A stretch of DNA of 64,000 nucleotides from an uncultured delta proteobacterium (lineage in GTDB: Bacteria; Desulfobacterota; RBG-13-43-22): NCBI GenBank assembly GCA_963790475.1, contig CAWBOS010000013.1, positions 96,001-160,000 of the forward strand, written 5' to 3'. How positions within the stretch are numbered: the first letter of the stretch is position 1; each line of letters begins with the position of its first letter. The position numbers were made by a program, and so were the translations under genes. Below are positions 1 through 64,000 of this stretch, one piece after another. The notes below the pieces were generated by a model, which was not told the origin of the DNA, did not search any database, and saw nothing but the letters and a program-made list of their open reading frames with translations.

Positions 1-1013
1 CCCGGACGCCGCAGGGCCGGGTCAAGGGCATTGGGGATGTTGGTGGCGGCAATGACGATGACGTTCTGTCTTTTGTTAAGGCCGTCCATGAGGGCCAGAA
101 GCTGAGCGACAACCCTTTTTTCCACGTCCCCGACCACGTTTTCCCGGCGGGGGGCGATGGCGTCGATCTCGTCCAGGAACAGGATGCTCGGTCCCTTCCG
201 GGTGGCCTCTTCGAAAATTTTTCGCAGGTGGGCCTCACTTTCACCATAAAACTTGTGGATGATTTCCGGTCCGCTGATGGAAAAGAAATTGGCCTCCGTT
301 TCGTGAGCAATGGCGCGGGCGATGAGGGTCTTCCCGCATCCCGGAGGTCCGTAGAGGAGTACCCCCTTGGGGGCCTCAATCCCCAGGCGTTCAAAAACCT
401 CGGGATAGCGCAGGGGCAGCTCGATCATCTCCCGTATATGCTGAAGCTGGGATTTCAGACCGCCGATGTCTTCATAGGCGAGGGTCCTCCCGCTTCCTTC
501 TTCTCCTTGAGGCTTGCCGATGACCAGGATGGTGGCCGGGTTGATGATGACCGGACCCTTGGGTGTCACGGATTCGACCTTGAAGAAAGCGGCCCGGCTG
601 CCGAACAGGGCCGCCTGGATCTTGGCCCCCTCCATGACTGGCAGACCATCCAGGAGGCTTCCGATATATTGCAGATCCCTCTCGGCCGGGGTGACGTTGG
701 TCGGCGTCAGGACAATCCGTTCCGCCGGTCGGCACTTCACTTTGCTGATTTTCACCGTTTCATCAATCCCGACGCCAGCGTTCTCCCTGGTCAGTCCGTC
801 CAGTTGGACCCGGGACTGGCCGCGGATTTCTTTATAGGCGGGCATGACCTTGCAGAGGGCCTTGCGTTTTCCCTCGACTTCCACCGTGTCGCCGACAGCA
901 GCCTGAAGCCGTTCGAGATCTTCCGGTCCCATCCGGGCTAAAGCGCGCCCGACGTCTTTGGTCAAAGCTTCCGTTACTTTCAATTTGATGGACTGTTTTT
1001 CAGTCTCTTTCAT
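1..1013 (-). CDS. CDC48/VCP-family AAA+ ATPase, N-terminal part (runs off the window start)
   Basis: Not in the ORF track; translated by hand from ATG 1013: [28 protein letters not shown] (CDC48_N), Walker [14 protein letters not shown], Walker [33 protein letters not shown]. Confidence 0.92.
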
Positions 1014-1090
1014 AGCCCCTCACTTTAAATTTTTACAATACTGAATCTGAAAATTTATCACTAATATGAACCCCGCTACGAGTTGGTTCA

Positions 1091-1337
1091 ATTTCAGATT
1101 TCGGATTGCGGAATGAAGGAAAAAAACATTGGATTTCGGATTAAGGAGCCTTTTGCAAAAGCCCATTGATGTCATTCCGGCGAAAGCCGGAATCCAGTCT
1201 TTTTGATGCATTCTGGACACCGGCTTCCGCCGGTGTGACGAAACTTAAGAGATTTGCAACAACCTCAGGTTTGGATTTTTTTATTCCGAAATCCCCAATC
1301 CACAATCCGAAAATCATAGGTTCCGCAATCCGCAATC
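1091..1337. repeat. Inverted 7-mer arrays (ATTTCGG/ATTGCGG vs ATCCGCA/ATCCGAA) bracketing a REP-like palindrome
   Basis: atttcagatttcggattgcggaat at 1091-1114; attccgaaatccccaatccacaatccgaaaatc and ttccgcaatccgcaatc at 1283-1337. Confidence 0.7.
1171..1239. repeat. REP-like palindromic repeat (GTCATTCC...GGAATCCAG / CTGGA...TGAC family)
   Basis: gtcattccggcgaaagccggaatccag ... ctggacaccggcttccgccggtgtgac; related copies at 4285, 14775, 38460 and 57985. Confidence 0.8.
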
Positions 1338-1350
1338 AAAATGGGTTTGA

Positions 1351-2040
1351 TTAGGTCTTTTCACAACGGATGGTGACGATGCCGTTATTGCAGGTCACCT
1401 TTATCTTTTCCTCGGAGAGGCTGTGATGCAAAAGGATTTCCTTCCGGTACTTTTTCCCGCCTTTTTCGGCCAAGACCGTCAGGACGTCGTCCCGGACTTC
1501 AATCTTGATATCCTCAGGCCCCACACCGGGCATTTCGGCTATCAAGGTAGTTCCGTACTCATCTTCGAAGACATCGAGGGGAGGTTCATGGATCTCCTGA
1601 ACCACCGCCTCGCCGGTTTCCTTGTCCTTGCGTATGTTGCCGAAAGGTTCCACCCGGATCTGGTCGTCCTTAGCCCCTAAACCGGTTTTCAGGGTAAACC
1701 CATAGACCCCCTTGACGTCACCTTCTTTTGAGGGGAAGGTAAATTCCCCTTTTTTAGACAGGGCTTCTCCTTTTTCCGAAATATCGTTGAGCTTTTCGGC
1801 TATGTCCGTCAAACCGCTGAGGATACGGCTGAAACGGTTCTCGCCGTCCGGCTTTTCCCCGCTTCCACGGTCTGCCCGATCGCTCCCCGAACGCGAAGCC
1901 CGATCTTTGGAATGTTTCTCCCCTGCCCCGGCCAAGTCCCCAAGGGTATTCAAAAATCCTGTCAGGCTATTGAACACGCCCCCTCCGAATCCTACTTGTT
2001 CCCCTTCGCCGTCTTTATGGTCCGGCCCACGTTTTTTCAT
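1351..2040 (-). CDS. Hsp20/alpha-crystallin family protein (archaeal-type, GvpH-like)
   Basis: GVYGFTLKTGLG..VEPFGNI..EPPLDVFEDE..IAEMPGVGPEDIKIEV..NNGIVTI alpha-crystallin core. Confidence 0.85.
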   Translation of the reverse strand: MKKRGPDHKDGEGEQVGFGGGVFNSLTGFLNTLGDLAGAGEKHSKDRASRSGSDRADRGSGEKPDGENRFSRILSGLTDIAEKLNDISEKGEALSKKGEFTFPSKEGDVKGVYGFTLKTGLGAKDDQIRVEPFGNIRKDKETGEAVVQEIHEPPLDVFEDEYGTTLIAEMPGVGPEDIKIEVRDDVLTVLAEKGGKKYRKEILLHHSLSEEKIKVTCNNGIVTIRCEKT

Positions 2041-2041
2041 C

Positions 2042-3445
2042 CTATCCTCCGTTTATCTGGATTCCGAATTTTTTGACTTTCGTATGAACGGTCTTATAGT
2101 CGACCTGCAATAACCTGGCGGCCCTGGCCTTGTTTCCTCCTGTTACCTTAAGCACTTCCGTGAGAACCTCTTTTTCCACGGCCAGAACGCTCTGTTGAAC
2201 GATTTCAGCTAAAGTTGCATTGTTCCAGGGCCTCCCCTGGACCTTAGGGGAAAAGGCCATCCCCGGCACCGAGACCCGTTTGATACTGAGATCCTTTTCG
2301 GTAATCATTTCCCTGACCACCAGGGTGGCCTGCCGGATTACCGATCGGAGCTGACGGACATTCCCCGGCCAGTTATAAGACATCAATGCCTCCACCGCCG
2401 CTTCGGTGAAACCTTTGACCATCTTTTTCAATTCGATATTGGCCAGATCCAGAAAACGCTTGGCCAGGTAAGGAATATCTTCTTTTCTCTCCCGGAGGGG
2501 GGGAACCGTGATCGTGAACTCGCTCAGACGGTAATATAGATCCTTTCGAAAATTACCGGCAACCATCATTTCCTGGAGGTCCTGATTGGTTGCCAAAATG
2601 AGGCGGATATCCACATCCACGGGTTTGGTCCCACCGACCCGGTAGAGCTTACGGTCCTGGATCACCCGCAGGAACTTTGCCTGGGAACCGGGGGGCATAT
2701 TAGCGATCTCGTCCATGAACAAGGTACCGCCGTGGGTCAATTCGAATTTGCCTAATTTCTGTCGTTCCGCTCCGGTGAACGATCCTTTTTCATGACCAAA
2801 CAGTTCGCTCTCTAACAGGGGTTCGGGGATGGCCCCGCAATCCACCGCCATAAAGGGTGCGTTCTTCCGCTTGCTGTCTTCATGTATGGCCCTGGCCACC
2901 AGTTCTTTTCCCGAGCCTGTCTCACCCATGATGACTACGGAAAAATCTGATTTCGCCACCCGGTGGACATCGGTCACCAGCCGGCCAATCTTGTCGCTGG
3001 GCCCCATGCTCTGGATGAGGCCAAAGTTCCCTTTAAATCCATCTGTTATGGATTCCAAGGTCCTCTTTAGTTGTACTTCCACCAGGACCCGGTGTGTAAT
3101 CCTGACCACCTCGTTATGGTCGAAGGGTTTGGATAAATAATCAAAGGCCCCTAACTTCATGGCCTCCACGGCCTGGTGAATATCGGCATAGGCCGTGACC
3201 AGCACCACCGGCAGATCATCGTCTATTTCTTTGATTTTCTTGAGGACCTCCATGCCGTTGAGACCGGGCATCCGGATATCAAGAAGCACGGCATCCGGGG
3301 TGTCGAAACAGATCTTCTGAATCGCCTGATCCCCGTCAGGGGCGGTGATAACCTCAATTCCTTCCTTTTCCAGGATCTGGGTCAGGATCTTCCGGATTTC
3401 CTCTTCATCATCGACAACCAGGACCCGTCCTAAACGATCAATCAT
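2042..3445 (-). CDS. Sigma54-dependent response regulator (NtrC family)
   Basis: REC (VVDDE, LLDIRMP), GETGSGKE, GSFTGA, LFMDEI, WPGNVRQL, C-terminal Fis HTH. Confidence 0.95.
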   Translation of the reverse strand: MIDRLGRVLVVDDEEEIRKILTQILEKEGIEVITAPDGDQAIQKICFDTPDAVLLDIRMPGLNGMEVLKKIKEIDDDLPVVLVTAYADIHQAVEAMKLGAFDYLSKPFDHNEVVRITHRVLVEVQLKRTLESITDGFKGNFGLIQSMGPSDKIGRLVTDVHRVAKSDFSVVIMGETGSGKELVARAIHEDSKRKNAPFMAVDCGAIPEPLLESELFGHEKGSFTGAERQKLGKFELTHGGTLFMDEIANMPPGSQAKFLRVIQDRKLYRVGGTKPVDVDIRLILATNQDLQEMMVAGNFRKDLYYRLSEFTITVPPLRERKEDIPYLAKRFLDLANIELKKMVKGFTEAAVEALMSYNWPGNVRQLRSVIRQATLVVREMITEKDLSIKRVSVPGMAFSPKVQGRPWNNATLAEIVQQSVLAVEKEVLTEVLKVTGGNKARAARLLQVDYKTVHTKVKKFGIQINGG

Positions 3446-3449
3446 ATCA

Positions 3450-4061
3450 TCATTTCCTCTTATCTAAAGGACGATTAACTGGATAAAGAACATGAATATC
3501 TTTCGGCAGACAGCCGGCAACGTTGTGCAGCATCCCCAGGAAAAGGATGCCTGTCTCCTCCGCCTGAAGGGTCGTTGCGATCCTTTCAGCAATGAAGGCA
3601 TCCCGCTTCACCAGAAGAAGATCGCTGGCCGCCTTCTGCCTGGCTTCGACTTCCAGGACCTTTTTTACCTCACCGGATTCAAGAATCCTTTTGATGAGAT
3701 GATACTCTTCGATAAGCAATTCCGCCGATTCCGTGCCCATGATCGTCGCCCCTTTTTCCATTAGACGGACCAGGAGCTGGTGATTGGGGCTCCCTTTTTT
3801 TGCTATTTCAGTTACTATTTCAATTTCTTTAGCGCATACCGGAAGGCCATCCTGGTAGACTCGGGTTTGAGCATAAGAAAGAGAGAAGGTTTCAAGAGTG
3901 TCTTCTATGCCGGTCCAGAACCGTTCGATAAGATTATGTTTACGATTCCAGGTTCGCTCACCGAGCTTTTGCAGGGTGACCTTTTTGATGGACTCGCTCA
4001 GTGTCCCCATATCTGACTGGGTGTGAATAATGGGAATGTAATAAAGAGTTCTTGTCGTCAT
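3450..4061 (-). CDS. Conserved hypothetical protein
   Basis: 203 aa ORF packed 4 bp from the next gene; motifs YIPIIHT, VYQDGLP, RDAFIAERI, LFLGMLH. Confidence 0.75.
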   Translation of the reverse strand: MTTRTLYYIPIIHTQSDMGTLSESIKKVTLQKLGERTWNRKHNLIERFWTGIEDTLETFSLSYAQTRVYQDGLPVCAKEIEIVTEIAKKGSPNHQLLVRLMEKGATIMGTESAELLIEEYHLIKRILESGEVKKVLEVEARQKAASDLLLVKRDAFIAERIATTLQAEETGILFLGMLHNVAGCLPKDIHVLYPVNRPLDKRK

Positions 4062-4284
4062 GGCTCTTTGGATCCTGACTGTAGAATATAAGGAATCTTT
4101 TCTATGGAAGTATTTCCATATTCATATGGAACCTGTTCCCGTATGTTAATGATATTCCGGAAGGCCTGATTATGATTTCAATGATTCTATCAGGTCTTAT
4201 CGCCAAATCCTCACTCAGCAAGAGCCTGACGACTATTTCGATTACTGCATGAATCATACCTTCTTTTCCCGGTTAATCATTCTC

Positions 4285-4440
4285 GATGAATTCGTAAAAA
4301 ATCGTCACCCCGGCGAAAGCCGGGGTCCAGGTTGCTTATAACTATTTAAAAACACTGGATTCCGGCTGGAGTCTATCCCGCACTTGATACGGGACCGGAA
4401 TGACTAACATTGGCTTTGGGCAACTTTTTACCGATTCGTC
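4285..4440. repeat. MITE/REP-like element with terminal inverted repeats
   Basis: Ends gatgaattcgtaaaaa and tttttaccgattcgtc; internal gtcaccccggcgaaagccggggtccag and ctggattccggc...ccggaatgac hairpins. Confidence 0.75.
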
Positions 4441-5977
4441 ATTCTTTATGGTCAAGAGTCAATTCAACGATGAAGGATGCCCCCCCCATAGTGTTGTTTT
4501 CCGCATGAATTGTTCCGCCATGGTCCTGGAGGATGCCTTTACAGACCGACAAACCCAGTCCGGTGCCTTTTCCCGGAACTTTGGTGGTAAAAAAAGGCTC
4601 AAAAATCAGGTTCAAGTTTCCCGCAGGAATACCACGGCCGTTATCGGCAACACTCAGGATGATAGAAGAATTCTTCAAGGAAACGGACGGACGATGAACA
4701 GTAACAATCAGCCTGTTCTGCCGGTTACCATTCATAGCGTCACAGGCGTTGAGGATAAGGTTGATCACCACCTTCACCATCCGGTCACTTTCCATTTTTA
4801 CGGGTATGACCTCCGGCGGAGGACGGTACTCGACCTGGACTTCAGCTTCTTTAATCCTGAGTTCCGTCATTTGCAGAGCCAGGTCGATGACCCGGCGAAG
4901 GTCGCCGACAACAAGCATTGTAGGTTGTTTAGGAGATGATTGGCGCAAATCCCGGATGATCTTTACAATCCTCTGAATCTGTTCCCGGCAAACCCGCAAG
5001 TTTTCCCCGGCCTTTTCCGACAGGTTTTCATCTCCCAGAAATTGGAGTTGTGACGAGATGATACTGGCGGGATTGAGGATTTCATGGGCGATGCCGGCGG
5101 CCAAGCGTCCGACAGCCGCTTCCTTTTCGAACTGGATCAGCATGTCTTTTGTTTCCTGCAACTGGCGCAAGGTTTCTTTAAGTTCCTCCTCCGCCTGCCT
5201 GCGCTCGGTAATGTCTTTTGAAACAACGACGACTTCCGAAATTTCTCCGGCGGTATTCCGATCCATTACCGGGGTGAAGGTACGAAGAAAATACCTCCCA
5301 TCCCTTTCACTCCTGTATTCTTGAGTGGCGGATTCTTTAGTTTCGAATATTTCTCTCATCTTTTTCATAAAGTTATTTGAATTTTCCTCGGAGTGAAATT
5401 CGTTGTATCTCCTGCCGATGATTTCTTCAAAGGGTTGGTTAAATCTCCGCTTGTGACCTTCATTCATGAAAACATATTGGCATTCTCTGTTCACCAAATA
5501 CATCGAATCGACGGAAGCTGCCAGGGATCGGTATTTCTCTACGCTCTGGCGCAGCATCTCCTCCGCCTTTCGTCTTTCTTTTTCCACCATGGAAGTATAC
5601 AGCGCTATCTCGATATTGACCTTGATCTCATTACTCTGAAATGGTTTGAGTATATAACCAAAAGGATTGACCGGTTTCGCCCGCTCTACCCATTCCGGAT
5701 CGGCATAGGCCGTGATAAAAATCGCCGGGATTCCCCACCGGGAGCCCATGAGGGCCGCAGCCTCGATCCCGTCCATTTTACCTTTCAGGACAATGTCCAT
5801 GAGAACGAGGTCTGGAGGTTCCTGTTCCGCGAGTTCCAGGGCCTTTTCCGCCGAATCGACACAAGCCAAGACCGTATATCCCAACTGCTCCACGCAGGAT
5901 TTGAGATCAATGGCAATGATGCCCTCGTCCTCCACGATCAGGATCTTTTTTGGGTTTGCTGCTTGATGTTCAGTCAT
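4439..5977 (-). CDS. Hybrid sensor histidine kinase (REC-PAS-HisKA-HATPase)
   Basis: ILIVEDE/LVLMDI receiver, PAS, H-box AHEILNP, FEPFFTTK, GTGLGL. Start moved to ATG 5977 (MTEHQ) because the longer ORF crosses a repeat. Confidence 0.9.
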   Translation of the reverse strand: MTEHQAANPKKILIVEDEGIIAIDLKSCVEQLGYTVLACVDSAEKALELAEQEPPDLVLMDIVLKGKMDGIEAAALMGSRWGIPAIFITAYADPEWVERAKPVNPFGYILKPFQSNEIKVNIEIALYTSMVEKERRKAEEMLRQSVEKYRSLAASVDSMYLVNRECQYVFMNEGHKRRFNQPFEEIIGRRYNEFHSEENSNNFMKKMREIFETKESATQEYRSERDGRYFLRTFTPVMDRNTAGEISEVVVVSKDITERRQAEEELKETLRQLQETKDMLIQFEKEAAVGRLAAGIAHEILNPASIISSQLQFLGDENLSEKAGENLRVCREQIQRIVKIIRDLRQSSPKQPTMLVVGDLRRVIDLALQMTELRIKEAEVQVEYRPPPEVIPVKMESDRMVKVVINLILNACDAMNGNRQNRLIVTVHRPSVSLKNSSIILSVADNGRGIPAGNLNLIFEPFFTTKVPGKGTGLGLSVCKGILQDHGGTIHAENNTMGGASFIVELTLDHKE

Positions 5978-6043
5978 TGAAGCCCTCTTATGAATTGACT
6001 TTTGCTGTTCAGGTAACACGTTAGCTTTATGAAAATCCTTTTT

Positions 6044-6228
6044 CACCACAGAGACACCGAGAGCACACCGGACCTTGTCTTTTAAAAATCGGGAGATACC
6101 GATTTTTGAAAATCCCGCTTCCAGCGGGACCTGAGGCACCCGGTGAAACGTTTGTTCGCTAAGCGACAGGTTGGATTTTCTTTGGCGGTTTCTCACGCCA
6201 AAAGAGATTTCTCTGTGTCCTCTGTGTC
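6044..6228. repeat. Intergenic inverted repeat element (CACCACAGAGACAC... / CTCTGTGTCCTCTGTG)
   Basis: caccacagagacaccgagagcac at 6044, ctctgtgtcctctgtgtc at 6211; internal hairpin aaaaatcgg..ccgattttt. Confidence 0.6.
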
Positions 6229-6321
6229 GTGAATAGATTCTGATTCAAAAGAATTCATTTCAAAAAGCTAAATTGTCGCCTGTTTAGCCTTCGGAGTTCG
6301 GCAACGGCCTGTCCGTAATTC

Positions 6322-8301
6322 TCAGTTCTCAAAATTATATTTCCTCGGGAAGGTGATTCGAAACTCTGTTCCCACCTCCTGGTGAAAACCGATAGTCCCC
6401 TCCAGTTGCTGCACCAGGGCCATTACCACTTGAAAACCCATGGACTCCGTCTTCCCAAAATCCACATCCCTGGGAAAACCGATACCGTTATCCCCTACCG
6501 TCAGCCGGATCATCTCTTCATCAACCATGGATAGCCCCACCCTGATTTCACCCGTCCTCCCTCCCGGGAAGGCATGCTTCAGGCCATTGGATATGAGTTC
6601 ATTGATGATCAAACCCAAAGGGACCGCTTTATCAATACCGATATGGACTTTCTCCACCTCGACTTTAAGCTTCACCCTATCCAGGCTGATCCGGGAGGAA
6701 TGAAATAGACTGATGCTCAAGCTTCGAAGATAATCGGTCATATCGATCCGGGTAAAATCCGGTGATTGGTAGAGCTTCTCGTGCACCAGGGACATGGAGC
6801 GGATGCGGTCCCGGCTCTGGTTAAAAACCGCCAGGGCCAGGGGATCCTTGATCTTCCTGGCCTGCAGGTTCAATAGACTTTGAACCACCTGCAGATTGTT
6901 CTTCACCCGGTGGTGAACCTCCCGCAGCAGGAGATCTTTCTCCCTGAGGGAGGTCCGTAACTGAGCCTCTGCCCGCTTATATTTATCAATATTCTGAAAT
7001 GTCCCGGTAATTTTTATTATTTTGTCACCGCTGTAAACGGCCTTTCCAAGGGACCGCACCCAAATCCTGTCTTTGCTGCCGGAAGGAATGAAAAGGGATT
7101 CAAGATCCCATGATTCGCCCGTTTCCGCAGCTTTCTTAAATGCTTCCCCTAAAGCCGGCCTGGATTCAGGGGCAAAGAAATTCATGGCTTCTTCCAGCTT
7201 CGCCCTATATCCCGGCTCGACTCTGTGGATCCGACGAACCACGTCCGTCCAGGAGACCTCCTTGGTCGAGAGGTCAAGCTCCCACCCCCCGACTTCGGCC
7301 ATTTCCCCGGTATCACTTAGAAGCTGAATGTTTTTCTTCAGTTCATCTTCTGCCCGTCTGCGTTTAGACACGTCACGGGAAATTCCCCGGAATCCGATAA
7401 CCCGGCCCTCCCTGTCCCGCCGGCAGGATATGGATTCTTCTATAAGCAGAGGCGTTCCATCTTTTCGAATATTGGTGACCGGATAATCTTTAATGATCTC
7501 CCCTGTCCGGTAGACCCGGTTAAAGGTTTTATAGACCCCCTCCACTTCCTCCTGGGGGACATAGGTCCGGTAGTTCATCCCGATCAATTCTTGACGGGAA
7601 TATTGAAGCAGCCGGGTCATGGAATCGTTGACAAAGATGAAATTACCGTCCAAATCCACCTCGTAGTAGCCTTCATTTATTTCTTCGATTATGGCGGTTC
7701 GATATCTCTCTTCCGATTGTTCTATAACCTCTTCCAGGCGCTTGCGTTCGGTGATGTCGGTAACCGTGGTATGGACCAGAAATGCTCCACGGCCTGCCTC
7801 CCTCCGGATACTTTCCAAACCGGCGTAGAAAGTGGAACCCTCCGGTCTCCTGAGTATGAGGTCACAACTCTGCTTTTCTCCCTCCCGTAACACACTCAGG
7901 AAATGCTGATCCCATAGGTCCTGGTCGTTGGCTGTTACTATTTTTCGAAACCGGGTGTTGATCAGTTTTTGACGCGCTACCCCCAGGAGGGTTGAACCGG
8001 TGAGGTTAACCTCTTTGATCAGGGCTTCCGGGGTGAAGGTAAAGTATCCCACCGGAGCAAAATGATAGAGATCGGCGTACTGTTCCCTGGATTCCTCCAG
8101 GGCGACCTGGGTCTTTTTGAGTTCCTCGTTTTGTATCTCCAACTCTATCTGGTGCACCTGAAGTTCACGGAGAAGTTCCTCGGGATTTTTCTCCTGCATC
8201 TCGTAAGGTGCACTGAAGAATTGGGACAGTTTTTCTTCCGCCGCATCTCTCAATTGGGGGTCGGGATTCCAGTCTTCGGTTTGATTTTTTTTCTTTCGCA
8301 T
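6322..8301 (-). CDS. Multi-PAS histidine kinase (HisKA_2 type)
   Basis: N-terminal ELQVHQIELEIQNEEL coiled coil, three PAS domains, LLREVHHRVKNNLQ, NELISNGLKHAF, DNGIG. Confidence 0.93.
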   Translation of the reverse strand: MRKKKNQTEDWNPDPQLRDAAEEKLSQFFSAPYEMQEKNPEELLRELQVHQIELEIQNEELKKTQVALEESREQYADLYHFAPVGYFTFTPEALIKEVNLTGSTLLGVARQKLINTRFRKIVTANDQDLWDQHFLSVLREGEKQSCDLILRRPEGSTFYAGLESIRREAGRGAFLVHTTVTDITERKRLEEVIEQSEERYRTAIIEEINEGYYEVDLDGNFIFVNDSMTRLLQYSRQELIGMNYRTYVPQEEVEGVYKTFNRVYRTGEIIKDYPVTNIRKDGTPLLIEESISCRRDREGRVIGFRGISRDVSKRRRAEDELKKNIQLLSDTGEMAEVGGWELDLSTKEVSWTDVVRRIHRVEPGYRAKLEEAMNFFAPESRPALGEAFKKAAETGESWDLESLFIPSGSKDRIWVRSLGKAVYSGDKIIKITGTFQNIDKYKRAEAQLRTSLREKDLLLREVHHRVKNNLQVVQSLLNLQARKIKDPLALAVFNQSRDRIRSMSLVHEKLYQSPDFTRIDMTDYLRSLSISLFHSSRISLDRVKLKVEVEKVHIGIDKAVPLGLIINELISNGLKHAFPGGRTGEIRVGLSMVDEEMIRLTVGDNGIGFPRDVDFGKTESMGFQVVMALVQQLEGTIGFHQEVGTEFRITFPRKYNFEN

Positions 8302-8383
8302 AAGATATTTCCAATTCGGAATGTGGATTGCGGAATAAAATCCCGTTCTATTTTGGATTGCCGATTATCCCATTTCGCGTTGA

Positions 8384-8812
8384 CTACTGTGAGATTTCGG
8401 AATGATGCTCCTGTCCCAACATCTTCCCTGAGTGGGCCTTATCCAATTGAGATTTAGCCAACGTCCTGGTTGTTAGTGTTGCCCTGGTTCTGGCAAAGCG
8501 GAACCTTTTTCTGGTCTCGATCAACTTAGCCATAACACTTTGCCCTGATTCAACTCCAAAAGTACTTTTAGTCTTGTTATCCGTAAAAAGTGCCACGGAG
8601 ATATTGGTATTGCTCCGCTGCATCCCGTTGAAGAATATGCCTAAGCGTTCCCCTTCTTTTTCAAACTCTTTGACCAGGCCCTTTTCCAGAGGATTGACCG
8701 CATAGATCTTGCTGCCTTCACCTTGGATCAGGCCCGGCCGGAACAGTTTACATCCTTTTTTAGAATTCATGGAGCCCTCTATGCTCTGCCGGCGCAGTTC
8801 CACCTGCGCCAT
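8384..8812 (-). CDS. Hypothetical protein (start uncertain)
   Basis: Open frame co-oriented with its neighbours; no recognised motif. Confidence 0.35.
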   Translation of the reverse strand: MAQVELRRQSIEGSMNSKKGCKLFRPGLIQGEGSKIYAVNPLEKGLVKEFEKEGERLGIFFNGMQRSNTNISVALFTDNKTKSTFGVESGQSVMAKLIETRKRFRFARTRATLTTRTLAKSQLDKAHSGKMLGQEHHSEISQ

Positions 8813-9280
8813 GTTCAATCCTTCTACTGCTGGAATATACTTACGAGTTAGAAGGCCCTGTCGGCCTCTTTGGATTTTACCAGCATGGAAATTAAGAAAA
8901 CCCCCAAACTGCAACCTACAAATAGGCCAAAGATGAAAAAGAAACACCGTGCCTCCTTGCTTGGTAGAGAGCCTTCAGAACCACACCCCCTTATCGAACA
9001 TTTTTCAAGGCTCTCTGGTAAGGGAGCATGCCTTATAGGAAGCTATTGGGTGGAACTCTTACCTGGTCTGAAAAGCCGCCTTCGCAGAAAAGACACGACC
9101 AGAGAAGAAACACTTTTCTCGCCTCCTCGATGGGAACCATGAATTGACTGCATGACCCAGAGTGAAACATGAAATAGCTCACCGCGAATTCAGGATCAAT
9201 ATGCAGGATCTTGATCTGTTGATTCATCCCGACCTCCTTTTCAGATCGAAGATACCTCGTAGTTGTATAAAATTTGTGGT

Positions 9281-9679
9281 TCATTCCATCCCCTTTGGTC
9301 CTTTATGTCCTGAGGCAGCTAACAGCCTTTTCATGGTAGGGATCAATTCGGTTTTCATCACCCTTTTCGGGACAAAGCAGCAGGCACCGGCCGACATGGC
9401 CGCGGACCGATAGGCTTCTTCTTCATGGATGGTCAACATAACCACCCGGGCTTTTGGCACCGCGGTTAAAAGACGTTTAGTGGTTCCGATACCGTTCAGC
9501 CTGGGCAGACTGATGTCCATCAGAATCAAATCGGGTGTAATATCCCGGCATATTTCTATGGCTGCCTCACCGCTTGCCGCTTCGGAAAAATCACACTGGG
9601 GAAAAATCCCCTTCAACCAGTCCATTAAAGATTTCCGAAGGGCCTTGTGGTCTTCAACAATTAAAATATGCTTTTTCAT
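9281..9679 (-). CDS. Stand-alone receiver-domain response regulator (NarL-like REC, no output domain)
   Basis: ILIVEDH, LILMDISLP, VVMLT, FVPK. Confidence 0.9.
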   Translation of the reverse strand: MKKHILIVEDHKALRKSLMDWLKGIFPQCDFSEAASGEAAIEICRDITPDLILMDISLPRLNGIGTTKRLLTAVPKARVVMLTIHEEEAYRSAAMSAGACCFVPKRVMKTELIPTMKRLLAASGHKGPKGME

Positions 9680-9702
9680 TCTATTTTCCTTCAGATTTAG
9701 TG

Positions 9703-9980
9703 GTGCTCGATGCTGGATACTCGATGCTCGATACTAGATAAAATCAAACTTGCGATGGATGCTTTATAAAAACAAAAAGCGATACTCGATTCTGGATAAA
9801 GTCAATCAAGCATCCAGCATCGGCAGTTAAATCCAGAATCATTAGAATATTACAGTCAATTCCATCTGTATGTAGGGAGAGTTTGATTAATGGTGCGGGG
9901 AGAGTTTGAAAAAAACAAAATACTGGATGCTGGATTATGGATAAAAACTAAAAACGATACTCGATACTCGATACTGGATG
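9703..9980 (+). repeat. 7-mer tandem arrays ATRCTSG
   Basis: gtgctcgatgctggatactcgatgctcgatactagata; aatactggatgctggatt; cgatactcgatactcgatactggatg. Confidence 0.85.
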
Positions 9981-9982
9981 GG

Positions 9983-10260
9983 TTACTTTTCGCTGAGATG
10001 TCCTTTACTTACCGATTGAATGAATAGGTTGAGCTTTTTACCTAGAATCTCAAGTTTTTCATGAATAGATTTATATGACGCGTCATCGGCCAGTGAACCG
10101 GTTTCAAAAAGCGTTTCCAGGTGGTCAATGGTCTCATCATTGGAAGCGATCGCATAACTTAAATATCGAATGAACTCCTGCTTATACCTTCTGCGATCTT
10201 ATGAATTTCAACTGCAAGTTTCCTTGCTAATCGCCAAACTTCAAGATTTTTATAGCTCAT
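9983..10260 (-). pseudogene. Four-helix-bundle protein (23S rRNA IVP/TIGR02436-like) with an internal deletion and frameshift
   Basis: [21 protein letters not shown] joined out of frame near 10196 to [35 protein letters not shown]...GHLSEK*. The central QIRRS..S..NIAEG segment is missing. Confidence 0.8.
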
Positions 10261-10274
10261 CCCTTTCCTCTCAT

Positions 10275-10342
10275 ACCCAGCATCGGCTTTTTGATCCAGT
10301 ATTTCTTTTCGCCTTTATCCAGTATCCAACATCCAGCATCGA
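10275..10342 (-). repeat. 7-mer array, reverse complement of ATRCTSG
   Basis: tacccagcatcgg..gatccagtat..atccagtatccaacatccagcatcga. Confidence 0.8.
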
Positions 10343-11002
10343 TTAATCCAACCCCGTCAATCCATGGGTAATGGCAAATTTGACCAGAGATGCCGTATCT
10401 TTGAGGCTCAGCTTTTGCATTACCCGGCTGCGGTAGGTCTCGACGGTCTTCTGGGATATGAAAAGGATATCGGCGATGGCGATACTGGTTTTCCCCTCGG
10501 CCACCAATTGGAGGATCTCCCGTTCCCGAGGGCTGAGGCTCTCCAGAGGGCTTTTAGGATGAATTTCCTGGCGCTGAATTAAATAATCTTCTACCAGGAT
10601 TTCATCCACCTTCTGACTCAGATACCGGTGACCTCCATAAACACCCCGAATGGCCTGGATCAATTCTTTGCCGGCCGATTCTTTTATAACAAATCCCTTG
10701 GCCCCGGCCAGGAGGGCCTGATAAATATGTTCTGTGCTGTAATGCATGGAAAGGATGATCACCTTTACTGATGGGCATTCTTCGATGATTTGACGGGTCG
10801 CATCGATTCCGTTTAATTCCGGCATGGCTATATCCATGATCAACACCTCGGGTTTGATTTTCTTGGTCTCCCTAACGGCTTGACGGCCGTCGGAGACTTC
10901 CCCGGTCACGATCATGTCTGGTTGCGCGTTCAGGATAAACTTCAACCCTTCTCTCAGAATCTGGTGATCATCGGCCAGTAAAATCCTGATCTTTTCCGCC
11001 AT
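10343..11002 (-). CDS. NarL/LuxR-family response regulator
   Basis: LLADDH, IMDIAMP, LSPREREILQLVAEG..KTVETYRSRVMQKL. Confidence 0.95.
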   Translation of the reverse strand: MAEKIRILLADDHQILREGLKFILNAQPDMIVTGEVSDGRQAVRETKKIKPEVLIMDIAMPELNGIDATRQIIEECPSVKVIILSMHYSTEHIYQALLAGAKGFVIKESAGKELIQAIRGVYGGHRYLSQKVDEILVEDYLIQRQEIHPKSPLESLSPREREILQLVAEGKTSIAIADILFISQKTVETYRSRVMQKLSLKDTASLVKFAITHGLTGLD

Positions 11003-11012
11003 GCCTTACTCC

Positions 11013-11230
11013 CTGGTTACTCTGGATACTGGATACTCAATACTGGATGCTCGATGCTCGATAAAATAAAATTAAGCGATGCTGGATTTAACTGCCGATC
11101 CTGGATACTGGATGCTGGCTCAAACCAAAACACCGATGCTGGTTGCTTAATGCTTGATTGACTTTATCCAGAATCGAGTATCGCTTTTTGTTTTTATCCA
11201 GTATCAAGAAACCAGTATCCAGCATCCAGC
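11013..11230. repeat. Inverted 7-mer arrays ATRCTSG with no gene between them
   Basis: ctggatactggatactcaatactggatgctcgatgctcgata (forward); atccagtatcaagaaaccagtatccagcatccagc (reverse). Confidence 0.85.
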
Positions 11231-11231
11231 T

Positions 11232-13616
11232 TTATCTTTCCACCGGCAATTGGAGAATAACCCGGGTCCCTTTTCCCGGTTCGGAGGATATCTGGAGATC
11301 TCCCCCCAGAGCCACGGCCCGCTCCCTCATCATAACCAGACCCCATCCCCTATTTTCGCCTCCAAGACGAAACCCCTTAAAACCAAAACCCCGGCCGTCG
11401 TCTGTTATCGTCAGACCTGCTCTGTCTCCAACCCTTTCCAACAGGAGGTCGACCTGGCTGGCGGAGGAATGTTTAGACACATTGGTCAGGGCCTCCTGAA
11501 CGATACGAAAAATAATGGTCTCCATAACAGTGGATAAACGGGGTAAAAACTCCTCCCCCTCCACATTTATTTGGATACCGGTCCTTCTTTGGAACCTCTG
11601 CCCATACCAGTGAAGGGAGGATAGTAAACCAAAATCATCCAGTACGGAAGGACGCAAGTCGGACATGACCTCTCGTATATGCTGGGTTGTTTCTTCCAAC
11701 ATTATCTGTGAATCCTCCAGTCGAGAGGAGATAAGGGATTTTTGATCTTTCGCAACCAAACCAAGAACAATGTTCAGGTTTAAATTCAAGGCCGTCAAGT
11801 TCTGTCCTACCAGATCGTGGAGTGTCCGGGCAATTTCCTTCCGTTCAGTTTCCTCAACCTCGGACAATTTTATGGCCAGGGCCTGCAACTGTTTTTGATA
11901 TTTCAGTAATTCCTGTTCGGCCTGTTTTCGATCGGTGATGTCCTGCCCTGCCGCGAGCACCCCAATCGAATTCCCATCGGCATCTTTGAGGGTTATATCG
12001 TGCCATTCGATCTGTCTTATTCGACCGTCTTTCGTCACGACATGATTTACGTTGCCTTGGGTCTGAATGTCATTCATGGCCTTTAAAAAAAGTGACTTCA
12101 TCATCGTTTGATCTTGCGGAGGCAAAAATGTGCTGAACCAGTCCTTTCCCTGGACTTCAGACAGTGAATATCCTGAAAGTTTTTCCAAATAAGGATTGAA
12201 TCGGACAATCCTGCCTTCCGGATCCAATATTAGGATAATAGCCTGGGCTGTATTAATCAGGCCCTCGGCAAAATTACGTTCGCTTCGCAGTGCCTCCTCC
12301 ATCTGCCTGCGATTAGTGATGTCTTTGGAAATCACCGTCACTGCAGTAACGTTTCCCTGTGGATCTCTAACCGGGCTGAATGTCCGGAGGAAATATTTAG
12401 GCTCTCTTTCGCTTTTGTGTTCAACCTGAAAAGATGCATTTGTTTCAAATACCTCTTTAACTAAACCAGCAAATTGTTGGGTATCTTCTTCGGAATGAAA
12501 TTCACCATAGGATCTACCGATTACCTCATCTAATGAGATGTTGAGCCTTGACAGATGGGCATCGTTCATAAACCGAAACCGGGATTCTTTGTCCACGAGA
12601 TACATGGAGTCATCCGTAGAAGCCAGGGAACGATATCTCTCCTCCGATTCTATCAGCTTCGCCTCCGCCTGTTTACGTTGGGTGATATCACGACAGATTC
12701 CCCGGAACCCGATAATCCGGCCTTCCTTGTCCCGCCGGCAGGATATGGAGTCTTCCGTAAATAGCGGTGTTCCATCTTTTCGCCTGCTCCTGACCGGATT
12801 GTCTTTGATGATCTCTCCTGTCCGGTAGACCCGGTTAAAGGTTTTATAGACTTCTTCCATCTCCTCCGGGGGTATATAGGTCCGGCAGTTCATCCCGATT
12901 AATTCTTCGCGGGAATATTGAAGCTGCCGGCTCATGGAATCGTTAACAAAGGTGAAATTGCCGGCCAAATCCACCTCGTAGTAGCCTTCTCCTATTTCTT
13001 CGATTATGGCGGTTCGATATCTCTCTTCCGATTGTCCTATAACCTCTTCCAGGCGCTTGCGTTCGGTGATGTCGGTAACCGTGGTATGGACCTGAAATGC
13101 TCCCCGGCCTGCCTCCCTCCGAATACTTTCCAAACCGGCATAAAAGGGTGAACCCTCCTGTCTCCTGAGTATAAGGTCACAAGTCTGCTTTTCTCCCTCC
13201 CGTAATACACTTAAAAAATGCTGATCCCATAGGTCCTGGTCGTTGGCTGTTACTATTTTTCTAAACCTGGTGTTGATCAGTTTTTGACGCGCTACCCCCA
13301 GGAGGGTTGAACCGGTGAGATTTACCTCTTTGATCAGGGCTTCCGGGGTGAAGGTAAAGTACCCCACTGGGGCAAAATGATAGAGATCGGCGTACCGTTC
13401 CCTGGCTTCCTCCAGGGCGACCTGGGTCTTTCTGAGCTCCTCATTTTGCATCTCCAGTTCAATCTGGTGAATCTGGAGTTCATGAATAACTTCTTCAAAG
13501 TTCTTCTCCTGTATCCCGTCTGGAACACCGAGGAAACTGGCCAGTTTTCCTTCCGCTTCATCTCTCAATTGGTGGTCGGGACTCCGGCCTTCGATTTGTT
13601 TTTTTTTCTTTCCCAA
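11232..13616 (-). CDS. Multi-PAS histidine kinase (HisKA_3, NarX-like)
   Basis: Four PAS domains, ERKEIARTLHDLVGQ, QEALTNVSKH, DDGRGF; likely partner of the adjacent NarL regulator. Confidence 0.93.
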   Translation of the reverse strand: MGKKKKQIEGRSPDHQLRDEAEGKLASFLGVPDGIQEKNFEEVIHELQIHQIELEMQNEELRKTQVALEEARERYADLYHFAPVGYFTFTPEALIKEVNLTGSTLLGVARQKLINTRFRKIVTANDQDLWDQHFLSVLREGEKQTCDLILRRQEGSPFYAGLESIRREAGRGAFQVHTTVTDITERKRLEEVIGQSEERYRTAIIEEIGEGYYEVDLAGNFTFVNDSMSRQLQYSREELIGMNCRTYIPPEEMEEVYKTFNRVYRTGEIIKDNPVRSRRKDGTPLFTEDSISCRRDKEGRIIGFRGICRDITQRKQAEAKLIESEERYRSLASTDDSMYLVDKESRFRFMNDAHLSRLNISLDEVIGRSYGEFHSEEDTQQFAGLVKEVFETNASFQVEHKSEREPKYFLRTFSPVRDPQGNVTAVTVISKDITNRRQMEEALRSERNFAEGLINTAQAIILILDPEGRIVRFNPYLEKLSGYSLSEVQGKDWFSTFLPPQDQTMMKSLFLKAMNDIQTQGNVNHVVTKDGRIRQIEWHDITLKDADGNSIGVLAAGQDITDRKQAEQELLKYQKQLQALAIKLSEVEETERKEIARTLHDLVGQNLTALNLNLNIVLGLVAKDQKSLISSRLEDSQIMLEETTQHIREVMSDLRPSVLDDFGLLSSLHWYGQRFQRRTGIQINVEGEEFLPRLSTVMETIIFRIVQEALTNVSKHSSASQVDLLLERVGDRAGLTITDDGRGFGFKGFRLGGENRGWGLVMMRERAVALGGDLQISSEPGKGTRVILQLPVER

Positions 13617-13625
13617 TGCTCTACC

Positions 13626-14723
13626 TCATGAAGAATAACATTCATTTTTTCCTCTGGCCTTGGCCTGATACATGTTCTGATCGACCCGTTGGATAAAGGT
13701 CTTGAGATCCTCCTGGTTTTGATACTGGGAAAGGCCGATACTGCAGGTAACCCGGACCTCGGCCTTGGGGGCCGAATTAAAGGCTGTCTCTTGAATCCCG
13801 TAACGAATTCGTTCGGCCAGAATCAGGGCCCGTTTGGCCGAGGTTTCCGGCATGACGACCAGGAATTCCTCCCCACCGAAGCGAAAGGCCGTATCGGTCC
13901 GGCGAATACATTCCCGGATGATTTTGGCCACTTTCACTAAAACCCCGTCGCCCTCCAGATGTCCGAAGGTATCATTGAATTGTTTGAAATCGTCAAGGTC
14001 CAGCAATAACATGGCCAGTTGACGTTGATAGCGGTTGGTCCGTTCGATCTCCTGCTTCAGTTGTTGATAAAAATATCTCTGGTTGAAAAGATGGGTGAGG
14101 TCATCGGTCATACTCAGTTCACGAAAACGTTGCTCTCGTTCCTGCAAAGCTCCCTGCATCCTTTTATTTTCACTGATGTCGCTTATAGCCGTGAGGACCA
14201 GGGGGGTTCCGGTCTTGAGTTCCTTTCGGATACTGTCCAATTGGGCCTGGAAAATGGAGCCATCCGATCTTTTGAGCGTCAGTTCGCAACCCTGCCTCTC
14301 GCCCTGCTGTAACACACTCAGGAAATGCCGGTCCCAGCGGTCCTGCTCTTTGGTCTCCACCATTCTTCGAAACCGGGTGTTGGTCAGCTTGTGACGGGTC
14401 ATACCCAGCAGGGCTGCACCACAGAGATTGACCTCGTTGATCAGGGCTTCCGGGCTGAAGGTAAAGTACCCCACCGGGGCAAAATCATAGAGGTCCAGGT
14501 ACTTTTCTTTGGACTCCTCCAGGGCCAGTTGGATTCTTCTAAGCTCCTCATTTTGCATCTCCAACTCGATCTGGTGCACCTGTAGTTCATGGAGAAGTTC
14601 CTCAGGGCTTTTTCCTATCATGCCCGACCTCTTGCCGGATGACCGCGAGAGTTTCTTCTCGGCGGCATCCCTCAAATGGGAGTCACTGAGGTCTTTGCCT
14701 TTGTTCTCGTTTTGTTTTTTCAT
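13626..14723 (-). CDS. PAS-GGDEF diguanylate cyclase
   Basis: DLDDFKQFNDTFGH, RTDTAFRFGGEEF. Confidence 0.93.
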   Translation of the reverse strand: MKKQNENKGKDLSDSHLRDAAEKKLSRSSGKRSGMIGKSPEELLHELQVHQIELEMQNEELRRIQLALEESKEKYLDLYDFAPVGYFTFSPEALINEVNLCGAALLGMTRHKLTNTRFRRMVETKEQDRWDRHFLSVLQQGERQGCELTLKRSDGSIFQAQLDSIRKELKTGTPLVLTAISDISENKRMQGALQEREQRFRELSMTDDLTHLFNQRYFYQQLKQEIERTNRYQRQLAMLLLDLDDFKQFNDTFGHLEGDGVLVKVAKIIRECIRRTDTAFRFGGEEFLVVMPETSAKRALILAERIRYGIQETAFNSAPKAEVRVTCSIGLSQYQNQEDLKTFIQRVDQNMYQAKARGKNECYSS

Positions 14724-14732
14724 CGGTCACCC

Positions 14733-15024
14733 TTTCGGATTTCGGATTTCGGAATCCTGCTGCTTGTCTTTCCTAGATCCCCTCTCCCCGATCAGGTCGA
14801 GGACAAGCTTCGCGGGAATGACGGAAAAAAGTCATTCCCCCATTTTTTCCGTCATTCCCACGAAAGTGGGAATCCAGAGGTTTTCATGAATTCTCACTTG
14901 CATATCTCCTCATATAGATCATTCCATTCAGAGTTATGTGCTTCTATAAAATTGCTTCATTTCCCTCCTATACTGGATTCCCGCGTTCGCGAGGAATGAC
15001 GGAGAACATCCGAAATCCGCAATC
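14733..15024. repeat. REP-like palindromes bracketed by inverted 7-mer arrays
   Basis: tttcggatttcggatttcggaat (14733-14755); gtcattcccacgaaagtgggaatccag; ctggattcccgcgttcgcgaggaatgac; atccgaaatccgcaatc (15008-15024). Confidence 0.8.
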
Positions 15025-17968
15025 ACAGGATGTTTTCCATGGCCAGGAGGATCAACTGGACCCGGCCCCCTTCTGCGGGAATCTGCCGGGCGTTCAACAG
15101 CATTCTCCGGTGTCCGATGATGGGAAAGTCGTGCTCCACTTCCATGTTCTCAAAACTGGTATCTTTGGGCAAAACGGTCTCCAGCAGCTCCCTTAACCGG
15201 GGAATATCCCACTGGCGGGCACCCAGGTCAAAAAAACTCCTGCCCACGGTTTCTTCGGGTTTGACCTGAAAGGCCTGGTAAAAAGAGCGGCCGGCGGAGA
15301 TCACCTTGAAATCGCCGTCCAGAATGATCAGGGGCTCCCGGACCGTATCCACAATACTTTGAGCATAGTCTCGGGCCTGCCGGACCTTCTCTTCGATTAT
15401 TTTGATTGCCGTGATGTCGTTAAAAGTCAGCACCACCCCCTGGATCACATTTTCCAGGGTCCGGTAGGGCATAATGCGGACCAGGAACCACTCCTGGCCG
15501 GTCGTCTTTATTTTCAGCTCTCGGGGCACCAACGATTGGAGTACGGCCCGGGCTTCCTCTTCCAGTTCCTCTTTCTCCAGATTGGACTTGATATCGCGTA
15601 AGGGACGGCCGACGTCCGTGCCCACCAGACGAAACACCTTGGCCGCTTCCCGGGTAAATCGTTTTATAACCAGGTTTTCATCCAGGAAGATGGTCCCGAT
15701 ATGGATGTTGTCGATAAGGTTTTTCATGTCGTTCTGCATCCCGGCCAATTGTTCTATTTTGGCCTGAAATTCGGCATTGACGGTCAGTATTTCTTCATTG
15801 ACCGACTGGATCTCCTCCTTGGAGGTCTCCAACTCTTCGTTGGTGGACTGCAACTCTTCATTGGTGGACTGGAGTTCTTCATTGGTGGAGGTGAGTTCTT
15901 CGTTGGCGGCTTGCAGTTCCTCGATGGTGGCCTGAAGATTTTCTTTAGTGTAGGAGAGTTCCTGTTCCAGTTCCAATACTCGGCTGGACCCCCCTTTCCT
16001 GACCATGAGACCGGCCCTGGCCGGCTTTTCTTTGACCTGGGATCCTGCCTCCTGGAAGCTGACCAGCAGTATTCCCTGGTCGATCTCCGGTATGGTGAGA
16101 GGCTTTACAGAAAGGGTAATTCCCTGTTTGCCCCCATCGGTCTTAATCAGGAGATCCTTGCCGACCACCGAGGTTCCCTGCTTGATCGCCTGGTGGATGG
16201 CCGTGCGCAGTTCCAATTGCAGACCCTCGCGGGCCATTTCGATAACATTCAGAGTGGCCTGACCCGGGGCCGGCCGCAGGTATTTACCGGTATCCCCATG
16301 AACAAAGAGGATATTTCCTTTCTCGTCAATAACCACTGATGGGGGCGCGTAGGTCTGGAGCAATATTTGCTCGGTGAGCTCCAACAAATCGGTATCTTTG
16401 GCCTTTTTTATCGGTTCGCCCGGTTCCCTCCGAATCGAGCCCCCTCTCCAGGCCAGCCCCCCTCCGGCCAAACCCTCGCCGGGCGCATTCAGGGATCCCT
16501 TGGCCCGAAAAAACTTCCACTTTTTGTTAATGGGCGCAAAGAGGTCGGTGAAACCCCCGATACTTTCCGAGGAGCTGAGGAAAAGGACCCCTCCCGGTTT
16601 CAAGGCATAATGAAAGACCGGGAAAAGCCGGCCCTGAAGTTCCGATTCGAGGTAGATGAGCAGATTCCGGCAGCTAAGGAGATCCAGTCTGGTGAAAGGC
16701 GGGTCCTTGATCACATTCTGGGTGGCAAAGATGATCATATCCCTTATTTCTTTTTTGATTCGAAAGCCGTCCTCCTCTTTGCTGAAAAACCGTTTCAACC
16801 TCTCCGGGGGAACGTCGATACCGATATTGGCCGGGTAGATACCGGAACGGGCGGAGGTAATCGAATCCTCATCAATGTCCGTACTGTAGATCTGGACCTT
16901 GTACTCCTGCCTGGTCTCATCCATGAACTCCCGGAAGAGGATGGCAATGGAATAGGCTTCCTCACCGGTGGCGCACCCGGGTACCCAGATTCTGAAATAA
17001 TAATTCTCCGGTTTTTGGGCGAAAAGGTCCGGCAGGATATCCTTTTTCAGCACGGCAAAGGCCTCCGGGTCCCGGAAAAAGCTGGTGACATTAATGAGAA
17101 GTTCTTTGAACAGGAGATGCACTTCCGGTGGGCTCTCCTTCAGGAAACGGGCATAGGTATCCGTATCTTCTATGGAGTTGACAGCCATCCGTCGTTCGAT
17201 CCTGCGTCGGATGGTGTTCTGCTTATAGAGGGAAAAGTCATGGCCGGTTCTGGATCTCAAGAGCATCATGATCTTGTTAAGGGCGCTGGTTGGGGGGGAA
17301 ACAGGAGGAGCCGGTTTTATCTTTTTTTCAAAAAAGGTCTTCTTGTAGAACAACAAATGTTCCGGTATCCTTTCCACCGGCAGGATATAAGTGGCCAGCC
17401 CGGCCTGGATGGCGCTGGCGGGCATGCCGTCATACTTGGCCGTAGCCGGATCTTGTACATAAGATACCCCCCCGGCGCCGATAATGGCCCGCAGCCCGAA
17501 GGTGCCATCGGACCCGCTTCCGGAGAGGATAACCCCGATGGCCCTTTCTCCCTGGTCTTCGGCCAGGGAGCGCAGAAAAAAATCTATGGGCATCCGATGG
17601 CCCCGCTGCAATTCCGGAACAGTGATCTGGATGGCCCTGTGAAAGACGGACATGTCCCGGTTCGGGGGAATCACATAGACCCGGTCCGGTGCCACGACCA
17701 TCTGGTCCTGGGCTTCAATGACCGTCATGGTGGTAACTCTTTGCAGGATCTCGGTCAGCATACTGGCGTGCCCCGGATCGAGATGGGAAACCAGGACGAA
17801 AGCCATACCGCTGTCCGGCTTTGTGTGACGGAAAAAATTCTCATAGGCCTCCAACCCTCCGGCCGAGGCCCCCAACCCGATGATGGGAAAGTTGATCTCC
17901 GGTATTGATCTCGACTTTGAATTGAGGGAACCTTCCGACTTCAGGTTATTATGGTTTTTGGTCTTCAC
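15023..17968 (-). CDS. CheB-CheR fusion protein with coiled coil and PAS domains (MAC1-type)
   Basis: CheB triad GASAGG/VSHL/SGSDG; CheR INVTSFFRDP, PGCATGEEAYS, CRNLLIY; heptads (NEELQST)n; C-terminal PAS. Confidence 0.95.
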   Translation of the reverse strand: MKTKNHNNLKSEGSLNSKSRSIPEINFPIIGLGASAGGLEAYENFFRHTKPDSGMAFVLVSHLDPGHASMLTEILQRVTTMTVIEAQDQMVVAPDRVYVIPPNRDMSVFHRAIQITVPELQRGHRMPIDFFLRSLAEDQGERAIGVILSGSGSDGTFGLRAIIGAGGVSYVQDPATAKYDGMPASAIQAGLATYILPVERIPEHLLFYKKTFFEKKIKPAPPVSPPTSALNKIMMLLRSRTGHDFSLYKQNTIRRRIERRMAVNSIEDTDTYARFLKESPPEVHLLFKELLINVTSFFRDPEAFAVLKKDILPDLFAQKPENYYFRIWVPGCATGEEAYSIAILFREFMDETRQEYKVQIYSTDIDEDSITSARSGIYPANIGIDVPPERLKRFFSKEEDGFRIKKEIRDMIIFATQNVIKDPPFTRLDLLSCRNLLIYLESELQGRLFPVFHYALKPGGVLFLSSSESIGGFTDLFAPINKKWKFFRAKGSLNAPGEGLAGGGLAWRGGSIRREPGEPIKKAKDTDLLELTEQILLQTYAPPSVVIDEKGNILFVHGDTGKYLRPAPGQATLNVIEMAREGLQLELRTAIHQAIKQGTSVVGKDLLIKTDGGKQGITLSVKPLTIPEIDQGILLVSFQEAGSQVKEKPARAGLMVRKGGSSRVLELEQELSYTKENLQATIEELQAANEELTSTNEELQSTNEELQSTNEELETSKEEIQSVNEEILTVNAEFQAKIEQLAGMQNDMKNLIDNIHIGTIFLDENLVIKRFTREAAKVFRLVGTDVGRPLRDIKSNLEKEELEEEARAVLQSLVPRELKIKTTGQEWFLVRIMPYRTLENVIQGVVLTFNDITAIKIIEEKVRQARDYAQSIVDTVREPLIILDGDFKVISAGRSFYQAFQVKPEETVGRSFFDLGARQWDIPRLRELLETVLPKDTSFENMEVEHDFPIIGHRRMLLNARQIPAEGGRVQLILLAMENIL

Positions 17969-18576
17969 GGCTTTCTCCTTGGCGATAGGCCATGCCCGGG
18001 GTGGGAAACCTTTGCCGGCCTTTCCCCTGAATAACTATGAAAAAGGCGAATATCGGGCATCATTGTTGCCGGAAATTGTTTGGGTCCAAAGGCCAGGCGC
18101 TTCATACGTGACCTTCGAAAAATATTCCCTTTTGCCAGATTTCTACGTCGGGCTGAAATTTCGATCCTCGAAATATTAAATATATTCGTCTGGTTAAAAT
18201 TCTTGCCTTCCTTGACCCTGACCAAATTGAACATTTTTTAAAGGCCTCAAATATAGGAAACGGAAATCGAATATTAAACAGATGGATGGATGGGTAAGAA
18301 CCGGGCCAACAGGTTCCATGATGGTAGGGTCCTAGTAAGAGTTTATCGCAGAGCAACTTGGCCTGAATTTCGGATCTCTTGTTAATGTCTAAACAATATT
18401 CTAAGAACTTTGATAGAATGAGTCAACAAAAAAGAAAGCATTGCCTTTTGAAGTCTTGCATGGTTTTCAAAAAAGGAGGATTGAAGAATACAACGATTCT
18501 TCTGATGTCCCCCGATCCATTCTTCGTCAAATCTTTTCCGGTACTGGCGTAACTTCACCTTGCCTCTAAGTGGTGA

Positions 18577-18621
18577 GCCTTCCCCGCCTTCCCCGCCTTC
18601 CCCGCCTTCCCCGCCTTCCCC
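18577..18621 (+). repeat. Perfect tandem repeat (GCCTTCCCC)x5
   Basis: Five exact 9-bp units counted in the sequence. Confidence 0.95.
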
Positions 18622-19058
18622 CTGGACTCACCTCACTTCATTCAATTCAATTTCAGTAGTTTCCAAGAAAAAAGCAAAAAAACTTGACTTTTTTTGACAA
18701 GCTCATTTGGTATCCCTTCCAGTTATCCTTTTTGGATACCCATCTATCATGCAGATGCCCCTTTGTTCATTTGGCTTTAAAGCGCCAGTACACGATAGAC
18801 CGAAGTCAATCTGTCTCCACGGATTTCTAACATGGATTCGTTTATCGCCGCCATAACCGCCGATCGCAAAGGTTCCCGTAGTTCAACTTTTTCAGCCAAC
18901 CCAAGAAGGTAGACAGACGGCAATGTCTCGCTTCTTTCAAGGCCCGGCCGGTTTCCGCATCTGGCCTTGCTTGTGCATTTCCAAGGGCGATAACCCCGGC
19001 CAGGGCCCCGGCTTCTTGCGCAAATAATAAGGGCGATGATACGTTCCGGGGGTCCTGG

Positions 19059-19559
19059 CCCCTTACGGAATATAGAGATGATATTCTCTACCCGGTTTCC
19101 TTTGATAGCGCAGGCGCCAAGGCACAGATGCGAGTCTTCTTTGACGCAGCAGAAATGCAAGCCAAGGGTACTCCTCCCGGGGAACTAAAGAAAATCATCA
19201 AAGACCGTTACAAATCAGGATACTATAAAGCGCCGGAACGAGCCGGTATCTCATATATGCTATCGCCAGTGCTGAGAACGTACATGAACCCGGAAGAAAA
19301 CGACAGTGTCGTCACCCTTAACGTGCCACACGTCATGTACTACGCCCCCAATGTATCCAATGAAGACATAGGCGGCGGGCAATTGGGTGGCATGTATCCT
19401 TTTGTTATAATGCCCGGCCCCCATGGATACTTCATCCAGTTTCTCGGCCTAACGGAAAGAGCGGCCATTAATAAGGAGTACGAAGAGATGCTTGCACGAC
19501 TTTGCAAAATAAACGAAAAGTGGTGTTTAACCCCTATGCCGGCTTCGATCTACAAATGA
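19059..19559 (+). pseudogene. 5'-truncated conserved hypothetical protein
   Basis: Frame is open upstream of ATG 19128 (PLTEYRDDILYPVSFDSAGAKAQM); motifs AGISYMLSP and PHVMYYAP look like a C-terminal half. Confidence 0.45.
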
Positions 19560-19736
19560 AAGCTTGCAAAATCGAAGAAGTGTGGTGTTTGCCAAAAGAG
19601 AAAGACCAATATTGATGGGAACGAGTGAGGACACGCTCTCACTTATTCGCGCTCACCACAGCGGCTGGATTCGCCCAAGGAGATTAATAAGCTATTGCGT
19701 CCTTAATTCTTGGCCATACGATAAAGGAGGGAAATC

Positions 19737-20171
19737 ATGCCTGATATTCTTCACAGAGTCGGAATCAGATCCGCACCTCAAAAGGTTTTTGAGGCGCTTT
19801 CCACTATTGATGGACTTTCTCATTGGTGAGTTGTGGATACTAAGGGGAACGCCGAGCAAGGTGGAATTATTAACTTCGGGTTCGCCGACATGAGAGTTGT
19901 GGAGCTAAAGCCTGACAAACTAGTGAAATGGAAATGCGTGAAGGGGCCTAAGGAGTGGCTGGATACAGACCTGACCTTTCAATTGAAGGCCAAAAAGGAT
20001 CAGACTTTTACTTTTGTCCTATTCACGCACGCCAACTGGAAGAAACCCACAGAATTAATGCGCCATTGCAGTACGAAGTGGGCTACATTTCTTTTAAGTT
20101 TGAGGGATTGGTTGGAAAGGGGTGAAGGTCGTCCCTCTCCTTATGATGTCAAAATTGCTGTTGATGATTAA
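19737..20171 (+). pseudogene. SRPBCC/AHSA1-domain protein with an in-frame TGA
   Basis: RBS aaggagg, then MPDILHRVGIRSAPQKVFEALSTIDGLSHW*(19827-19829)VVDTKG...HCSTKWATFLLSL. The stop replaces the second Trp of the WW motif. Confidence 0.8.
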
Positions 20172-20552
20172 ACATTTTTAGATTGAGCAAAGGCCTCGTT
20201 GTCGTCTTCGGTCCTGTCTCTGACCCCAAGGGCACTTTGAGGTGGCCCCAAAAATTGGACGATGTAATAAGCTTTGAGTTAGCCCGAAAGGAAGGAGGCG
20301 GCTGTGGGCAAAAAGGAGGGATGAAACCTCTCGTTCAAGGATGGAGTAGTCCAACCGTTTCTCGCATATTTCAATAAGTAACAGTTAATTTTAGGGGCTA
20401 CCCTTTTAGTGGATTGTATGTGTAAGGGGTTAATTGGGGGGAGAAGACTGTTTTTTCGAGTAATTTAAAGTAGCTGAAACTTTATGATATTATCCGAAAA
20501 ACCGCCCGATAATTTGTTCGGCGGTGAGACAAAGGAGGATGACGGAGTGAAA

Positions 20553-20765
20553 ATGTCGCTCAAGACCTATACGGCATAAAGCATCGGCTGTGCTGTTGTA
20601 TGGGCCGTCATTTTGGCTTTTGTTGCGTCTGAAGCCAGCAAAGAAACTAGGCAGACCTTTTTCTTGCTCTTCCTTGGATGGGTGATCGGGTGGCTCTCGG
20701 CCACGATCGCCAGGGCCGTTTACCCGCCACCTAAATCGCGGCGGCCGGTGGACAAAGCTTCCTGA
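20553..20765 (+). pseudogene. Small two-TM membrane protein in an integron cassette, with premature TAA
   Basis: MSLKTYTA*(20577-20579)SIGCAVVWAVILAFVA...FLGWVIGWLSATIARAVYPPPK. Confidence 0.7.
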
Positions 20766-20832
20766 GGGTTGGGAAAATCAAATACGGGCCACGTAGCCGT
20801 GGTCGGCAAACCGGTGCATTCAAGGCTGGCTT

Positions 20833-20926
20833 GCCGAACCAATTGCTGCAACAGACGGCGGCTGCTTCAGCGGCTTTCTCAAGTTTCGGCTCAGAAAGCC
20901 ACCGCTGCTGAGCTTTGGCGTTGATA
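20833..20926 (+). mobile_element. Integron attC-like recombination site
   Basis: GCCGAAC-CAATTGCTGCAACAGACGGCGG...CCACCGCTGCTGAGCTTTGGC-GTTGATA; the complementary core GTTCGGC lies at 20516-20522, upstream of the cassette gene. Confidence 0.75.
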
Positions 20927-21051
20927 ACTTACAAAGGTAATCGTTAATTCAAGCACATACCCATCAAGCATATCTGTAGTTCTGATAGAATTACGGCATA
21001 GATATATTTTCTTCCCATTGCCCATTTTCATCTTTCCGCGGAGCCAAAGAT

Positions 21052-21084
21052 AAAAAAAGGCCCATCTCTCTATGGGCCTTTTTT
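21052..21084. terminator. Bidirectional rho-independent terminator
   Basis: aaaaaaaggcccat-ctctct-atgggcctttttt downstream of the GNAT gene. Confidence 0.75.
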
Positions 21085-21177
21085 GTGGACAGCGGTCTTC
21101 TATATTTTCACCTCGTCCTTTTCAGGATTAGGCGTTGCTTGGTTTAGTCGGAGAGTGCTCTTTTAATCATACGCAAT

Positions 21178-21744
21178 TTATTTACCGTTCTTAAAATTCA
21201 GATCCTCGGGAATCAGGGAAAACATAATCGCATCGTAAACGTGATCCCTTACGATCAGCCGTTTTCGTAATCGGCCTTCGCGGGAAGCACCTATTTTCGT
21301 GGCCACACCCTGGCTGGGGATATTCCCGGTCGCCACAATAATCTCGATCCTGTTCAGTTTCAACTCCTCAAAACCAAATCGGGCCACCAGGGGAATCCCG
21401 GCGGTCGCCACGCCTTGTCTGGCATTACTGGTCCTGATCCAATACCCGAGATTGGCGAAACGATTTTCTCGGTCGAGGTTATTCAGGCCACAAATACCAA
21501 GCGGGCGGCCATTGGAGCGATCCGCGATCAGGAAATCATACTCCATTCCCTTCTGCCAGGTATCAGGACGAGACCCTAACCAAGCTCGGCTATCTTCAAT
21601 GGAGTATCCCCGGTGGCACCAGGGCATCCACGGCGACAATTCCCTGATCGATTCACGGACGGCTTCAAAAACCGGTTCCGCATCATTCGGTTGGCAGGGG
21701 CGAACAACTATCGATCCGTCCGGCGTTGTAAAATAGGAGGGCAT
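21178..21744 (-). CDS. GNAT N-acetyltransferase (RimJ/RimL family)
   Basis: LSPWMPW, ANLGYWI, RQGVAT, LNRIEI, EGRLRKR. Confidence 0.9.
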   Translation of the reverse strand: MPSYFTTPDGSIVVRPCQPNDAEPVFEAVRESIRELSPWMPWCHRGYSIEDSRAWLGSRPDTWQKGMEYDFLIADRSNGRPLGICGLNNLDRENRFANLGYWIRTSNARQGVATAGIPLVARFGFEELKLNRIEIIVATGNIPSQGVATKIGASREGRLRKRLIVRDHVYDAIMFSLIPEDLNFKNGK

Positions 21745-21889
21745 TTTTCCTCCGAACCAGAAGTCTGAATAGAGAGCATAATGTGTCGGAAAATAAGATG
21801 ATCAAATCTTGTTGAAATTTCACCATAATTTTTATATGGTTGTCAATAGAAATAGTATCGATTGAGGAAGAGCGTAATTCAAATTATCG

Positions 21890-22198
21890 GTGGGAACAGC
21901 CATGCTATCACTATTCAAAACATCCGGAACCATTCTTCTTCCAATGTTTTTATCAAGCCTCCTGCTGGTCGGATTTGCTCAAGGGGAAGGTGCGAAAGAA
22001 GGCAACATGCCCCTCCGCCAATTCATGGATTTGCGTCATAACCACAACCGCTCTTATCCGGCACACGGTCAGTTCGTTGAGGTATTGCCGCAAGGCCACC
22101 GAGAAGTGTTTTGGGGAAAGGAACGATACCATTTCTTTAAGGGGGTCTGGTATCGCCCGATCGGAAGGCAATTCCTTAAGGAAGGGGATATTCGGTGA
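21890..22198 (+). pseudogene. Exported protein fragment (DUF6515-like), probably 3'-truncated
   Basis: Signal peptide, then HNRSYPAHGQFVEVLP..RYHFFKGVWYRP; ends abruptly. Confidence 0.4.
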
Positions 22199-22485
22199 AA
22201 TAAAGGGAAACCAGCAAAGATCTCTTGCCTCCGGAACAGTAAAACCGCACCCTAATCTGTAAAGCGCCGGACACTTATTAAGAGACCATAGAGTTATGCT
22301 CATGTTCTCATTTAATGGATTTTAATGCTAAATTATATAGGAAAAGACATTTATTCCTTGACTTGTTCAAAAGATGAGATTATATTTATTCCTAATACGA
22401 AGGCATCCTTTTGATATATCTAAATTATTCAATGGGAAAAAAGGGAAGAAGAGAAGAATTAATAATATATAATAAGGAGGATAAA

Positions 22486-23505
22486 ATGAAAGCCAAAACT
22501 GTATGGGTGACACTGCTGCTCTTTTTCACTATCGGAGTTTTTCCGCTTTATGTCGAAGGAGCTCAAAAAATCAAAAGGCTTGGGGTAACGCCGATTTACA
22601 AAACAAAGGTAAGAATACATGCGGATAAAGTGTATTCTGTGGCCAAGAAGGTTGAAAAGGATTTAAAGGTCGGGTTCCAAAAGGCCGGAATACCAGAAGT
22701 CTTTGATCCTTTTATGGATCAGCTCAAGGCCTATGCCCCGGCCGAGGTCCAAATCCAACCCGGTACTACCCTCGAGTGGATGATCTTTAAAAAAGGAAAA
22801 TTGGTCGGTGTTGCCAAAGACGCGGTCTGGGCCGGTAAAAAACCCTTTAGGGCCTTCCGAACCGTTGTCCGGTATCAGGACAAAAACTACGAATTTATTA
22901 TTCCGGAGATTTGTATGAATGTGGCGCTGAAGGGTATAACCGACATCCCAAAACCGCCACCGCCACCGCCTCCTCCGCCTAAGGTGGAAGCGCCGGCGCC
23001 GCCACCTCCTCCACCGCCAATCGCCCAAGAGGAAAAACCAGCCCCTCCTCCCCCGCCTGAACCGGCAAAGGTCGAGGAACCTAAAAAAGGATTCATTGTC
23101 CTTGATCTCGGATTTATGCAGAGACTGGATCCGACTCTCTTTGGTTTTGCGAGAATCGGTTATATGTATAAGTTCACTGAAAAAATGGCTTTAACGGGAT
23201 TGGTAGGTAATGAGTTTTTGGCGAAAGAAAATGATGTTATAAAAGATGATCATCCGGCCTTTTCGGGGGATCTCATTTTCTCCTTCTACCCCGTAAAAAG
23301 ATTCTTCATTGGAGTGGGAGCCGGGGCATGGGTTAATACCAAAGAAACCAAAGTTGATGCCATCGTGGAAACGGGTTTTCACCTCACCGATTTTGACAAG
23401 GCCCCTAATATAGCGGTATTCCTGGAAGGCAGATCAGCCTTCAGTAGGACCAACGAGGATCTGCCCTCGGAAAGAATCGGAGTGGGCATTAGATTGCTTT
23501 TTTAA
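22486..23505 (+). CDS. Exported protein with a Pro-rich linker and C-terminal outer-membrane beta-barrel-like domain
   Basis: RBS aaggagg before ATG 22486; signal peptide; PPPPPPP runs; ends IGVGIRLLF. Confidence 0.75.
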   Translation: MKAKTVWVTLLLFFTIGVFPLYVEGAQKIKRLGVTPIYKTKVRIHADKVYSVAKKVEKDLKVGFQKAGIPEVFDPFMDQLKAYAPAEVQIQPGTTLEWMIFKKGKLVGVAKDAVWAGKKPFRAFRTVVRYQDKNYEFIIPEICMNVALKGITDIPKPPPPPPPPPKVEAPAPPPPPPPIAQEEKPAPPPPPEPAKVEEPKKGFIVLDLGFMQRLDPTLFGFARIGYMYKFTEKMALTGLVGNEFLAKENDVIKDDHPAFSGDLIFSFYPVKRFFIGVGAGAWVNTKETKVDAIVETGFHLTDFDKAPNIAVFLEGRSAFSRTNEDLPSERIGVGIRLLF

Positions 23506-23526
23506 TAAAATTTATTAAATCCTCTC

Positions 23527-23559
23527 CAGCGAGGGGGGAATAAAATGCCCCCCTCGCTG
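23527..23559. terminator. GC-rich hairpin (terminator-like)
   Basis: cagcgagggggg ... ccccctcgctg just after the stop codon. Confidence 0.6.
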
Positions 23560-23799
23560 ACACTTATTTCCCTACTGCGAAAAAAACTACTGTTTCCCCT
23601 TCCTTTTCTACCCAATTCATCGTCATCAAGACTTTAATTTCCACAAAATATAGATCGGCAATCTTTGTTGGCATCATCGTTGCCAGAGTATATAGGGTGC
23701 TTCCAAAGGAACGGCGACATCGGGGAAATTGGGTATTACCCGGGCCGTAAAATCCGTTGCCGGCCGAGTCGCTAGAGGGACTGACGTATGGTATAAATA

Positions 23800-24340
23800 T
23801 CCGGTCGCTCAGAAAGATCAGATGGTTATGAATCTCATCCCAGCGGATAAAATCTGTCCACTGAATCAAGGCCTGCCCGGCAACGTCCGCCGGATGGGCC
23901 TTGCCGGCGATGAGAAGCTGTACCGGGTGCCGGGGATTGGTGAGGATGCGCAGGAGTCTGTCCCTGTCATGCAACAATAAATTGGGTCTCTTATAGGGTG
24001 TAAAACGGCGGGCAAAGCCTAAGGTTAAGGCATTGGGGTCGAACAGATGCTTTGCATCCTCAACCTCTCCGGGTGATGCACCGGCAGCTTCCAATTGCCG
24101 GGATAGCCGTTTCCTCACATACTCTACCAGGGTCTGGCGAGCGGAAGCCCGACACTCCAGAGCTTGGAATCGAAATACCTCTGATGTTCTCCTCCAGGGT
24201 CTCCAAGGTTCCATTCCAACGGTCCTTTCCGCATGAGCCGGTCCACAGGTCATCGAATTTTTCCGAATCCCAACTCGACATATGGACCCCGTTGGTCACC
24301 TGTCCCACCGGCACTTCCCTCGACTTCGATGGGCAGAAAA
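23800..24340 (-). pseudogene. glgP: Alpha-glucan phosphorylase internal fragment
   Basis: PVGQVTNGVHMSSWDS and LTLGFARRFTPYKRPNLLL..IAGKAHPAD lie in different frames; no termini. Confidence 0.85.
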
Positions 24341-24919
24341 CTTGTAAATCGGGTTGCTGACCCGTGATGGCTTGTTCATAATCCCTCCCTTACCGGATCT
24401 TCGGCACTGGTCGCGGCGGCTGATGGGACTGCCTCTCCATCTTTGACCATTACCTGCGCTTCCTCACCACCTTATCCGCCGCCGAAAAAGATCAGGCTTT
24501 CGGTTTCTTTTCATCCCTACACAGATTCGTTTTTGATCTTCTTAACTTTACTCTCATTCCCGGATTGGTTCAATAGAGTGAATCTTGTATTTCATAAGAA
24601 GGAAGCATGTATTTTAAATGAGATTAAGGACAGGGCGAGGGTAAGGCAGTCGGAGTCCATGTAGCCATGGTCCCCTAATCAGGAGATTTTGAAGGGATTG
24701 GCTTTACCATCCCCGACAGCATGGCCCGTTATCGGTCGAAAACCTCCGACGCTCATGGAAAGGAGAAGCGGGATTGGTTGAGATTCAGCATCCGGGTTCT
24801 TAACTCGAGACCGCTTAAATCGGTCCAGGCCGGCAATGAAAAGGGACCCCTATTACCGAAGGGATGAGCGGATAATCCCAAACCCAAAATTATTAGTAAA
24901 CAGGGCCCCTCTTTTCCTA

Positions 24920-25243
24920 TTAGCCGATGACCAGATAGAACCCGGCGATAAGGATACCGCTGATCACAAAGGCCCCGACAATAAAGCTGTTCAATCTATC
25001 CGGATTTATATTTAGGCCCTGACCATTATTCGCTCTGGCGAAGATCAACCCCAGGACGAAAAAGACAATCAGGTCCAGAAGGGTATGGGTGATCCAGTGA
25101 TGGGTCGTGGCCGCCTTCATCCAGGCCATGACCGTATTGGGGTTCGTTTCCTTTAGGATCAACAATAGAACGCTGAACAGGCAAGTGATGGAAAAGGACA
25201 AGCCAAAGGACCGGCCATATTTTCCAATTTCGATATTCTTCAT
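24920..25243 (-). CDS. Small membrane protein (3 TM)
   Basis: Hydrophobic segments, HHWITH motif, RBS gaggtg. Confidence 0.75.
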   Translation of the reverse strand: MKNIEIGKYGRSFGLSFSITCLFSVLLLILKETNPNTVMAWMKAATTHHWITHTLLDLIVFFVLGLIFARANNGQGLNINPDRLNSFIVGAFVISGILIAGFYLVIG

Positions 25244-25260
25244 CTTTCACCTCTTCTCTT

Positions 25261-25716
25261 TTACTTAGCGAGTAAACCAACCCGAACACCCATACTGATG
25301 ATGGCTCCTGCGCCTTCCATGGCTACCGTGGTCAGGACCAGCAGGCCCGTGGCCCAGAGCGCAATCTTTCGGGCCCCTTTATTGACCGCCAGGTTGTTAT
25401 AAGCCACTATCGGTAAATAGGTGGCCAGCAACAAGAGCATCATCACTATGTGCTCTTTCGATTCCATGAAAAAATCGTGGGCAAAGGGCCACGGTCCTTT
25501 CAGGATCAAGGTCTTATCCGCAGAATAGTGGACCACATAAAAATATCCGGCCAATATATAAGTCAACCACATCAAGCCGGCAATGATCACGCTCAAGGTT
25601 TTTATCCTGCCCTGGTTCTCTTCTTTGGCATTCAAGACATCCACGAAAAACCAGACACCCGCCAGACCCAACAGGGAGCCTAAAATGGCGTGAGTCATTA
25701 AAGTAAAATAATTCAT
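25261..25716 (-). CDS. Membrane protein (4 TM, His-containing)
   Basis: THAILG, WPFAHDFFMESKEH; RBS aaaggagg. Confidence 0.75.
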   Translation of the reverse strand: MNYFTLMTHAILGSLLGLAGVWFFVDVLNAKEENQGRIKTLSVIIAGLMWLTYILAGYFYVVHYSADKTLILKGPWPFAHDFFMESKEHIVMMLLLLATYLPIVAYNNLAVNKGARKIALWATGLLVLTTVAMEGAGAIISMGVRVGLLAK

Positions 25717-25866
25717 TTGGCCTCCTTTCGACCCCGATCGCGACGGTGGCTTGGGATTCCTTCTTTCCCGCCGATCGCAATCTTACTGAAATTAATTGGT
25801 TACCTTTCTTTATATCGAGAGAAGCCCTCCGGGAGCTTTCTTTCCCCTGACCGCCAAATCAGCAGT

Positions 25867-26751
25867 TTAATTAATCCCTAATTTGTTCGGTCTTAAATTC
25901 AAACTGACTTTTTCCTCCTTCGGACCAAAGGTAAATTGATACCCCAGATAAGCGGTAAAAAGGTTGGGTCCGTTAAAGTCCCGGCCGGCGGAAAGCAGGA
26001 TATGATGGTCTTCGGTAAGATTGATGATGGCTCCCACTTGAAATCCGTTACTTTCATCCCCGCCTTCACGACTGGCGCTCCGGTGAAACACCTCGGCCCC
26101 CAAAGTAAACTGTTTAGTAATCTCTCGCTGTACCAGCCAGCCGAAAAACCACCAATCTTTATTGCCCTCTCCCGGATTGATCCAATAGCCTCCCCCGCCA
26201 TAGGAGGTCCACGGCCCCCAACTCTTCTGGAACCATAAAGGCAGATAGATCTGGGTCTCCCCGCTGCCCAATCCCTTTTTCTGGTCACCGGTAGGTATGA
26301 GTACTATCGGAAAAGTACCCACCATGGGCATCGATTCCGATTCCTGAATAAAGCGGTACTTGATGCCCAATTCCGTATCCCCATAACCATATTGCGAGTC
26401 TTCCCCCTCCGCTTTGACGTACTGAAAAGGGGCGATTAAATGGAGGTGTATATTGGGAAGAACCCCATAATTGAACTCCAGATGCGGTAAGGTGGCTGAT
26501 TTCCCATCATCACTGTGTATATATTGGGAGGCCAAGTAAAACTCCCCATGTTTATAATCCGCCGGTTCCGGATCGTCCGTAAAAAACGGAGGTCCGGCCC
26601 AGGCGGTCATTAACCCAAACACCAGCGGAAAAATAACCGCCAGGATTGTTACCAATAGGAACGATTTGATCGGGATAGTCTGGCTTATATTTGTTGGCTT
26701 TAGAGCCATCAAAAAATGTTTTAGATCAGGAACTCGTTTATTCTTCTTCAT
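25867..26751 (-). CDS. Outer-membrane beta-barrel transporter-family protein
   Basis: Signal ending AWA-GPPFFTDDP, GYGDTELGIKYRF, alternating beta strands. Confidence 0.75.
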   Translation of the reverse strand: MKKNKRVPDLKHFLMALKPTNISQTIPIKSFLLVTILAVIFPLVFGLMTAWAGPPFFTDDPEPADYKHGEFYLASQYIHSDDGKSATLPHLEFNYGVLPNIHLHLIAPFQYVKAEGEDSQYGYGDTELGIKYRFIQESESMPMVGTFPIVLIPTGDQKKGLGSGETQIYLPLWFQKSWGPWTSYGGGGYWINPGEGNKDWWFFGWLVQREITKQFTLGAEVFHRSASREGGDESNGFQVGAIINLTEDHHILLSAGRDFNGPNLFTAYLGYQFTFGPKEEKVSLNLRPNKLGIN

Positions 26752-26853
26752 TAATGAACCTCCCTTATTTTCATTTTCATTTTTATCGCCACCTTCTCTT
26801 CACAAAACCCTTGTCGTCTCCACAACCAACCCATTGTATTTCTACAGCACCTT

Positions 26854-27153
26854 TTACTCTTCAATCTCCCTGATCAATTCCCGGACTTTCATTTTTGCCT
26901 CGGCCAGGCTTTTCCTTCCTATAGGGGTTATTTTATAATATTTCCTTATTCTCCCATCTACGAGGACAGGACAGGATTTTATTTGCTTGTCCCGTTCCAT
27001 TTTGTGAAGGATTGGATAAAGGGTCCCCGGGCTTAATCTATATCCATGGTGTCCAAGCTCGTCGATTAACCATAACCCATAGACCGGTTCTTTTGTGGCA
27101 TGATGCAATATATGAATTCTGATAAATCCCAAATAAAATTCCTTTATGATCAA
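26854..27153 (-). CDS. PadR-family transcriptional regulator
   Basis: PVYGLWLIDEL..LSPGTLYPILHKME..RKYYKITPIG. Confidence 0.92.
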   Translation of the reverse strand: MIIKEFYLGFIRIHILHHATKEPVYGLWLIDELGHHGYRLSPGTLYPILHKMERDKQIKSCPVLVDGRIRKYYKITPIGRKSLAEAKMKVRELIREIEE

Positions 27154-27188
27154 TTTAGATAATTCTCCTCTACGATAACGTCTACAAG

Positions 27189-27242
27189 TATCGTCTAACG
27201 ATATTGTATATAGATATTAACCACAGCAAAAACTTTTGTCAA
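27189..27242 (-). promoter_or_regulatory. Sigma70 promoter and palindromic operator of padR
   Basis: TTGACA (27242-27237), 17 bp, TAATAT (27219-27214); palindrome TATCGT-CTA-ACGATA at 27189-27203. Confidence 0.6.
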
Positions 27243-27491
27243 GTTATTTTGAAAAGAAATAGAATACTATTTCCTTTCCCGTTCCCGGCCTTAAGGGTTG
27301 GGGAAGGCAAGCAGCGGTATTTTCTAAATCGAAGGATAGCTATCAAAGGCAGGGTTGGGACAATTTTTCGCTTTAAATTGCTAGCCTGTCTAAAGGATGG
27401 GGGGGGGTAGGACATTCTTTCTAACAAATTATTTAGGCAACCTCAGGAAAGACTTGATGGATTGATTGGGTTGGAGGTGGAAAGAAGATTA

Positions 27492-28817
27492 TTACTTGAA
27501 TGCCTTTACAACCTTGGAAAAAGGCCGAACCAGACAGAGCATACCTCCGATTCTACCCAGGAGGAAAGCAGTAGCCGCCGCTACAGCCCCGACGAAATCC
27601 AAATGAACAATGGTCACAAAAAGGGCCGCCAGGACAATGAGCAATTCCACCCCGGTACCCCAGGTTATTGGAGCCGTATGCCGGGCACTGACCAGGACCG
27701 AACGTTGGAAGGTAACCAGCATCCACAGACCGGGCATGACCGTCAATAGTTTAACCGGGGTCAGGGCAAATTGGGTTAATTCAACAGACAGGCCTGAAAC
27801 CCCGTGAAACCAAAAATAAGAAAGGGGAGTGAATCCGATGCCGACCAGGAGTCCTGTAGTAACCACACCCAAGCCCAAAGCAAAATTGCGCAGGGCCTTA
27901 AAATTGCGATTATTATCCCCTACCAGGGCGATGACGACATCGTGAAAGGACATCCCACAACTCATGAAGAGAAATATCAGCCCTGAAATAACCGGAAGCA
28001 CAGCCAGGGATTCAATGGCCATACGGCTCTTGCCAACGAAAAAAGTCACGGCCGGCTGGACCCCTAAGGCCAAAAGGGAAGTCAAAGCCAGCGGCAAATA
28101 GAAGTTAAGAATGGCCCGATAAGTAAGGGAGTCCCCATCAACTCCTTCTCCAATTTCGGTTTCCGACAGCAGCTGATGAATAATACCGCGGGCCATGAAG
28201 CGGCTCAAAATCGCCTCCAGGGTAACGGCGAACAAGAGGATGATGGCTCCTGTCCAGGCACCCTCGAATATAGAAAACCGATACAATAGCAACCCGAGCG
28301 AAGTGATACCGATAAAACGGACGGCAGTTCCTAAAGCCACATAACGGGTTTGATCGTGACGGATCAAAACCCCTTGATAAAACCGGCGATATCCGATGGC
28401 CCAGGGGATAGGGGTTGAGATAAGAACCGTTCCATAGGTAAGACGGGCAATATGATTGGGAAGACCGATCAGTTTTTGGCTGAGGAAATAGAACACAGCC
28501 GGGATGGCCGTGATACCCATCATTAAAGTGATTATTCCTATCAGGACAAAAGTGAATCGCCGCATTTTGATAAAAGCTTCCCGGTCAATGACCAGGGCGG
28601 TCGTGGCGCTGATAATCATCATCAGTGGAGCCTCCAGAATCAGGAGGAAGGAAAAGGCCACTCCAAAAGCGGCCAGATTGAATTTGGGGGCGGCCATCCT
28701 GGCGATAATGGCACTCATCAGAGCGCCTTCCATGGCCATCATCAGCCAGGTCGATTCCAGGGGCAGCCAAAAAAGTAAAATTCGTTTGTAGGTCAGGTTG
28801 GGAGTTTCGGAGTCCAC
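27492..28817 (-). CDS. MATE/ANKH-like multi-pass membrane transporter
   Basis: About 12 TM with internal duplication (FWLPLESTWL / FYLPLALTSL); RRFYQGVLIR. Confidence 0.75.
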   Translation of the reverse strand: MDSETPNLTYKRILLFWLPLESTWLMMAMEGALMSAIIARMAAPKFNLAAFGVAFSFLLILEAPLMMIISATTALVIDREAFIKMRRFTFVLIGIITLMMGITAIPAVFYFLSQKLIGLPNHIARLTYGTVLISTPIPWAIGYRRFYQGVLIRHDQTRYVALGTAVRFIGITSLGLLLYRFSIFEGAWTGAIILLFAVTLEAILSRFMARGIIHQLLSETEIGEGVDGDSLTYRAILNFYLPLALTSLLALGVQPAVTFFVGKSRMAIESLAVLPVISGLIFLFMSCGMSFHDVVIALVGDNNRNFKALRNFALGLGVVTTGLLVGIGFTPLSYFWFHGVSGLSVELTQFALTPVKLLTVMPGLWMLVTFQRSVLVSARHTAPITWGTGVELLIVLAALFVTIVHLDFVGAVAAATAFLLGRIGGMLCLVRPFSKVVKAFK

Positions 28818-29030
28818 AATAATCTCATTCCCGCTAAAAGCGGCCCCAAAGAGACATCGCCCGCATCCCTTTATAAAAATCCGAAGAAATGCGGGCGATG
28901 GATATAGCTAATCTAATTAAACTTAAAATTCGATAAGACAAACTGTTATTTTTTCTGCTATGAATACCATTAAATGAGAAAACAGGCAAGGAAGAAAAAC
29001 GCGATCGACCTCTCTAATTCTTTCTAATTT

Positions 29031-29825
29031 TTAAAGTCTTCCTTTGATAACCACACCCAACCCCAATCCCAAACGCAAATAAAGCAGAACAATCAGTAAC
29101 AGAACAAAAAATCCCAATACCCCATAATCAACAGCTCTCATCTTGGGTTCGTAATAAAAAGTTCGTTTGGCTTGGGGATCGAATCCCTTGGACTCCAGGG
29201 CCATGGCCAGGATGTTGGTGTGATGTATGGCGTAAATAAACAGGGGCACGGCCTGGGGGATGAATTTGCCCAGACGTTTAAAGATACTCCCCGATTCCAG
29301 ATCAAGCCCCCGGGAAACCTGGGCCTGGATGATGGTCGCCCCGGCACCGGCAAAGGTCGGCACCAGCCGCAGGGCCGTGGAAAGGGCGAAGGCCAAAGGA
29401 TAGGGAACCCCCATGAGGATCAAGCCGTTGGTCAATTCCTCATTCCGGGTCGTGGAAAGAAAGATCAGCCCGATCCCGACAAAGGTGGCCAAACGCAGGC
29501 CCATGGCCAAGCCGTAAAGAACCGATTCCCGGCTGATAGCCAGGGGCCCCCAGGTCCACCACTTCGTCGGCCCGGGTACAAAAAAAGGCCATAAGACAGC
29601 GCTGAAGGAGATCAGCAGCAACAGGATATAGCGAAGCCTCCAGAAATTGGGAAAGGCCTTGGCCGACAGGGCTATCCATACTACACCCCCGCTTATGAAG
29701 GCCAGATATAAAGGATGATTAAAACACAGACAGATGCCGAACAGGATTGCAGCAGAAACCAGCTTGGTCCGTGGGTCCAAATGGTGTATCGGGGTATTTT
29801 CATCAAGAAAAAGGAAAATATTCAT
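29031..29825 (-). CDS. ecfT: ECF transporter T component
   Basis: HHLDPRTKL, AQVSRG, ALESKGF; ATG 29825 overlaps the ATPase stop (ATGA). Confidence 0.9.
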   Translation of the reverse strand: MNIFLFLDENTPIHHLDPRTKLVSAAILFGICLCFNHPLYLAFISGGVVWIALSAKAFPNFWRLRYILLLLISFSAVLWPFFVPGPTKWWTWGPLAISRESVLYGLAMGLRLATFVGIGLIFLSTTRNEELTNGLILMGVPYPLAFALSTALRLVPTFAGAGATIIQAQVSRGLDLESGSIFKRLGKFIPQAVPLFIYAIHHTNILAMALESKGFDPQAKRTFYYEPKMRAVDYGVLGFFVLLLIVLLYLRLGLGLGVVIKGRL

Positions 29826-31498
29826 TTCTTGAGTTCCTGAACCATTTCTTCCAGGTTCAAGGCCTGGAGGCCAAGCCGGTTGCTGATTTGGACCAGGGGA
29901 GGCGGAGCCAGAGAAGCCCCGGCCAGTTTCGATTCCTGGGCAAAAACATAGCGCGAAGGACCATCCAAGATAATCGACCCTTCTTTTAAGACGACGGTTC
30001 GGTGGGCATACTCGGCCGCCACCCACATGGAATGGGTGATGATAATAATGGTGTGGCCTCTTTGATTTAAACGCCTGAGGAGGTCCATCATACGGCGCTG
30101 TTGGATGTAATCCAAACCGGTGGTCGGTTCGTCAAGAATAATGACCTTGGGCCGTACCGCCAGCACCGAGGCTACGGCTACCCGCTGCCTTTCCCCCTTG
30201 GTAAGGGTAAAAGGGAGTTGCTTTTCGTAACCCTGTAACTCGACGACTTCCAAGGCCTCGACCATACGCTGTTGGATTGTTTTTGAATCCATTCCCAGGA
30301 CCTTCAGCCCGAAACTGACTTCCTCTTCAACCGTACGGGCAAAGATCTGGTGATCGGGGTTCTGAAAAATGTACCCCACTTCCTGAGCCAGATCTTTATG
30401 GCTGAAGGACATAGTGGGTTTTCCCCGGACCAGCATGCGTCCGGCCGTGGGTTTTAACAGGCCGTTACAATGTTTGGCCAAAGTGGTCTTGCCGGAGCCG
30501 TTTTGTCCCAAGAGGGCAATAAATTCGCTTTCTCTTACCTTCCAGTTGATTCCCCTCAAAACCTTGACTTGCTGAGAGGGATAGTAATATTCTAAACTAT
30601 CGGCTTGTAGGATAAAAGGACCTTCGTCCTGAACAGAGACTTCCCCAGGAGGGATATTCCCCCGCTTTGGGATCAGATCAAACCTTTCAATCAGGTCCAT
30701 GGCTTCAGTCACGGTCAACGGCCGGCCGGGCCAGTTCATGGTTTGAAAAAGTTCCATCAGGGCCGGAGGCTTAATCCCGCAGGAGATTAGGTTCGACGTA
30801 TCCGTCAGAATCTCTTGGGGAGGTCCTTGAGCGATTAATTCCCCATCTCGCATCAGCCAAATTTGATCGGCATCCACGGCCATCTCCGGCTCCGGGGCCA
30901 CCATCACCAAGGTGCGTCCCTCCTGTCTTAAATTCCGGGCTATGGTCAGCACCTCTTCCGCACCCTGGGGATCCAGATCGGTGGTCGGTTCATCCAGGAC
31001 CAGGATATCGGGTTCCTGGATCAAGACCGAACCAATCGCCAGACGCTGTTTCTGGCCGCCGGAGAGGGTGGCCGGCTGCCGCTGTTCAAAATGCTCCAGG
31101 CCGATTGCCGTCAGGTATTTCTGAATACGTTTTTCTATTTCAAGATGTGGTAGACCATGATTCTCCGGACCAAAGGCCATCTCCAATTCCACATTAGTGG
31201 AAAATAGTTGGGACTCAAAATCCTGAAAGACCAGTCCTACAAGACGCGACATGCCGGCAACTTTCAGCTTGGCTGCTTCTTTTCCTTTAACTACGACCCG
31301 GCCCTGATAGGAGCCGCGGAAAAATTTGGGGATCAGGGCATTGAAGGAATAACATAAGGAAGACTTGCCTGCTCCGCCGTGACCCATGATACAGACAAAG
31401 GAACCATCTTCGATTCGAGCCGAGAAGTTTTTTAAAGCCGGTATCTCTTTCCCGGTATAGGTGAAAGACAGATTCTCGATGGAAACGGCGGTAGTCAT
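29822..31498 (-). CDS. Fused tandem ECF ATPase (EcfA-EcfA')
   Basis: Two ABC domains: GHGGAGKS/LSGGQKQR/LDEPT and GQNGSGKT/LTKGERQR/LDEPT. Confidence 0.93.
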   Translation of the reverse strand: MTTAVSIENLSFTYTGKEIPALKNFSARIEDGSFVCIMGHGGAGKSSLCYSFNALIPKFFRGSYQGRVVVKGKEAAKLKVAGMSRLVGLVFQDFESQLFSTNVELEMAFGPENHGLPHLEIEKRIQKYLTAIGLEHFEQRQPATLSGGQKQRLAIGSVLIQEPDILVLDEPTTDLDPQGAEEVLTIARNLRQEGRTLVMVAPEPEMAVDADQIWLMRDGELIAQGPPQEILTDTSNLISCGIKPPALMELFQTMNWPGRPLTVTEAMDLIERFDLIPKRGNIPPGEVSVQDEGPFILQADSLEYYYPSQQVKVLRGINWKVRESEFIALLGQNGSGKTTLAKHCNGLLKPTAGRMLVRGKPTMSFSHKDLAQEVGYIFQNPDHQIFARTVEEEVSFGLKVLGMDSKTIQQRMVEALEVVELQGYEKQLPFTLTKGERQRVAVASVLAVRPKVIILDEPTTGLDYIQQRRMMDLLRRLNQRGHTIIIITHSMWVAAEYAHRTVVLKEGSIILDGPSRYVFAQESKLAGASLAPPPLVQISNRLGLQALNLEEMVQELKK

Positions 31499-31634
31499 AT
31501 TAGCGGTGACAAGTGGCGGGTGACAAGTGACAAGATAAAATGTCCTTCCTCGGCATGAAAAAGTTGAAAGTAAAGGGCCTAGAGCATGTCCTCGACGCTC
31601 CGCCCTGCCCTCTCTACCTTTTTTCCCTGCCCGG

Positions 31635-32382
31635 TTAAAGCAAAAAACTCCCGATTAGGATGCCTGTGGTAGAAACCCAACCCAGGATGCCCACTTGAAA
31701 ATCGGCCAACAGCCCGCCAAAAAGACCAAACAGAGAGGCTATGGTGACCAACCAGGCCCCCAAGGGACCGGTTATGGGTTTACCCTGGTCGGTATCATCC
31801 ATGACATCTTCCCAATAAAGATGAAGATGATCCTTGACCAGCTTAAAGACCGAGGTCAGCAGGATAACCCCTATAAAACTGCCTACGGTATTATTGAGGG
31901 TGATAATTTTTACCAGGACGTTATAGGGAACTACGCCCATGAGATCGACAAAGATACTGATAACCACCGCGCAGGCTGTCGCTGAAATAAAGGCAATCAA
32001 AAAGTAAGCCACCCAATTAAGCCAGGTTCGGACCTCCCAGGAGAAGGTCTTTTGATGAAAAGGAATCAGGGTCAGTCCAAAGCGTATAGGGCAGATAACC
32101 AAGAAGGAAATTGCCCACAAACCCGGCCAGGGAAGAAGGAGTCAAGGTGCCGCCGAAGATGTCGCCGATCAGATTGCCGATGGCCGAACCCCAGGCACCG
32201 GCCGGTCCGAACATCAGCCCGAAGGGCATGGGAAAAATGTTTCCAACCCGGACCTCGGTGATACCCGGGATCAGGGGAATGGCGGTTTTAAAGGCCAGCA
32301 GGGCGGCGCTGTAGATGGCCGCACAAACCGCGGTCAGGATGATCATCCGGGTATTTCTCCACATGGTAAAGACGGCTTTCAT
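31635..32382 (-). CDS. ECF S component, QueT-like (one +1 frameshift near 32073, probable sequencing error)
   Basis: IPGITEVR..FGLMFGPAGAWGSAIGNLIGDIFGG; continues as TLIPFHQK after removing one base. Confidence 0.8.
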
Positions 32383-32493
32383 GGAACCCTCCTTTCCTTA
32401 ATGTAAAAAAAAAGTAAAAAATCAGTTCGGAGTTCGGAGTCCTTAAAGGTATCTCGGGGTTCTCTGAACACCGAACTCCGAACTTTTTTCTTC

Positions 32494-33732
32494 CTAATCC
32501 TTCCTCAAATACTGCATGGTCCCGTCCTGCACTACGGCCACCCTGGCCTGTCCGGGAAAATCCTTTTCCAGAATGGCCAGGCAATCCGGCCAGGTTTTGA
32601 CAAAGATCGCATCATCTACATGACAGATCAGGTCTATCCCTGTCCGATCCGGATAAGGGGCCATGACAATCAATTTTTTCATCAAATGGGGCATAAGACC
32701 GCGAGTTCTGGGCGTATACTGGCGTCCCCCGTAATCTGATCCCCAGGCCCGAAACACGTAATGGGGGACTTGCCCTTCGGGGGCGTCTGAGATCAGGATC
32801 GCAATTCCCTCCCTGGGTTTCAGGGTTTGTAAACCCAGACCGAGGGCGATGGCCGATTCATTGGCCTTGCCATAGGCATTGCTGACCACCAGATCGAAAC
32901 CGGTGGAATAGGGAATTCCATAATGCTCCTTTCCCTCTTGTCCTCCGGCTTCGTGGGTGGCCCGGAACGAACCGGCATAGAGGTTGGTGATCTCTCCCCG
33001 GCGGTTGATCAGGCAATCCACCTTGAAATTGAGCCCAACGGCATCCCCGGCGGCATCACACTCGGCCCTCATGATGTTATTTTCGAAGTTGCCCAGGCCG
33101 GTGCGCGATGGATCCCGGGAAAGCTGGTTATGGAACTGGTTAATGGTTTCGATCCCGGCTACCCCCGGCAGGATCAGTTTGGCCCCTCCGCCGAATCCCA
33201 CGTGGACATGCGGGGTGATGCAGCCGATCCCGATTTTCAGGTCACAGGACATAAATTCCCGGTTGTACCAAAGTTCCACTCCGGTCGGGGTCCTCCCTAC
33301 CCTGACGGTGTTTTGGAAAGGATCATGGTTGAAGACGGCATAGTTTTCCACGATCTCCTCCCCTAATTTCTTGCGGGCATTGATCATGTCATAGGCCCCA
33401 TGTCCGCCCAAGGCCCACATAAAACGGATCTGATCTTTCTTCAGGCCCGCCCTATGGAGGGGGTCCAAGATATGCGGGGCAATGTCCTTGACCGGCGTGG
33501 GACGGGTCATGTCGTCAAAGACAATAATGGCCTGGTTTTTTCCTTGGGCTATTTCTTCCAAGCGAGGTCCTTCAACCGGGGTATCGATCTTTTCTTTTAT
33601 TTGTCCAAGGGTGAGTCCGGGTTTTTCAAATCCGGGAGAATTGAGGTTCTGAATATTCCAGCGATCCGGAAAGGTCAATTCCCGTTCTTTATTTTCATAC
33701 CAGAGTCGGGAGGGAACAGATATCTTCTGCAT
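32494..33732 (-). CDS. LarA-family (DUF2088) nickel-pincer racemase/epimerase homologue
   Basis: FDDMTRPTP, ALGGHG, NHDP, PHVHVGFGGGAKLILPGVAG; start at ATG 33732 (MQKISVP). Confidence 0.85.
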   Translation of the reverse strand: MQKISVPSRLWYENKERELTFPDRWNIQNLNSPGFEKPGLTLGQIKEKIDTPVEGPRLEEIAQGKNQAIIVFDDMTRPTPVKDIAPHILDPLHRAGLKKDQIRFMWALGGHGAYDMINARKKLGEEIVENYAVFNHDPFQNTVRVGRTPTGVELWYNREFMSCDLKIGIGCITPHVHVGFGGGAKLILPGVAGIETINQFHNQLSRDPSRTGLGNFENNIMRAECDAAGDAVGLNFKVDCLINRRGEITNLYAGSFRATHEAGGQEGKEHYGIPYSTGFDLVVSNAYGKANESAIALGLGLQTLKPREGIAILISDAPEGQVPHYVFRAWGSDYGGRQYTPRTRGLMPHLMKKLIVMAPYPDRTGIDLICHVDDAIFVKTWPDCLAILEKDFPGQARVAVVQDGTMQYLRKD

Positions 33733-33968
33733 GACAGATTTCTCCTTTTGAAGGTTTTCGACCAAGAAGAGTTGGCTTGATTGGAAGGAGTATAGGGTAT
33801 GAAGGTTTTGGGTGTCAACGAAAAGGTAATATCCGATTTTAGAGGGAGTTAGACTGAAGGCTGAAGGCCGAAGGTAAAAGATTGAAAGCAAAAGGCGGGT
33901 TTTTCCCTTATTCCTATCCCCTTCAGCCTTCAGTCTTCGGTCTATGAACCTAAAAGATAATATTTTTC

Positions 33969-34013
33969 TTGACAAGGCCGATAAAAGATCTTATGTTAGT
34001 TAACACTATGAAC
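33969..34013 (+). promoter_or_regulatory. Sigma70 promoter and operator of marR
   Basis: TTGACA 33969-33974, 17 bp, TATGTT 33992-33997; operator-like GTTAACACTATGAAC 33999-34013. Confidence 0.65.
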
Positions 34014-34487
34014 TATAAATTCCATAACAATTCTTCTAAATTAGAAGATTATCAGTCAGGACGGCTCAGGGAATTAATAGAAGAAATCATTCATTGTTGC
34101 CAGGAAAGGGTCCTATTCCAATCCCAAAAATTTAATCTCACTCCAGCCGAATTGCGGTGTATCTCGCTGTTTAACAACGAAAAATATTTGACGACCAAAG
34201 GAATGTCCCAAAAGTTAGAGGTGGCCAAGAGCCGGGTAACCAAGATAATGGAGGGATTAACCCAGAAGAAGCTGGTCCAGTGTATCGATGACCCCAAGGA
34301 TGCCCGTGTGAAACTAATCCGCCTGACCCAGACCGGATATAATAAATACAATGAAATAAATCAGTTTATGAAAAATATCCATTACCAGTTGTTGACGAAT
34401 TTGAGCACCGGGGACCGGAAGTCAGTCCTTAGTGCCTTGGAACTGCTGCGTTCCTCCATGGAGGTAGTCAAGGAAAAACTGGTATGA
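34008..34487 (+). CDS. MarR-family transcriptional regulator
   Basis: LTPAELRC..LEVAKSRVTKIMEGL..DPKDARVKLIRLTQTG. Confidence 0.9.
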   Translation: MNYKFHNNSSKLEDYQSGRLRELIEEIIHCCQERVLFQSQKFNLTPAELRCISLFNNEKYLTTKGMSQKLEVAKSRVTKIMEGLTQKKLVQCIDDPKDARVKLIRLTQTGYNKYNEINQFMKNIHYQLLTNLSTGDRKSVLSALELLRSSMEVVKEKLV

Positions 34488-34506
34488 CCTATTGGGGGAT
34501 AAATTT

Positions 34507-34521
34507 GTTAATACTATTAAC
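34507..34521. promoter_or_regulatory. Perfect palindrome, putative MarR operator
   Basis: GTTAATA-C-TATTAAC, 13/15 identical to the site at 33999. Confidence 0.65.
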
Positions 34522-34547
34522 TTTAATTGTAAAGGGGAGGAAAAATC

Positions 34548-35096
34548 ATGGCGGAAGATTTTGAAAAACAATTAGCGGAACTGAAAAGTAAGGTGGAGGC
34601 CCTGGCCTCCGATCAACCGGAAAATAAAATCTCTATGATCGTTTTCAGCGGTGACCTGGATAAGGCCCTGGCGGCCTTTGTCATCGCCACCGGGGCCGTG
34701 GCCATGGGCATGGAAGTGGTCATGTTTTTTACCTTCTGGGGTACCCCTTTGTTGAGAGATAAACTCAAAAAAGTCGGGGGAAAAGATATGATGGGAACCA
34801 TGTTCGGGGCCATGTTACCTAAAGGGACCGGTCAGGTTAAGTTATCTAAGATGAATATGGCCGGGATGGGTACGGCCATGATGAAGTCCCTGATGAAAAA
34901 GAAAAATGTCGCTTCCTTGGAACAGATGCTGGAGATGGCCGGGGAATTGGGCGTAAAGATCTTTGTCTGTGAAATGTCGATGGACCTGATGGGTTTCAAA
35001 CGCGAGGAGATGATCAGCTACCCGGATATGACCTATTGCGGGGTAGCCAAGTTCCTGGAAGAGGCTATGCACAGCAAAATTCAATTATTCATATAA
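34548..35096 (+). CDS. DsrE2/DrsE-like sulfur relay protein
   Basis: FSGDLDKA, FFTFWG, LSKMNMAGMG, CEMSMDLMG. Confidence 0.9.
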   Translation: MAEDFEKQLAELKSKVEALASDQPENKISMIVFSGDLDKALAAFVIATGAVAMGMEVVMFFTFWGTPLLRDKLKKVGGKDMMGTMFGAMLPKGTGQVKLSKMNMAGMGTAMMKSLMKKKNVASLEQMLEMAGELGVKIFVCEMSMDLMGFKREEMISYPDMTYCGVAKFLEEAMHSKIQLFI

Positions 35097-35118
35097 GTAT
35101 TCCAAGGAGGGAAAAAAC

Positions 35119-35358
35119 ATGGAAGAGTTCAAAGTCGATAAAGTGATGGACCTGAAGGGACTACCCTGTCCCATGCCGGTAGTCAAAGTCAGCAAAGGGA
35201 TAAAAGAGGTCCAGGTGGGACAGGTCATCGAAGCCATAACCACCGACCCGGGGGCCTTGTCCGATTTTCCGGCCTGGGCCAGGACCAGCGGTAACGAGAT
35301 CCTCAAAACCGATCAAGGGGATGGGGTTATCAAGATCTATATCAAACGAAACAAATAA
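35119..35358 (+). CDS. tusA: TusA/SirA-family sulfurtransferase
   Basis: DLKGLPCPMPVV, TDPGALSDFPAWA. Confidence 0.9.
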   Translation: MEEFKVDKVMDLKGLPCPMPVVKVSKGIKEVQVGQVIEAITTDPGALSDFPAWARTSGNEILKTDQGDGVIKIYIKRNK

Positions 35359-35418
35359 GCGATTTTTATCCTGTCCGGTCCCTTCCCTATCTATGGAAGG
35401 GACTATGGAGGATTTTAT

Positions 35419-36129
35419 ATGAAAACCCTGTACTATCTTATTCTGGTCCCCATGGTCTATCTGGCCTTCCTGGTTTTTATCGTGGGGACCCTGGTTCAAA
35501 GTATCCGTATATGGCGAACGCCCAAAAACCCGACTACCTTGCAGATCTTCCCTGAAAAGAAACCTAAATGGCTCTGGACCTTTCTCGACAGCTTTCTGCT
35601 GCCCACGGTCCGCCGGCATGCCCCGGTGCGCTGGGTTATTCTCATGATTTTTCACCTGGCCCTGCTGTTGTTGATTATCGGTCATCTGGAACTCTTTAAG
35701 GGATTTACCTTTTTTCAATTCTGGAGGCATGAGATCTTTTTGGGAAAAGGCTTTGTCGGTCTGGCCCTGTCCCTGGCCCTTCTCTACTTCCTTTTCCGTC
35801 GCTTTCATTCCCCCACGCGGGATCTATCCGTCCCCGAGGATTATTATCTGATCCTCCTGCTCTTTCTGACCATGCTCTTCGGCGCTCAAATGGATTGGGC
35901 CAGGAGGTGGTACGGCTATGGGGAACTGAGTCCGGGAGATTATCAAACCTATATGACCAGTCTTCTGGTATTCAAACCCCAGCTGCCTGAGGCGGTCTAT
36001 CAGACCGGCCATTCTTTTATGCTCGTCTTGCATATCTTTTTTGCCAACCTCTTTATCATGCTTTTCCCCTTCAGCAAGGTCATGCATTCCATTTTCAGTA
36101 TCCCTATGAATAAATTAAGGAGGGGTTAA
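35419..36129 (+). CDS. NarI/DsrM-like membrane cytochrome b
   Basis: Five TM with His pairs FHLALLLLIIGH and LHIFFANLFIMLFPFSKVMH. Confidence 0.85.
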   Translation: MKTLYYLILVPMVYLAFLVFIVGTLVQSIRIWRTPKNPTTLQIFPEKKPKWLWTFLDSFLLPTVRRHAPVRWVILMIFHLALLLLIIGHLELFKGFTFFQFWRHEIFLGKGFVGLALSLALLYFLFRRFHSPTRDLSVPEDYYLILLLFLTMLFGAQMDWARRWYGYGELSPGDYQTYMTSLLVFKPQLPEAVYQTGHSFMLVLHIFFANLFIMLFPFSKVMHSIFSIPMNKLRRG

Positions 36130-36131
36130 TC

Positions 36132-37388
36132 ATGGATTCGCAAACTCAAAAAGATCTGTTAAACCTATTTCAATCCAAGTTAAACCAGGCCATGAAGTTT
36201 TATCTGGAGACCTGTACCCGTTGCGGGACCTGTACCGAGGCCTGCCACGTCTATGCCTCCATGGGCCAGAACAAATATATCTCTTACTACCGGCATGAAA
36301 TCGTCCGCCGGCTTTATAAAAAATATTTCAAAAGTTCGTTAAACCCCTCGGCTGTCCTGGGGGAATCCAAAGAATTGACTGATATGGCCATGGAGGAACT
36401 CTATGAGGCCGCCTATTCCTGCACGGGCTGCCGCCGCTGCATGGTTTATTGTCCTTACGGCATTGACACCCAGATGCTGATGTCGATTGCCAAGCTCTTA
36501 TTGGTCGGAAACAAATCGGAGCCGGAAATCCTGTCCATGCTGGCCGACATGTCCATTGAGAAGGGGAAGTCGCTGGAGCTGTTCAAGGAGGGTTTTCTCT
36601 CGGCCATAAAAAACCTGGAGTCCCAGGTGGTGGAAAAATGGAAGAGCGAGGCCGGTCAAACCCCTATTCCGGTGGATAGGGAGGGAGCGGATATGCTCTA
36701 TGTCGCCCTGGCCGGGGCGCATTCGATCGTCCCGGCAGCGGCCATCTTTAATGCCGCCAAAGAGAACTGGACCTTGAGTTTTTTTGAGGCCGTCAACTTC
36801 GGGGCTTTTCTCGGCGACCCTTCCCGGACCAAGCTGATCCTGAACCGGATCGTTGATGAGGCTTTGCGTCTCCGGGTCAAAGAGGTCTGTATCTGCGAAT
36901 GCGGAACGGCCTTCCGGGTCATGAAACAGTTGTCCGGAAAACAACCCTTCCGGGTCAGCTCCATCACCGAGGTTCAGGCCCGTTATTTACGGGAGGGACG
37001 GATTAAACTGGACAAGGAAGTCTTCAACAAAGTCCCGGTTACCTATCACGATCCCTGCCAGATCGCCCGCAATGCCGGAGTGATTGATGAGCCCCGCTAC
37101 ATCTTGCGCCAATTGACTGCTGATTTTCGGGATATGACTGATGATGTGCGTTATAATTGGTGCTGCGGCGGCGGCGGCGGTTTGGTCGCCCTGGGGGAGG
37201 ACAACCTGGAATTTCGGATGAAATCGGCCAGGGTCAAGGTGGAGCAGGTCAATAAAACCGGGGCCAAGATTTTGGCCACGGCCTGCGAAAACTGCCATAC
37301 CCAACTCAGCAATCTGAACGACCATTATCAAATGGGCCTGGATGTCCGATTTCTCTCTTCCATGATAGCCGAGGCCCTGGTGGCCTAG
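36132..37388 (+). CDS. DsrK/HdrD/TmcB-like Fe-S oxidoreductase (CCG domain)
   Basis: CTRCGTCTEAC, CTGCRRCMVYCP, YHDPC, CCGGGGG, ACENC. Confidence 0.9.
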   Translation: MDSQTQKDLLNLFQSKLNQAMKFYLETCTRCGTCTEACHVYASMGQNKYISYYRHEIVRRLYKKYFKSSLNPSAVLGESKELTDMAMEELYEAAYSCTGCRRCMVYCPYGIDTQMLMSIAKLLLVGNKSEPEILSMLADMSIEKGKSLELFKEGFLSAIKNLESQVVEKWKSEAGQTPIPVDREGADMLYVALAGAHSIVPAAAIFNAAKENWTLSFFEAVNFGAFLGDPSRTKLILNRIVDEALRLRVKEVCICECGTAFRVMKQLSGKQPFRVSSITEVQARYLREGRIKLDKEVFNKVPVTYHDPCQIARNAGVIDEPRYILRQLTADFRDMTDDVRYNWCCGGGGGLVALGEDNLEFRMKSARVKVEQVNKTGAKILATACENCHTQLSNLNDHYQMGLDVRFLSSMIAEALVA

Positions 37389-37411
37389 ACCGAAAAAAGG
37401 AGAAGAACCTA

Positions 37412-37600
37412 TCACGGCTCATCTTCTCCTCTGGCGGATGATTTTCTCCGGTTACGGACAGTGACAAAAATATAGTAGATCATTAGAAAAGGAAGAACGC
37501 CCAAGGCCAAATCAAAGCGGCCTTTAAAGAGCTGATAGGTGCTGAATCCTACGATCAGGAGAATAAAAAAAAGTTGAAAAAGAGCCGCGGCCTTTACCAT
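37412..37600 (-). CDS. Small two-TM membrane protein
   Basis: 62 aa, two hydrophobic helices and a basic tail. Confidence 0.6.
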   Translation of the reverse strand: MVKAAALFQLFFILLIVGFSTYQLFKGRFDLALGVLPFLMIYYIFVTVRNRRKSSARGEDEP

Positions 37601-37775
37601 GATTGACGGTCCTTTCTTATCACCGGCGATCTTATTATGCTTTAGAAAATGATGGAATCAAGGGAATACGTTATACGTTTGATGAGTTAACCATACGATT
37701 AATCACGAGTCAGAGCCCAACCTATTATATAGGCAAGGATTTCATGGAATCGTTTATTAATGAAAGGAACAAGCC

Positions 37776-38399
37776 ATGTCGTGTTCTATCAGCAAAGCAT
37801 TGATTGAAAAAACCATGGCCTTTCATGGCCATTGGTGTCCGGGGTTAGCTATCGGAATCAGGGCCTCCGAGTTGGCGCTCCGGAGATTAGGGGATCCCGG
37901 AAAGGCCGACTGGGTGGCCGTTGTGGAAACCGATATGTGCGGGGTGGACGCCATCCAGGTCCTCACCCACTGTACCTTCGGCAAAGGGAATCTGATCCAC
38001 CGGGATTACGGGAAAATGGCCTTCAGCTTTTTCGATCGCCAGGGGGGGAAAGGGTTCCGGGCCGTATTCAATGCCAACCTTCAGGGCGAGACCGGAAAGG
38101 AAATACAGGCACTGATGAAAAAGACGGCGGATGGGTCGATCTCGGATCAAGAAAAACAACGTTCCGAAGAACTGCGTCAAACCCTTCCCGATATCTATAT
38201 GAACGCTGAACTGGAAGAGATGTTTTCCATCACCGATCTGCCGACTCCGGCCCCACATCCGGCCCGGGTGTTGCAAAGCCTGGCTTGTGAGCGTTGCGGA
38301 GAAATGACTATGGAATCCCGCACCCGACGATTGGACGGGAAAATCTTTTGCATCCCCTGCTTTGCCGAAGTGGATCAAAAATCTGAAGGTTTTTCATAA
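37776..38399 (+). CDS. FmdE/FwdE-family protein with C-terminal zinc finger
   Basis: FHGHWCPGLAIG, ETDMCGVDAIQ, CTFGKGNL, CERCGE..CIPC. Confidence 0.9.
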   Translation: MSCSISKALIEKTMAFHGHWCPGLAIGIRASELALRRLGDPGKADWVAVVETDMCGVDAIQVLTHCTFGKGNLIHRDYGKMAFSFFDRQGGKGFRAVFNANLQGETGKEIQALMKKTADGSISDQEKQRSEELRQTLPDIYMNAELEEMFSITDLPTPAPHPARVLQSLACERCGEMTMESRTRRLDGKIFCIPCFAEVDQKSEGFS

Positions 38400-38459
38400 A
38401 AGGCATTTTTAAAACCTAACCCGGACAAGCCGGAACCATATTTGAAATATTGTAACATT

Positions 38460-38575
38460 TGGTGGATTCGTAAAAAGTCACCGAAAGCCTATTTTCGTCA
38501 TTCCCTTGAAAAAGGGAATCCAGTGTTTTTAATAAGTTGAGAATAGCCTGGATTCCCGCCTCCGCGGGAATGACG
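38460..38575. repeat. REP/MITE-like palindromic repeat
   Basis: ggattcgtaaaaagtc; gtcattcccttgaaaaagggaatccag; ctggattcccgcctccgcgggaatgac. Confidence 0.8.
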
Positions 38576-38620
38576 ACGAAATATTCTATCCAATTTGAGT
38601 AGAATTCTATTCCTAAGTTA

Positions 38621-39640
38621 CTAATGGCCTCCAAAAATACTTTTATACTCCCCGTACCCTTCCTTTTCCAGATCTTCCTTGGGAATGAAACGCAGGGCAG
38701 CGGAATTAAGACAATAACGCAGCCCCGTGGGTTTCGGTCCGTCGGGAAAGACATGCCCCAGGTGGGAATTTCCATGTTTGCTTCTAACCTCAGTGCGGTT
38801 CATCTGGTGGCCGGAATCCACTTTTTCCACAATATTATTCGGGTCCACGGGTTTGGTGAAACTCGGCCAGCCGGTTCCGGAATCATACTTGTCTAAGGAA
38901 CTGAACAGGGGCTCTCCGGAAACAATATCCACATAAATTCCTTCTTTTTTATTATCCCAGTAAGCATTATTAAAGGCAGGCTCGGTACCGTTTTGTTGAG
39001 TCACTTCCAACTGCAAAGGGGTCAGTTTTTTCTTTAAGCCAGCTTCATCTGGTTTCCGATACTCTTTTTTCCCTTCGGAATTGGGGCTCTTTTCCCCCCA
39101 GTTATTGATAATGAACTGGTCTCTTCCTGATCCCCAGCGGTAGTTCCGGTAGCGCAAGGGATTTTTCTGGGAATAATCCTGATGATACTCTTCAGCCGCA
39201 TAAAAAACGCCGGCTGGTTTTATCTCGGTCACGATAGGTTTGGAAAATCTTCCGGAACGAGCCAAGGCCTCTTTTGAGGTTTCGGCCATTTTTTTCTGCT
39301 CTTGGTCATGATAAAAAATTACCGTTTTATATTGCGAACCCCGGTCGGCAAATTGGCCGCCGGGATCAGTCGGATCAATATGTCTCCAGAAAACGTTCAG
39401 TAACCCCTCATACGATATCCGGGCCGGGTCATAATGGACCTGGATCGCCTCCACATGTCCCGTCGAACCTTCTGATACTTCTTGATAGGTGGGATTTTTT
39501 TTGCGGCCGCCCGTATATCCTGAGACCACTCTGATCACTCCCGGTAATTTTTTATAATCGGATTCACTGCACCAGAAACAACCACCGGCAAAGGTGGCAA
39601 TTTTTACAGTTGAATTCTCCTGATTCATTATTTTTTTCAC
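38621..39640 (-). CDS. msrAB: Bifunctional methionine sulfoxide reductase MsrA/MsrB
   Basis: [35 protein letters not shown]. Confidence 0.95.
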
Positions 39641-40000
39641 CCCGTCTTTAGATTCTGCGGTTTGTTAACAAGATGGTGTGATAGTGACCAATACAGCGAC
39701 AAAAACCAACCATGGCCCCACCCTATCTATTCCTGTCATGATTTTCTTCACTCTTCGATTGGGTGCCTTCTCTTTTTCTTTGAATTCTTGCAACGAAGAA
39801 TATAGCTTCCAAAATATCAAAAAGAGTTCCCCGGGATGGATTAGGATATATGATAAGAACTTCTCAGGTAAGTTACAAGGGGGAGGGGGAGGAAGGGCTT
39901 ACTGATTATTCCGGCAGGGTTAGACCCTTTATACGGAGTCGGAATTCCCTTAAAAGGGAAATTTAATGGTGGGTATGTTTTTCATGGATAATGAACCAAT

Positions 40001-40636
40001 CTACATAACCGTTCTTACAGACTTTCCAGCTGCCTGAATTAAGGCGTCGGTCAATAACCATCCCAGGATAGCCAGACATTCCATGTCCAAATATCCAGTG
40101 GTATTTTGCTGGAAAAGCAATCCCCCTTGGGCCGGAAACTCTTCGTCTTCGTCATTAAACAGCAGCAAGATCGGAATTTTGGGCAAGACATCGAACCGGG
40201 CAATAATCTGATAAGACAACTCCAGGTTAGCCGGTCCGGCTCCCAGTTCTTGACAGGCCCCTTTCAAATCTTCAAGCCGGTTGGAAAATTCTTTCACCAG
40301 GGCTTTTTCGGTGTTGCTGTTGAATCCGCCCACAAAAGGGGCGGCATCTTTGAAATCTTTGTAAGTGACCCAATTATCTCCTTTCGGTTCCTGATCAGGA
40401 CTTAAGAGGAGATATCTGCAAAGCAAAATACTGACGGCAGGCAACGGCTCCTTACCTGATCGTTCATAAACCCCTTTCGGAGAAACCTGATAGGTTTTCT
40501 CCATCAGTGAAATAAAGGCTTCTCCGCCCCTGATTTCAATCTCTAGGATTTTAGACCTGGAGGCAAAATCGATCCCGACTAACTGCTTCAGATAATCTTG
40601 ATAGGTTTCTTCAAAAATAGAAGAATCAAAAGTCAT
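40001..40636 (-). CDS. DUF3786-family protein
   Basis: WVTYKDF, LPKIPILLLFNDEDEEFPA, YLDMECLAILG. Confidence 0.8.
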   Translation of the reverse strand: MTFDSSIFEETYQDYLKQLVGIDFASRSKILEIEIRGGEAFISLMEKTYQVSPKGVYERSGKEPLPAVSILLCRYLLLSPDQEPKGDNWVTYKDFKDAAPFVGGFNSNTEKALVKEFSNRLEDLKGACQELGAGPANLELSYQIIARFDVLPKIPILLLFNDEDEEFPAQGGLLFQQNTTGYLDMECLAILGWLLTDALIQAAGKSVRTVM

Positions 40637-40982
40637 AACCGATCCCTTTTGGACAACTCAGTTTTTGGGAACCCTCAGTGGCCCCGATTATTTTTCAAAG
40701 GACCAAGGGGCTCTTTTCGCAGACGATTCGATTTGGGGGCCTAAAAAAAGGATTGAATTTCAAAAATCGAATCAAATAAAATTATTCTACTATGGAAAAG
40801 GAATGGAAATCAAGCCAGGAGCTTATCATCGTTGTTGACAGACCCAAAATTCCAAGTAATATAGGATGTGAATTGAATGAAATATCGAGTGGGGCGGAGA
40901 ATTATCTGAATCCTCTATCCTCCCATCCAAGAACCGCTCCCCGAAGGGGCTGGTGAATATAAATCATGACCAAGGAAACCCC

Positions 40983-42500
40983 ATGAACCGACCTTTTTCT
41001 CTTATGATCGCCGATGATGAAAGAGTCATCCGTGAAGGGATTCAACGGGTTCTTTCCCGGGAGAACCTTGAGATTCACCTGGCTGAAAACGGGGTGCAGG
41101 TCTGGGAGGCCATGCAGCAACGCGGCTTCGATCTGCTCCTGGTCGATCTGAGGATGCCCCAGTTGGACGGAATGGAACTCCTTCATCGTATAAAAGAGCG
41201 CTATCCGGATCAGATTTTTATCATCATCACCGGTCACGCCACCATTGAAGCGGCTGTGGAAGCCATGAAATTAGGGGCCTATGACTTCATCACCAAACCC
41301 TTTGTTCCTGATCAACTGAGACAGGCGGTCCGTCGTGCCCTGGAAAAACGATCCCTGGAAATGGAGGCCCTCCAACTACGAGAAGAGCGGGAAAAGAGCC
41401 TCAAAGACATCGCCATGGAAAAGAGTCGCATTCAAACCATCATCCACTCTATGGCCAGCGGGGTCTTGGTTACTGATCGGGATCAGATTGTGGTCCTCTA
41501 TAATCCGGCCTTGACTCACTTGTTAAAGATTCCCGGAGAACCTCTGGTTGGGAAACCCCTTCCGGGAAGCCCCTCTATGAAAAGCCTGACCGAAGCTATT
41601 GCTCAGGTGTTAAAAGAGGAAGGACCCCGGACTATTTCTGAGGAAACTTCTTTGGATGATCCTGAACCCGTATATCTCCGGGCCCACACCGCAGCCGTTA
41701 CCGGTGATGAGGGAGAAATCCTGGGCTCGGTCTCAGTAATCGAGGATATCACCTATTTAAAGGCCATGGACCTGATGAAAAATGAATTTGTGGCCATGGT
41801 CGCCCACGAACTGCGGTCCCCCATAGCCGCTATTCAACAGCAAATTTCGGTCATCCTCCAGGGGCTGGCAGGCGCGGTAACCGAAAAACAGCAGGAACTT
41901 TTGGGGCGATCCCAAGAACGGGCCAACGGGTTGTTGGATATGATTCGAGACCTGCTGGACATTTCCAAGATGGACACCGGCCGGTCCTTCCAGCAAAAGG
42001 AACACCTGAATCTCTTTCCCCTGGCGGACAAAACCGTCTCCTTCTTACAGCCCCAAGCTCAAGCCAAAAACCAGACTCTGACCCTTCAAGCCCAAGAGGA
42101 CCTTCCACTTATTAATGCCGATCCCCAGGCCATGGAGGAAATAATGACCAATCTGATTTCCAATGCCATCAAATTTACACCGGAAGGGGGGACCATTCAG
42201 GTCCTTTTGAAGCCGGAATTCGACTACCTCCTTATTCAGGTTTCGGATAACGGGATTGGCATTGCCCAGAAGGATCTTCCGCGGATTTTTGATAAGTTTT
42301 ATCGGGTGAAAAGTGAGAAAACCAGAAAAATCGTCGGGACAGGGTTAGGGTTACCCATCGTCAAACAAATAGTTGAAGCTCACCTGGGTTATATTCGAGT
42401 AGAAAGTCAACCGGATCAGGGATCGAGCTTCAAGGTCTTCATCCCTTCCATACCCCCAGAAAGGACACCCTATGATCATACCTCTTCTGAAAAAGAGTGA
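40983..42500 (+). CDS. Hybrid sensor kinase (REC-PAS-HisKA-HATPase)
   Basis: IADDE, VAHELRSP, NLISNAIKFT, GTGLGL. Confidence 0.92.
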   Translation: MNRPFSLMIADDERVIREGIQRVLSRENLEIHLAENGVQVWEAMQQRGFDLLLVDLRMPQLDGMELLHRIKERYPDQIFIIITGHATIEAAVEAMKLGAYDFITKPFVPDQLRQAVRRALEKRSLEMEALQLREEREKSLKDIAMEKSRIQTIIHSMASGVLVTDRDQIVVLYNPALTHLLKIPGEPLVGKPLPGSPSMKSLTEAIAQVLKEEGPRTISEETSLDDPEPVYLRAHTAAVTGDEGEILGSVSVIEDITYLKAMDLMKNEFVAMVAHELRSPIAAIQQQISVILQGLAGAVTEKQQELLGRSQERANGLLDMIRDLLDISKMDTGRSFQQKEHLNLFPLADKTVSFLQPQAQAKNQTLTLQAQEDLPLINADPQAMEEIMTNLISNAIKFTPEGGTIQVLLKPEFDYLLIQVSDNGIGIAQKDLPRIFDKFYRVKSEKTRKIVGTGLGLPIVKQIVEAHLGYIRVESQPDQGSSFKVFIPSIPPERTPYDHTSSEKE

Positions 42501-42918
42501 GTTGTTTAATAAAGTTTCTCCCGAAGAGATGAAAGTGTTGACCCCCCTCTCCCAAGAAAAGACCTTCTCCACGGGAACGATTATCTTTTCACAAAACGCT
42601 CCGGCAGAAAGAGTCTATCTCCTGGACCATGGGTCGGTGGCTCTAAAAACCGTTCTCTCCAATGGTCTGGAAATCACCTACGAAATGATTACCAAACCAG
42701 GGGAGCCTTTCGGCTGGTCGGCCCTGATCGAACCTTTTCGGCACATGACCACCGCCCTTTGTCTGGAAGATACCAAGGCCATGGTTTTCAACCGGAAAGA
42801 TCTATACCGAGTTTTTCCCAAGCACCCCAGCCTGGGATTTAAGATCATGCGGAATTTATCTATTCTGATCGCCAAACGCCTGGAGCGTACGCGCAGATTG
42901 TTGGTGGGGCAAATATAA
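42472..42918 (+). CDS. Cyclic-nucleotide-binding (Crp-like) domain protein, no HTH
   Basis: IFSQNAPAERVYLLDHGSV, GEPFGWSAL. Confidence 0.85.
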   Translation: MIIPLLKKSELFNKVSPEEMKVLTPLSQEKTFSTGTIIFSQNAPAERVYLLDHGSVALKTVLSNGLEITYEMITKPGEPFGWSALIEPFRHMTTALCLEDTKAMVFNRKDLYRVFPKHPSLGFKIMRNLSILIAKRLERTRRLLVGQI

Positions 42919-43083
42919 ATAATCCGAAGGGAAGGACTTTATCCGGGTTCGGACCGCTGATTTCCGTTTTTCCACTTGACCCTCTTTTCATCTTATCCTA
43001 TACTCAGGCCTGCTTTATAAGCTAAGGTCAGTCATACCGATCAGTCCGCCGCATTCGGTTTGTTTTCAAAAGAGGCTTTTCCT

Positions 43084-44559
43084 ATGCGTTCGGAAACAGA
43101 AAACCAATTTCTTCTAAAAGCCATTGAGGCCTTTAGAACACGCTTGATCGTAATTTCCCCGGAGTTTAAAATTCTGGCGGTCAACGGCGGCTTGGAGGGA
43201 ACCGATAGTTCGAAGATTGTTGGAAGTCTCTGCCACCAGGTCTTTTACGACCGCCCGGAACCCTGCCCCAACTGCGCGGTCCATAGAGCCAGAGAAACCG
43301 GCCTCCCGGCCTTACAGCCAAAACTGGGAGAATTTACCGAGACCAGGGCCATCCCCTGTCTTTATGCCTATCCGGTTTATACTGACAATAAAATTGAAGC
43401 CTTCGTCAGCCTGGATTTCGACCTTCCGGCCCGTAGCGAAATCGAAGTCTCCCTGCAGAGTTCGAATGCCCTGCTGCGCAATCTGATCCTCAGCGCCGTT
43501 GATGGGGTCATTGCCGCCGACAAAAAGGGTCGAATCCTGATTTTCAACGAAATGGCGGCTGAGCTGTTCGGTTACGGCGTGGCCGAAGCCATGGAAAGCT
43601 TAGATATCCGGGACATCTATCCCGATCAAAAAGAGCTGGAGGTCATGAAGGCCCTGCGCAGTGAGGACTACGGCGGACGGGGCAAGCTGCACTCTTTCGA
43701 AGTAGAAGTTATCAATAAGAAGGGGGAACATATCCCTATTGATCTGAATGCTTCCATCGTCTATGAAGGGGATCGGGAAGTGGCCACCATCGGCTTTTTT
43801 CGTGACCAGCGCGGGATCAACCGCATGAAGGAAGAACTGGAAAGGACCCAACTGCAATTACTTCAGTCGGAAAAAATGGCCTCCCTGGGCAAGCTGGCGG
43901 CCGGCGTGGCCCATCAGCTTAATAATCCCTTGTCCGGCATCATCCTGTTCACCCGGTTGGTCCTGGAGGAGTACACCCTGGAAGAGGGCGCCAGAAAGGA
44001 CCTCACCCGGGTCATAGAAGATGCCGAACGCTGCCGGGACACGGTCAAGGAACTGCTGGAATTCGCCCGCCAGACCAAACATATCCGGCGGCCTCACGAT
44101 ATTAACCGGGCCATTTCCCGGACCCTTTTTCTATTGGAAAATCAAACGCTGTTTCAAAACATTGACATTGAAAAGCACCTGGACCCAAATTTACCCCCGG
44201 TGACCGCTGACATCCAACAACTGAACCATATGTTTATGAATATTATTCTAAACGCCGCCCAGGCCATGGAAGGAAAGGGTAATTTAATTATAAGAACCAC
44301 GGCCCTTCCCGAAAAGGAACAGGTCCGCATCGAAATTTCAGATACCGGCCCGGGGATTCCCGACGATATCCTGTCCCATATCTTTGATCCCTTTTTTACC
44401 ACTAAACAAGAGGGAGAAGGGACCGGCTTGGGATTAAGTTTGGTATACGGGATTGTACAAAATCAGGGGGGTGAAATCAAGGTTCAGAGTACCCTGGGTG
44501 AGGGAGCGACCTTCATCATCGACCTGCCCATCATGCCCAAAGCAGACGGAGGAAGCTGA
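43084..44559 (+). CDS. PAS sensor histidine kinase (NtrB-like)
   Basis: Cys-containing PAS CHQVFYDRPEPCPNC, SEKMASLGKLAAGVAHQLNNP, FDPFFTTK. Confidence 0.92.
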   Translation: MRSETENQFLLKAIEAFRTRLIVISPEFKILAVNGGLEGTDSSKIVGSLCHQVFYDRPEPCPNCAVHRARETGLPALQPKLGEFTETRAIPCLYAYPVYTDNKIEAFVSLDFDLPARSEIEVSLQSSNALLRNLILSAVDGVIAADKKGRILIFNEMAAELFGYGVAEAMESLDIRDIYPDQKELEVMKALRSEDYGGRGKLHSFEVEVINKKGEHIPIDLNASIVYEGDREVATIGFFRDQRGINRMKEELERTQLQLLQSEKMASLGKLAAGVAHQLNNPLSGIILFTRLVLEEYTLEEGARKDLTRVIEDAERCRDTVKELLEFARQTKHIRRPHDINRAISRTLFLLENQTLFQNIDIEKHLDPNLPPVTADIQQLNHMFMNIILNAAQAMEGKGNLIIRTTALPEKEQVRIEISDTGPGIPDDILSHIFDPFFTTKQEGEGTGLGLSLVYGIVQNQGGEIKVQSTLGEGATFIIDLPIMPKADGGS

Positions 44560-44560
44560 A

Positions 44561-46053
44561 GTGAATAAGGAGCTCGAGGGAATACGGATTCTGGTAGTGG
44601 ACGACGAACGGGATATCCGCGATGCTTCGGAGCGTATTCTGAGCCGCGTCGGTTTTCAATTGGTTACCGCCAAACGCGGAGAGGAAGCCCTCCAGGTCTT
44701 TCAGGAGGCGCACCCGGCCATCGTGCTCCTTGACTTAAAGATGCCCGGCATGGACGGCATGGAGGTTCTTAAGCGCCTCCGGGAAGGGGACCCTTCCATT
44801 CTGGTGATTGTCATTACCGGTTACGCCACGGTGGAAACAGCCATTGAAGCCATGAAGCAGGGCGCCTATGATTTCATCCCCAAGCCTTTCGAACCGGATC
44901 AGCTGCGTATTGTGGTCAATCGGGCGGCTGAAAAAATCCGCCTGACCCGGGAAGCCAAAAAACTGGAACAGGAAAAAGCCCGCACCATGTCCGATTTGGA
45001 CACCGAAAAAAGCCGCTTGCGGACGATCATCGAATCGCTGCCGGATGGGGTTATGGTCACCAACACCAGCGGACAGGTGGTGCTGATCAATCCCTCCTGC
45101 AAACAGATGCTGAAACTGGACCCCGACACCGCACCGGGCCGGCCTATTCAAGAGTATGTAGCGGATGAAGCCTTGTGCAATCTGGGTCTGGATATATCCA
45201 AAGGAAAATATGTGGATTACGGGGATATCCCCGAGCAGGAGTTCGCCCTGACCGATGGAACCTATCCTGCGGGCCATGGCCCTGCCGGTCTTGGGAGAAC
45301 GAAAGGAATGCCTGGGAGCGATCATCAATTTCATCGACATCACTTCCATGAAGGCCCTCGATCGGCTGAAGTCGGAGTTTGTGGCCAAAGTCTCCCATGA
45401 ATTGCGTTCACCCCTTTCCACCATCCATGAACAGATCGCCATAGTCGTTGGCGACCTGGTGAGCAGCCAGCCCCAACAGCACCAACACCTGCTGGCCCGG
45501 GCCAAGGAAAAAACCCAGGGGTTGATCTCTTTGATCGGTGATCTGCTCGACTTATCGCGGATTGAGGAAGGGAATCACCAGCCGGGAGCCGAAACCGATC
45601 CGGGTGGACGAACTGTTGAAAAATATCGTCGATTTTCTTTCCACCAGGGCCTCGGCCAAAAAACAATCCCTGACCCTTGAGGTTCTATCCCGGGACCTGC
45701 CGGAAATCAAGGCCGATCCCCTGGCCCTGGAAAGCATTTTCGGAAATCTGATCACCAATGCCATCACCTATACCCAGGAAGGAGGCTGCATTCGAGTTGA
45801 ATTGGACCGGGCCGGCATCAATATCCGGGTCAAAGTAGTGGACAACGGCTTCGGTATTGCCGAAAAATATATCGACAAAATTTTCGATCGCTTTTACCGG
45901 GTTAAGGATGAAAGAACCCGCTATATCACCGGGACCGGGCTGGGGCTTCCCATTGTCAAAGGCCTGGTGGATTCTTTGGGCGGGATCATCGAGGTGACCA
46001 GTACCCCTGGGGAGGGATCGACCTTCACCGTTCTGCTTCCGGTCCAACAGTGA
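44561..46053 (+). CDS. Hybrid sensor kinase REC-PAS-HisKA-HATPase (two +1 frameshifts near 45267 and 45571)
   Basis: Three ORF pieces join into a paralogue of 40983-42500 (VSHELRSP, NLITNAITYT, GTGLGL). Confidence 0.85.
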
Positions 46054-46061
46054 AACACCCC

Positions 46062-46881
46062 TTAGGCGTTATCCCGTAAAGCGTTTAGAAACTCCTCCGG
46101 AGGAACCTGCAATCCGGTCCACAAGGCAAAGGCCCTTCGGGCCTGGTAGGCCAGGGCCGACAACCCGTCCATAAACCGAATGTCTTTGGACCGGGCCAGC
46201 TCTTCCCAAAAATTTCTTTGGCGGCCGTAATTAAGATCAAAAACCAACCGGCATCCCGGGAGATCAAGACTGCTCACCAGATCGGCCATTTCCGGAGATT
46301 CATCACGGCTGGAAACTGATGTGGCATTGACTACAATATCTACGGGGAGCGGGCCTTCGGGGAAGGACGACAAATCCAGCGGCTCCCCACCCAAGTGTCT
46401 CAATAAGGGCCTTTGTTTTATCCATATTGCGTCCGGCGACATAGATGGTAGCCGCCCGCAGCCAGTTTAAAATAAACACCACCGCCCTGGCCACCCCGCC
46501 GGTTCCAAAAACTAAGGCCACTTTCCCGTCCACCTCGAATCCCGCTTCGTTGAGCGCATCCATGACGCCGATGGCATTCGTATTGTATCCCTTCAAACGA
46601 TCCCCGTCCCGAACAACGGTATTAACCGCTCCGATGATGTTGGCGCCCTCGGAAAGGACATCCAACAAAGGGAGCACGGCTTCCTTGTAGGGGACGGTGA
46701 TGTTGGCCCCGGCCATGTGCAGGATCCGGATACTTTGAATGGCCTGTCCCAGGTCCTGGGGTTTGACGACGAAGGGGACATAGGTCCCATTAATGCCCTG
46801 ACGTTTCAGGACCCGGGAAAACATAATCGGAGATTTCGATTGTCCCGCCCGTTCGTCACTCAGAATACAAAAAACTTTCAT
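46062..46881 (-). CDS. aroE: Shikimate dehydrogenase-family protein (+1 frameshift near 46398)
   Basis: SKSP, GANITVPYK, GAVNT, GTGGVARA, VNATS, FDLNY, DGLSALAYQA. Confidence 0.85.
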
Positions 46882-46992
46882 CGTAATTATCCGGGGAAAG
46901 GATTCAAGGGTAATAGTTCGGAGTTCGAAGTAACATCTTATTGCCGAATCATAAATCCAACAACTCCGAACTCCCAACTCTGAGCTTCTTTA

Positions 46993-47385
46993 TTACAGCC
47001 CCAGCAGCCTTTTCAGGCTTTTGGTGATTTCTTCGGCCGAGGCCGGTTTGCTGATGTAGTCATCGGCTTCAGTGGACATACCGTCGTAATGGGAGTAGCG
47101 TGTGGAGGTCACATGGGAGGCTACCGCCGTCAGCAGGATAATGGGGATGTCACGGTATCGGTCATCCTTTTTGAGTTCTTTGCAGACCTCGTACCCGTCT
47201 TTTTCAGGCATCATCACATCCAGCACAATGGCATCAGGCGGATTGGAGCGCACCTTTTCCAGACCCTCCACCCCGTTATAAGCCACCTCAACCTTGAAGC
47301 CCTCTTTTTCCAAATTACCCTGGACGATGATAGCGAAGTCCGGTTCATCGTCTACAACTAAGACCCTCTTTTGCTGGTTCATCAT
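46993..47385 (-). CDS. Single-domain response regulator
   Basis: VVDDEP, LDVMMP, LLTAV, ISKP. Confidence 0.92.
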   Translation of the reverse strand: MMNQQKRVLVVDDEPDFAIIVQGNLEKEGFKVEVAYNGVEGLEKVRSNPPDAIVLDVMMPEKDGYEVCKELKKDDRYRDIPIILLTAVASHVTSTRYSHYDGMSTEADDYISKPASAEEITKSLKRLLGL

Positions 47386-47433
47386 GACCTCCCCATCTGT
47401 ATCGCATTCAGTTAATTGTTACCTTTTTTATTT

Positions 47434-48366
47434 TTATTCAACCGTCGGTCTCGGAAACAAGCCTGACCTTTCCACGATTTCCGGGACCATCTCCTCCCAT
47501 TCGATAGCCATGATGTGAAATCCGGCCACCCCTTTTACTCCTTTAAGGCGCTGGATGGACTCAACGCAGATTTTGATCCCCTCTTCGGCCTGTTTTTCTT
47601 TGGGTGTGTCCGCCAGGCGCTTGACAACAGCATCCGGCACGTCCATACCGGGCACCCGGTTTTTCATGTAGCGGGCCATCCCGGCTGATTTCATCGGGGT
47701 CAACCCGGCCAAAATATAAACCTGCTCGGTCAACCCCCGGTCCCGGGCTTTGCTCAGCCAGTCTTCAAATTTGTCCAGATTATAGATGCATTGGGTCTGG
47801 ATAAACTCGGCCCCGGCGGCCACTTTCTTGGCCAACCGCGGTACACGGATTTCGTAGGGGTCGGCAAAGGGATTAGCCGCTGCTCCGACGAACATCTGCG
47901 GAGGCCGGCTGATGGCATCACCTCCCAGAAACTTGCCTTCGTCGCGCATATGTCTGACGGTCTGGACCAGCTGCAGCGAGTCGATGTCGTGGACGTTCTG
48001 TCCCTGGGCACAGTCCCCGAAACTCTGATGATCTCCTGAAAGGCAGAGGATATTGTGGATGTCGAATGAGGCCGCGCCCAGAATGTCGCTTTGGAGGGCG
48101 ATCCGGTTCCGATCCCGGGTCACCATCTGCAAAACGGGTTCCAGCCCCATCAACTTCAGTCGAATACAGGCGGCCAGACTGCACAAACGGGTCATGGAGG
48201 TCTGGTTGTCGGTCACATTGATGGCATCAACATGGTTCTTAATCATTTCCGCCTTGCGAGTAATCACCTCAGGGTCACTGCCGCGAGGGGGACCGCATTC
48301 GGAGGTGACGGCCATCTTTCCGGAAGCCAAAATTTTTTCCAGTTTGCTCGGTGTCTTGGCCTTCAT
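47434..48366 (-). CDS. metF: Methylenetetrahydrofolate reductase
   Basis: ECGPPRG, AINVTDN, RDRNRIALQSD, LSGDH, IQTQ. Confidence 0.93.
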   Translation of the reverse strand: MKAKTPSKLEKILASGKMAVTSECGPPRGSDPEVITRKAEMIKNHVDAINVTDNQTSMTRLCSLAACIRLKLMGLEPVLQMVTRDRNRIALQSDILGAASFDIHNILCLSGDHQSFGDCAQGQNVHDIDSLQLVQTVRHMRDEGKFLGGDAISRPPQMFVGAAANPFADPYEIRVPRLAKKVAAGAEFIQTQCIYNLDKFEDWLSKARDRGLTEQVYILAGLTPMKSAGMARYMKNRVPGMDVPDAVVKRLADTPKEKQAEEGIKICVESIQRLKGVKGVAGFHIMAIEWEEMVPEIVERSGLFPRPTVE

Positions 48367-49031
48367 AGCTTCAAATCCTCCCTGACGACTTTTCGCGGTC
48401 CGCCGGCCCGGTCGGTGGACCAGTTCTTGATTGGGGTCAGTTTTTCATAGTCATCCATCCGCCCCAGGGCCTTCAGCCGGTCGATGATCAACTGCCAGGC
48501 GCAGGGGACCTCTTTGCTGATTTCACATTTTCCGGCCGTAGACCCGCCGCAGGGCCCGTTCAGGATCCGCTTGGCGCAGCGGGAAACCGGACAGATGCCG
48601 CCTGAAATGGCCAGCAGACACTGGCCGCAACCCTGGCAGCGTTCGGACCAGACCCCCCTGGCCTCGTTGGCCCCCATGAACAGGGTGTTCACCCCGGGGT
48701 AAACCGGTTTGGTCTGGTACTTTTCGGCGGTGAATTGAACCCCGACCCCACAGGCAATAGACAACACCGCCTCATAGTGATCGAGGCTGTCCCGGATCTC
48801 TTCCAGGTACTCATGATCACACTGCCGCTCCAGGGTCCGTTCCCCGATGTTCACTTCCCGCCCCTGCTGCAGGAAATGCATGCGCAAGGCCGAGGCCAGA
48901 AGGCCCACTTCTTTCTTCCCGCCGACCTCGCAAACCGTTACGCATTCATTACATCCCAAGACCAGGACGCTCTGGCAGTCTTTGACGTAATCAATGATTT
49001 CTTCTATCGGCTTTTTATCGGCCACAATCAT
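48363..49031 (-). CDS. metV: MTHFR small Fe-S/Zn subunit
   Basis: GCNECVTVC, RQCD, ACGVG, CQGCGQC, CPVSRCAKRILNGPCGG, CAW; stop overlaps the metF start. Confidence 0.9.
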   Translation of the reverse strand: MIVADKKPIEEIIDYVKDCQSVLVLGCNECVTVCEVGGKKEVGLLASALRMHFLQQGREVNIGERTLERQCDHEYLEEIRDSLDHYEAVLSIACGVGVQFTAEKYQTKPVYPGVNTLFMGANEARGVWSERCQGCGQCLLAISGGICPVSRCAKRILNGPCGGSTAGKCEISKEVPCAWQLIIDRLKALGRMDDYEKLTPIKNWSTDRAGGPRKVVREDLKL

Positions 49032-49079
49032 CGCTTTTGACCTCCATTTCTGATTGTTTCGCAGGTTTCATTAATCTGC

Positions 49080-49553
49080 TTAAAGGGTTACACCAGCGGC
49101 CTCTTTCTGATCCTGCCGGATTTTTTTCAGTTTTTTCAAGACCCCTCGAATCGGATTCGGGCCGGCTTCAAGAATTCGGGCGTGCATTTCCTCGGCAAAC
49201 CGGGCGAACAGGGGACCATCGCTGGAAGACAGGTTGAACATCTGCAATCGATGGCCGCCGATACCGATGGCGTCCAGGGTTTTCCGGATTTGCTCCACCC
49301 GGGCCTTGGCCCTGAAATTGCCTTTTTCGTAATGGCAGTCCCCTTCGCGGCATCCCACCAAATAAACCCCGTCGGCCCCCTTCTCAAAGGATCGCATCAG
49401 ATGCAGGGCATCGACTTTTCCGGTGCAGGGAACGCGAATAATCTTTATGGACGAAGGATAACCCAAGCGCATCGAACCTGCCAGGTCCGCAGCCGTGTAT
49501 CCTCAGAAATTACAGCAGAAGGCGATGATGATCGGCTTAAAATCTTGGCTCAT
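49080..49553 (-). CDS. mvhD: MvhD/FlpD [2Fe-2S] subunit, selenoprotein (Sec at codon 17)
   Basis: [19 protein letters not shown](49503-49505)-GYTAADLAG..VPCTGK..GCREGDCHY; ATG overlaps the hdrA stop (ATGA). Confidence 0.9.
49474..49488 (-). promoter_or_regulatory. Putative bacterial SECIS of mvhD
   Basis: GGACCU-GGC-AGGUUC hairpin starting 14 nt 3' of the UGA. Confidence 0.65.
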
Positions 49554-52500
49554 AGGGCCCCCTCCAATAAAGTGTCGATCTTACATAAAAGCTGATCGTC
49601 TTCATACCAGTTGAGTTCGATGGCCTTGGCCGGGCATTCAGCGGCACAGATCCCGCACCCGTGGCACAGGGCCTCATCGATTTCACTGAACCCTTCGGCA
49701 TTGATCTTGGGCACGCCGTAAGGACAGGACCTGACACAGATAAGGCAAGCCGCGCACAAATCGGTCTGAACCTGGGCGGTTACGGCCGATAGGGTCAGTT
49801 CTTTCCGGGAAAGGAAGGTGGTGGCCCGGGAGGCCGCGGCTTGGGCCTGGGCGATGGTTTCGTTCATCAGTTTCGGGCTGTGGGCCGCTTCCGCAAATAA
49901 AGATCCCTTCGGTGGCCATGTCCACCGGACGCAGTTTGACATGGGCTTCCATAAAGTACCCTTCGGCGGTCCGGGCCAGCTTGACGATTGAAGCCAGTTC
50001 TTCGGTATCCGCCGCCACCATCCCGGCACTTAAGCCCAGAAGGTCGACCTTGACCTGCATATTTCGACCCAGGACATGGTCCCTGAAATTTACCACCAGT
50101 CCTTCTTCAACCTGTTCCACCTGGGGAGGGGTTTCCGGGTCGAAGCGGAAGAAGACCACCCCTTTTTCCCGGGCTTCTTTATAATAGGTTTCCAGCAATC
50201 CATAGGTGCGGATATCGCGGTAAAAAATGAATACCTCGGCCTCGGGATTGAGATTTTTTATTTTAAGGGCGTTCTTGATGGCACTTTGACAACAGATGCG
50301 CGAACAATTGGGGTTTTCCTCGTTCCGGGATCCGACACACTGGATCATGGCCACCTGGTTCAGATCTTGGGCCCCTTTTTCTTTGAGACGTTTGGCCAGC
50401 TCAACCTGAGTCATGACTTTTTCGCTTTGACCGTAGAGATATTCCCGGGGTTGATATTCGGAAGCCCCGGTGGCAATCAGGGTCACCCCGTGATTGATCT
50501 TGCGCTGGTACGGGCCCGGTCCGACGAGTAGCTCGGTGGTGAAGTTTCCCTGGAAACCGGTAAATCCGACTACTAAAGCCTGGGTCAGTACCTGAATCAG
50601 GGGATGGGTGGTCACCCGTTCTACCAGACCTTGCAGATAGGTCTGAATATCATCTCCTTCAATAGTAAAGGTCAGACGGTTGGCCATGCCCCCCAATTGT
50701 TTTTCCTTCTCAACCAACACCACCTCATATCCCTGATCAGCCAGTCCCAGGGCGGCATTCATTCCCGGCCACCCCGCCGCCGATAACCAAGGCGCGTTGG
50801 TTGACGGTGATGACCTTCTCCCGCAGCGGGCTAAGGCTTCCGGCCCGCGAGACGGCCATACGGATCAGTTCCCGGGCCTTATCGGTGGCCTCCCGGGGAT
50901 CGTCCGAGTGGACCCAGGAATCCTGGTTGCGGATGTTGGCCATTTCCAGGAGGTACTTATTTAAGCCGCAACTCTGGAGGGTATCCATAAAGATGCCCTC
51001 ATGGGTTTTCGGGGTACAGGCGGCCACCACCACCCGGTTGAGCCGGTGCTCCCGAATACTTTCTTTCATGATTTCCAAGGAATCCTGACTGCAGGAAAAA
51101 AGGTTCTGCCGGGCATAGACCACGTTGGGCAGGCTTCGGGCAAAGGCCTCCGCCTCGGCCACATCCACGACTCCGGCGATATTGATACCGCAGTTGCAGA
51201 CATAGACCCCGATGCGTGGTTCTTCGTCCGCGACCTCGATTTCCTGGGGAAGGTCAAGGGTTCTGGTGCGTGTGTTTCGGACATTGGCCAATTTTACCCC
51301 GGCCAGGCAAGCCGCGGCACTGGCCTCGGTAACCGAACCGGGGATATCCTTGGGTCCCTGAAACACGCCGCAGGCATAGACGCCCGCACGGGAGGTCTCT
51401 ATGGGCGCAAAGGTCGATGTCTTGACAAAGCCGTATCCATCCAGCTCCACATCGAGCCTCCGGGCCAGATCCTTGGAAGATTCCGGCACCTGGAGGCCCA
51501 CGGACAGGACGATCAGGTCAAAGAATTCTTCTTTAACCTCGCCGTCTTCATCCACATAGCGGATATGCAGATCCCGGTCTCCGGCGATTTCGTCAAAGGA
51601 GTGAACCCGGGACCTTGATGAAGCGCACGCCGGCCTTGTCTCTGGCCCGCAGATAGATATTTTTCGTAGTCCTTTCCGAAGGTACGAATATCCATGTTGA
51701 AAATGGCACAATCCAAATCTCCCTTGGCATGCTCCTTGGCCATCATGGCATCCTTGATGGCGTACATACAGCATACCGAGGAGCAATAGCTGTTCCCGCA
51801 GTGATTGGTGTCCCTGGACCCGATGCATTGAAACCAGGCGATTTTTTTCGGCTCTTTTCCGTCGGAGGGACGGATCAGGTGCCCCTGGGTCGGGCCGGAA
51901 GCGCTCAGGATTCTCTCGAATTCCAGACTGGTCAGGACATTGGGATTTCTGTGGTATTGATAAAGCTCTTCCAGAGGGGAAGGGTCATAGGGCCGGCTGC
52001 CGGTAGCCAAAACAACCGAACCGATCTCGATTTCCTTTTCCATCACCGTCTGATCATGGTCCACGGCTTGGGCCAGACAGGCCTCGACACACTGGTAGCA
52101 TTCGGAGCAAATACCGCATTTCAGACATCGGCGGGCTTCCTGTTGTGAATCGCTTTCCTGATAACCCAGTTGAACCTCATTGAAGTTTTGGATGCGTTGA
52201 TCGGCCGGGGCCTGAGACATCCGGGTTCGCGCTTGAAGAATCTGCCCCTCGGTTGGAACATCAATAACAGCTTCCCAATGTTTCGGTCGCCCCTGGCGCA
52301 GATCGCGGCCCTGGAGAAAGCGGTCAATGGAAAGGGCCGCTTCTTTGCCGGCCCCGATGGCCTCCACTACGGTCCGCGGTCCGCTGACCGCATCCCCGCC
52401 GGCAAAGATATCCCGGTCGTCGGACTGTAAGGTTACCGGATCGACCCGGATGGTCCCCCAATCATTTAGCTTACAGGCGCACTCTTCGGTCAGGCAGGTC

Positions 52501-54032
52501 CAATCGGACTCCTGGCCGATGGCCGGAATAACGGCATCGACTTCGATGATAAATTCACTGCCGGGGATCGGTTCCGGGCGGCGGCGCCCGCTTTGATCCG
52601 GCTCACCCAGGGCCATTCGGATACATTCTATGGCCTTGACCCGACCGGCTTCGGCTATCACCCGTACCGGATTGGTCAGGGTCATGATCTCGATTCCCTC
52701 GGCCTGGCATTCTTCAATCTCTTCGGCATTGGCCGGCATCTCTTCCAGACTGCGCCGGTAGATAATGAAAGGATGGGCGCTGCCGGTGCGCAGGGCGGTG
52801 CGCACCGCATCCATGGCCACATTACCGCCACCGACCACCGCCACCCGGTCTCCCAGTTTGATCCGGTTGCCGAGATTGACTTCCCGGAGGAAGTCGAGAC
52901 CCGGATAGACCCCCGGCAGATCTTCCCCTTCGATGCCCAGGGCCTTGCAGGCCTGGGATCCGATCCCCAGAAAGAAGGCCCCATACCCCTGATGGCGCAG
53001 TTGGCCGATAGTAAAATCCTTGCCGATCTCCAGCCCGGTTTTGAACTCCACACCCAGATCACGGATGGTCTGGATTTCCGCTTCGATGATGTTACGAGGC
53101 AACCGGTAGGCGGGAATACCAACGGTCAACATTCCCCCCAGAACGGGCAGTTTTTCAAAAACCGTGACCGCATATCCCTCTATGGCCAGAAAGTAGGCGC
53201 AGGTCAAACCGGCCGGTCCGGCGCCGATGATGGCCACCTTTTCCGGTCTGGGTTCTTTTTTCTGAGGCAAAAAGGGAGGGCCGCTTTTCTGGTCCCAGTC
53301 GGCCAAGAACCGGTGGAGATTCATGATCGCCAATGGTTCATCGACCGACTGGCGGGTGCAGGCCGCTTCGCAAGGGTGATGACAAACCCGTCCGCAAACA
53401 CCGGGAAAAGGATGGTCTTTTTTAAAAAGCTCCATGGCCTCCCGGTATTTTTCGGTGTTCATAAGGGCAATATACCCCTGAACACTCACATGAGCCGGAC
53501 AAGTAACCCGGCAGGGGGCGTTTCCACGCTTGCTGATGGCATATCCACCGGGAATCGCCTGGGGATATTTTTTAAAGGCGGCCTTGCGCTTGGATAGACC
53601 TTGATCATATTCGTTGGGCAGCTCTATGGGGCAGACCTTGCTGCATTCACCGCAGCTGGTGCATTTGGATAAGTCCACGAAGCGGGGCTGTTGCCGGAGT
53701 CGGGCCTTGAAAAGACCCTGCTCTCCATCCAATCCCAGGACTTCGGTATTAGTCAGAATTTCGATGTTCAGATGCCGGCCGACCTCGACCAGTTTAGGCG
53801 AGATAATTCACATGGCGCAGTCATTGGTGGGAAAGGTCTTATCCAACTGAGACATCAATCCGCCGATGGCCGATGAGTGCTCGACCAGGTAGACATAGTA
53901 CCCGGAATTGGCCAGGTCCAGTGCTGATTGCATTCCGGCGATGCCTCCCCCGACCACCATGACCGCCCCGACGAAACTTGGTCCTTCGCTCACGACCGCA
54001 GGTGTTAGGCCTTTTTTGGTTTTCGATTCCAT
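49550..54032 (-). CDS. hdrA: Large HdrA-like flavoprotein (HdrL type, inserted GltD-like NAD(P)H domain), selenoprotein; four +1 frameshifts near 51656, 51613, 50763 and 49889
   Basis: [21 protein letters not shown](53808-53810)-IISPKL; GAGPAG and GGGNVAMD (GltD-like); QCIGSRD..CSSVCC; QCVGSR..CSRICC; C-terminal 2x[4Fe-4S]. Confidence 0.9.
53775..53792 (-). promoter_or_regulatory. Putative bacterial SECIS of hdrA
   Basis: CUGGUCG-AGGU-CGGCCGG hairpin starting 15 nt 3' of the UGA. Confidence 0.65.
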
Positions 54033-54044
54033 TTTACCTTCCCT

Positions 54045-54917
54045 CTAAATCCCTTCGATGATTTCCGGCAGTTTATGTCTCCCATCCCAGAGTGGAAAGA
54101 TAGGCGCCGCTGTACCCCTGATTCTTGAGTTCCCTAACCGTTTCCGCTGCAATCCTGGACACACTCGCGCACCTTGTCCGGTGCCCGGTCAATCCGGTCT
54201 ATAACGGCTTCCGGTATATGAATATGGGGCAGGTTACGGAGGATGTATCGGGCCATCCCCAACGGACTTGAGCAGCATGACCGTGGGAATAATGGCCACC
54301 TTTCGGAGATCGATCCTTTTTTGGTACGGTTCGAGCAAAGATAAGTCGAAGAGGGGGGAAGTGACGAAAAAGCGCGCCCCGGCCTCGACCTTTTTCATCA
54401 TCTCTTCCACTTCCATCTCCGTCGATTTTCCCTTGGATCCGGCATCGGCGGTGGAACCGATAAAAAAGTCCGGTGCACCCCTGAGTTCGATGCCGGCCAT
54501 ATCCCGACCTTTGTTGAGCCGGTCGATGGCCCTAATCAACTCGATGAGGTCGATATCAAATACCGAACGGGCCTGGTGATGATCCCCGAAGCTGAGATCT
54601 TCACCGCCGACCGCCATGACGGTGGTGATCCCCAGGGCGTGGGCCGCCAGTAAATCACCCTGAATAGCCAAACGGTTTCGGTCCCGGCAGCACACCTGAA
54701 ATACCGTCGGCAGATCTTCGTTCTGCAAGACCATGGCCCCTCCCAGGGAACTCATTCGCATGACGGCATTACTCATCTCCGGCACAACGAAGGCATCGAT
54801 CCCCTCTTTGACTCTTTTGGCATTGGACAGCATGTCAGAGACATCCACCCCTTTTGGTGGTTCCATTTCTGCCAAAACAATAAATTCTCCCGCCTCGATT
54901 TTGTCCTTTAACCCCAT
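54045..54917 (-). CDS. Second, divergent MetF-like protein (+1 frameshifts near 54257, 54158 and 54078)
   Basis: EMEPPKG, CRDRNRLAIQGD; corrected C-terminus GMARYILRNLPHIHIPEAVIDRI..TLGWEHKLPEIIEGI*. Confidence 0.8.
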
Positions 54918-54999
54918 GGCTGCCTCCGATTTTTATTAAGTAATAGAGTCCTGAAAAAGCACAGGAAAGTCGAACCTTGAGTCACACTAATCATTCATT

Positions 55000-55015
55000 A
55001 ACAAAAAGTGTGCCA
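55000..55015 (-). promoter_or_regulatory. Putative sigma54 (-24/-12) promoter of the metF-hdrA operon
   Basis: TGGCAC-ACTTT-TTGTT; the -12 has GT instead of GC. A divergent sigma54 activator is adjacent. Confidence 0.55.
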
Positions 55016-55117
55016 TAATGAGAATAATTCCTTTAAATTAGTTTATTTTTGTGAATTCAATATGTTAAAATAAATAAATTAGAACCAGTGATCATTGTTG
55101 AAATTTTCTTTAAACTA

Positions 55118-55203
55118 TGCCATTATGGCCTATTGTATTTTTATTTTATTTGATATCAAAATGTTAGTCTAATGATGCCATTTCGGCACAGGCCATTATG
55201 GCA
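55118..55203. promoter_or_regulatory. Three palindromic UAS-like boxes and an IHF site
   Basis: TGCCATTATGGCC (55118), TGCCATTTCGGCA (55176), GGCCATTATGGCA (55191); TATCAAAATGTTA (55154-55166) matches WATCAANNNNTTR. Confidence 0.6.
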
Positions 55204-55220
55204 CATAGGGGGAGGTTGCC

Positions 55221-56591
55221 ATTTCAGCCCGGATATTGATTGTCGACGATGACTGGGATTTTCTTGAATTAATGAAAGCGCGGTTGGCCGGGGCCGGTTT
55301 TCAACAGGTGCGCATCGAGGATGATCCCTTAAAGGCAGCGGAAATGATACAAGCGGAAGAGGTCTTCGACATCGCTCTGATAGATATAACCATGCCGGAA
55401 ATGGACGGACTTCAGTTGCTGGACATGGTCAAGAACAACAGCCCCAGGACCGAGTGCATCATGGTTACCGCGGTGAACGATGTGCGGGTGGCTGTCCAGT
55501 GTATCAGAAAAGGGGCCTACGATTATTTAGTCAAACCGATCAGTGAAGAGGACCTTGTCTTTTCCCTCAGGCGGACCCTCGAAAAAAAGCGGCTTCTCGA
55601 AATTCTGGACATTGAAAAAAGCAAGGTCTTGCCGGTTCTGTCCCACCCCGAGGCCTTCCAATCCATCAGTACACGGTCTCCTTCCATGATGCGCTTGCTC
55701 AAAGAGGCCGAATTGCACGCCGGCAGCGATGTGCCTATTCTGATTACCGGGGAAAGCGGCACCGGCAAAGAACTTCTGGCCCGGGCGATTCACGCGGTAA
55801 GCCCCCGCGCCCGTTACCCCTTTATGCCGGTCAACATGGCGGCGATCAATCCCGGTCTCTTCGAGGCTGAATTTTTCGGCCATACCCGGGGCGCTTTTAC
55901 CGGCGCTGAAAAAGAGCGGGCCGGATATTTGAAGCATGCCAATCATGGCACCTTGTTTCTGGATGAGATCGGGAATCTCCCTCTGGAAATGCAAGGAAAA
56001 TTATTAAGGGTACTCCAGGATGGTGAATATACCCCTTTAGGATCCAGTGTCGCTCAAAAAGTCGATGTGCGGTTTGTGACCGCCACCAATGAAAACCTGG
56101 AAATGCTGATATCCGGGAAAAACTTTCGCAAGGACCTGTACTATCGAATCCGGGGAGGCTGGCTGCACCTGCCGCCGTTACGGGAAAGACCGGAAGACAT
56201 CCCCCTGCTGGTAGACCGTTTTCTGGATGAATACCGGAATGGAGGACCGCACTGTCATTTAGAAGAAGAGGCCTTTAAACTTCTCTGCCAATACGACTAC
56301 CCCGGTAACATCAGGGAACTGAAATCCATCATCCAGTCTGCCGTAAATCTCGCCCAGGGGGAAGCCATTACTTCCAGCATGTTCCCGGCTCCCTTGCGGG
56401 AGATTCCGCTCATCTTTCCTGTAGAACCGCAAAGGGAGTCTACCGCCATCATCCCCCTTTCCGAATATGAAAGGGCCTATATCATTAAAGTCTACCGGCA
56501 GCTACACCAGAATAAATCTCAAACTTCCCGCCTTCTGGGAATAGGGATGAACACCCTGCGACGAAAATTGAAATCCTTTAATATCCCATGA
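55221..56591 (+). CDS. Sigma54-dependent response regulator (NtrC family)
   Basis: REC, GESGTGKE, GAFTGA, LFLDEI, YPGNIREL, HTH. Start is ATT 55221 after GGAGG, or TTG 55236. Confidence 0.93.
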   Translation: MSARILIVDDDWDFLELMKARLAGAGFQQVRIEDDPLKAAEMIQAEEVFDIALIDITMPEMDGLQLLDMVKNNSPRTECIMVTAVNDVRVAVQCIRKGAYDYLVKPISEEDLVFSLRRTLEKKRLLEILDIEKSKVLPVLSHPEAFQSISTRSPSMMRLLKEAELHAGSDVPILITGESGTGKELLARAIHAVSPRARYPFMPVNMAAINPGLFEAEFFGHTRGAFTGAEKERAGYLKHANHGTLFLDEIGNLPLEMQGKLLRVLQDGEYTPLGSSVAQKVDVRFVTATNENLEMLISGKNFRKDLYYRIRGGWLHLPPLRERPEDIPLLVDRFLDEYRNGGPHCHLEEEAFKLLCQYDYPGNIRELKSIIQSAVNLAQGEAITSSMFPAPLREIPLIFPVEPQRESTAIIPLSEYERAYIIKVYRQLHQNKSQTSRLLGIGMNTLRRKLKSFNIP

Positions 56592-56803
56592 CCGGCTGTC
56601 ATCGTCGGCTGGGGCCTGAAAACGGAGATGAACCCGGCCATTTCATAATTTCGGATAGTGCCTTGTTAATTACGAGTCTCATTATAGTCTTGACCTGAAA
56701 CGGAGGACTTGCATTAAATAGGACGAAGGCTTCTCCTGGGAGTCAATATTATTCTGAGACCGTTAAGAACAGAAAGAGTCCCTCTCCTAAGAAGGAAAAA
56801 AGA

Positions 56804-57289
56804 ATGAAAAAAATCAAACTGGGTGGGATTATTGAGCACAAAGGTCTGAGCCTGGTCAGTATAGAGAATATCCCCGACCGCCCCGGTATTGCCGGTTTTA
56901 CTTTCCAAACCCTGAGTCAGCGGGGTATAAACATCGAATTTATCATCCACTGTCTAAATCAGAAGGGATTAAGCCAAGTTATTTTTTGCGTGTCCCATGC
57001 CCAGAAGGAAGAGACCATGGTGGTTTTGAATGAAATCAAGTCCCGGATCGGGAATCCGGATTTTCTGGTTGACTCCGATATTGCGGTTGTCTCCATTTTC
57101 GGACCCCATTTCCGGGAACGTCCCGGCATCGCCGGTACTTTCTTCGCCGCCTTAAATTCAAAGGGCATTAATATCCGGGCTATCAGCACTTCCATCTCGA
57201 CCTGTTCCTGTGTTATCTCCTCCCAGGATCTGTTAGGCGCGGTCAAGGCCATTGGGGAATCCTTTGATGTGCCCGGCGGTGAGGAATAG
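56804..57289 (+). CDS. Tandem ACT-domain protein (aspartokinase-beta-like)
   Basis: IPDRPGIAG..GINIEFI; FRERPGIAG..GINIRAISTS. Confidence 0.85.
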   Translation: MKKIKLGGIIEHKGLSLVSIENIPDRPGIAGFTFQTLSQRGINIEFIIHCLNQKGLSQVIFCVSHAQKEETMVVLNEIKSRIGNPDFLVDSDIAVVSIFGPHFRERPGIAGTFFAALNSKGINIRAISTSISTCSCVISSQDLLGAVKAIGESFDVPGGEE

Positions 57290-57452
57290 TCAGAAGGTCT
57301 ATGGAAGATGAATCAGTCAGCAGGGAAGGTCTTGAATAATTGGAATCAAATTTAAAGGTTTTGAACTTGTGTTTTGATATAAAAAATGTTAGGATTTGAC
57401 AAACTTAAAATTGAAAATTTAGAATTTAGGTCTCATTCAACAAGGAGGTTTA

Positions 57453-57839
57453 ATGGAGAAGAAAAGAATTCTGATCGTTGATGATGATCCGGATCTGGTG
57501 GAAACCGTCAGTATGATGCTTGAGTCCAAGGGGTTTGCTCCCCTTCCTGCCTACGGCGGAATAGAGGGGTTGGAAAAAGCCCGAGTGGAAAAACCTGATT
57601 TGATCGTTCTTGACGTCATGATGCCCGATAAGGATGGTTATGCGGTTTGCAATGAGCTAAAAAAAGACCCGGTGTTAAAAGAAATCCCGATTATACTTCT
57701 GACCGCAATCGGGGATCATATTACCTCCACTACTTATACTTTACGGGGGGGAATGGAAACCTTTGCCGACGATTTCTTTCAGAAACCGGTTAATACTCAA
57801 GCTTTGGTCAATCGAATCGGAGAGTTGCTAAAGGGATAA
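57453..57839 (+). CDS. Single-domain response regulator (paralogue of 46993-47385)
   Basis: IVDDDP, LDVMMPDKDGY, LLTAI, FQKP. Confidence 0.92.
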   Translation: MEKKRILIVDDDPDLVETVSMMLESKGFAPLPAYGGIEGLEKARVEKPDLIVLDVMMPDKDGYAVCNELKKDPVLKEIPIILLTAIGDHITSTTYTLRGGMETFADDFFQKPVNTQALVNRIGELLKG

Positions 57840-57984
57840 TTATCGCTGTTTTTTTGAAGAAATGGGGTGATGGTTTGGAAAAATACTCGAGGCCATCATT
57901 TCATTTCTCTTTATATCTCCTTCCCGCCAATCTCTGGGGTTAAAGATAATTCCTCAAATAAAAAGATATATTCATCTCACCCTT

Positions 57985-58138
57985 GATGAGTTCGTGGAAA
58001 GTCACCAGAGGCGCCACCCCGGCGAACCCCGGATCAGGTCCGGGGCAGGCGCCGGTGCCCATAACTAAGTGAATTTTATTGATTATTAATTTAATCGGAA
58101 TGACGGAAATGGGATTTTGACGACTTTCTACGAATCTA
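57985..58138. repeat. Degenerate REP/MITE-like element
   Basis: Ends gatgagttcgtggaaagtc and gactttctacgaatctat; internal ccccggatcaggtccgggg and ggaatgac. Confidence 0.7.
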
Positions 58139-58250
58139 TAGCTTCAATTTCTTCACTCAATTTTTTTCCCCCCTGGTTATTTTTCTAAACTTTTTAGAAA
58201 AGAATCCCGATAAATATAATCAGAAAACTTAATAATATTATGTATGAAGG

Positions 58251-58592
58251 ATGGCGCTGGTGGCAATCTCTGTTCCCTTCGAAACCCTTGAGCCGGGAAT
58301 GGTATTAGCTGAACCGGTTTTAAACCGGATGGGACAAATTCTATTGAGCAAAGGGAGTGAATTGTCTCCCCGACATTTAACGGTATTGAGAACTTGGGGA
58401 ATTTCAGCGGTGGTCATTGAAGGCGAAGAAACCGAGGGCCGGGACCCCATTGTGGACGAAGCAATCCAAAAACGTGCCCTGACCAGAATAAAAATGCGCT
58501 TGTTTTGGCATCCCCAAAGTCCGTTAGAGAAAGAAATTTTTGATCTGGCCGTTCAGCAGGCTGTTCAACGTTCCTTGCAGGGAAGTTTTTAG
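58251..58592 (+). CDS. Small protein resembling the N-terminal domain of HD-GYP proteins
   Basis: LEPGMVLAEPVLNRMGQILLSKGSELSPRHLTVLRTWGI. Confidence 0.7.
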   Translation: MALVAISVPFETLEPGMVLAEPVLNRMGQILLSKGSELSPRHLTVLRTWGISAVVIEGEETEGRDPIVDEAIQKRALTRIKMRLFWHPQSPLEKEIFDLAVQQAVQRSLQGSF

Positions 58593-58692
58593 GAACCCGG
58601 CGAGGAGATTTTAATATATAACCTTTGGCCGTCCCCGCCTCTCCAGAAGGGACGGCCAAAGGATGAAGTTGGTCTGAGAGGAAACCGTTATT

Positions 58693-59535
58693 ATGGAGAT
58701 AGCAAGCCAGCTCATTAAAAATATTAAAGAATTTTCAACCCTGCCTACCGTTTACTCCTCTTTAGTGGATACCCTGACCGATCCCAAGTCAACCACGGAA
58801 GATGTTTGCAATATCATTACCTGCGACCAAGCCTCGACCACTAAAGTTCTAAAAGTCGTTAATTCTCCTTTTTATGGTTTTTCCGGGCAGATTGACACGG
58901 TTTCCCGGGCCATCGTCATTCTTGGTTTCAATGAAATATATAATCTAATTCTGGCCTCTTACATCATGGATTTTTTCTTAAAAAAAGATGCCGTTTTAGA
59001 TTTTCGGCCTGTGGATTTTTGGGGACATTCGATCGCCGTGGGGATAGCCACCAGGCTGATTGGACAGACTCAGGGTCTTCCAAGTCAGGAAAATTTTTTC
59101 GTAACCGGTATATTACATGATATCGGTAAATTGGTTTTTTTTGAATTTTCAGAAGATCAATTTGCGGCCGCCCTGGCCCTTTCCAAAAGAACTCAACAAT
59201 CCCTCCATGTTTCCGAGATGGCGGTTTTCGGAATGGATCACTCCGAGACGGGAGCGCTCATCGCTGAAAGGTGGCGGTTCCCCTCTTCTATAATCCAAGC
59301 CATCCGCCATCACCAGATTGGAATCGTCCCGGGAAAAAACGACGGATTGACCGCCGCCGTTCACCTGGGGAATATTTTTTGCCGGGCCTTGGAATTGGGT
59401 TATCCGGGAGATGATTTCATCCCTCAGCCCAATCCTGAGGCCATGGAAATCATAAACGCCCAAGCGGGACTGCTGAAAGAAATAACACCCTCTCTGCTGA
59501 AAAATTATGAAGAGACCACCCAATTCCTTTTATAA
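58693..59535 (+). CDS. HDOD-domain protein
   Basis: TLPTV, LKVVNSPFYG, FWGHS, GILHDIGK, DHSETG..WRFP..IRHH. Confidence 0.92.
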   Translation: MEIASQLIKNIKEFSTLPTVYSSLVDTLTDPKSTTEDVCNIITCDQASTTKVLKVVNSPFYGFSGQIDTVSRAIVILGFNEIYNLILASYIMDFFLKKDAVLDFRPVDFWGHSIAVGIATRLIGQTQGLPSQENFFVTGILHDIGKLVFFEFSEDQFAAALALSKRTQQSLHVSEMAVFGMDHSETGALIAERWRFPSSIIQAIRHHQIGIVPGKNDGLTAAVHLGNIFCRALELGYPGDDFIPQPNPEAMEIINAQAGLLKEITPSLLKNYEETTQFLL

Positions 59536-59555
59536 AGAGATAAAGGTCTGAGAAT

Positions 59556-60002
59556 GTGATTTCAATCAATACGGCTTTCAATATTGATAAGGAGGAAGAG
59601 AGGAACCTGGACTGGGAACGCTTTCTGCAAGTCATGGTCTCTCATCTGGAAAATGGTTCTGCCCCGGAATTCGATTTCAACGGGTTTCGCTCTCACCTGG
59701 AGGTCTTTTTAAATTTGCCTTTCTGCCTGTCAGCCTCCCTTTTTTTAATTAACGAGGGAACTTTTGAATTTAATCACCTCTTCTCCTGTCCCGACTTGAA
59801 GGACGATTTAGCTCAAAAGCCATTTGCTGCCCTGGTGTATCAGGGGAAGATCGCTGAGGCCCTGAATTCCAATCAGGGATACTTAACCGGTCCCCATCAG
59901 GGCTTAATGAATGGAACTCATTTTCTCATCATGCCTGGGCCATTTCAGTTAAAGCCTGAGACAACTTCCTTAAGCCCCTTGCCTTTACTCTTCAACAATT
60001 GA
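59556..60002 (+). CDS. Hypothetical protein, possibly truncated
   Basis: 148 aa ORF following the HDOD gene; no motif recognised. Confidence 0.4.
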   Translation: MISINTAFNIDKEEERNLDWERFLQVMVSHLENGSAPEFDFNGFRSHLEVFLNLPFCLSASLFLINEGTFEFNHLFSCPDLKDDLAQKPFAALVYQGKIAEALNSNQGYLTGPHQGLMNGTHFLIMPGPFQLKPETTSLSPLPLLFNN

Positions 60003-60025
60003 AACCTCTTTAAAGCTTTGCCCTT

Positions 60026-61633
60026 TTAACTGGTGACCGGCCCGGCATTCTTCACCTTGCTGGAGACCTTTGACGAAAATTGTTTAAAGTTCTCCCTGAA
60101 CCTTGCGGCCAGATCCCCGGCCTTGGCATCATATTCCCGGGGTTTCCGCCAGGTGGATCGGGCATCCAGTATTTCTTTAGGGACCCCATCACAGGATTGA
60201 GGGACCTGAAGCCGGAAAATGGGATCGGTCTGAGTGGGCAGCGCATCCAATTTCCCCGCTAAGGCCTGGTGAATCATGGCCCGGGTATAGGCGATCCTGA
60301 TCCGTTCCCCGACCCCAAAGGACCCGCCGGACATACCGGTATTGACCAGCCAGCATTTCACCTTATGGCTTTTTATCCGTTCCCCTAAAAGTCTTGCATA
60401 AACCGTCGGGGGCAAGGCCATAAAGGGGGCGCCAAAACAGGTACTGAAGGTGGCCTGGGGTTCTTTTCCCAATCCTTTTTCGGTCCCGGCCACTTTCGCG
60501 GTATAACCGGAAAGGAACTGATACATGGCCTGTTCCGGAGTTAATTTGGCGATGGGCGGCAAAACTCCAAAGGCGTCATAAGTGAGCATAATAATATTCT
60601 GGGGATGATCGGCAACACCGGAACGAATGGCCCGGGAGATATGGCTGATGGGATAAGCGGCCCGGGTATTCTCCGTGAGGGAGCCGTCATTCAGATCGAT
60701 CCGGCGGGTTTCATTGTCAATACCGACATTCTCCAGAATCGTTCCGAACCTTCGAGTGCACTCATAAATTTCAGGTTCGGCTTCAGCAGACAGACGAATG
60801 ACTTTGGCGTAACATCCCCCCTCGAAGTTAAAGATCCCCTTATCGCTCCAGCCGTGTTCGTCGTCTCCAATCAGGAGCCGTTCCGGGTCGGCGGAAAGGG
60901 TGGTCTTTCCGGTCCCTGACAGACCGAAAAAAACAGCCACGTCTCCTTTCTCACCCACATTGGCCGAACAGTGCATGGACAGGACCTTTTCCTGGGGATA
61001 GAGATAATTCAAGACGGTAAAAACTGATTTCTTGATCTCTCCGGCGTAGCTGGTCCCACCGATCAAGATCACCCTTTTTTCGAAATTGACAATGATAAAG
61101 GACTCGGAATTGGTCCCGTCCATCTCCGGCATGGCATGAAATTTGGGAATATTGATGATGGTGAATTTGGGGACATGATGAGTCAGTTCCGACCGGTCTT
61201 TGATCTGGACAAACATATTCCGGGAAAAGAGATTGTGCCAGGCGCTTTCCGTGATGATTCGGATCGGCACCTGATATTTGGGGTCGGCCCCGGCATAGCA
61301 ATCCTGGACAAAGACATCCTTGCCCTGGAGATAAGCCAGCATCCGGAAATAGAGTACTTCAAATTTTTCCGGCTCCATAGGCATATTGACCGGACTCCAC
61401 CAGATCTTCTTCTTGCTGGTCTTTTCCCGTACGATCCGTTTATCGTCGGGAGACCGCCCGGTATGGTGCCCGGTCCGCACAACAATAGCCCCCAAATGGG
61501 CCATGACCCCTTCCCGGCGGCGGACGATCTCTTCATAAAGGACCGGGGTTGGAGGATTCCAGTAAATCGTCCCTACATTTTTGATCCCATGATGCTCCAG
61601 GCTGTAATGGGGCTGCGGGTTCCTCGGGTTCAT
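60026..61633 (-). CDS. pckA: Phosphoenolpyruvate carboxykinase (ATP)
   Basis: TGRSP, YAGEIKK, MHCSAN, GLSGTGKTTLS, LIGDDEHGW, NFEGGCYAK. Confidence 0.97.
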   Translation of the reverse strand: MNPRNPQPHYSLEHHGIKNVGTIYWNPPTPVLYEEIVRRREGVMAHLGAIVVRTGHHTGRSPDDKRIVREKTSKKKIWWSPVNMPMEPEKFEVLYFRMLAYLQGKDVFVQDCYAGADPKYQVPIRIITESAWHNLFSRNMFVQIKDRSELTHHVPKFTIINIPKFHAMPEMDGTNSESFIIVNFEKRVILIGGTSYAGEIKKSVFTVLNYLYPQEKVLSMHCSANVGEKGDVAVFFGLSGTGKTTLSADPERLLIGDDEHGWSDKGIFNFEGGCYAKVIRLSAEAEPEIYECTRRFGTILENVGIDNETRRIDLNDGSLTENTRAAYPISHISRAIRSGVADHPQNIIMLTYDAFGVLPPIAKLTPEQAMYQFLSGYTAKVAGTEKGLGKEPQATFSTCFGAPFMALPPTVYARLLGERIKSHKVKCWLVNTGMSGGSFGVGERIRIAYTRAMIHQALAGKLDALPTQTDPIFRLQVPQSCDGVPKEILDARSTWRKPREYDAKAGDLAARFRENFKQFSSKVSSKVKNAGPVTS

Positions 61634-61725
61634 GATCCTATCTCCTCTTGGGTATTTAGTATCTTGATAGTCAGAGCTCTTATATGATTTGCAGCAATAT
61701 GCCAAAGGGTTATCTCTTCAAAAAC

Positions 61726-62028
61726 CTAAGCGGCCGTTATCATGGGGCGCACTTCAATCGCCACTTTTTCAGACAAGGCATCTTCGGCAACATCCAGGTC
61801 ATAACGAGCCTGCAGGTTTATCCAATAACGCGGACTTTGACCGAAATAACGTCCGAGACGCAAAGCCAGTTCGGCAGTTACCGGTCGTTTGCCGTTCACG
61901 AGATGATTGATACGCATGGCGGGAAGACCCAAATCCCGGGCAAGCCGGTATTGGGATAGATTCAACTCTTCTATCAAATCTTTTAGATATACTCCTGGGT
62001 GTATAGGGGAAATATGAACTTTCTTCAT
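61726..62028 (-). CDS. higA: HigA antitoxin
   Basis: PIHPGVYL..LSQYRLA..VTAELALRL..WINLQARYDL. Confidence 0.93.
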   Translation of the reverse strand: MKKVHISPIHPGVYLKDLIEELNLSQYRLARDLGLPAMRINHLVNGKRPVTAELALRLGRYFGQSPRYWINLQARYDLDVAEDALSEKVAIEVRPMITAA

Positions 62029-62038
62029 CGATTCTCCT

Positions 62039-62320
62039 TCAGTGATAATCAACGATTTCCACATGTTCAGCATCGCCGTCCTGCCACTTAAAACAAATAC
62101 GCCACTGATCGTTGATACGGATACTCCATTGCCCTTTCCGTTTCCCCCTCAGGGCTTCCAATCGGTTTGAAGGCAACAGGGCCAAATCTTCTAGCTGGCT
62201 TGCTGCATCAATGGAATTCAGTTTCATAAAGGCTCGTTGTTGGATGCCGCGGGGAAACTTAAAAGAAATTCGGCGATAAAATATTTTTTGGGTTTCCCGG
62301 CAACCGAACGATTTTATCAT
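62039..62320 (-). CDS. higB: HigB (RelE/ParE) toxin
   Basis: MIKSF..PSNRLEALRG..WSIRINDQWRICF..VEIVDYH. Confidence 0.95.
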   Translation of the reverse strand: MIKSFGCRETQKIFYRRISFKFPRGIQQRAFMKLNSIDAASQLEDLALLPSNRLEALRGKRKGQWSIRINDQWRICFKWQDGDAEHVEIVDYH

Positions 62321-62325
62321 AGCAT

Positions 62326-62350
62326 TATAATAAACAAATTGTTTATTATA
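62326..62350. promoter_or_regulatory. higBA operator palindrome
   Basis: TATAATAAACAA-A-TTGTTTATTATA, a perfect 12-bp inverted repeat just upstream of higB. Confidence 0.75.
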
Positions 62351-62415
62351 GTCAAGAAAAATAATCCAATCCGATCATTGACAAATTCAGCCGGATATGG
62401 AATTATTCTTTCCGG

Positions 62416-62490
62416 GCCGGCGTAGCTCAGGGGTAGAGCAGCTGATTCGTAATCAGCAGGCCGCGGGTTCAAATCCCATCGCCGGCTCCA
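62416..62490 (+). tRNA. tRNA-Thr (anticodon CGT)
   Basis: Acceptor GCCGGCG/CGCCGGC, D arm GCTC..GAGC, anticodon arm GCTGA-TTCGTAA-TCAGC, TTCAAAT loop, encoded CCA. Confidence 0.93.
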
Positions 62491-62907
62491 TAAAATTTCA
62501 ATAAGTTACATTGCCATAAATAGTGAGACAAGAATACCGGGTGGAGATGGATGTGAAAAAAAAATTAAAAGGCATTTTGACCTTCAATTAAGGAGGTCCT
62601 CAAACAATAAACGCCCGACACCACCTGGCCGCCAGCCATTCGTACACTTTGGGCTTCCGACGGTAACCGCAAGAGCAAAACATCCAGATCCCTCCGGAAT
62701 CCTTTTCCGGCCTGACCTCCAGTCACAACATTTAAGACTCAACACCTGGGTCTTTTTGTACCCATTTATATTCGGGCACCCCGATTAACAAAAAAGTCTA
62801 TAAATTTATTGACTTCTTGCCGGTTAAGAGGTACGAAATCCAAAGCAAATTAATTAAGTTTTCTTTATTGGCAACCTTCTAATAAAGGAGTTCCGATGGC
62901 AGGATGA

Positions 62908-62947
62908 TAAACCCCATTTCTTAGAAGAGAAGTGGGGTTTTTATTTT
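62908..62947 (+). terminator. Terminator-like hairpin upstream of the TIR gene
   Basis: aaaccccatttct-tagaag-agaagtggggttt followed by a T-rich tract. Confidence 0.55.
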
Positions 62948-63058
62948 AGATATAGACCCATTCAGATATTTATAGGCACTGGAGATAATTTGTTCTCAAA
63001 TAATGAAAAAGCGCACTACTTTGATGATAATGGTCTGAAAAAACAAAGAGATAGAGAA

Positions 63059-64000
63059 ATGATCTTTATCAGTTATAGTCATGAAGATGAAGAACATTTA
63101 GAAAGATTACGCATCCACATGAAGCCATTAGAAAAAAGGGGATTGGTGGTTATATGGGATGACTCAAAAATAATAACTGGACAAAAATGGCAAGAAAAAA
63201 TTGAAACTGCGTTATCAAAAGCAAATATTGCAATCTTAATAATATCTGCAGACTTTTTTGCATCAGACTTTATTGCTGAAAAGGAGCTTCCCCCTATTCT
63301 AAAGAAGGCTGAATCAGAAGGAACAATGATAGTGCCTATAATTCTCAAACCATGTCGGTTTTTAAGGGAAGAGCACCTTTCAAAATTTCAAGCCCTAAAC
63401 CATCCTGACGAACCATTGCTATCAATGTCTGACATAGAACAAGAGAAAACATGGGATCGATTATCACAGCTCATTGAGACCGAGTTGAGGCGTCCCGACG
63501 AAGAGGCCATTTTAAATTATACAGAGAAGATCGGTACTAATAATAATGATGAATTGTTATACTTTAGGCGTGGCGTCTGTTATAAAAGGTTAGGAAAATT
63601 TCATGAAGCCATTTCTGATTTTTTAAGAGCAAAGGATATTGAACCGAAAGATCGATTCGTTTATTTTGAACTCGGTGACTGTTATAAAAAATTACATAAG
63701 TATTTAGATTCAATAAAAAATTATTTGAAATGTTTGGAATTTGAGCCTGATCCAAAACCTATTTTAAATAAATTAGGTTTAATTTTAAAGGATCTCGGCG
63801 GAGAACATTTTGATTTTTCTGGTTTAACCGCCTTGGATAAAAAATTGAGGTTACGTTGGGTAAGAAACGCTAATTTGTCACCTAAGAGATTAACTTGGGA
63901 TGAAGCTAACCATTTTTTACAAAATTTGAACATAGAAGGTTATGCCGGATACAATGATTGGAGATTACCTGATATAGGTGAGCTTGTGACATTAATTAGT
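63059..64000 (+). CDS. TIR-TPR-DUF1566(Lcl-like) protein (runs off the window end)
   Basis: Not in the ORF track; translated by hand: MIFISYSHED..IWDDSKI..ISADFFASDFIAEKELPP; TPRs LYFRRGVCYKRLGKFHEAISDF; LTWDEA..YAGYNDWRLPDIGELVTL. Confidence 0.9.
   Translation, partial: MIFISYSHEDEEHLERLRIHMKPLEKRGLVVIWDDSKIITGQKWQEKIETALSKANIAILIISADFFASDFIAEKELPPILKKAESEGTMIVPIILKPCRFLREEHLSKFQALNHPDEPLLSMSDIEQEKTWDRLSQLIETELRRPDEEAILNYTEKIGTNNNDELLYFRRGVCYKRLGKFHEAISDFLRAKDIEPKDRFVYFELGDCYKKLHKYLDSIKNYLKCLEFEPDPKPILNKLGLILKDLGGEHFDFSGLTALDKKLRLRWVRNANLSPKRLTWDEANHFLQNLNIEGYAGYNDWRLPDIGELVTLIS

Follow-up and report, generated by a model that had tools for sequence, protein, structure and literature searches.

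Here, we describe a gene cluster from an uncultured delta proteobacterium that we believe encodes an intact, conditionally expressed Hdr-linked MetFV methylene-/methyl-THF oxidoreductase complex made up of HdrL, MvhD, MetV, MetF, and a divergent MetF (MetF′), placed under the control of a divergent sigma-54 regulator and accompanied by a trailing receiver gene. We put the probability of this reading at about 0.55. The cluster was analyzed within a window of 64,000 nucleotides, the whole stretch of DNA under study, to which all coordinates refer:

54045..54917, minus strand: metF-like gene (MetF′), PF02219 at 74.6 bits (cut-off 24)
49550..54032, minus strand: hdrL, ~1491 codons, with a partial HdrA half, an inserted NfnB/GltD-like NAD(P)H module, and a full HdrA half
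49080..49553, minus strand: mvhD, FlpD family at 155.9 bits
48363..49031, minus strand: metV, PF12225 (C-terminal domain) at 126 bits
47434..48366, minus strand: metF, PF02219 at 129.5 bits
46993..47385, minus strand: receiver-only response regulator (Pfam), starting 48 nt past metF
55236..56591, plus strand: sigma-54-dependent response regulator, with receiver, AAA+ sigma-54 activator, and Fis-type HTH domains (Pfam)

The first-pass annotation of this DNA had delimited the five-gene core, all of which is present on the minus strand with the boundaries it gave, but had overlooked the divergent sigma-54 regulator and the trailing receiver gene. It had also described hdrA and mvhD, and metV and metF, as coupled by overlapping stop and start codons; reading the sequence directly, we find ATGA at both junctions, where the stop codon of hdrL overlaps the start of mvhD and that of metV overlaps the start of metF.

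The genes are genuine and, in nature, unbroken. The indels noted earlier proved to be seven single-base insertions of this assembly, three in the metF-like gene and four in hdrL:

near 54262, 54155, and 54078, minus strand: assembly insertions in the metF-like gene, 1 nt each
near 51657, 51613, 50766, and 49886, minus strand: assembly insertions in hdrL, 1 nt each

All seven are absent from five relatives by sequence comparison and are also missing from every covering public contig among the matches listed, including two X1 contigs that differ by 1 letter in ~200 nt. The hdrL orthologs are open frames of 1491 codons with one TGA, and within this genome the nearby aroE and a kinase gene are likewise split by insertions of the same kind. 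The occurrence of seven frameshifts within 5.4 kb of the window could be taken to mean that hdrL and the metF-like gene are broken members of a decaying pseudogene cluster, but the absence of these insertions from relatives and near-identical contigs, together with their counterparts in aroE and the kinase gene, identifies them as assembly errors and makes decay highly improbable. The same result is a caution against interpreting frameshifts in this genome as gene loss.

The hdrL and mvhD genes each contain one in-frame TGA, followed in both cases by a SECIS-like hairpin:

53808..53810, minus strand: hdrL Sec codon TGA, codon 75, aligned with Cys197 of a solved HdrA (5odc_A)
53775..53792, minus strand: hdrL SECIS-like hairpin CUGGUCG-AGGU-CGGCCGG, 18 nt past the UGA
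49503..49505, minus strand: mvhD Sec codon TGA, codon 17, aligned with a Cys in 7bkb_F and with the non-standard residue X in 9sfi_K
49474..49488, minus strand: mvhD SECIS-like hairpin GGACC-UGGCA-GGUUC, after the UGA

The TGA is kept in every located copy, both at the hdrL site (75/75) and at the mvhD site (55/55), and four variant loci carry Cys at the mvhD Sec site. The hairpin regions are invariant, third codon positions included, at 20 positions of hdrL (19–38 after the U of the UGA, 53 unique sequences) and 11 positions of mvhD (16–26, 51 unique sequences), although stems that never vary leave no compensatory changes to count. The genome encodes a tRNA-Sec (on C6) and selB, which scores 390.6 bits (cut-off 242). 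The conserved TGA codons, the Cys residues in homologs, the invariant hairpins, and the presence of this machinery uphold the original designation of the two proteins as selenoproteins. Both Sec codons coincide exactly with Sec/Cys sites known from methanogen HdrA and VhuD/MvhD, but those proteins function in heterodisulfide reduction, whereas here the sites belong to a bacterial HdrL fusion tied to folate chemistry.

The predicted architecture of HdrL, two HdrA-type halves with an inserted GltD-like NAD(P)H domain, was borne out by its internal repeats, in which residues 30–112 recur at ~1086–1170 (38%) and residues 665–894 at ~1173–1386 (29%), and by the NfnB/GltD-like insert at ~171–575, which carries Fer4_20 and Pyr_redox_2. 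The protein matches the HdrA of 5odc_A at E 1e-182. It answers to the definition of HdrL (Strittmatter 2009) in an excerpt of PMC2702500: a glutamate-synthase/NADH-binding domain fused to a large HdrA-like protein, with mvhD next. In the HdrL-MvhD of Desulfobacterium autotrophicum HRM2 and the HdrABC/HdrL of Syntrophobacter fumaroxidans, mvhD likewise comes after a large HdrA-like protein that has a glutamate-synthase-like NADH domain, and some copies are selenoproteins; in the excerpts of PMC2702500 and PMC5947623, however, they are linked to dsrABC, fdh, or hdrABC, and not to metV-metF and a second metF. The absence of adjacent hdrBC or hydrogenase genes also held, in that none was found among the 40 window ORFs scanned outside the operon, and among 80 related loci HdrB lies beside the module in one and HdrC and Fhs in none. 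The nearest CCG-domain gene is DsrK-like (36132..37388, opposite strand), and within the window a DsrM-like gene paired with a DsrK-like one lies 10 kb off. With the MetFV-HdrABC-MvhD complex of Moorella thermoacetica, a type IV MTHFR also present in Sporomusa ovata, the cluster shares an operon with overlapping metV/metF, MvhD, and an HdrA-type flavoprotein, MetFV-type motifs, and an assignment to the Wood-Ljungdahl pathway (excerpts of PMC8760232 and PMC5861303). As in the type IV class, metF stands beside metV and the cluster includes MvhD and HdrA, but there is no HdrB or HdrC alongside, unlinked copies being present elsewhere in the genome, and HdrA consists of two fused modules and has an NfnB-like NAD(P)H insert. 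The present locus also adds the MetF′ gene, Sec in both HdrL and MvhD, and a sulfate-reducer host.

MetV has 13 invariant cysteines across 45 orthologs, and MetF carries the VTDN, SGD, and QTQ motifs of a MetFV-type MTHFR. MetF′, which is 289 aa long in relatives and is encoded without a MetV gene of its own, resembles canonical MTHFR (E. coli and Thermus MetF) in its TIM-barrel fold, its Pfam membership, and its invariant equivalent of E. coli Glu28; its AF2 model (pLDDT 90.2) finds its best fold match in Thermus MTHFR with a TM of 0.76. It differs in having VPEM where VTDN or VTYG is expected, G-E/Q-D instead of SGD/RGD at the Asp120 position, and ITS/TPP in place of QTQ/ITQ at the equivalent of Gln183. 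For the roles of Asp120 and Glu28 we rely on the titles of PDB entries, and we take the flavin motif (VTYG or VTDN) and Gln183 to be markers of the MTHFR active site. The catalytic motifs of flavin-dependent MTHFR at the flavin site, Asp120, and Gln183 equivalents are therefore missing from MetF′. The altered motifs are conserved within the metF-like family, including the replacement of TDN by PEM that had been noticed at first reading, and 57 columns are invariant in 45 sequences. MetF′ is a paralog of the MTHFR fold that has evolved under constraint and has altered flavin and folate motifs, and it probably does not form an ordinary flavin-dependent catalytic site. Co-folding of MetF′ with MetF gave an ipSAE of 0.90 against 0.29 for the best control, passing a mark reached by 58/80 solved complexes and 2/110 mismatched pairs, but MetF′ resembles the self-dimerizing MetF, and close cousins also pass in the calibration of the tool, so that the pass may be owed solely to the likeness of MetF′ to MetF. 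At least 90% of contacts were common to the runs, with a partner pLDDT of at least 88, and MetF′ contacted MetF only, via a common RDRNR segment. These values and the changed active-site motifs fit the suggestion that the divergent MetF is a structural or alternative subunit. The MetVF of C. ljungdahlii is a dimer of heterodimers with FMN (excerpt of PMC8760232).

Across related loci, the metF-like gene is followed directly by hdrL in 77/80, the other three having <140 nt of flank, and the five-gene core is complete in 45 of the 51 with at least 7.6 kb downstream. The divergent sigma-54 regulator has a match in 69/80 of these loci, nearly all upstream and divergent and 60–87% identical, with weak matches in L059 (36%) and L060 (76 aa). 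A receiver homolog lies on the same strand just 3′ of metF in 47/80 (75–97% identical), with two more weak matches located elsewhere; the operon probably ends with the receiver gene. Conservation of the two genes points to conditional use of the operon. Upstream of the cluster is a promoter-like element:

55000..55015, minus strand: sigma-54 −24/−12-like element TGGCAC-N5-TTGT, ~85–100 nt upstream of the metF-like start

This element has one mismatch to the consensus. The motif is not above chance window-wide (18 found vs 22.5 expected); its strict form occurs ≤250 nt upstream in 22/77 related loci vs 0/70 control windows.

The survey of co-occurrence with acs/cdh genes suggested at the outset was run on 301 sampled genomes of the phylum, 60 of which contain the metF-like gene. 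CdhC was found in 54 of these 60 and not found in the remaining 6, compared with 149/241 genomes that do not contain the gene and 203/301 overall; the metF-like gene is thus found mostly where acetyl-CoA synthase is encoded. The source genome itself holds cdhC and dsrAB. It also holds four further MetV-MetF loci, one of which is an fhs-hdrL-mvhD-metV-metF locus beside an nfnAB-like pair, and these rule against the present locus being the sole or obvious core Wood-Ljungdahl reductase of the genome. Since a further MetFV-type MetF lies outside the cluster in 5/5 other genomes checked, the module may carry less than the main pathway flux.

The methyl-THF/methylene-THF step has a potential of about −200 mV. 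The bifurcation proposed in the first-pass annotation, self-contained and involving NAD(P)H and ferredoxin, is a plausible reading of this complex, in which an NfnB-like domain is detected along with FAD domains of the HdrA type. Electrons of NAD(P)H would be exchanged at the NfnB-like FAD module inside HdrL and would travel via Fe-S clusters to the HdrA-type FAD, where the path would divide. One branch would lead by way of the MvhD [2Fe-2S] cluster and the Fe-S clusters of MetV to the flavin of MetF and on to methylene/methyl-THF; the other would reach ferredoxin via the ferredoxin-like domains of HdrA. An acetate-oxidizing sulfate reducer would run the reaction as a confurcation, in which methyl-THF and reduced ferredoxin together reduce NAD(P)+. 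Compared with a (MetVF)2-type dimer, MetF′ may occupy the position of the second MetF, a substitution that would result in an asymmetric complex on the fused HdrA pseudo-dimer. We tentatively speculate that the whole is an HdrBC-free, five-subunit bifurcating enzyme, in which the fused HdrA pseudo-dimer with its NfnB-like site binds one MvhD-MetV-MetF arm and the dimer face of MetF is capped by MetF′, itself silent or re-purposed; such an enzyme would couple methyl-THF, NAD(P)(H), and ferredoxin without a heterodisulfide-type partner, under a dedicated two-component sigma-54 switch, in hundreds of sulfate-reducer species. The idea of confurcation for methyl-THF oxidation has already been published for other organisms (excerpt of PMC6295475), and ferredoxin use by the Moorella complex is not demonstrated in the excerpts of PMC8760232 and PMC6295475.

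The NfnB-like module that would supply NAD(P)H to such an enzyme could instead serve a plain, non-bifurcating NAD(P)H:methylene-THF oxidoreductase, in which HdrL merely wires NAD(P)H to MetV/MetF and there is no ferredoxin branch, much as the RnfC2-MetVF of Acetobacterium woodii reduces methylene-THF with NADH alone (excerpt of PMC8760232). We consider this quite doubtful, as a wire built from MvhD, a pair of HdrA-type modules, and two conserved Sec sites would be costly, and electron transfer from methyl-THF to NAD+ is uphill (excerpt of PMC6295475) in an organism with an acetyl-CoA oxidizer gene set. The 41 CCG-domain matches in the genome make an unlinked HdrBC- or DsrK-type partner conceivable, and the module might need such a CCG protein, DsrC, or a membrane anchor encoded elsewhere, so that electrons from the oxidation of methyl-THF would enter the sulfite-reduction or quinone pool instead of passing to ferredoxin. 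The DsrM-like/DsrK-like pair in the window would suit this scheme, as would the proposal that HdrL feeds sulfite reduction/DsrC in D. autotrophicum and S. fumaroxidans (excerpts of PMC2702500 and PMC5947623) and the reported membrane linkage of the S. ovata complex (excerpt of PMC9430772). It nevertheless seems unlikely, given that the only conserved neighbors of the module are the regulators, with no CCG gene among them.

A different possibility, which we regard as open to reasonable suspicion though not as the favored one, is that the cluster encodes a specialized inducible paralog outside core acetyl-CoA oxidation, serving for instance autotrophic CO2 reduction or methylated substrates, and that the fhs-linked locus is the housekeeping enzyme. 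The conserved sigma-54 regulator and receiver gene, the promoter-like motif, and the additional MetFV-type loci in this and the other genomes all favor such a role, but the conserved neighborhood of the module includes no genes tied to a particular substrate, for example methyltransferases or transporters. This alternative concerns the timing of enzyme use and is compatible with the mechanism proposed for the Hdr-linked MetFV complex.

For the coupling of methyl-THF/methylene-THF to redox carriers in acetogens and acetate-oxidizing sulfate reducers, the Hdr-linked MetFV module described here is a defined alternative that lacks HdrBC, has an NAD(P)H site of its own, and adds two conserved selenocysteines and a further MetF-type subunit. 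It is a testable candidate for electron balancing in acetate oxidation. These distinct features, the presence of the metF-like gene in one-fifth of the sampled genomes (60/301), and the 451 places in species genomes at which a pattern scan found relatives of this marker gene make the module a concrete object for purification and cryo-EM, and its genes can serve as a marker set in the metabolic interpretation of sediment metagenomes. Two MetF genes in one Hdr-linked cluster also occur in the hdrABC-mvhD-metVF cluster of the deep-sea Chloroflexi DscP3, but there, according to an excerpt of PMC5736913, both MetF proteins are of the ordinary type, a separate MetV accompanies each of them, and HdrBC is part of the cluster.

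The five genes of the module lie on the minus strand in the order metF-like, hdrL, mvhD, metV and metF, as placed from the window sequence and Pfam matches:

54917..54045, minus strand: metF-like, the divergent second MetF (MetF′), Pfam MTHFR, 74.6 bits
54032..49550, minus strand: hdrL, very long and hdrA-type, Pfam Pyr_redox_2/Fer4_20/Fer4
49553..49080, minus strand: mvhD, Pfam FlpD, 155.9 bits
49031..48363, minus strand: metV, PF12225, 126 bits
48366..47434, minus strand: metF, Pfam MTHFR, 129.5 bits

ATGA overlaps, read directly from the sequence, join hdrL to mvhD and metV to metF. Because coordinates, Pfam matches and overlaps agree, the gene description in the first-pass annotation is correct. 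As assembled, hdrL is broken across four reading frames and metF-like across three. Alignment to five relatives places single-base insertions near 54262, 54155, 54078, 51657, 51613, 50766 and 49886, and at each of the seven sites every listed contig that spans it, from four public runs, is one letter shorter; parts of the stretch with no contig cover count neither way. This support is not fully independent, since the run holding most of the stretch may be near the source sample. Two X1 contigs lack the three metF-like insertions and show just one other differing letter in ~200 nt. In three relatives the hdrL orthologs are open over ~1491-1496 codons with one TGA. The indels that the first-pass annotation wanted corrected are thus all 1-nt insertions missing from the five relatives and the covering public contigs, and on this ground a pseudogene cluster is rejected; the operon genes are intact in nature and the frameshifts are assembly errors. 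Such errors occur about once per kb in this stretch, and insertions relative to relatives at 45266, 45570 and 46396 also split a histidine-kinase gene (44453..46053) and aroE (46977..46062).

The module is widely conserved. Pattern scanning across species genomes located 451 sites that encode a metF-like relative; the best 80, one identical to the query, come almost entirely from MAGs labelled as Desulfobacterales or Deltaproteobacteria, and none of the matches listed is a named type strain that could serve as a cultured host. In 77 of these 80 loci hdrL directly follows metF-like, the remaining three having a flank of <140 nt, and the five-gene set is complete in 45/51 loci with at least 7.6 kb downstream (exceptions L049, L056, L059, L065, L086 and L088). 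Four related loci (L056, L065, L086, L088) carry metF-like and an hdrL (~50% identical) with a Cys-type mvhD, followed in tandem by a short hdrA and another mvhD. In another four (L033, L038, L078, L090), a pair of hdrL-mvhD-metV-metF operons is arranged back to back with the sigma-54 regulator between them, and metF-like heads one operon only.

The anatomy of HdrL was read from an intact ortholog of 1491 codons (L011). Residues 1-166 resemble the thioredoxin-reductase-like part of solved HdrA, residues ~171-650 match NfnB/GltD-type NAD(P)H flavoproteins (e.g., 5jca_L, E 2e-94), residues 642-910 continue HdrA, and residues 936-1490 form a second, nearly complete HdrA; the internal repeat was also detected by self-comparison. 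The protein is of the same type as the HdrL defined in D. autotrophicum and also present in S. fumaroxidans, according to PMC2702500 and PMC5947623. We infer every step of the following electron path from homology. NAD(P)H would exchange electrons at the NfnB-like FAD of HdrL, and Fe-S clusters would carry them to the HdrA FAD. One branch would then pass via MvhD and MetV to the flavin of MetF and on to the folate, and the other through the HdrA ferredoxin-like domains to ferredoxin. The direction is probably confurcation, with methyl-THF and reduced ferredoxin delivering electrons onto NAD(P)+, a view based on the gene set of the organism and on the thermodynamic argument bearing on this reaction in PMC6295475. 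A rival reading is that the module is just an NAD(P)H-dependent reductase. Among known systems, the Moorella MetFV-HdrABC-MvhD complex comes nearest. The module departs from it on HdrBC, HdrB being matched in 1/80 related loci and HdrC in 0/80 (Fhs likewise 0/80), and has in addition the NfnB insert, the fused HdrA, MetF′, a dedicated pair of regulators and two Sec sites. An alternative is that the module needs an unlinked CCG or DsrC partner.

A further alternative is that the module has a specialised conditional role. Both dsrAB and cdhC are present in the source genome, and the organism is therefore a sulfate or sulfite reducer with an acetyl-CoA pathway. Besides the module, the genome (G000) holds four further MetV-MetF loci and an E. 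coli-type metF:

G000:C15:531000-546000 (L017): nfnAB-like pair divergent to fhs-hdrL-mvhD-metV-metF
G000:C10:27000-46999 (L018): branched-chain-type ABC transporter, then hdrL-mvhD-metV and a divergent metF
G000:C12:1332000-1351999 (L016): second metF-like (39% identical), double hdrA of 1039 aa, mvhD, metV, metF
Contig C11: metV-metF
Contig C5: E. coli-type metF

The fhs-linked C15 locus is probably the core Wood-Ljungdahl methyl-branch locus. The double HdrA on C12 is without the NfnB insert, and hdrB and hdrC lie ~5 kb off on the opposite strand; a layout with two MetF genes therefore occurs again here, this time with a different fused HdrA. The divergent C10 metF has the motifs VSDN, TGD and VSHP. 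Downstream of it are a Fer4 protein, an HdrB-like CCG protein, a glycine-cleavage H protein (gcvH) and an FAD-oxidase/CCG fusion, a pairing of HdrB-like protein and GcvH that recalls lipoate-linked Hdr-like systems. In each of five other metF-like genomes checked (5/5), one or more further MetFV-type MetF genes lie away from the cluster. The survey of co-occurrence with acs/cdh genes that the first-pass annotation had suggested, cross-tabulated by hand in a phylum sample of 301 genomes, found CdhC in 54 of the 60 genomes with metF-like (the others being G001, G007, G109, G133, G155 and G269) vs 203 of all 301, which is an association and not a test because kin are not independent; the same comparison within the window's own order and class drew on just 18 and 15 genomes, too few to be informative. 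Elsewhere in the window, at 34548-38399, a DsrE-like gene, a DsrM-like membrane subunit (Nitrate_red_gam), a DsrK/HdrD-like Fer4-CCG protein and an FmdE-zinc-finger protein stand together.

Both hdrL and mvhD contain an in-frame TGA, at codons 75 and 17, respectively. The former aligns with Cys197 of 5odc_A, and the latter with a Cys of 7bkb_F and a non-standard residue X of 9sfi_K (all chains of solved structures). Across the 80 related loci, hdrL codon 75 is a stop in 75, a gap in 1 and not covered in 4, and mvhD codon 17 is a stop in 52, Cys in 4 and not covered in 24; where the codon could be located, it was TGA in 75/75 and 55/55, respectively. Positions 19-38 past the hdrL UGA are invariant among 53 unique sequences while third positions in the flanks vary, and this stretch forms the hairpin CUGGUCG-AGGU-CGGCCGG; after the mvhD UGA comes a shorter hairpin, also invariant. 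The source genome encodes tRNA-Sec and selB. The two codons fall on Sec sites that are already known, here in a new protein context. A Sec/Cys isoenzyme pair, with the metF-like operon as the Sec form and the fhs-linked locus as the Cys form, is weakened by the C15 locus itself, where HdrL has Cys at the Sec site and MvhD has TGA.

MetF′ is predicted to fold as an MTHFR barrel (pLDDT 90.2; TM 0.76 and 18% identity to Thermus MTHFR), and in it the Glu corresponding to E. coli Glu28 is retained, as is the RDRNR segment found in MetFV-type enzymes. Relative to MetF, it has VPEM for VTDN, G-E/Q-D for SGD, ITS/TPP for QTQ and another loop in place of AANPFAD. These changed motifs are conserved within its own family, which has 57 invariant columns (45 sequences) and a mean column identity of 77%, vs 88% for MetF. 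A three-chain co-fold of MetF, MetV and MetF′ scored 0.90 vs 0.29 for the best control, with at least 90% of contacts common to the runs and partner pLDDT of at least 88; the mark was reached by 58/80 solved complexes and 2/110 mismatched pairs, a calibration that holds only roughly because our own alignments were used. The confident contacts are between MetF′ and MetF only, pseudo-symmetric and centred on RDRNR; the absence of a confident MetF′-MetV contact from this co-fold is no evidence against one. Because C. ljungdahlii MetVF is a dimer of heterodimers (PMC8760232), the pass may reflect likeness to a MetF homodimer, and a MetF/MetF′ heterodimer is supported by the model, though not demonstrated. 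Searches by sequence for a solved structure of MetV or of a MetFV-type enzyme found none.

Neither HdrL nor the two Sec sites are new in themselves. In the literature searched, we found no account of an HdrL-MvhD-MetV-MetF module that includes a second MetF, and the figures and supplements of PMC2702500, which map hdrL loci, may already show hdrL next to metF.

The operon unit is larger than five genes and conserved. A sigma-54 response regulator is matched in 69/80 loci, nearly always full-length, 60-87% identical and divergent upstream of the operon (weak matches in L059, at 36%, and L060, a 76-aa piece), and a single-domain receiver 75-97% identical lies 3′ of metF in 47/80, with two more weak matches elsewhere. 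No RNA data set was among the sequencing runs listed for the stretch, which speaks neither for nor against expression. The sigma-54-like element TGGCAC-N5-TTGT lies at 55015..55000 on the minus strand; over the window as a whole, matches of this kind are no more frequent than expected by chance. The strict motif, however, is present no more than 250 nt upstream in 22/77 loci vs 0/70 control windows. Upstream of this sigma-54-like promoter, at 55117-55203, are two copies of the palindrome-like GCCATAATGGC, with a half-site at the promoter, and the divergent regulator may bind at these sites. The window regions 1-18000 and 40953-46053 are unusually rich in signalling genes, with several PAS histidine kinases and a GGDEF protein; a second sigma-54 regulator lies at 3445..2042 and a CheB-CheR-PAS fusion of 981 aa at 17968..15023. 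At the far end of the window (62990-64000), an open-ended ORF encodes a TIR domain, TPR repeats and an Lcl C-terminal domain.
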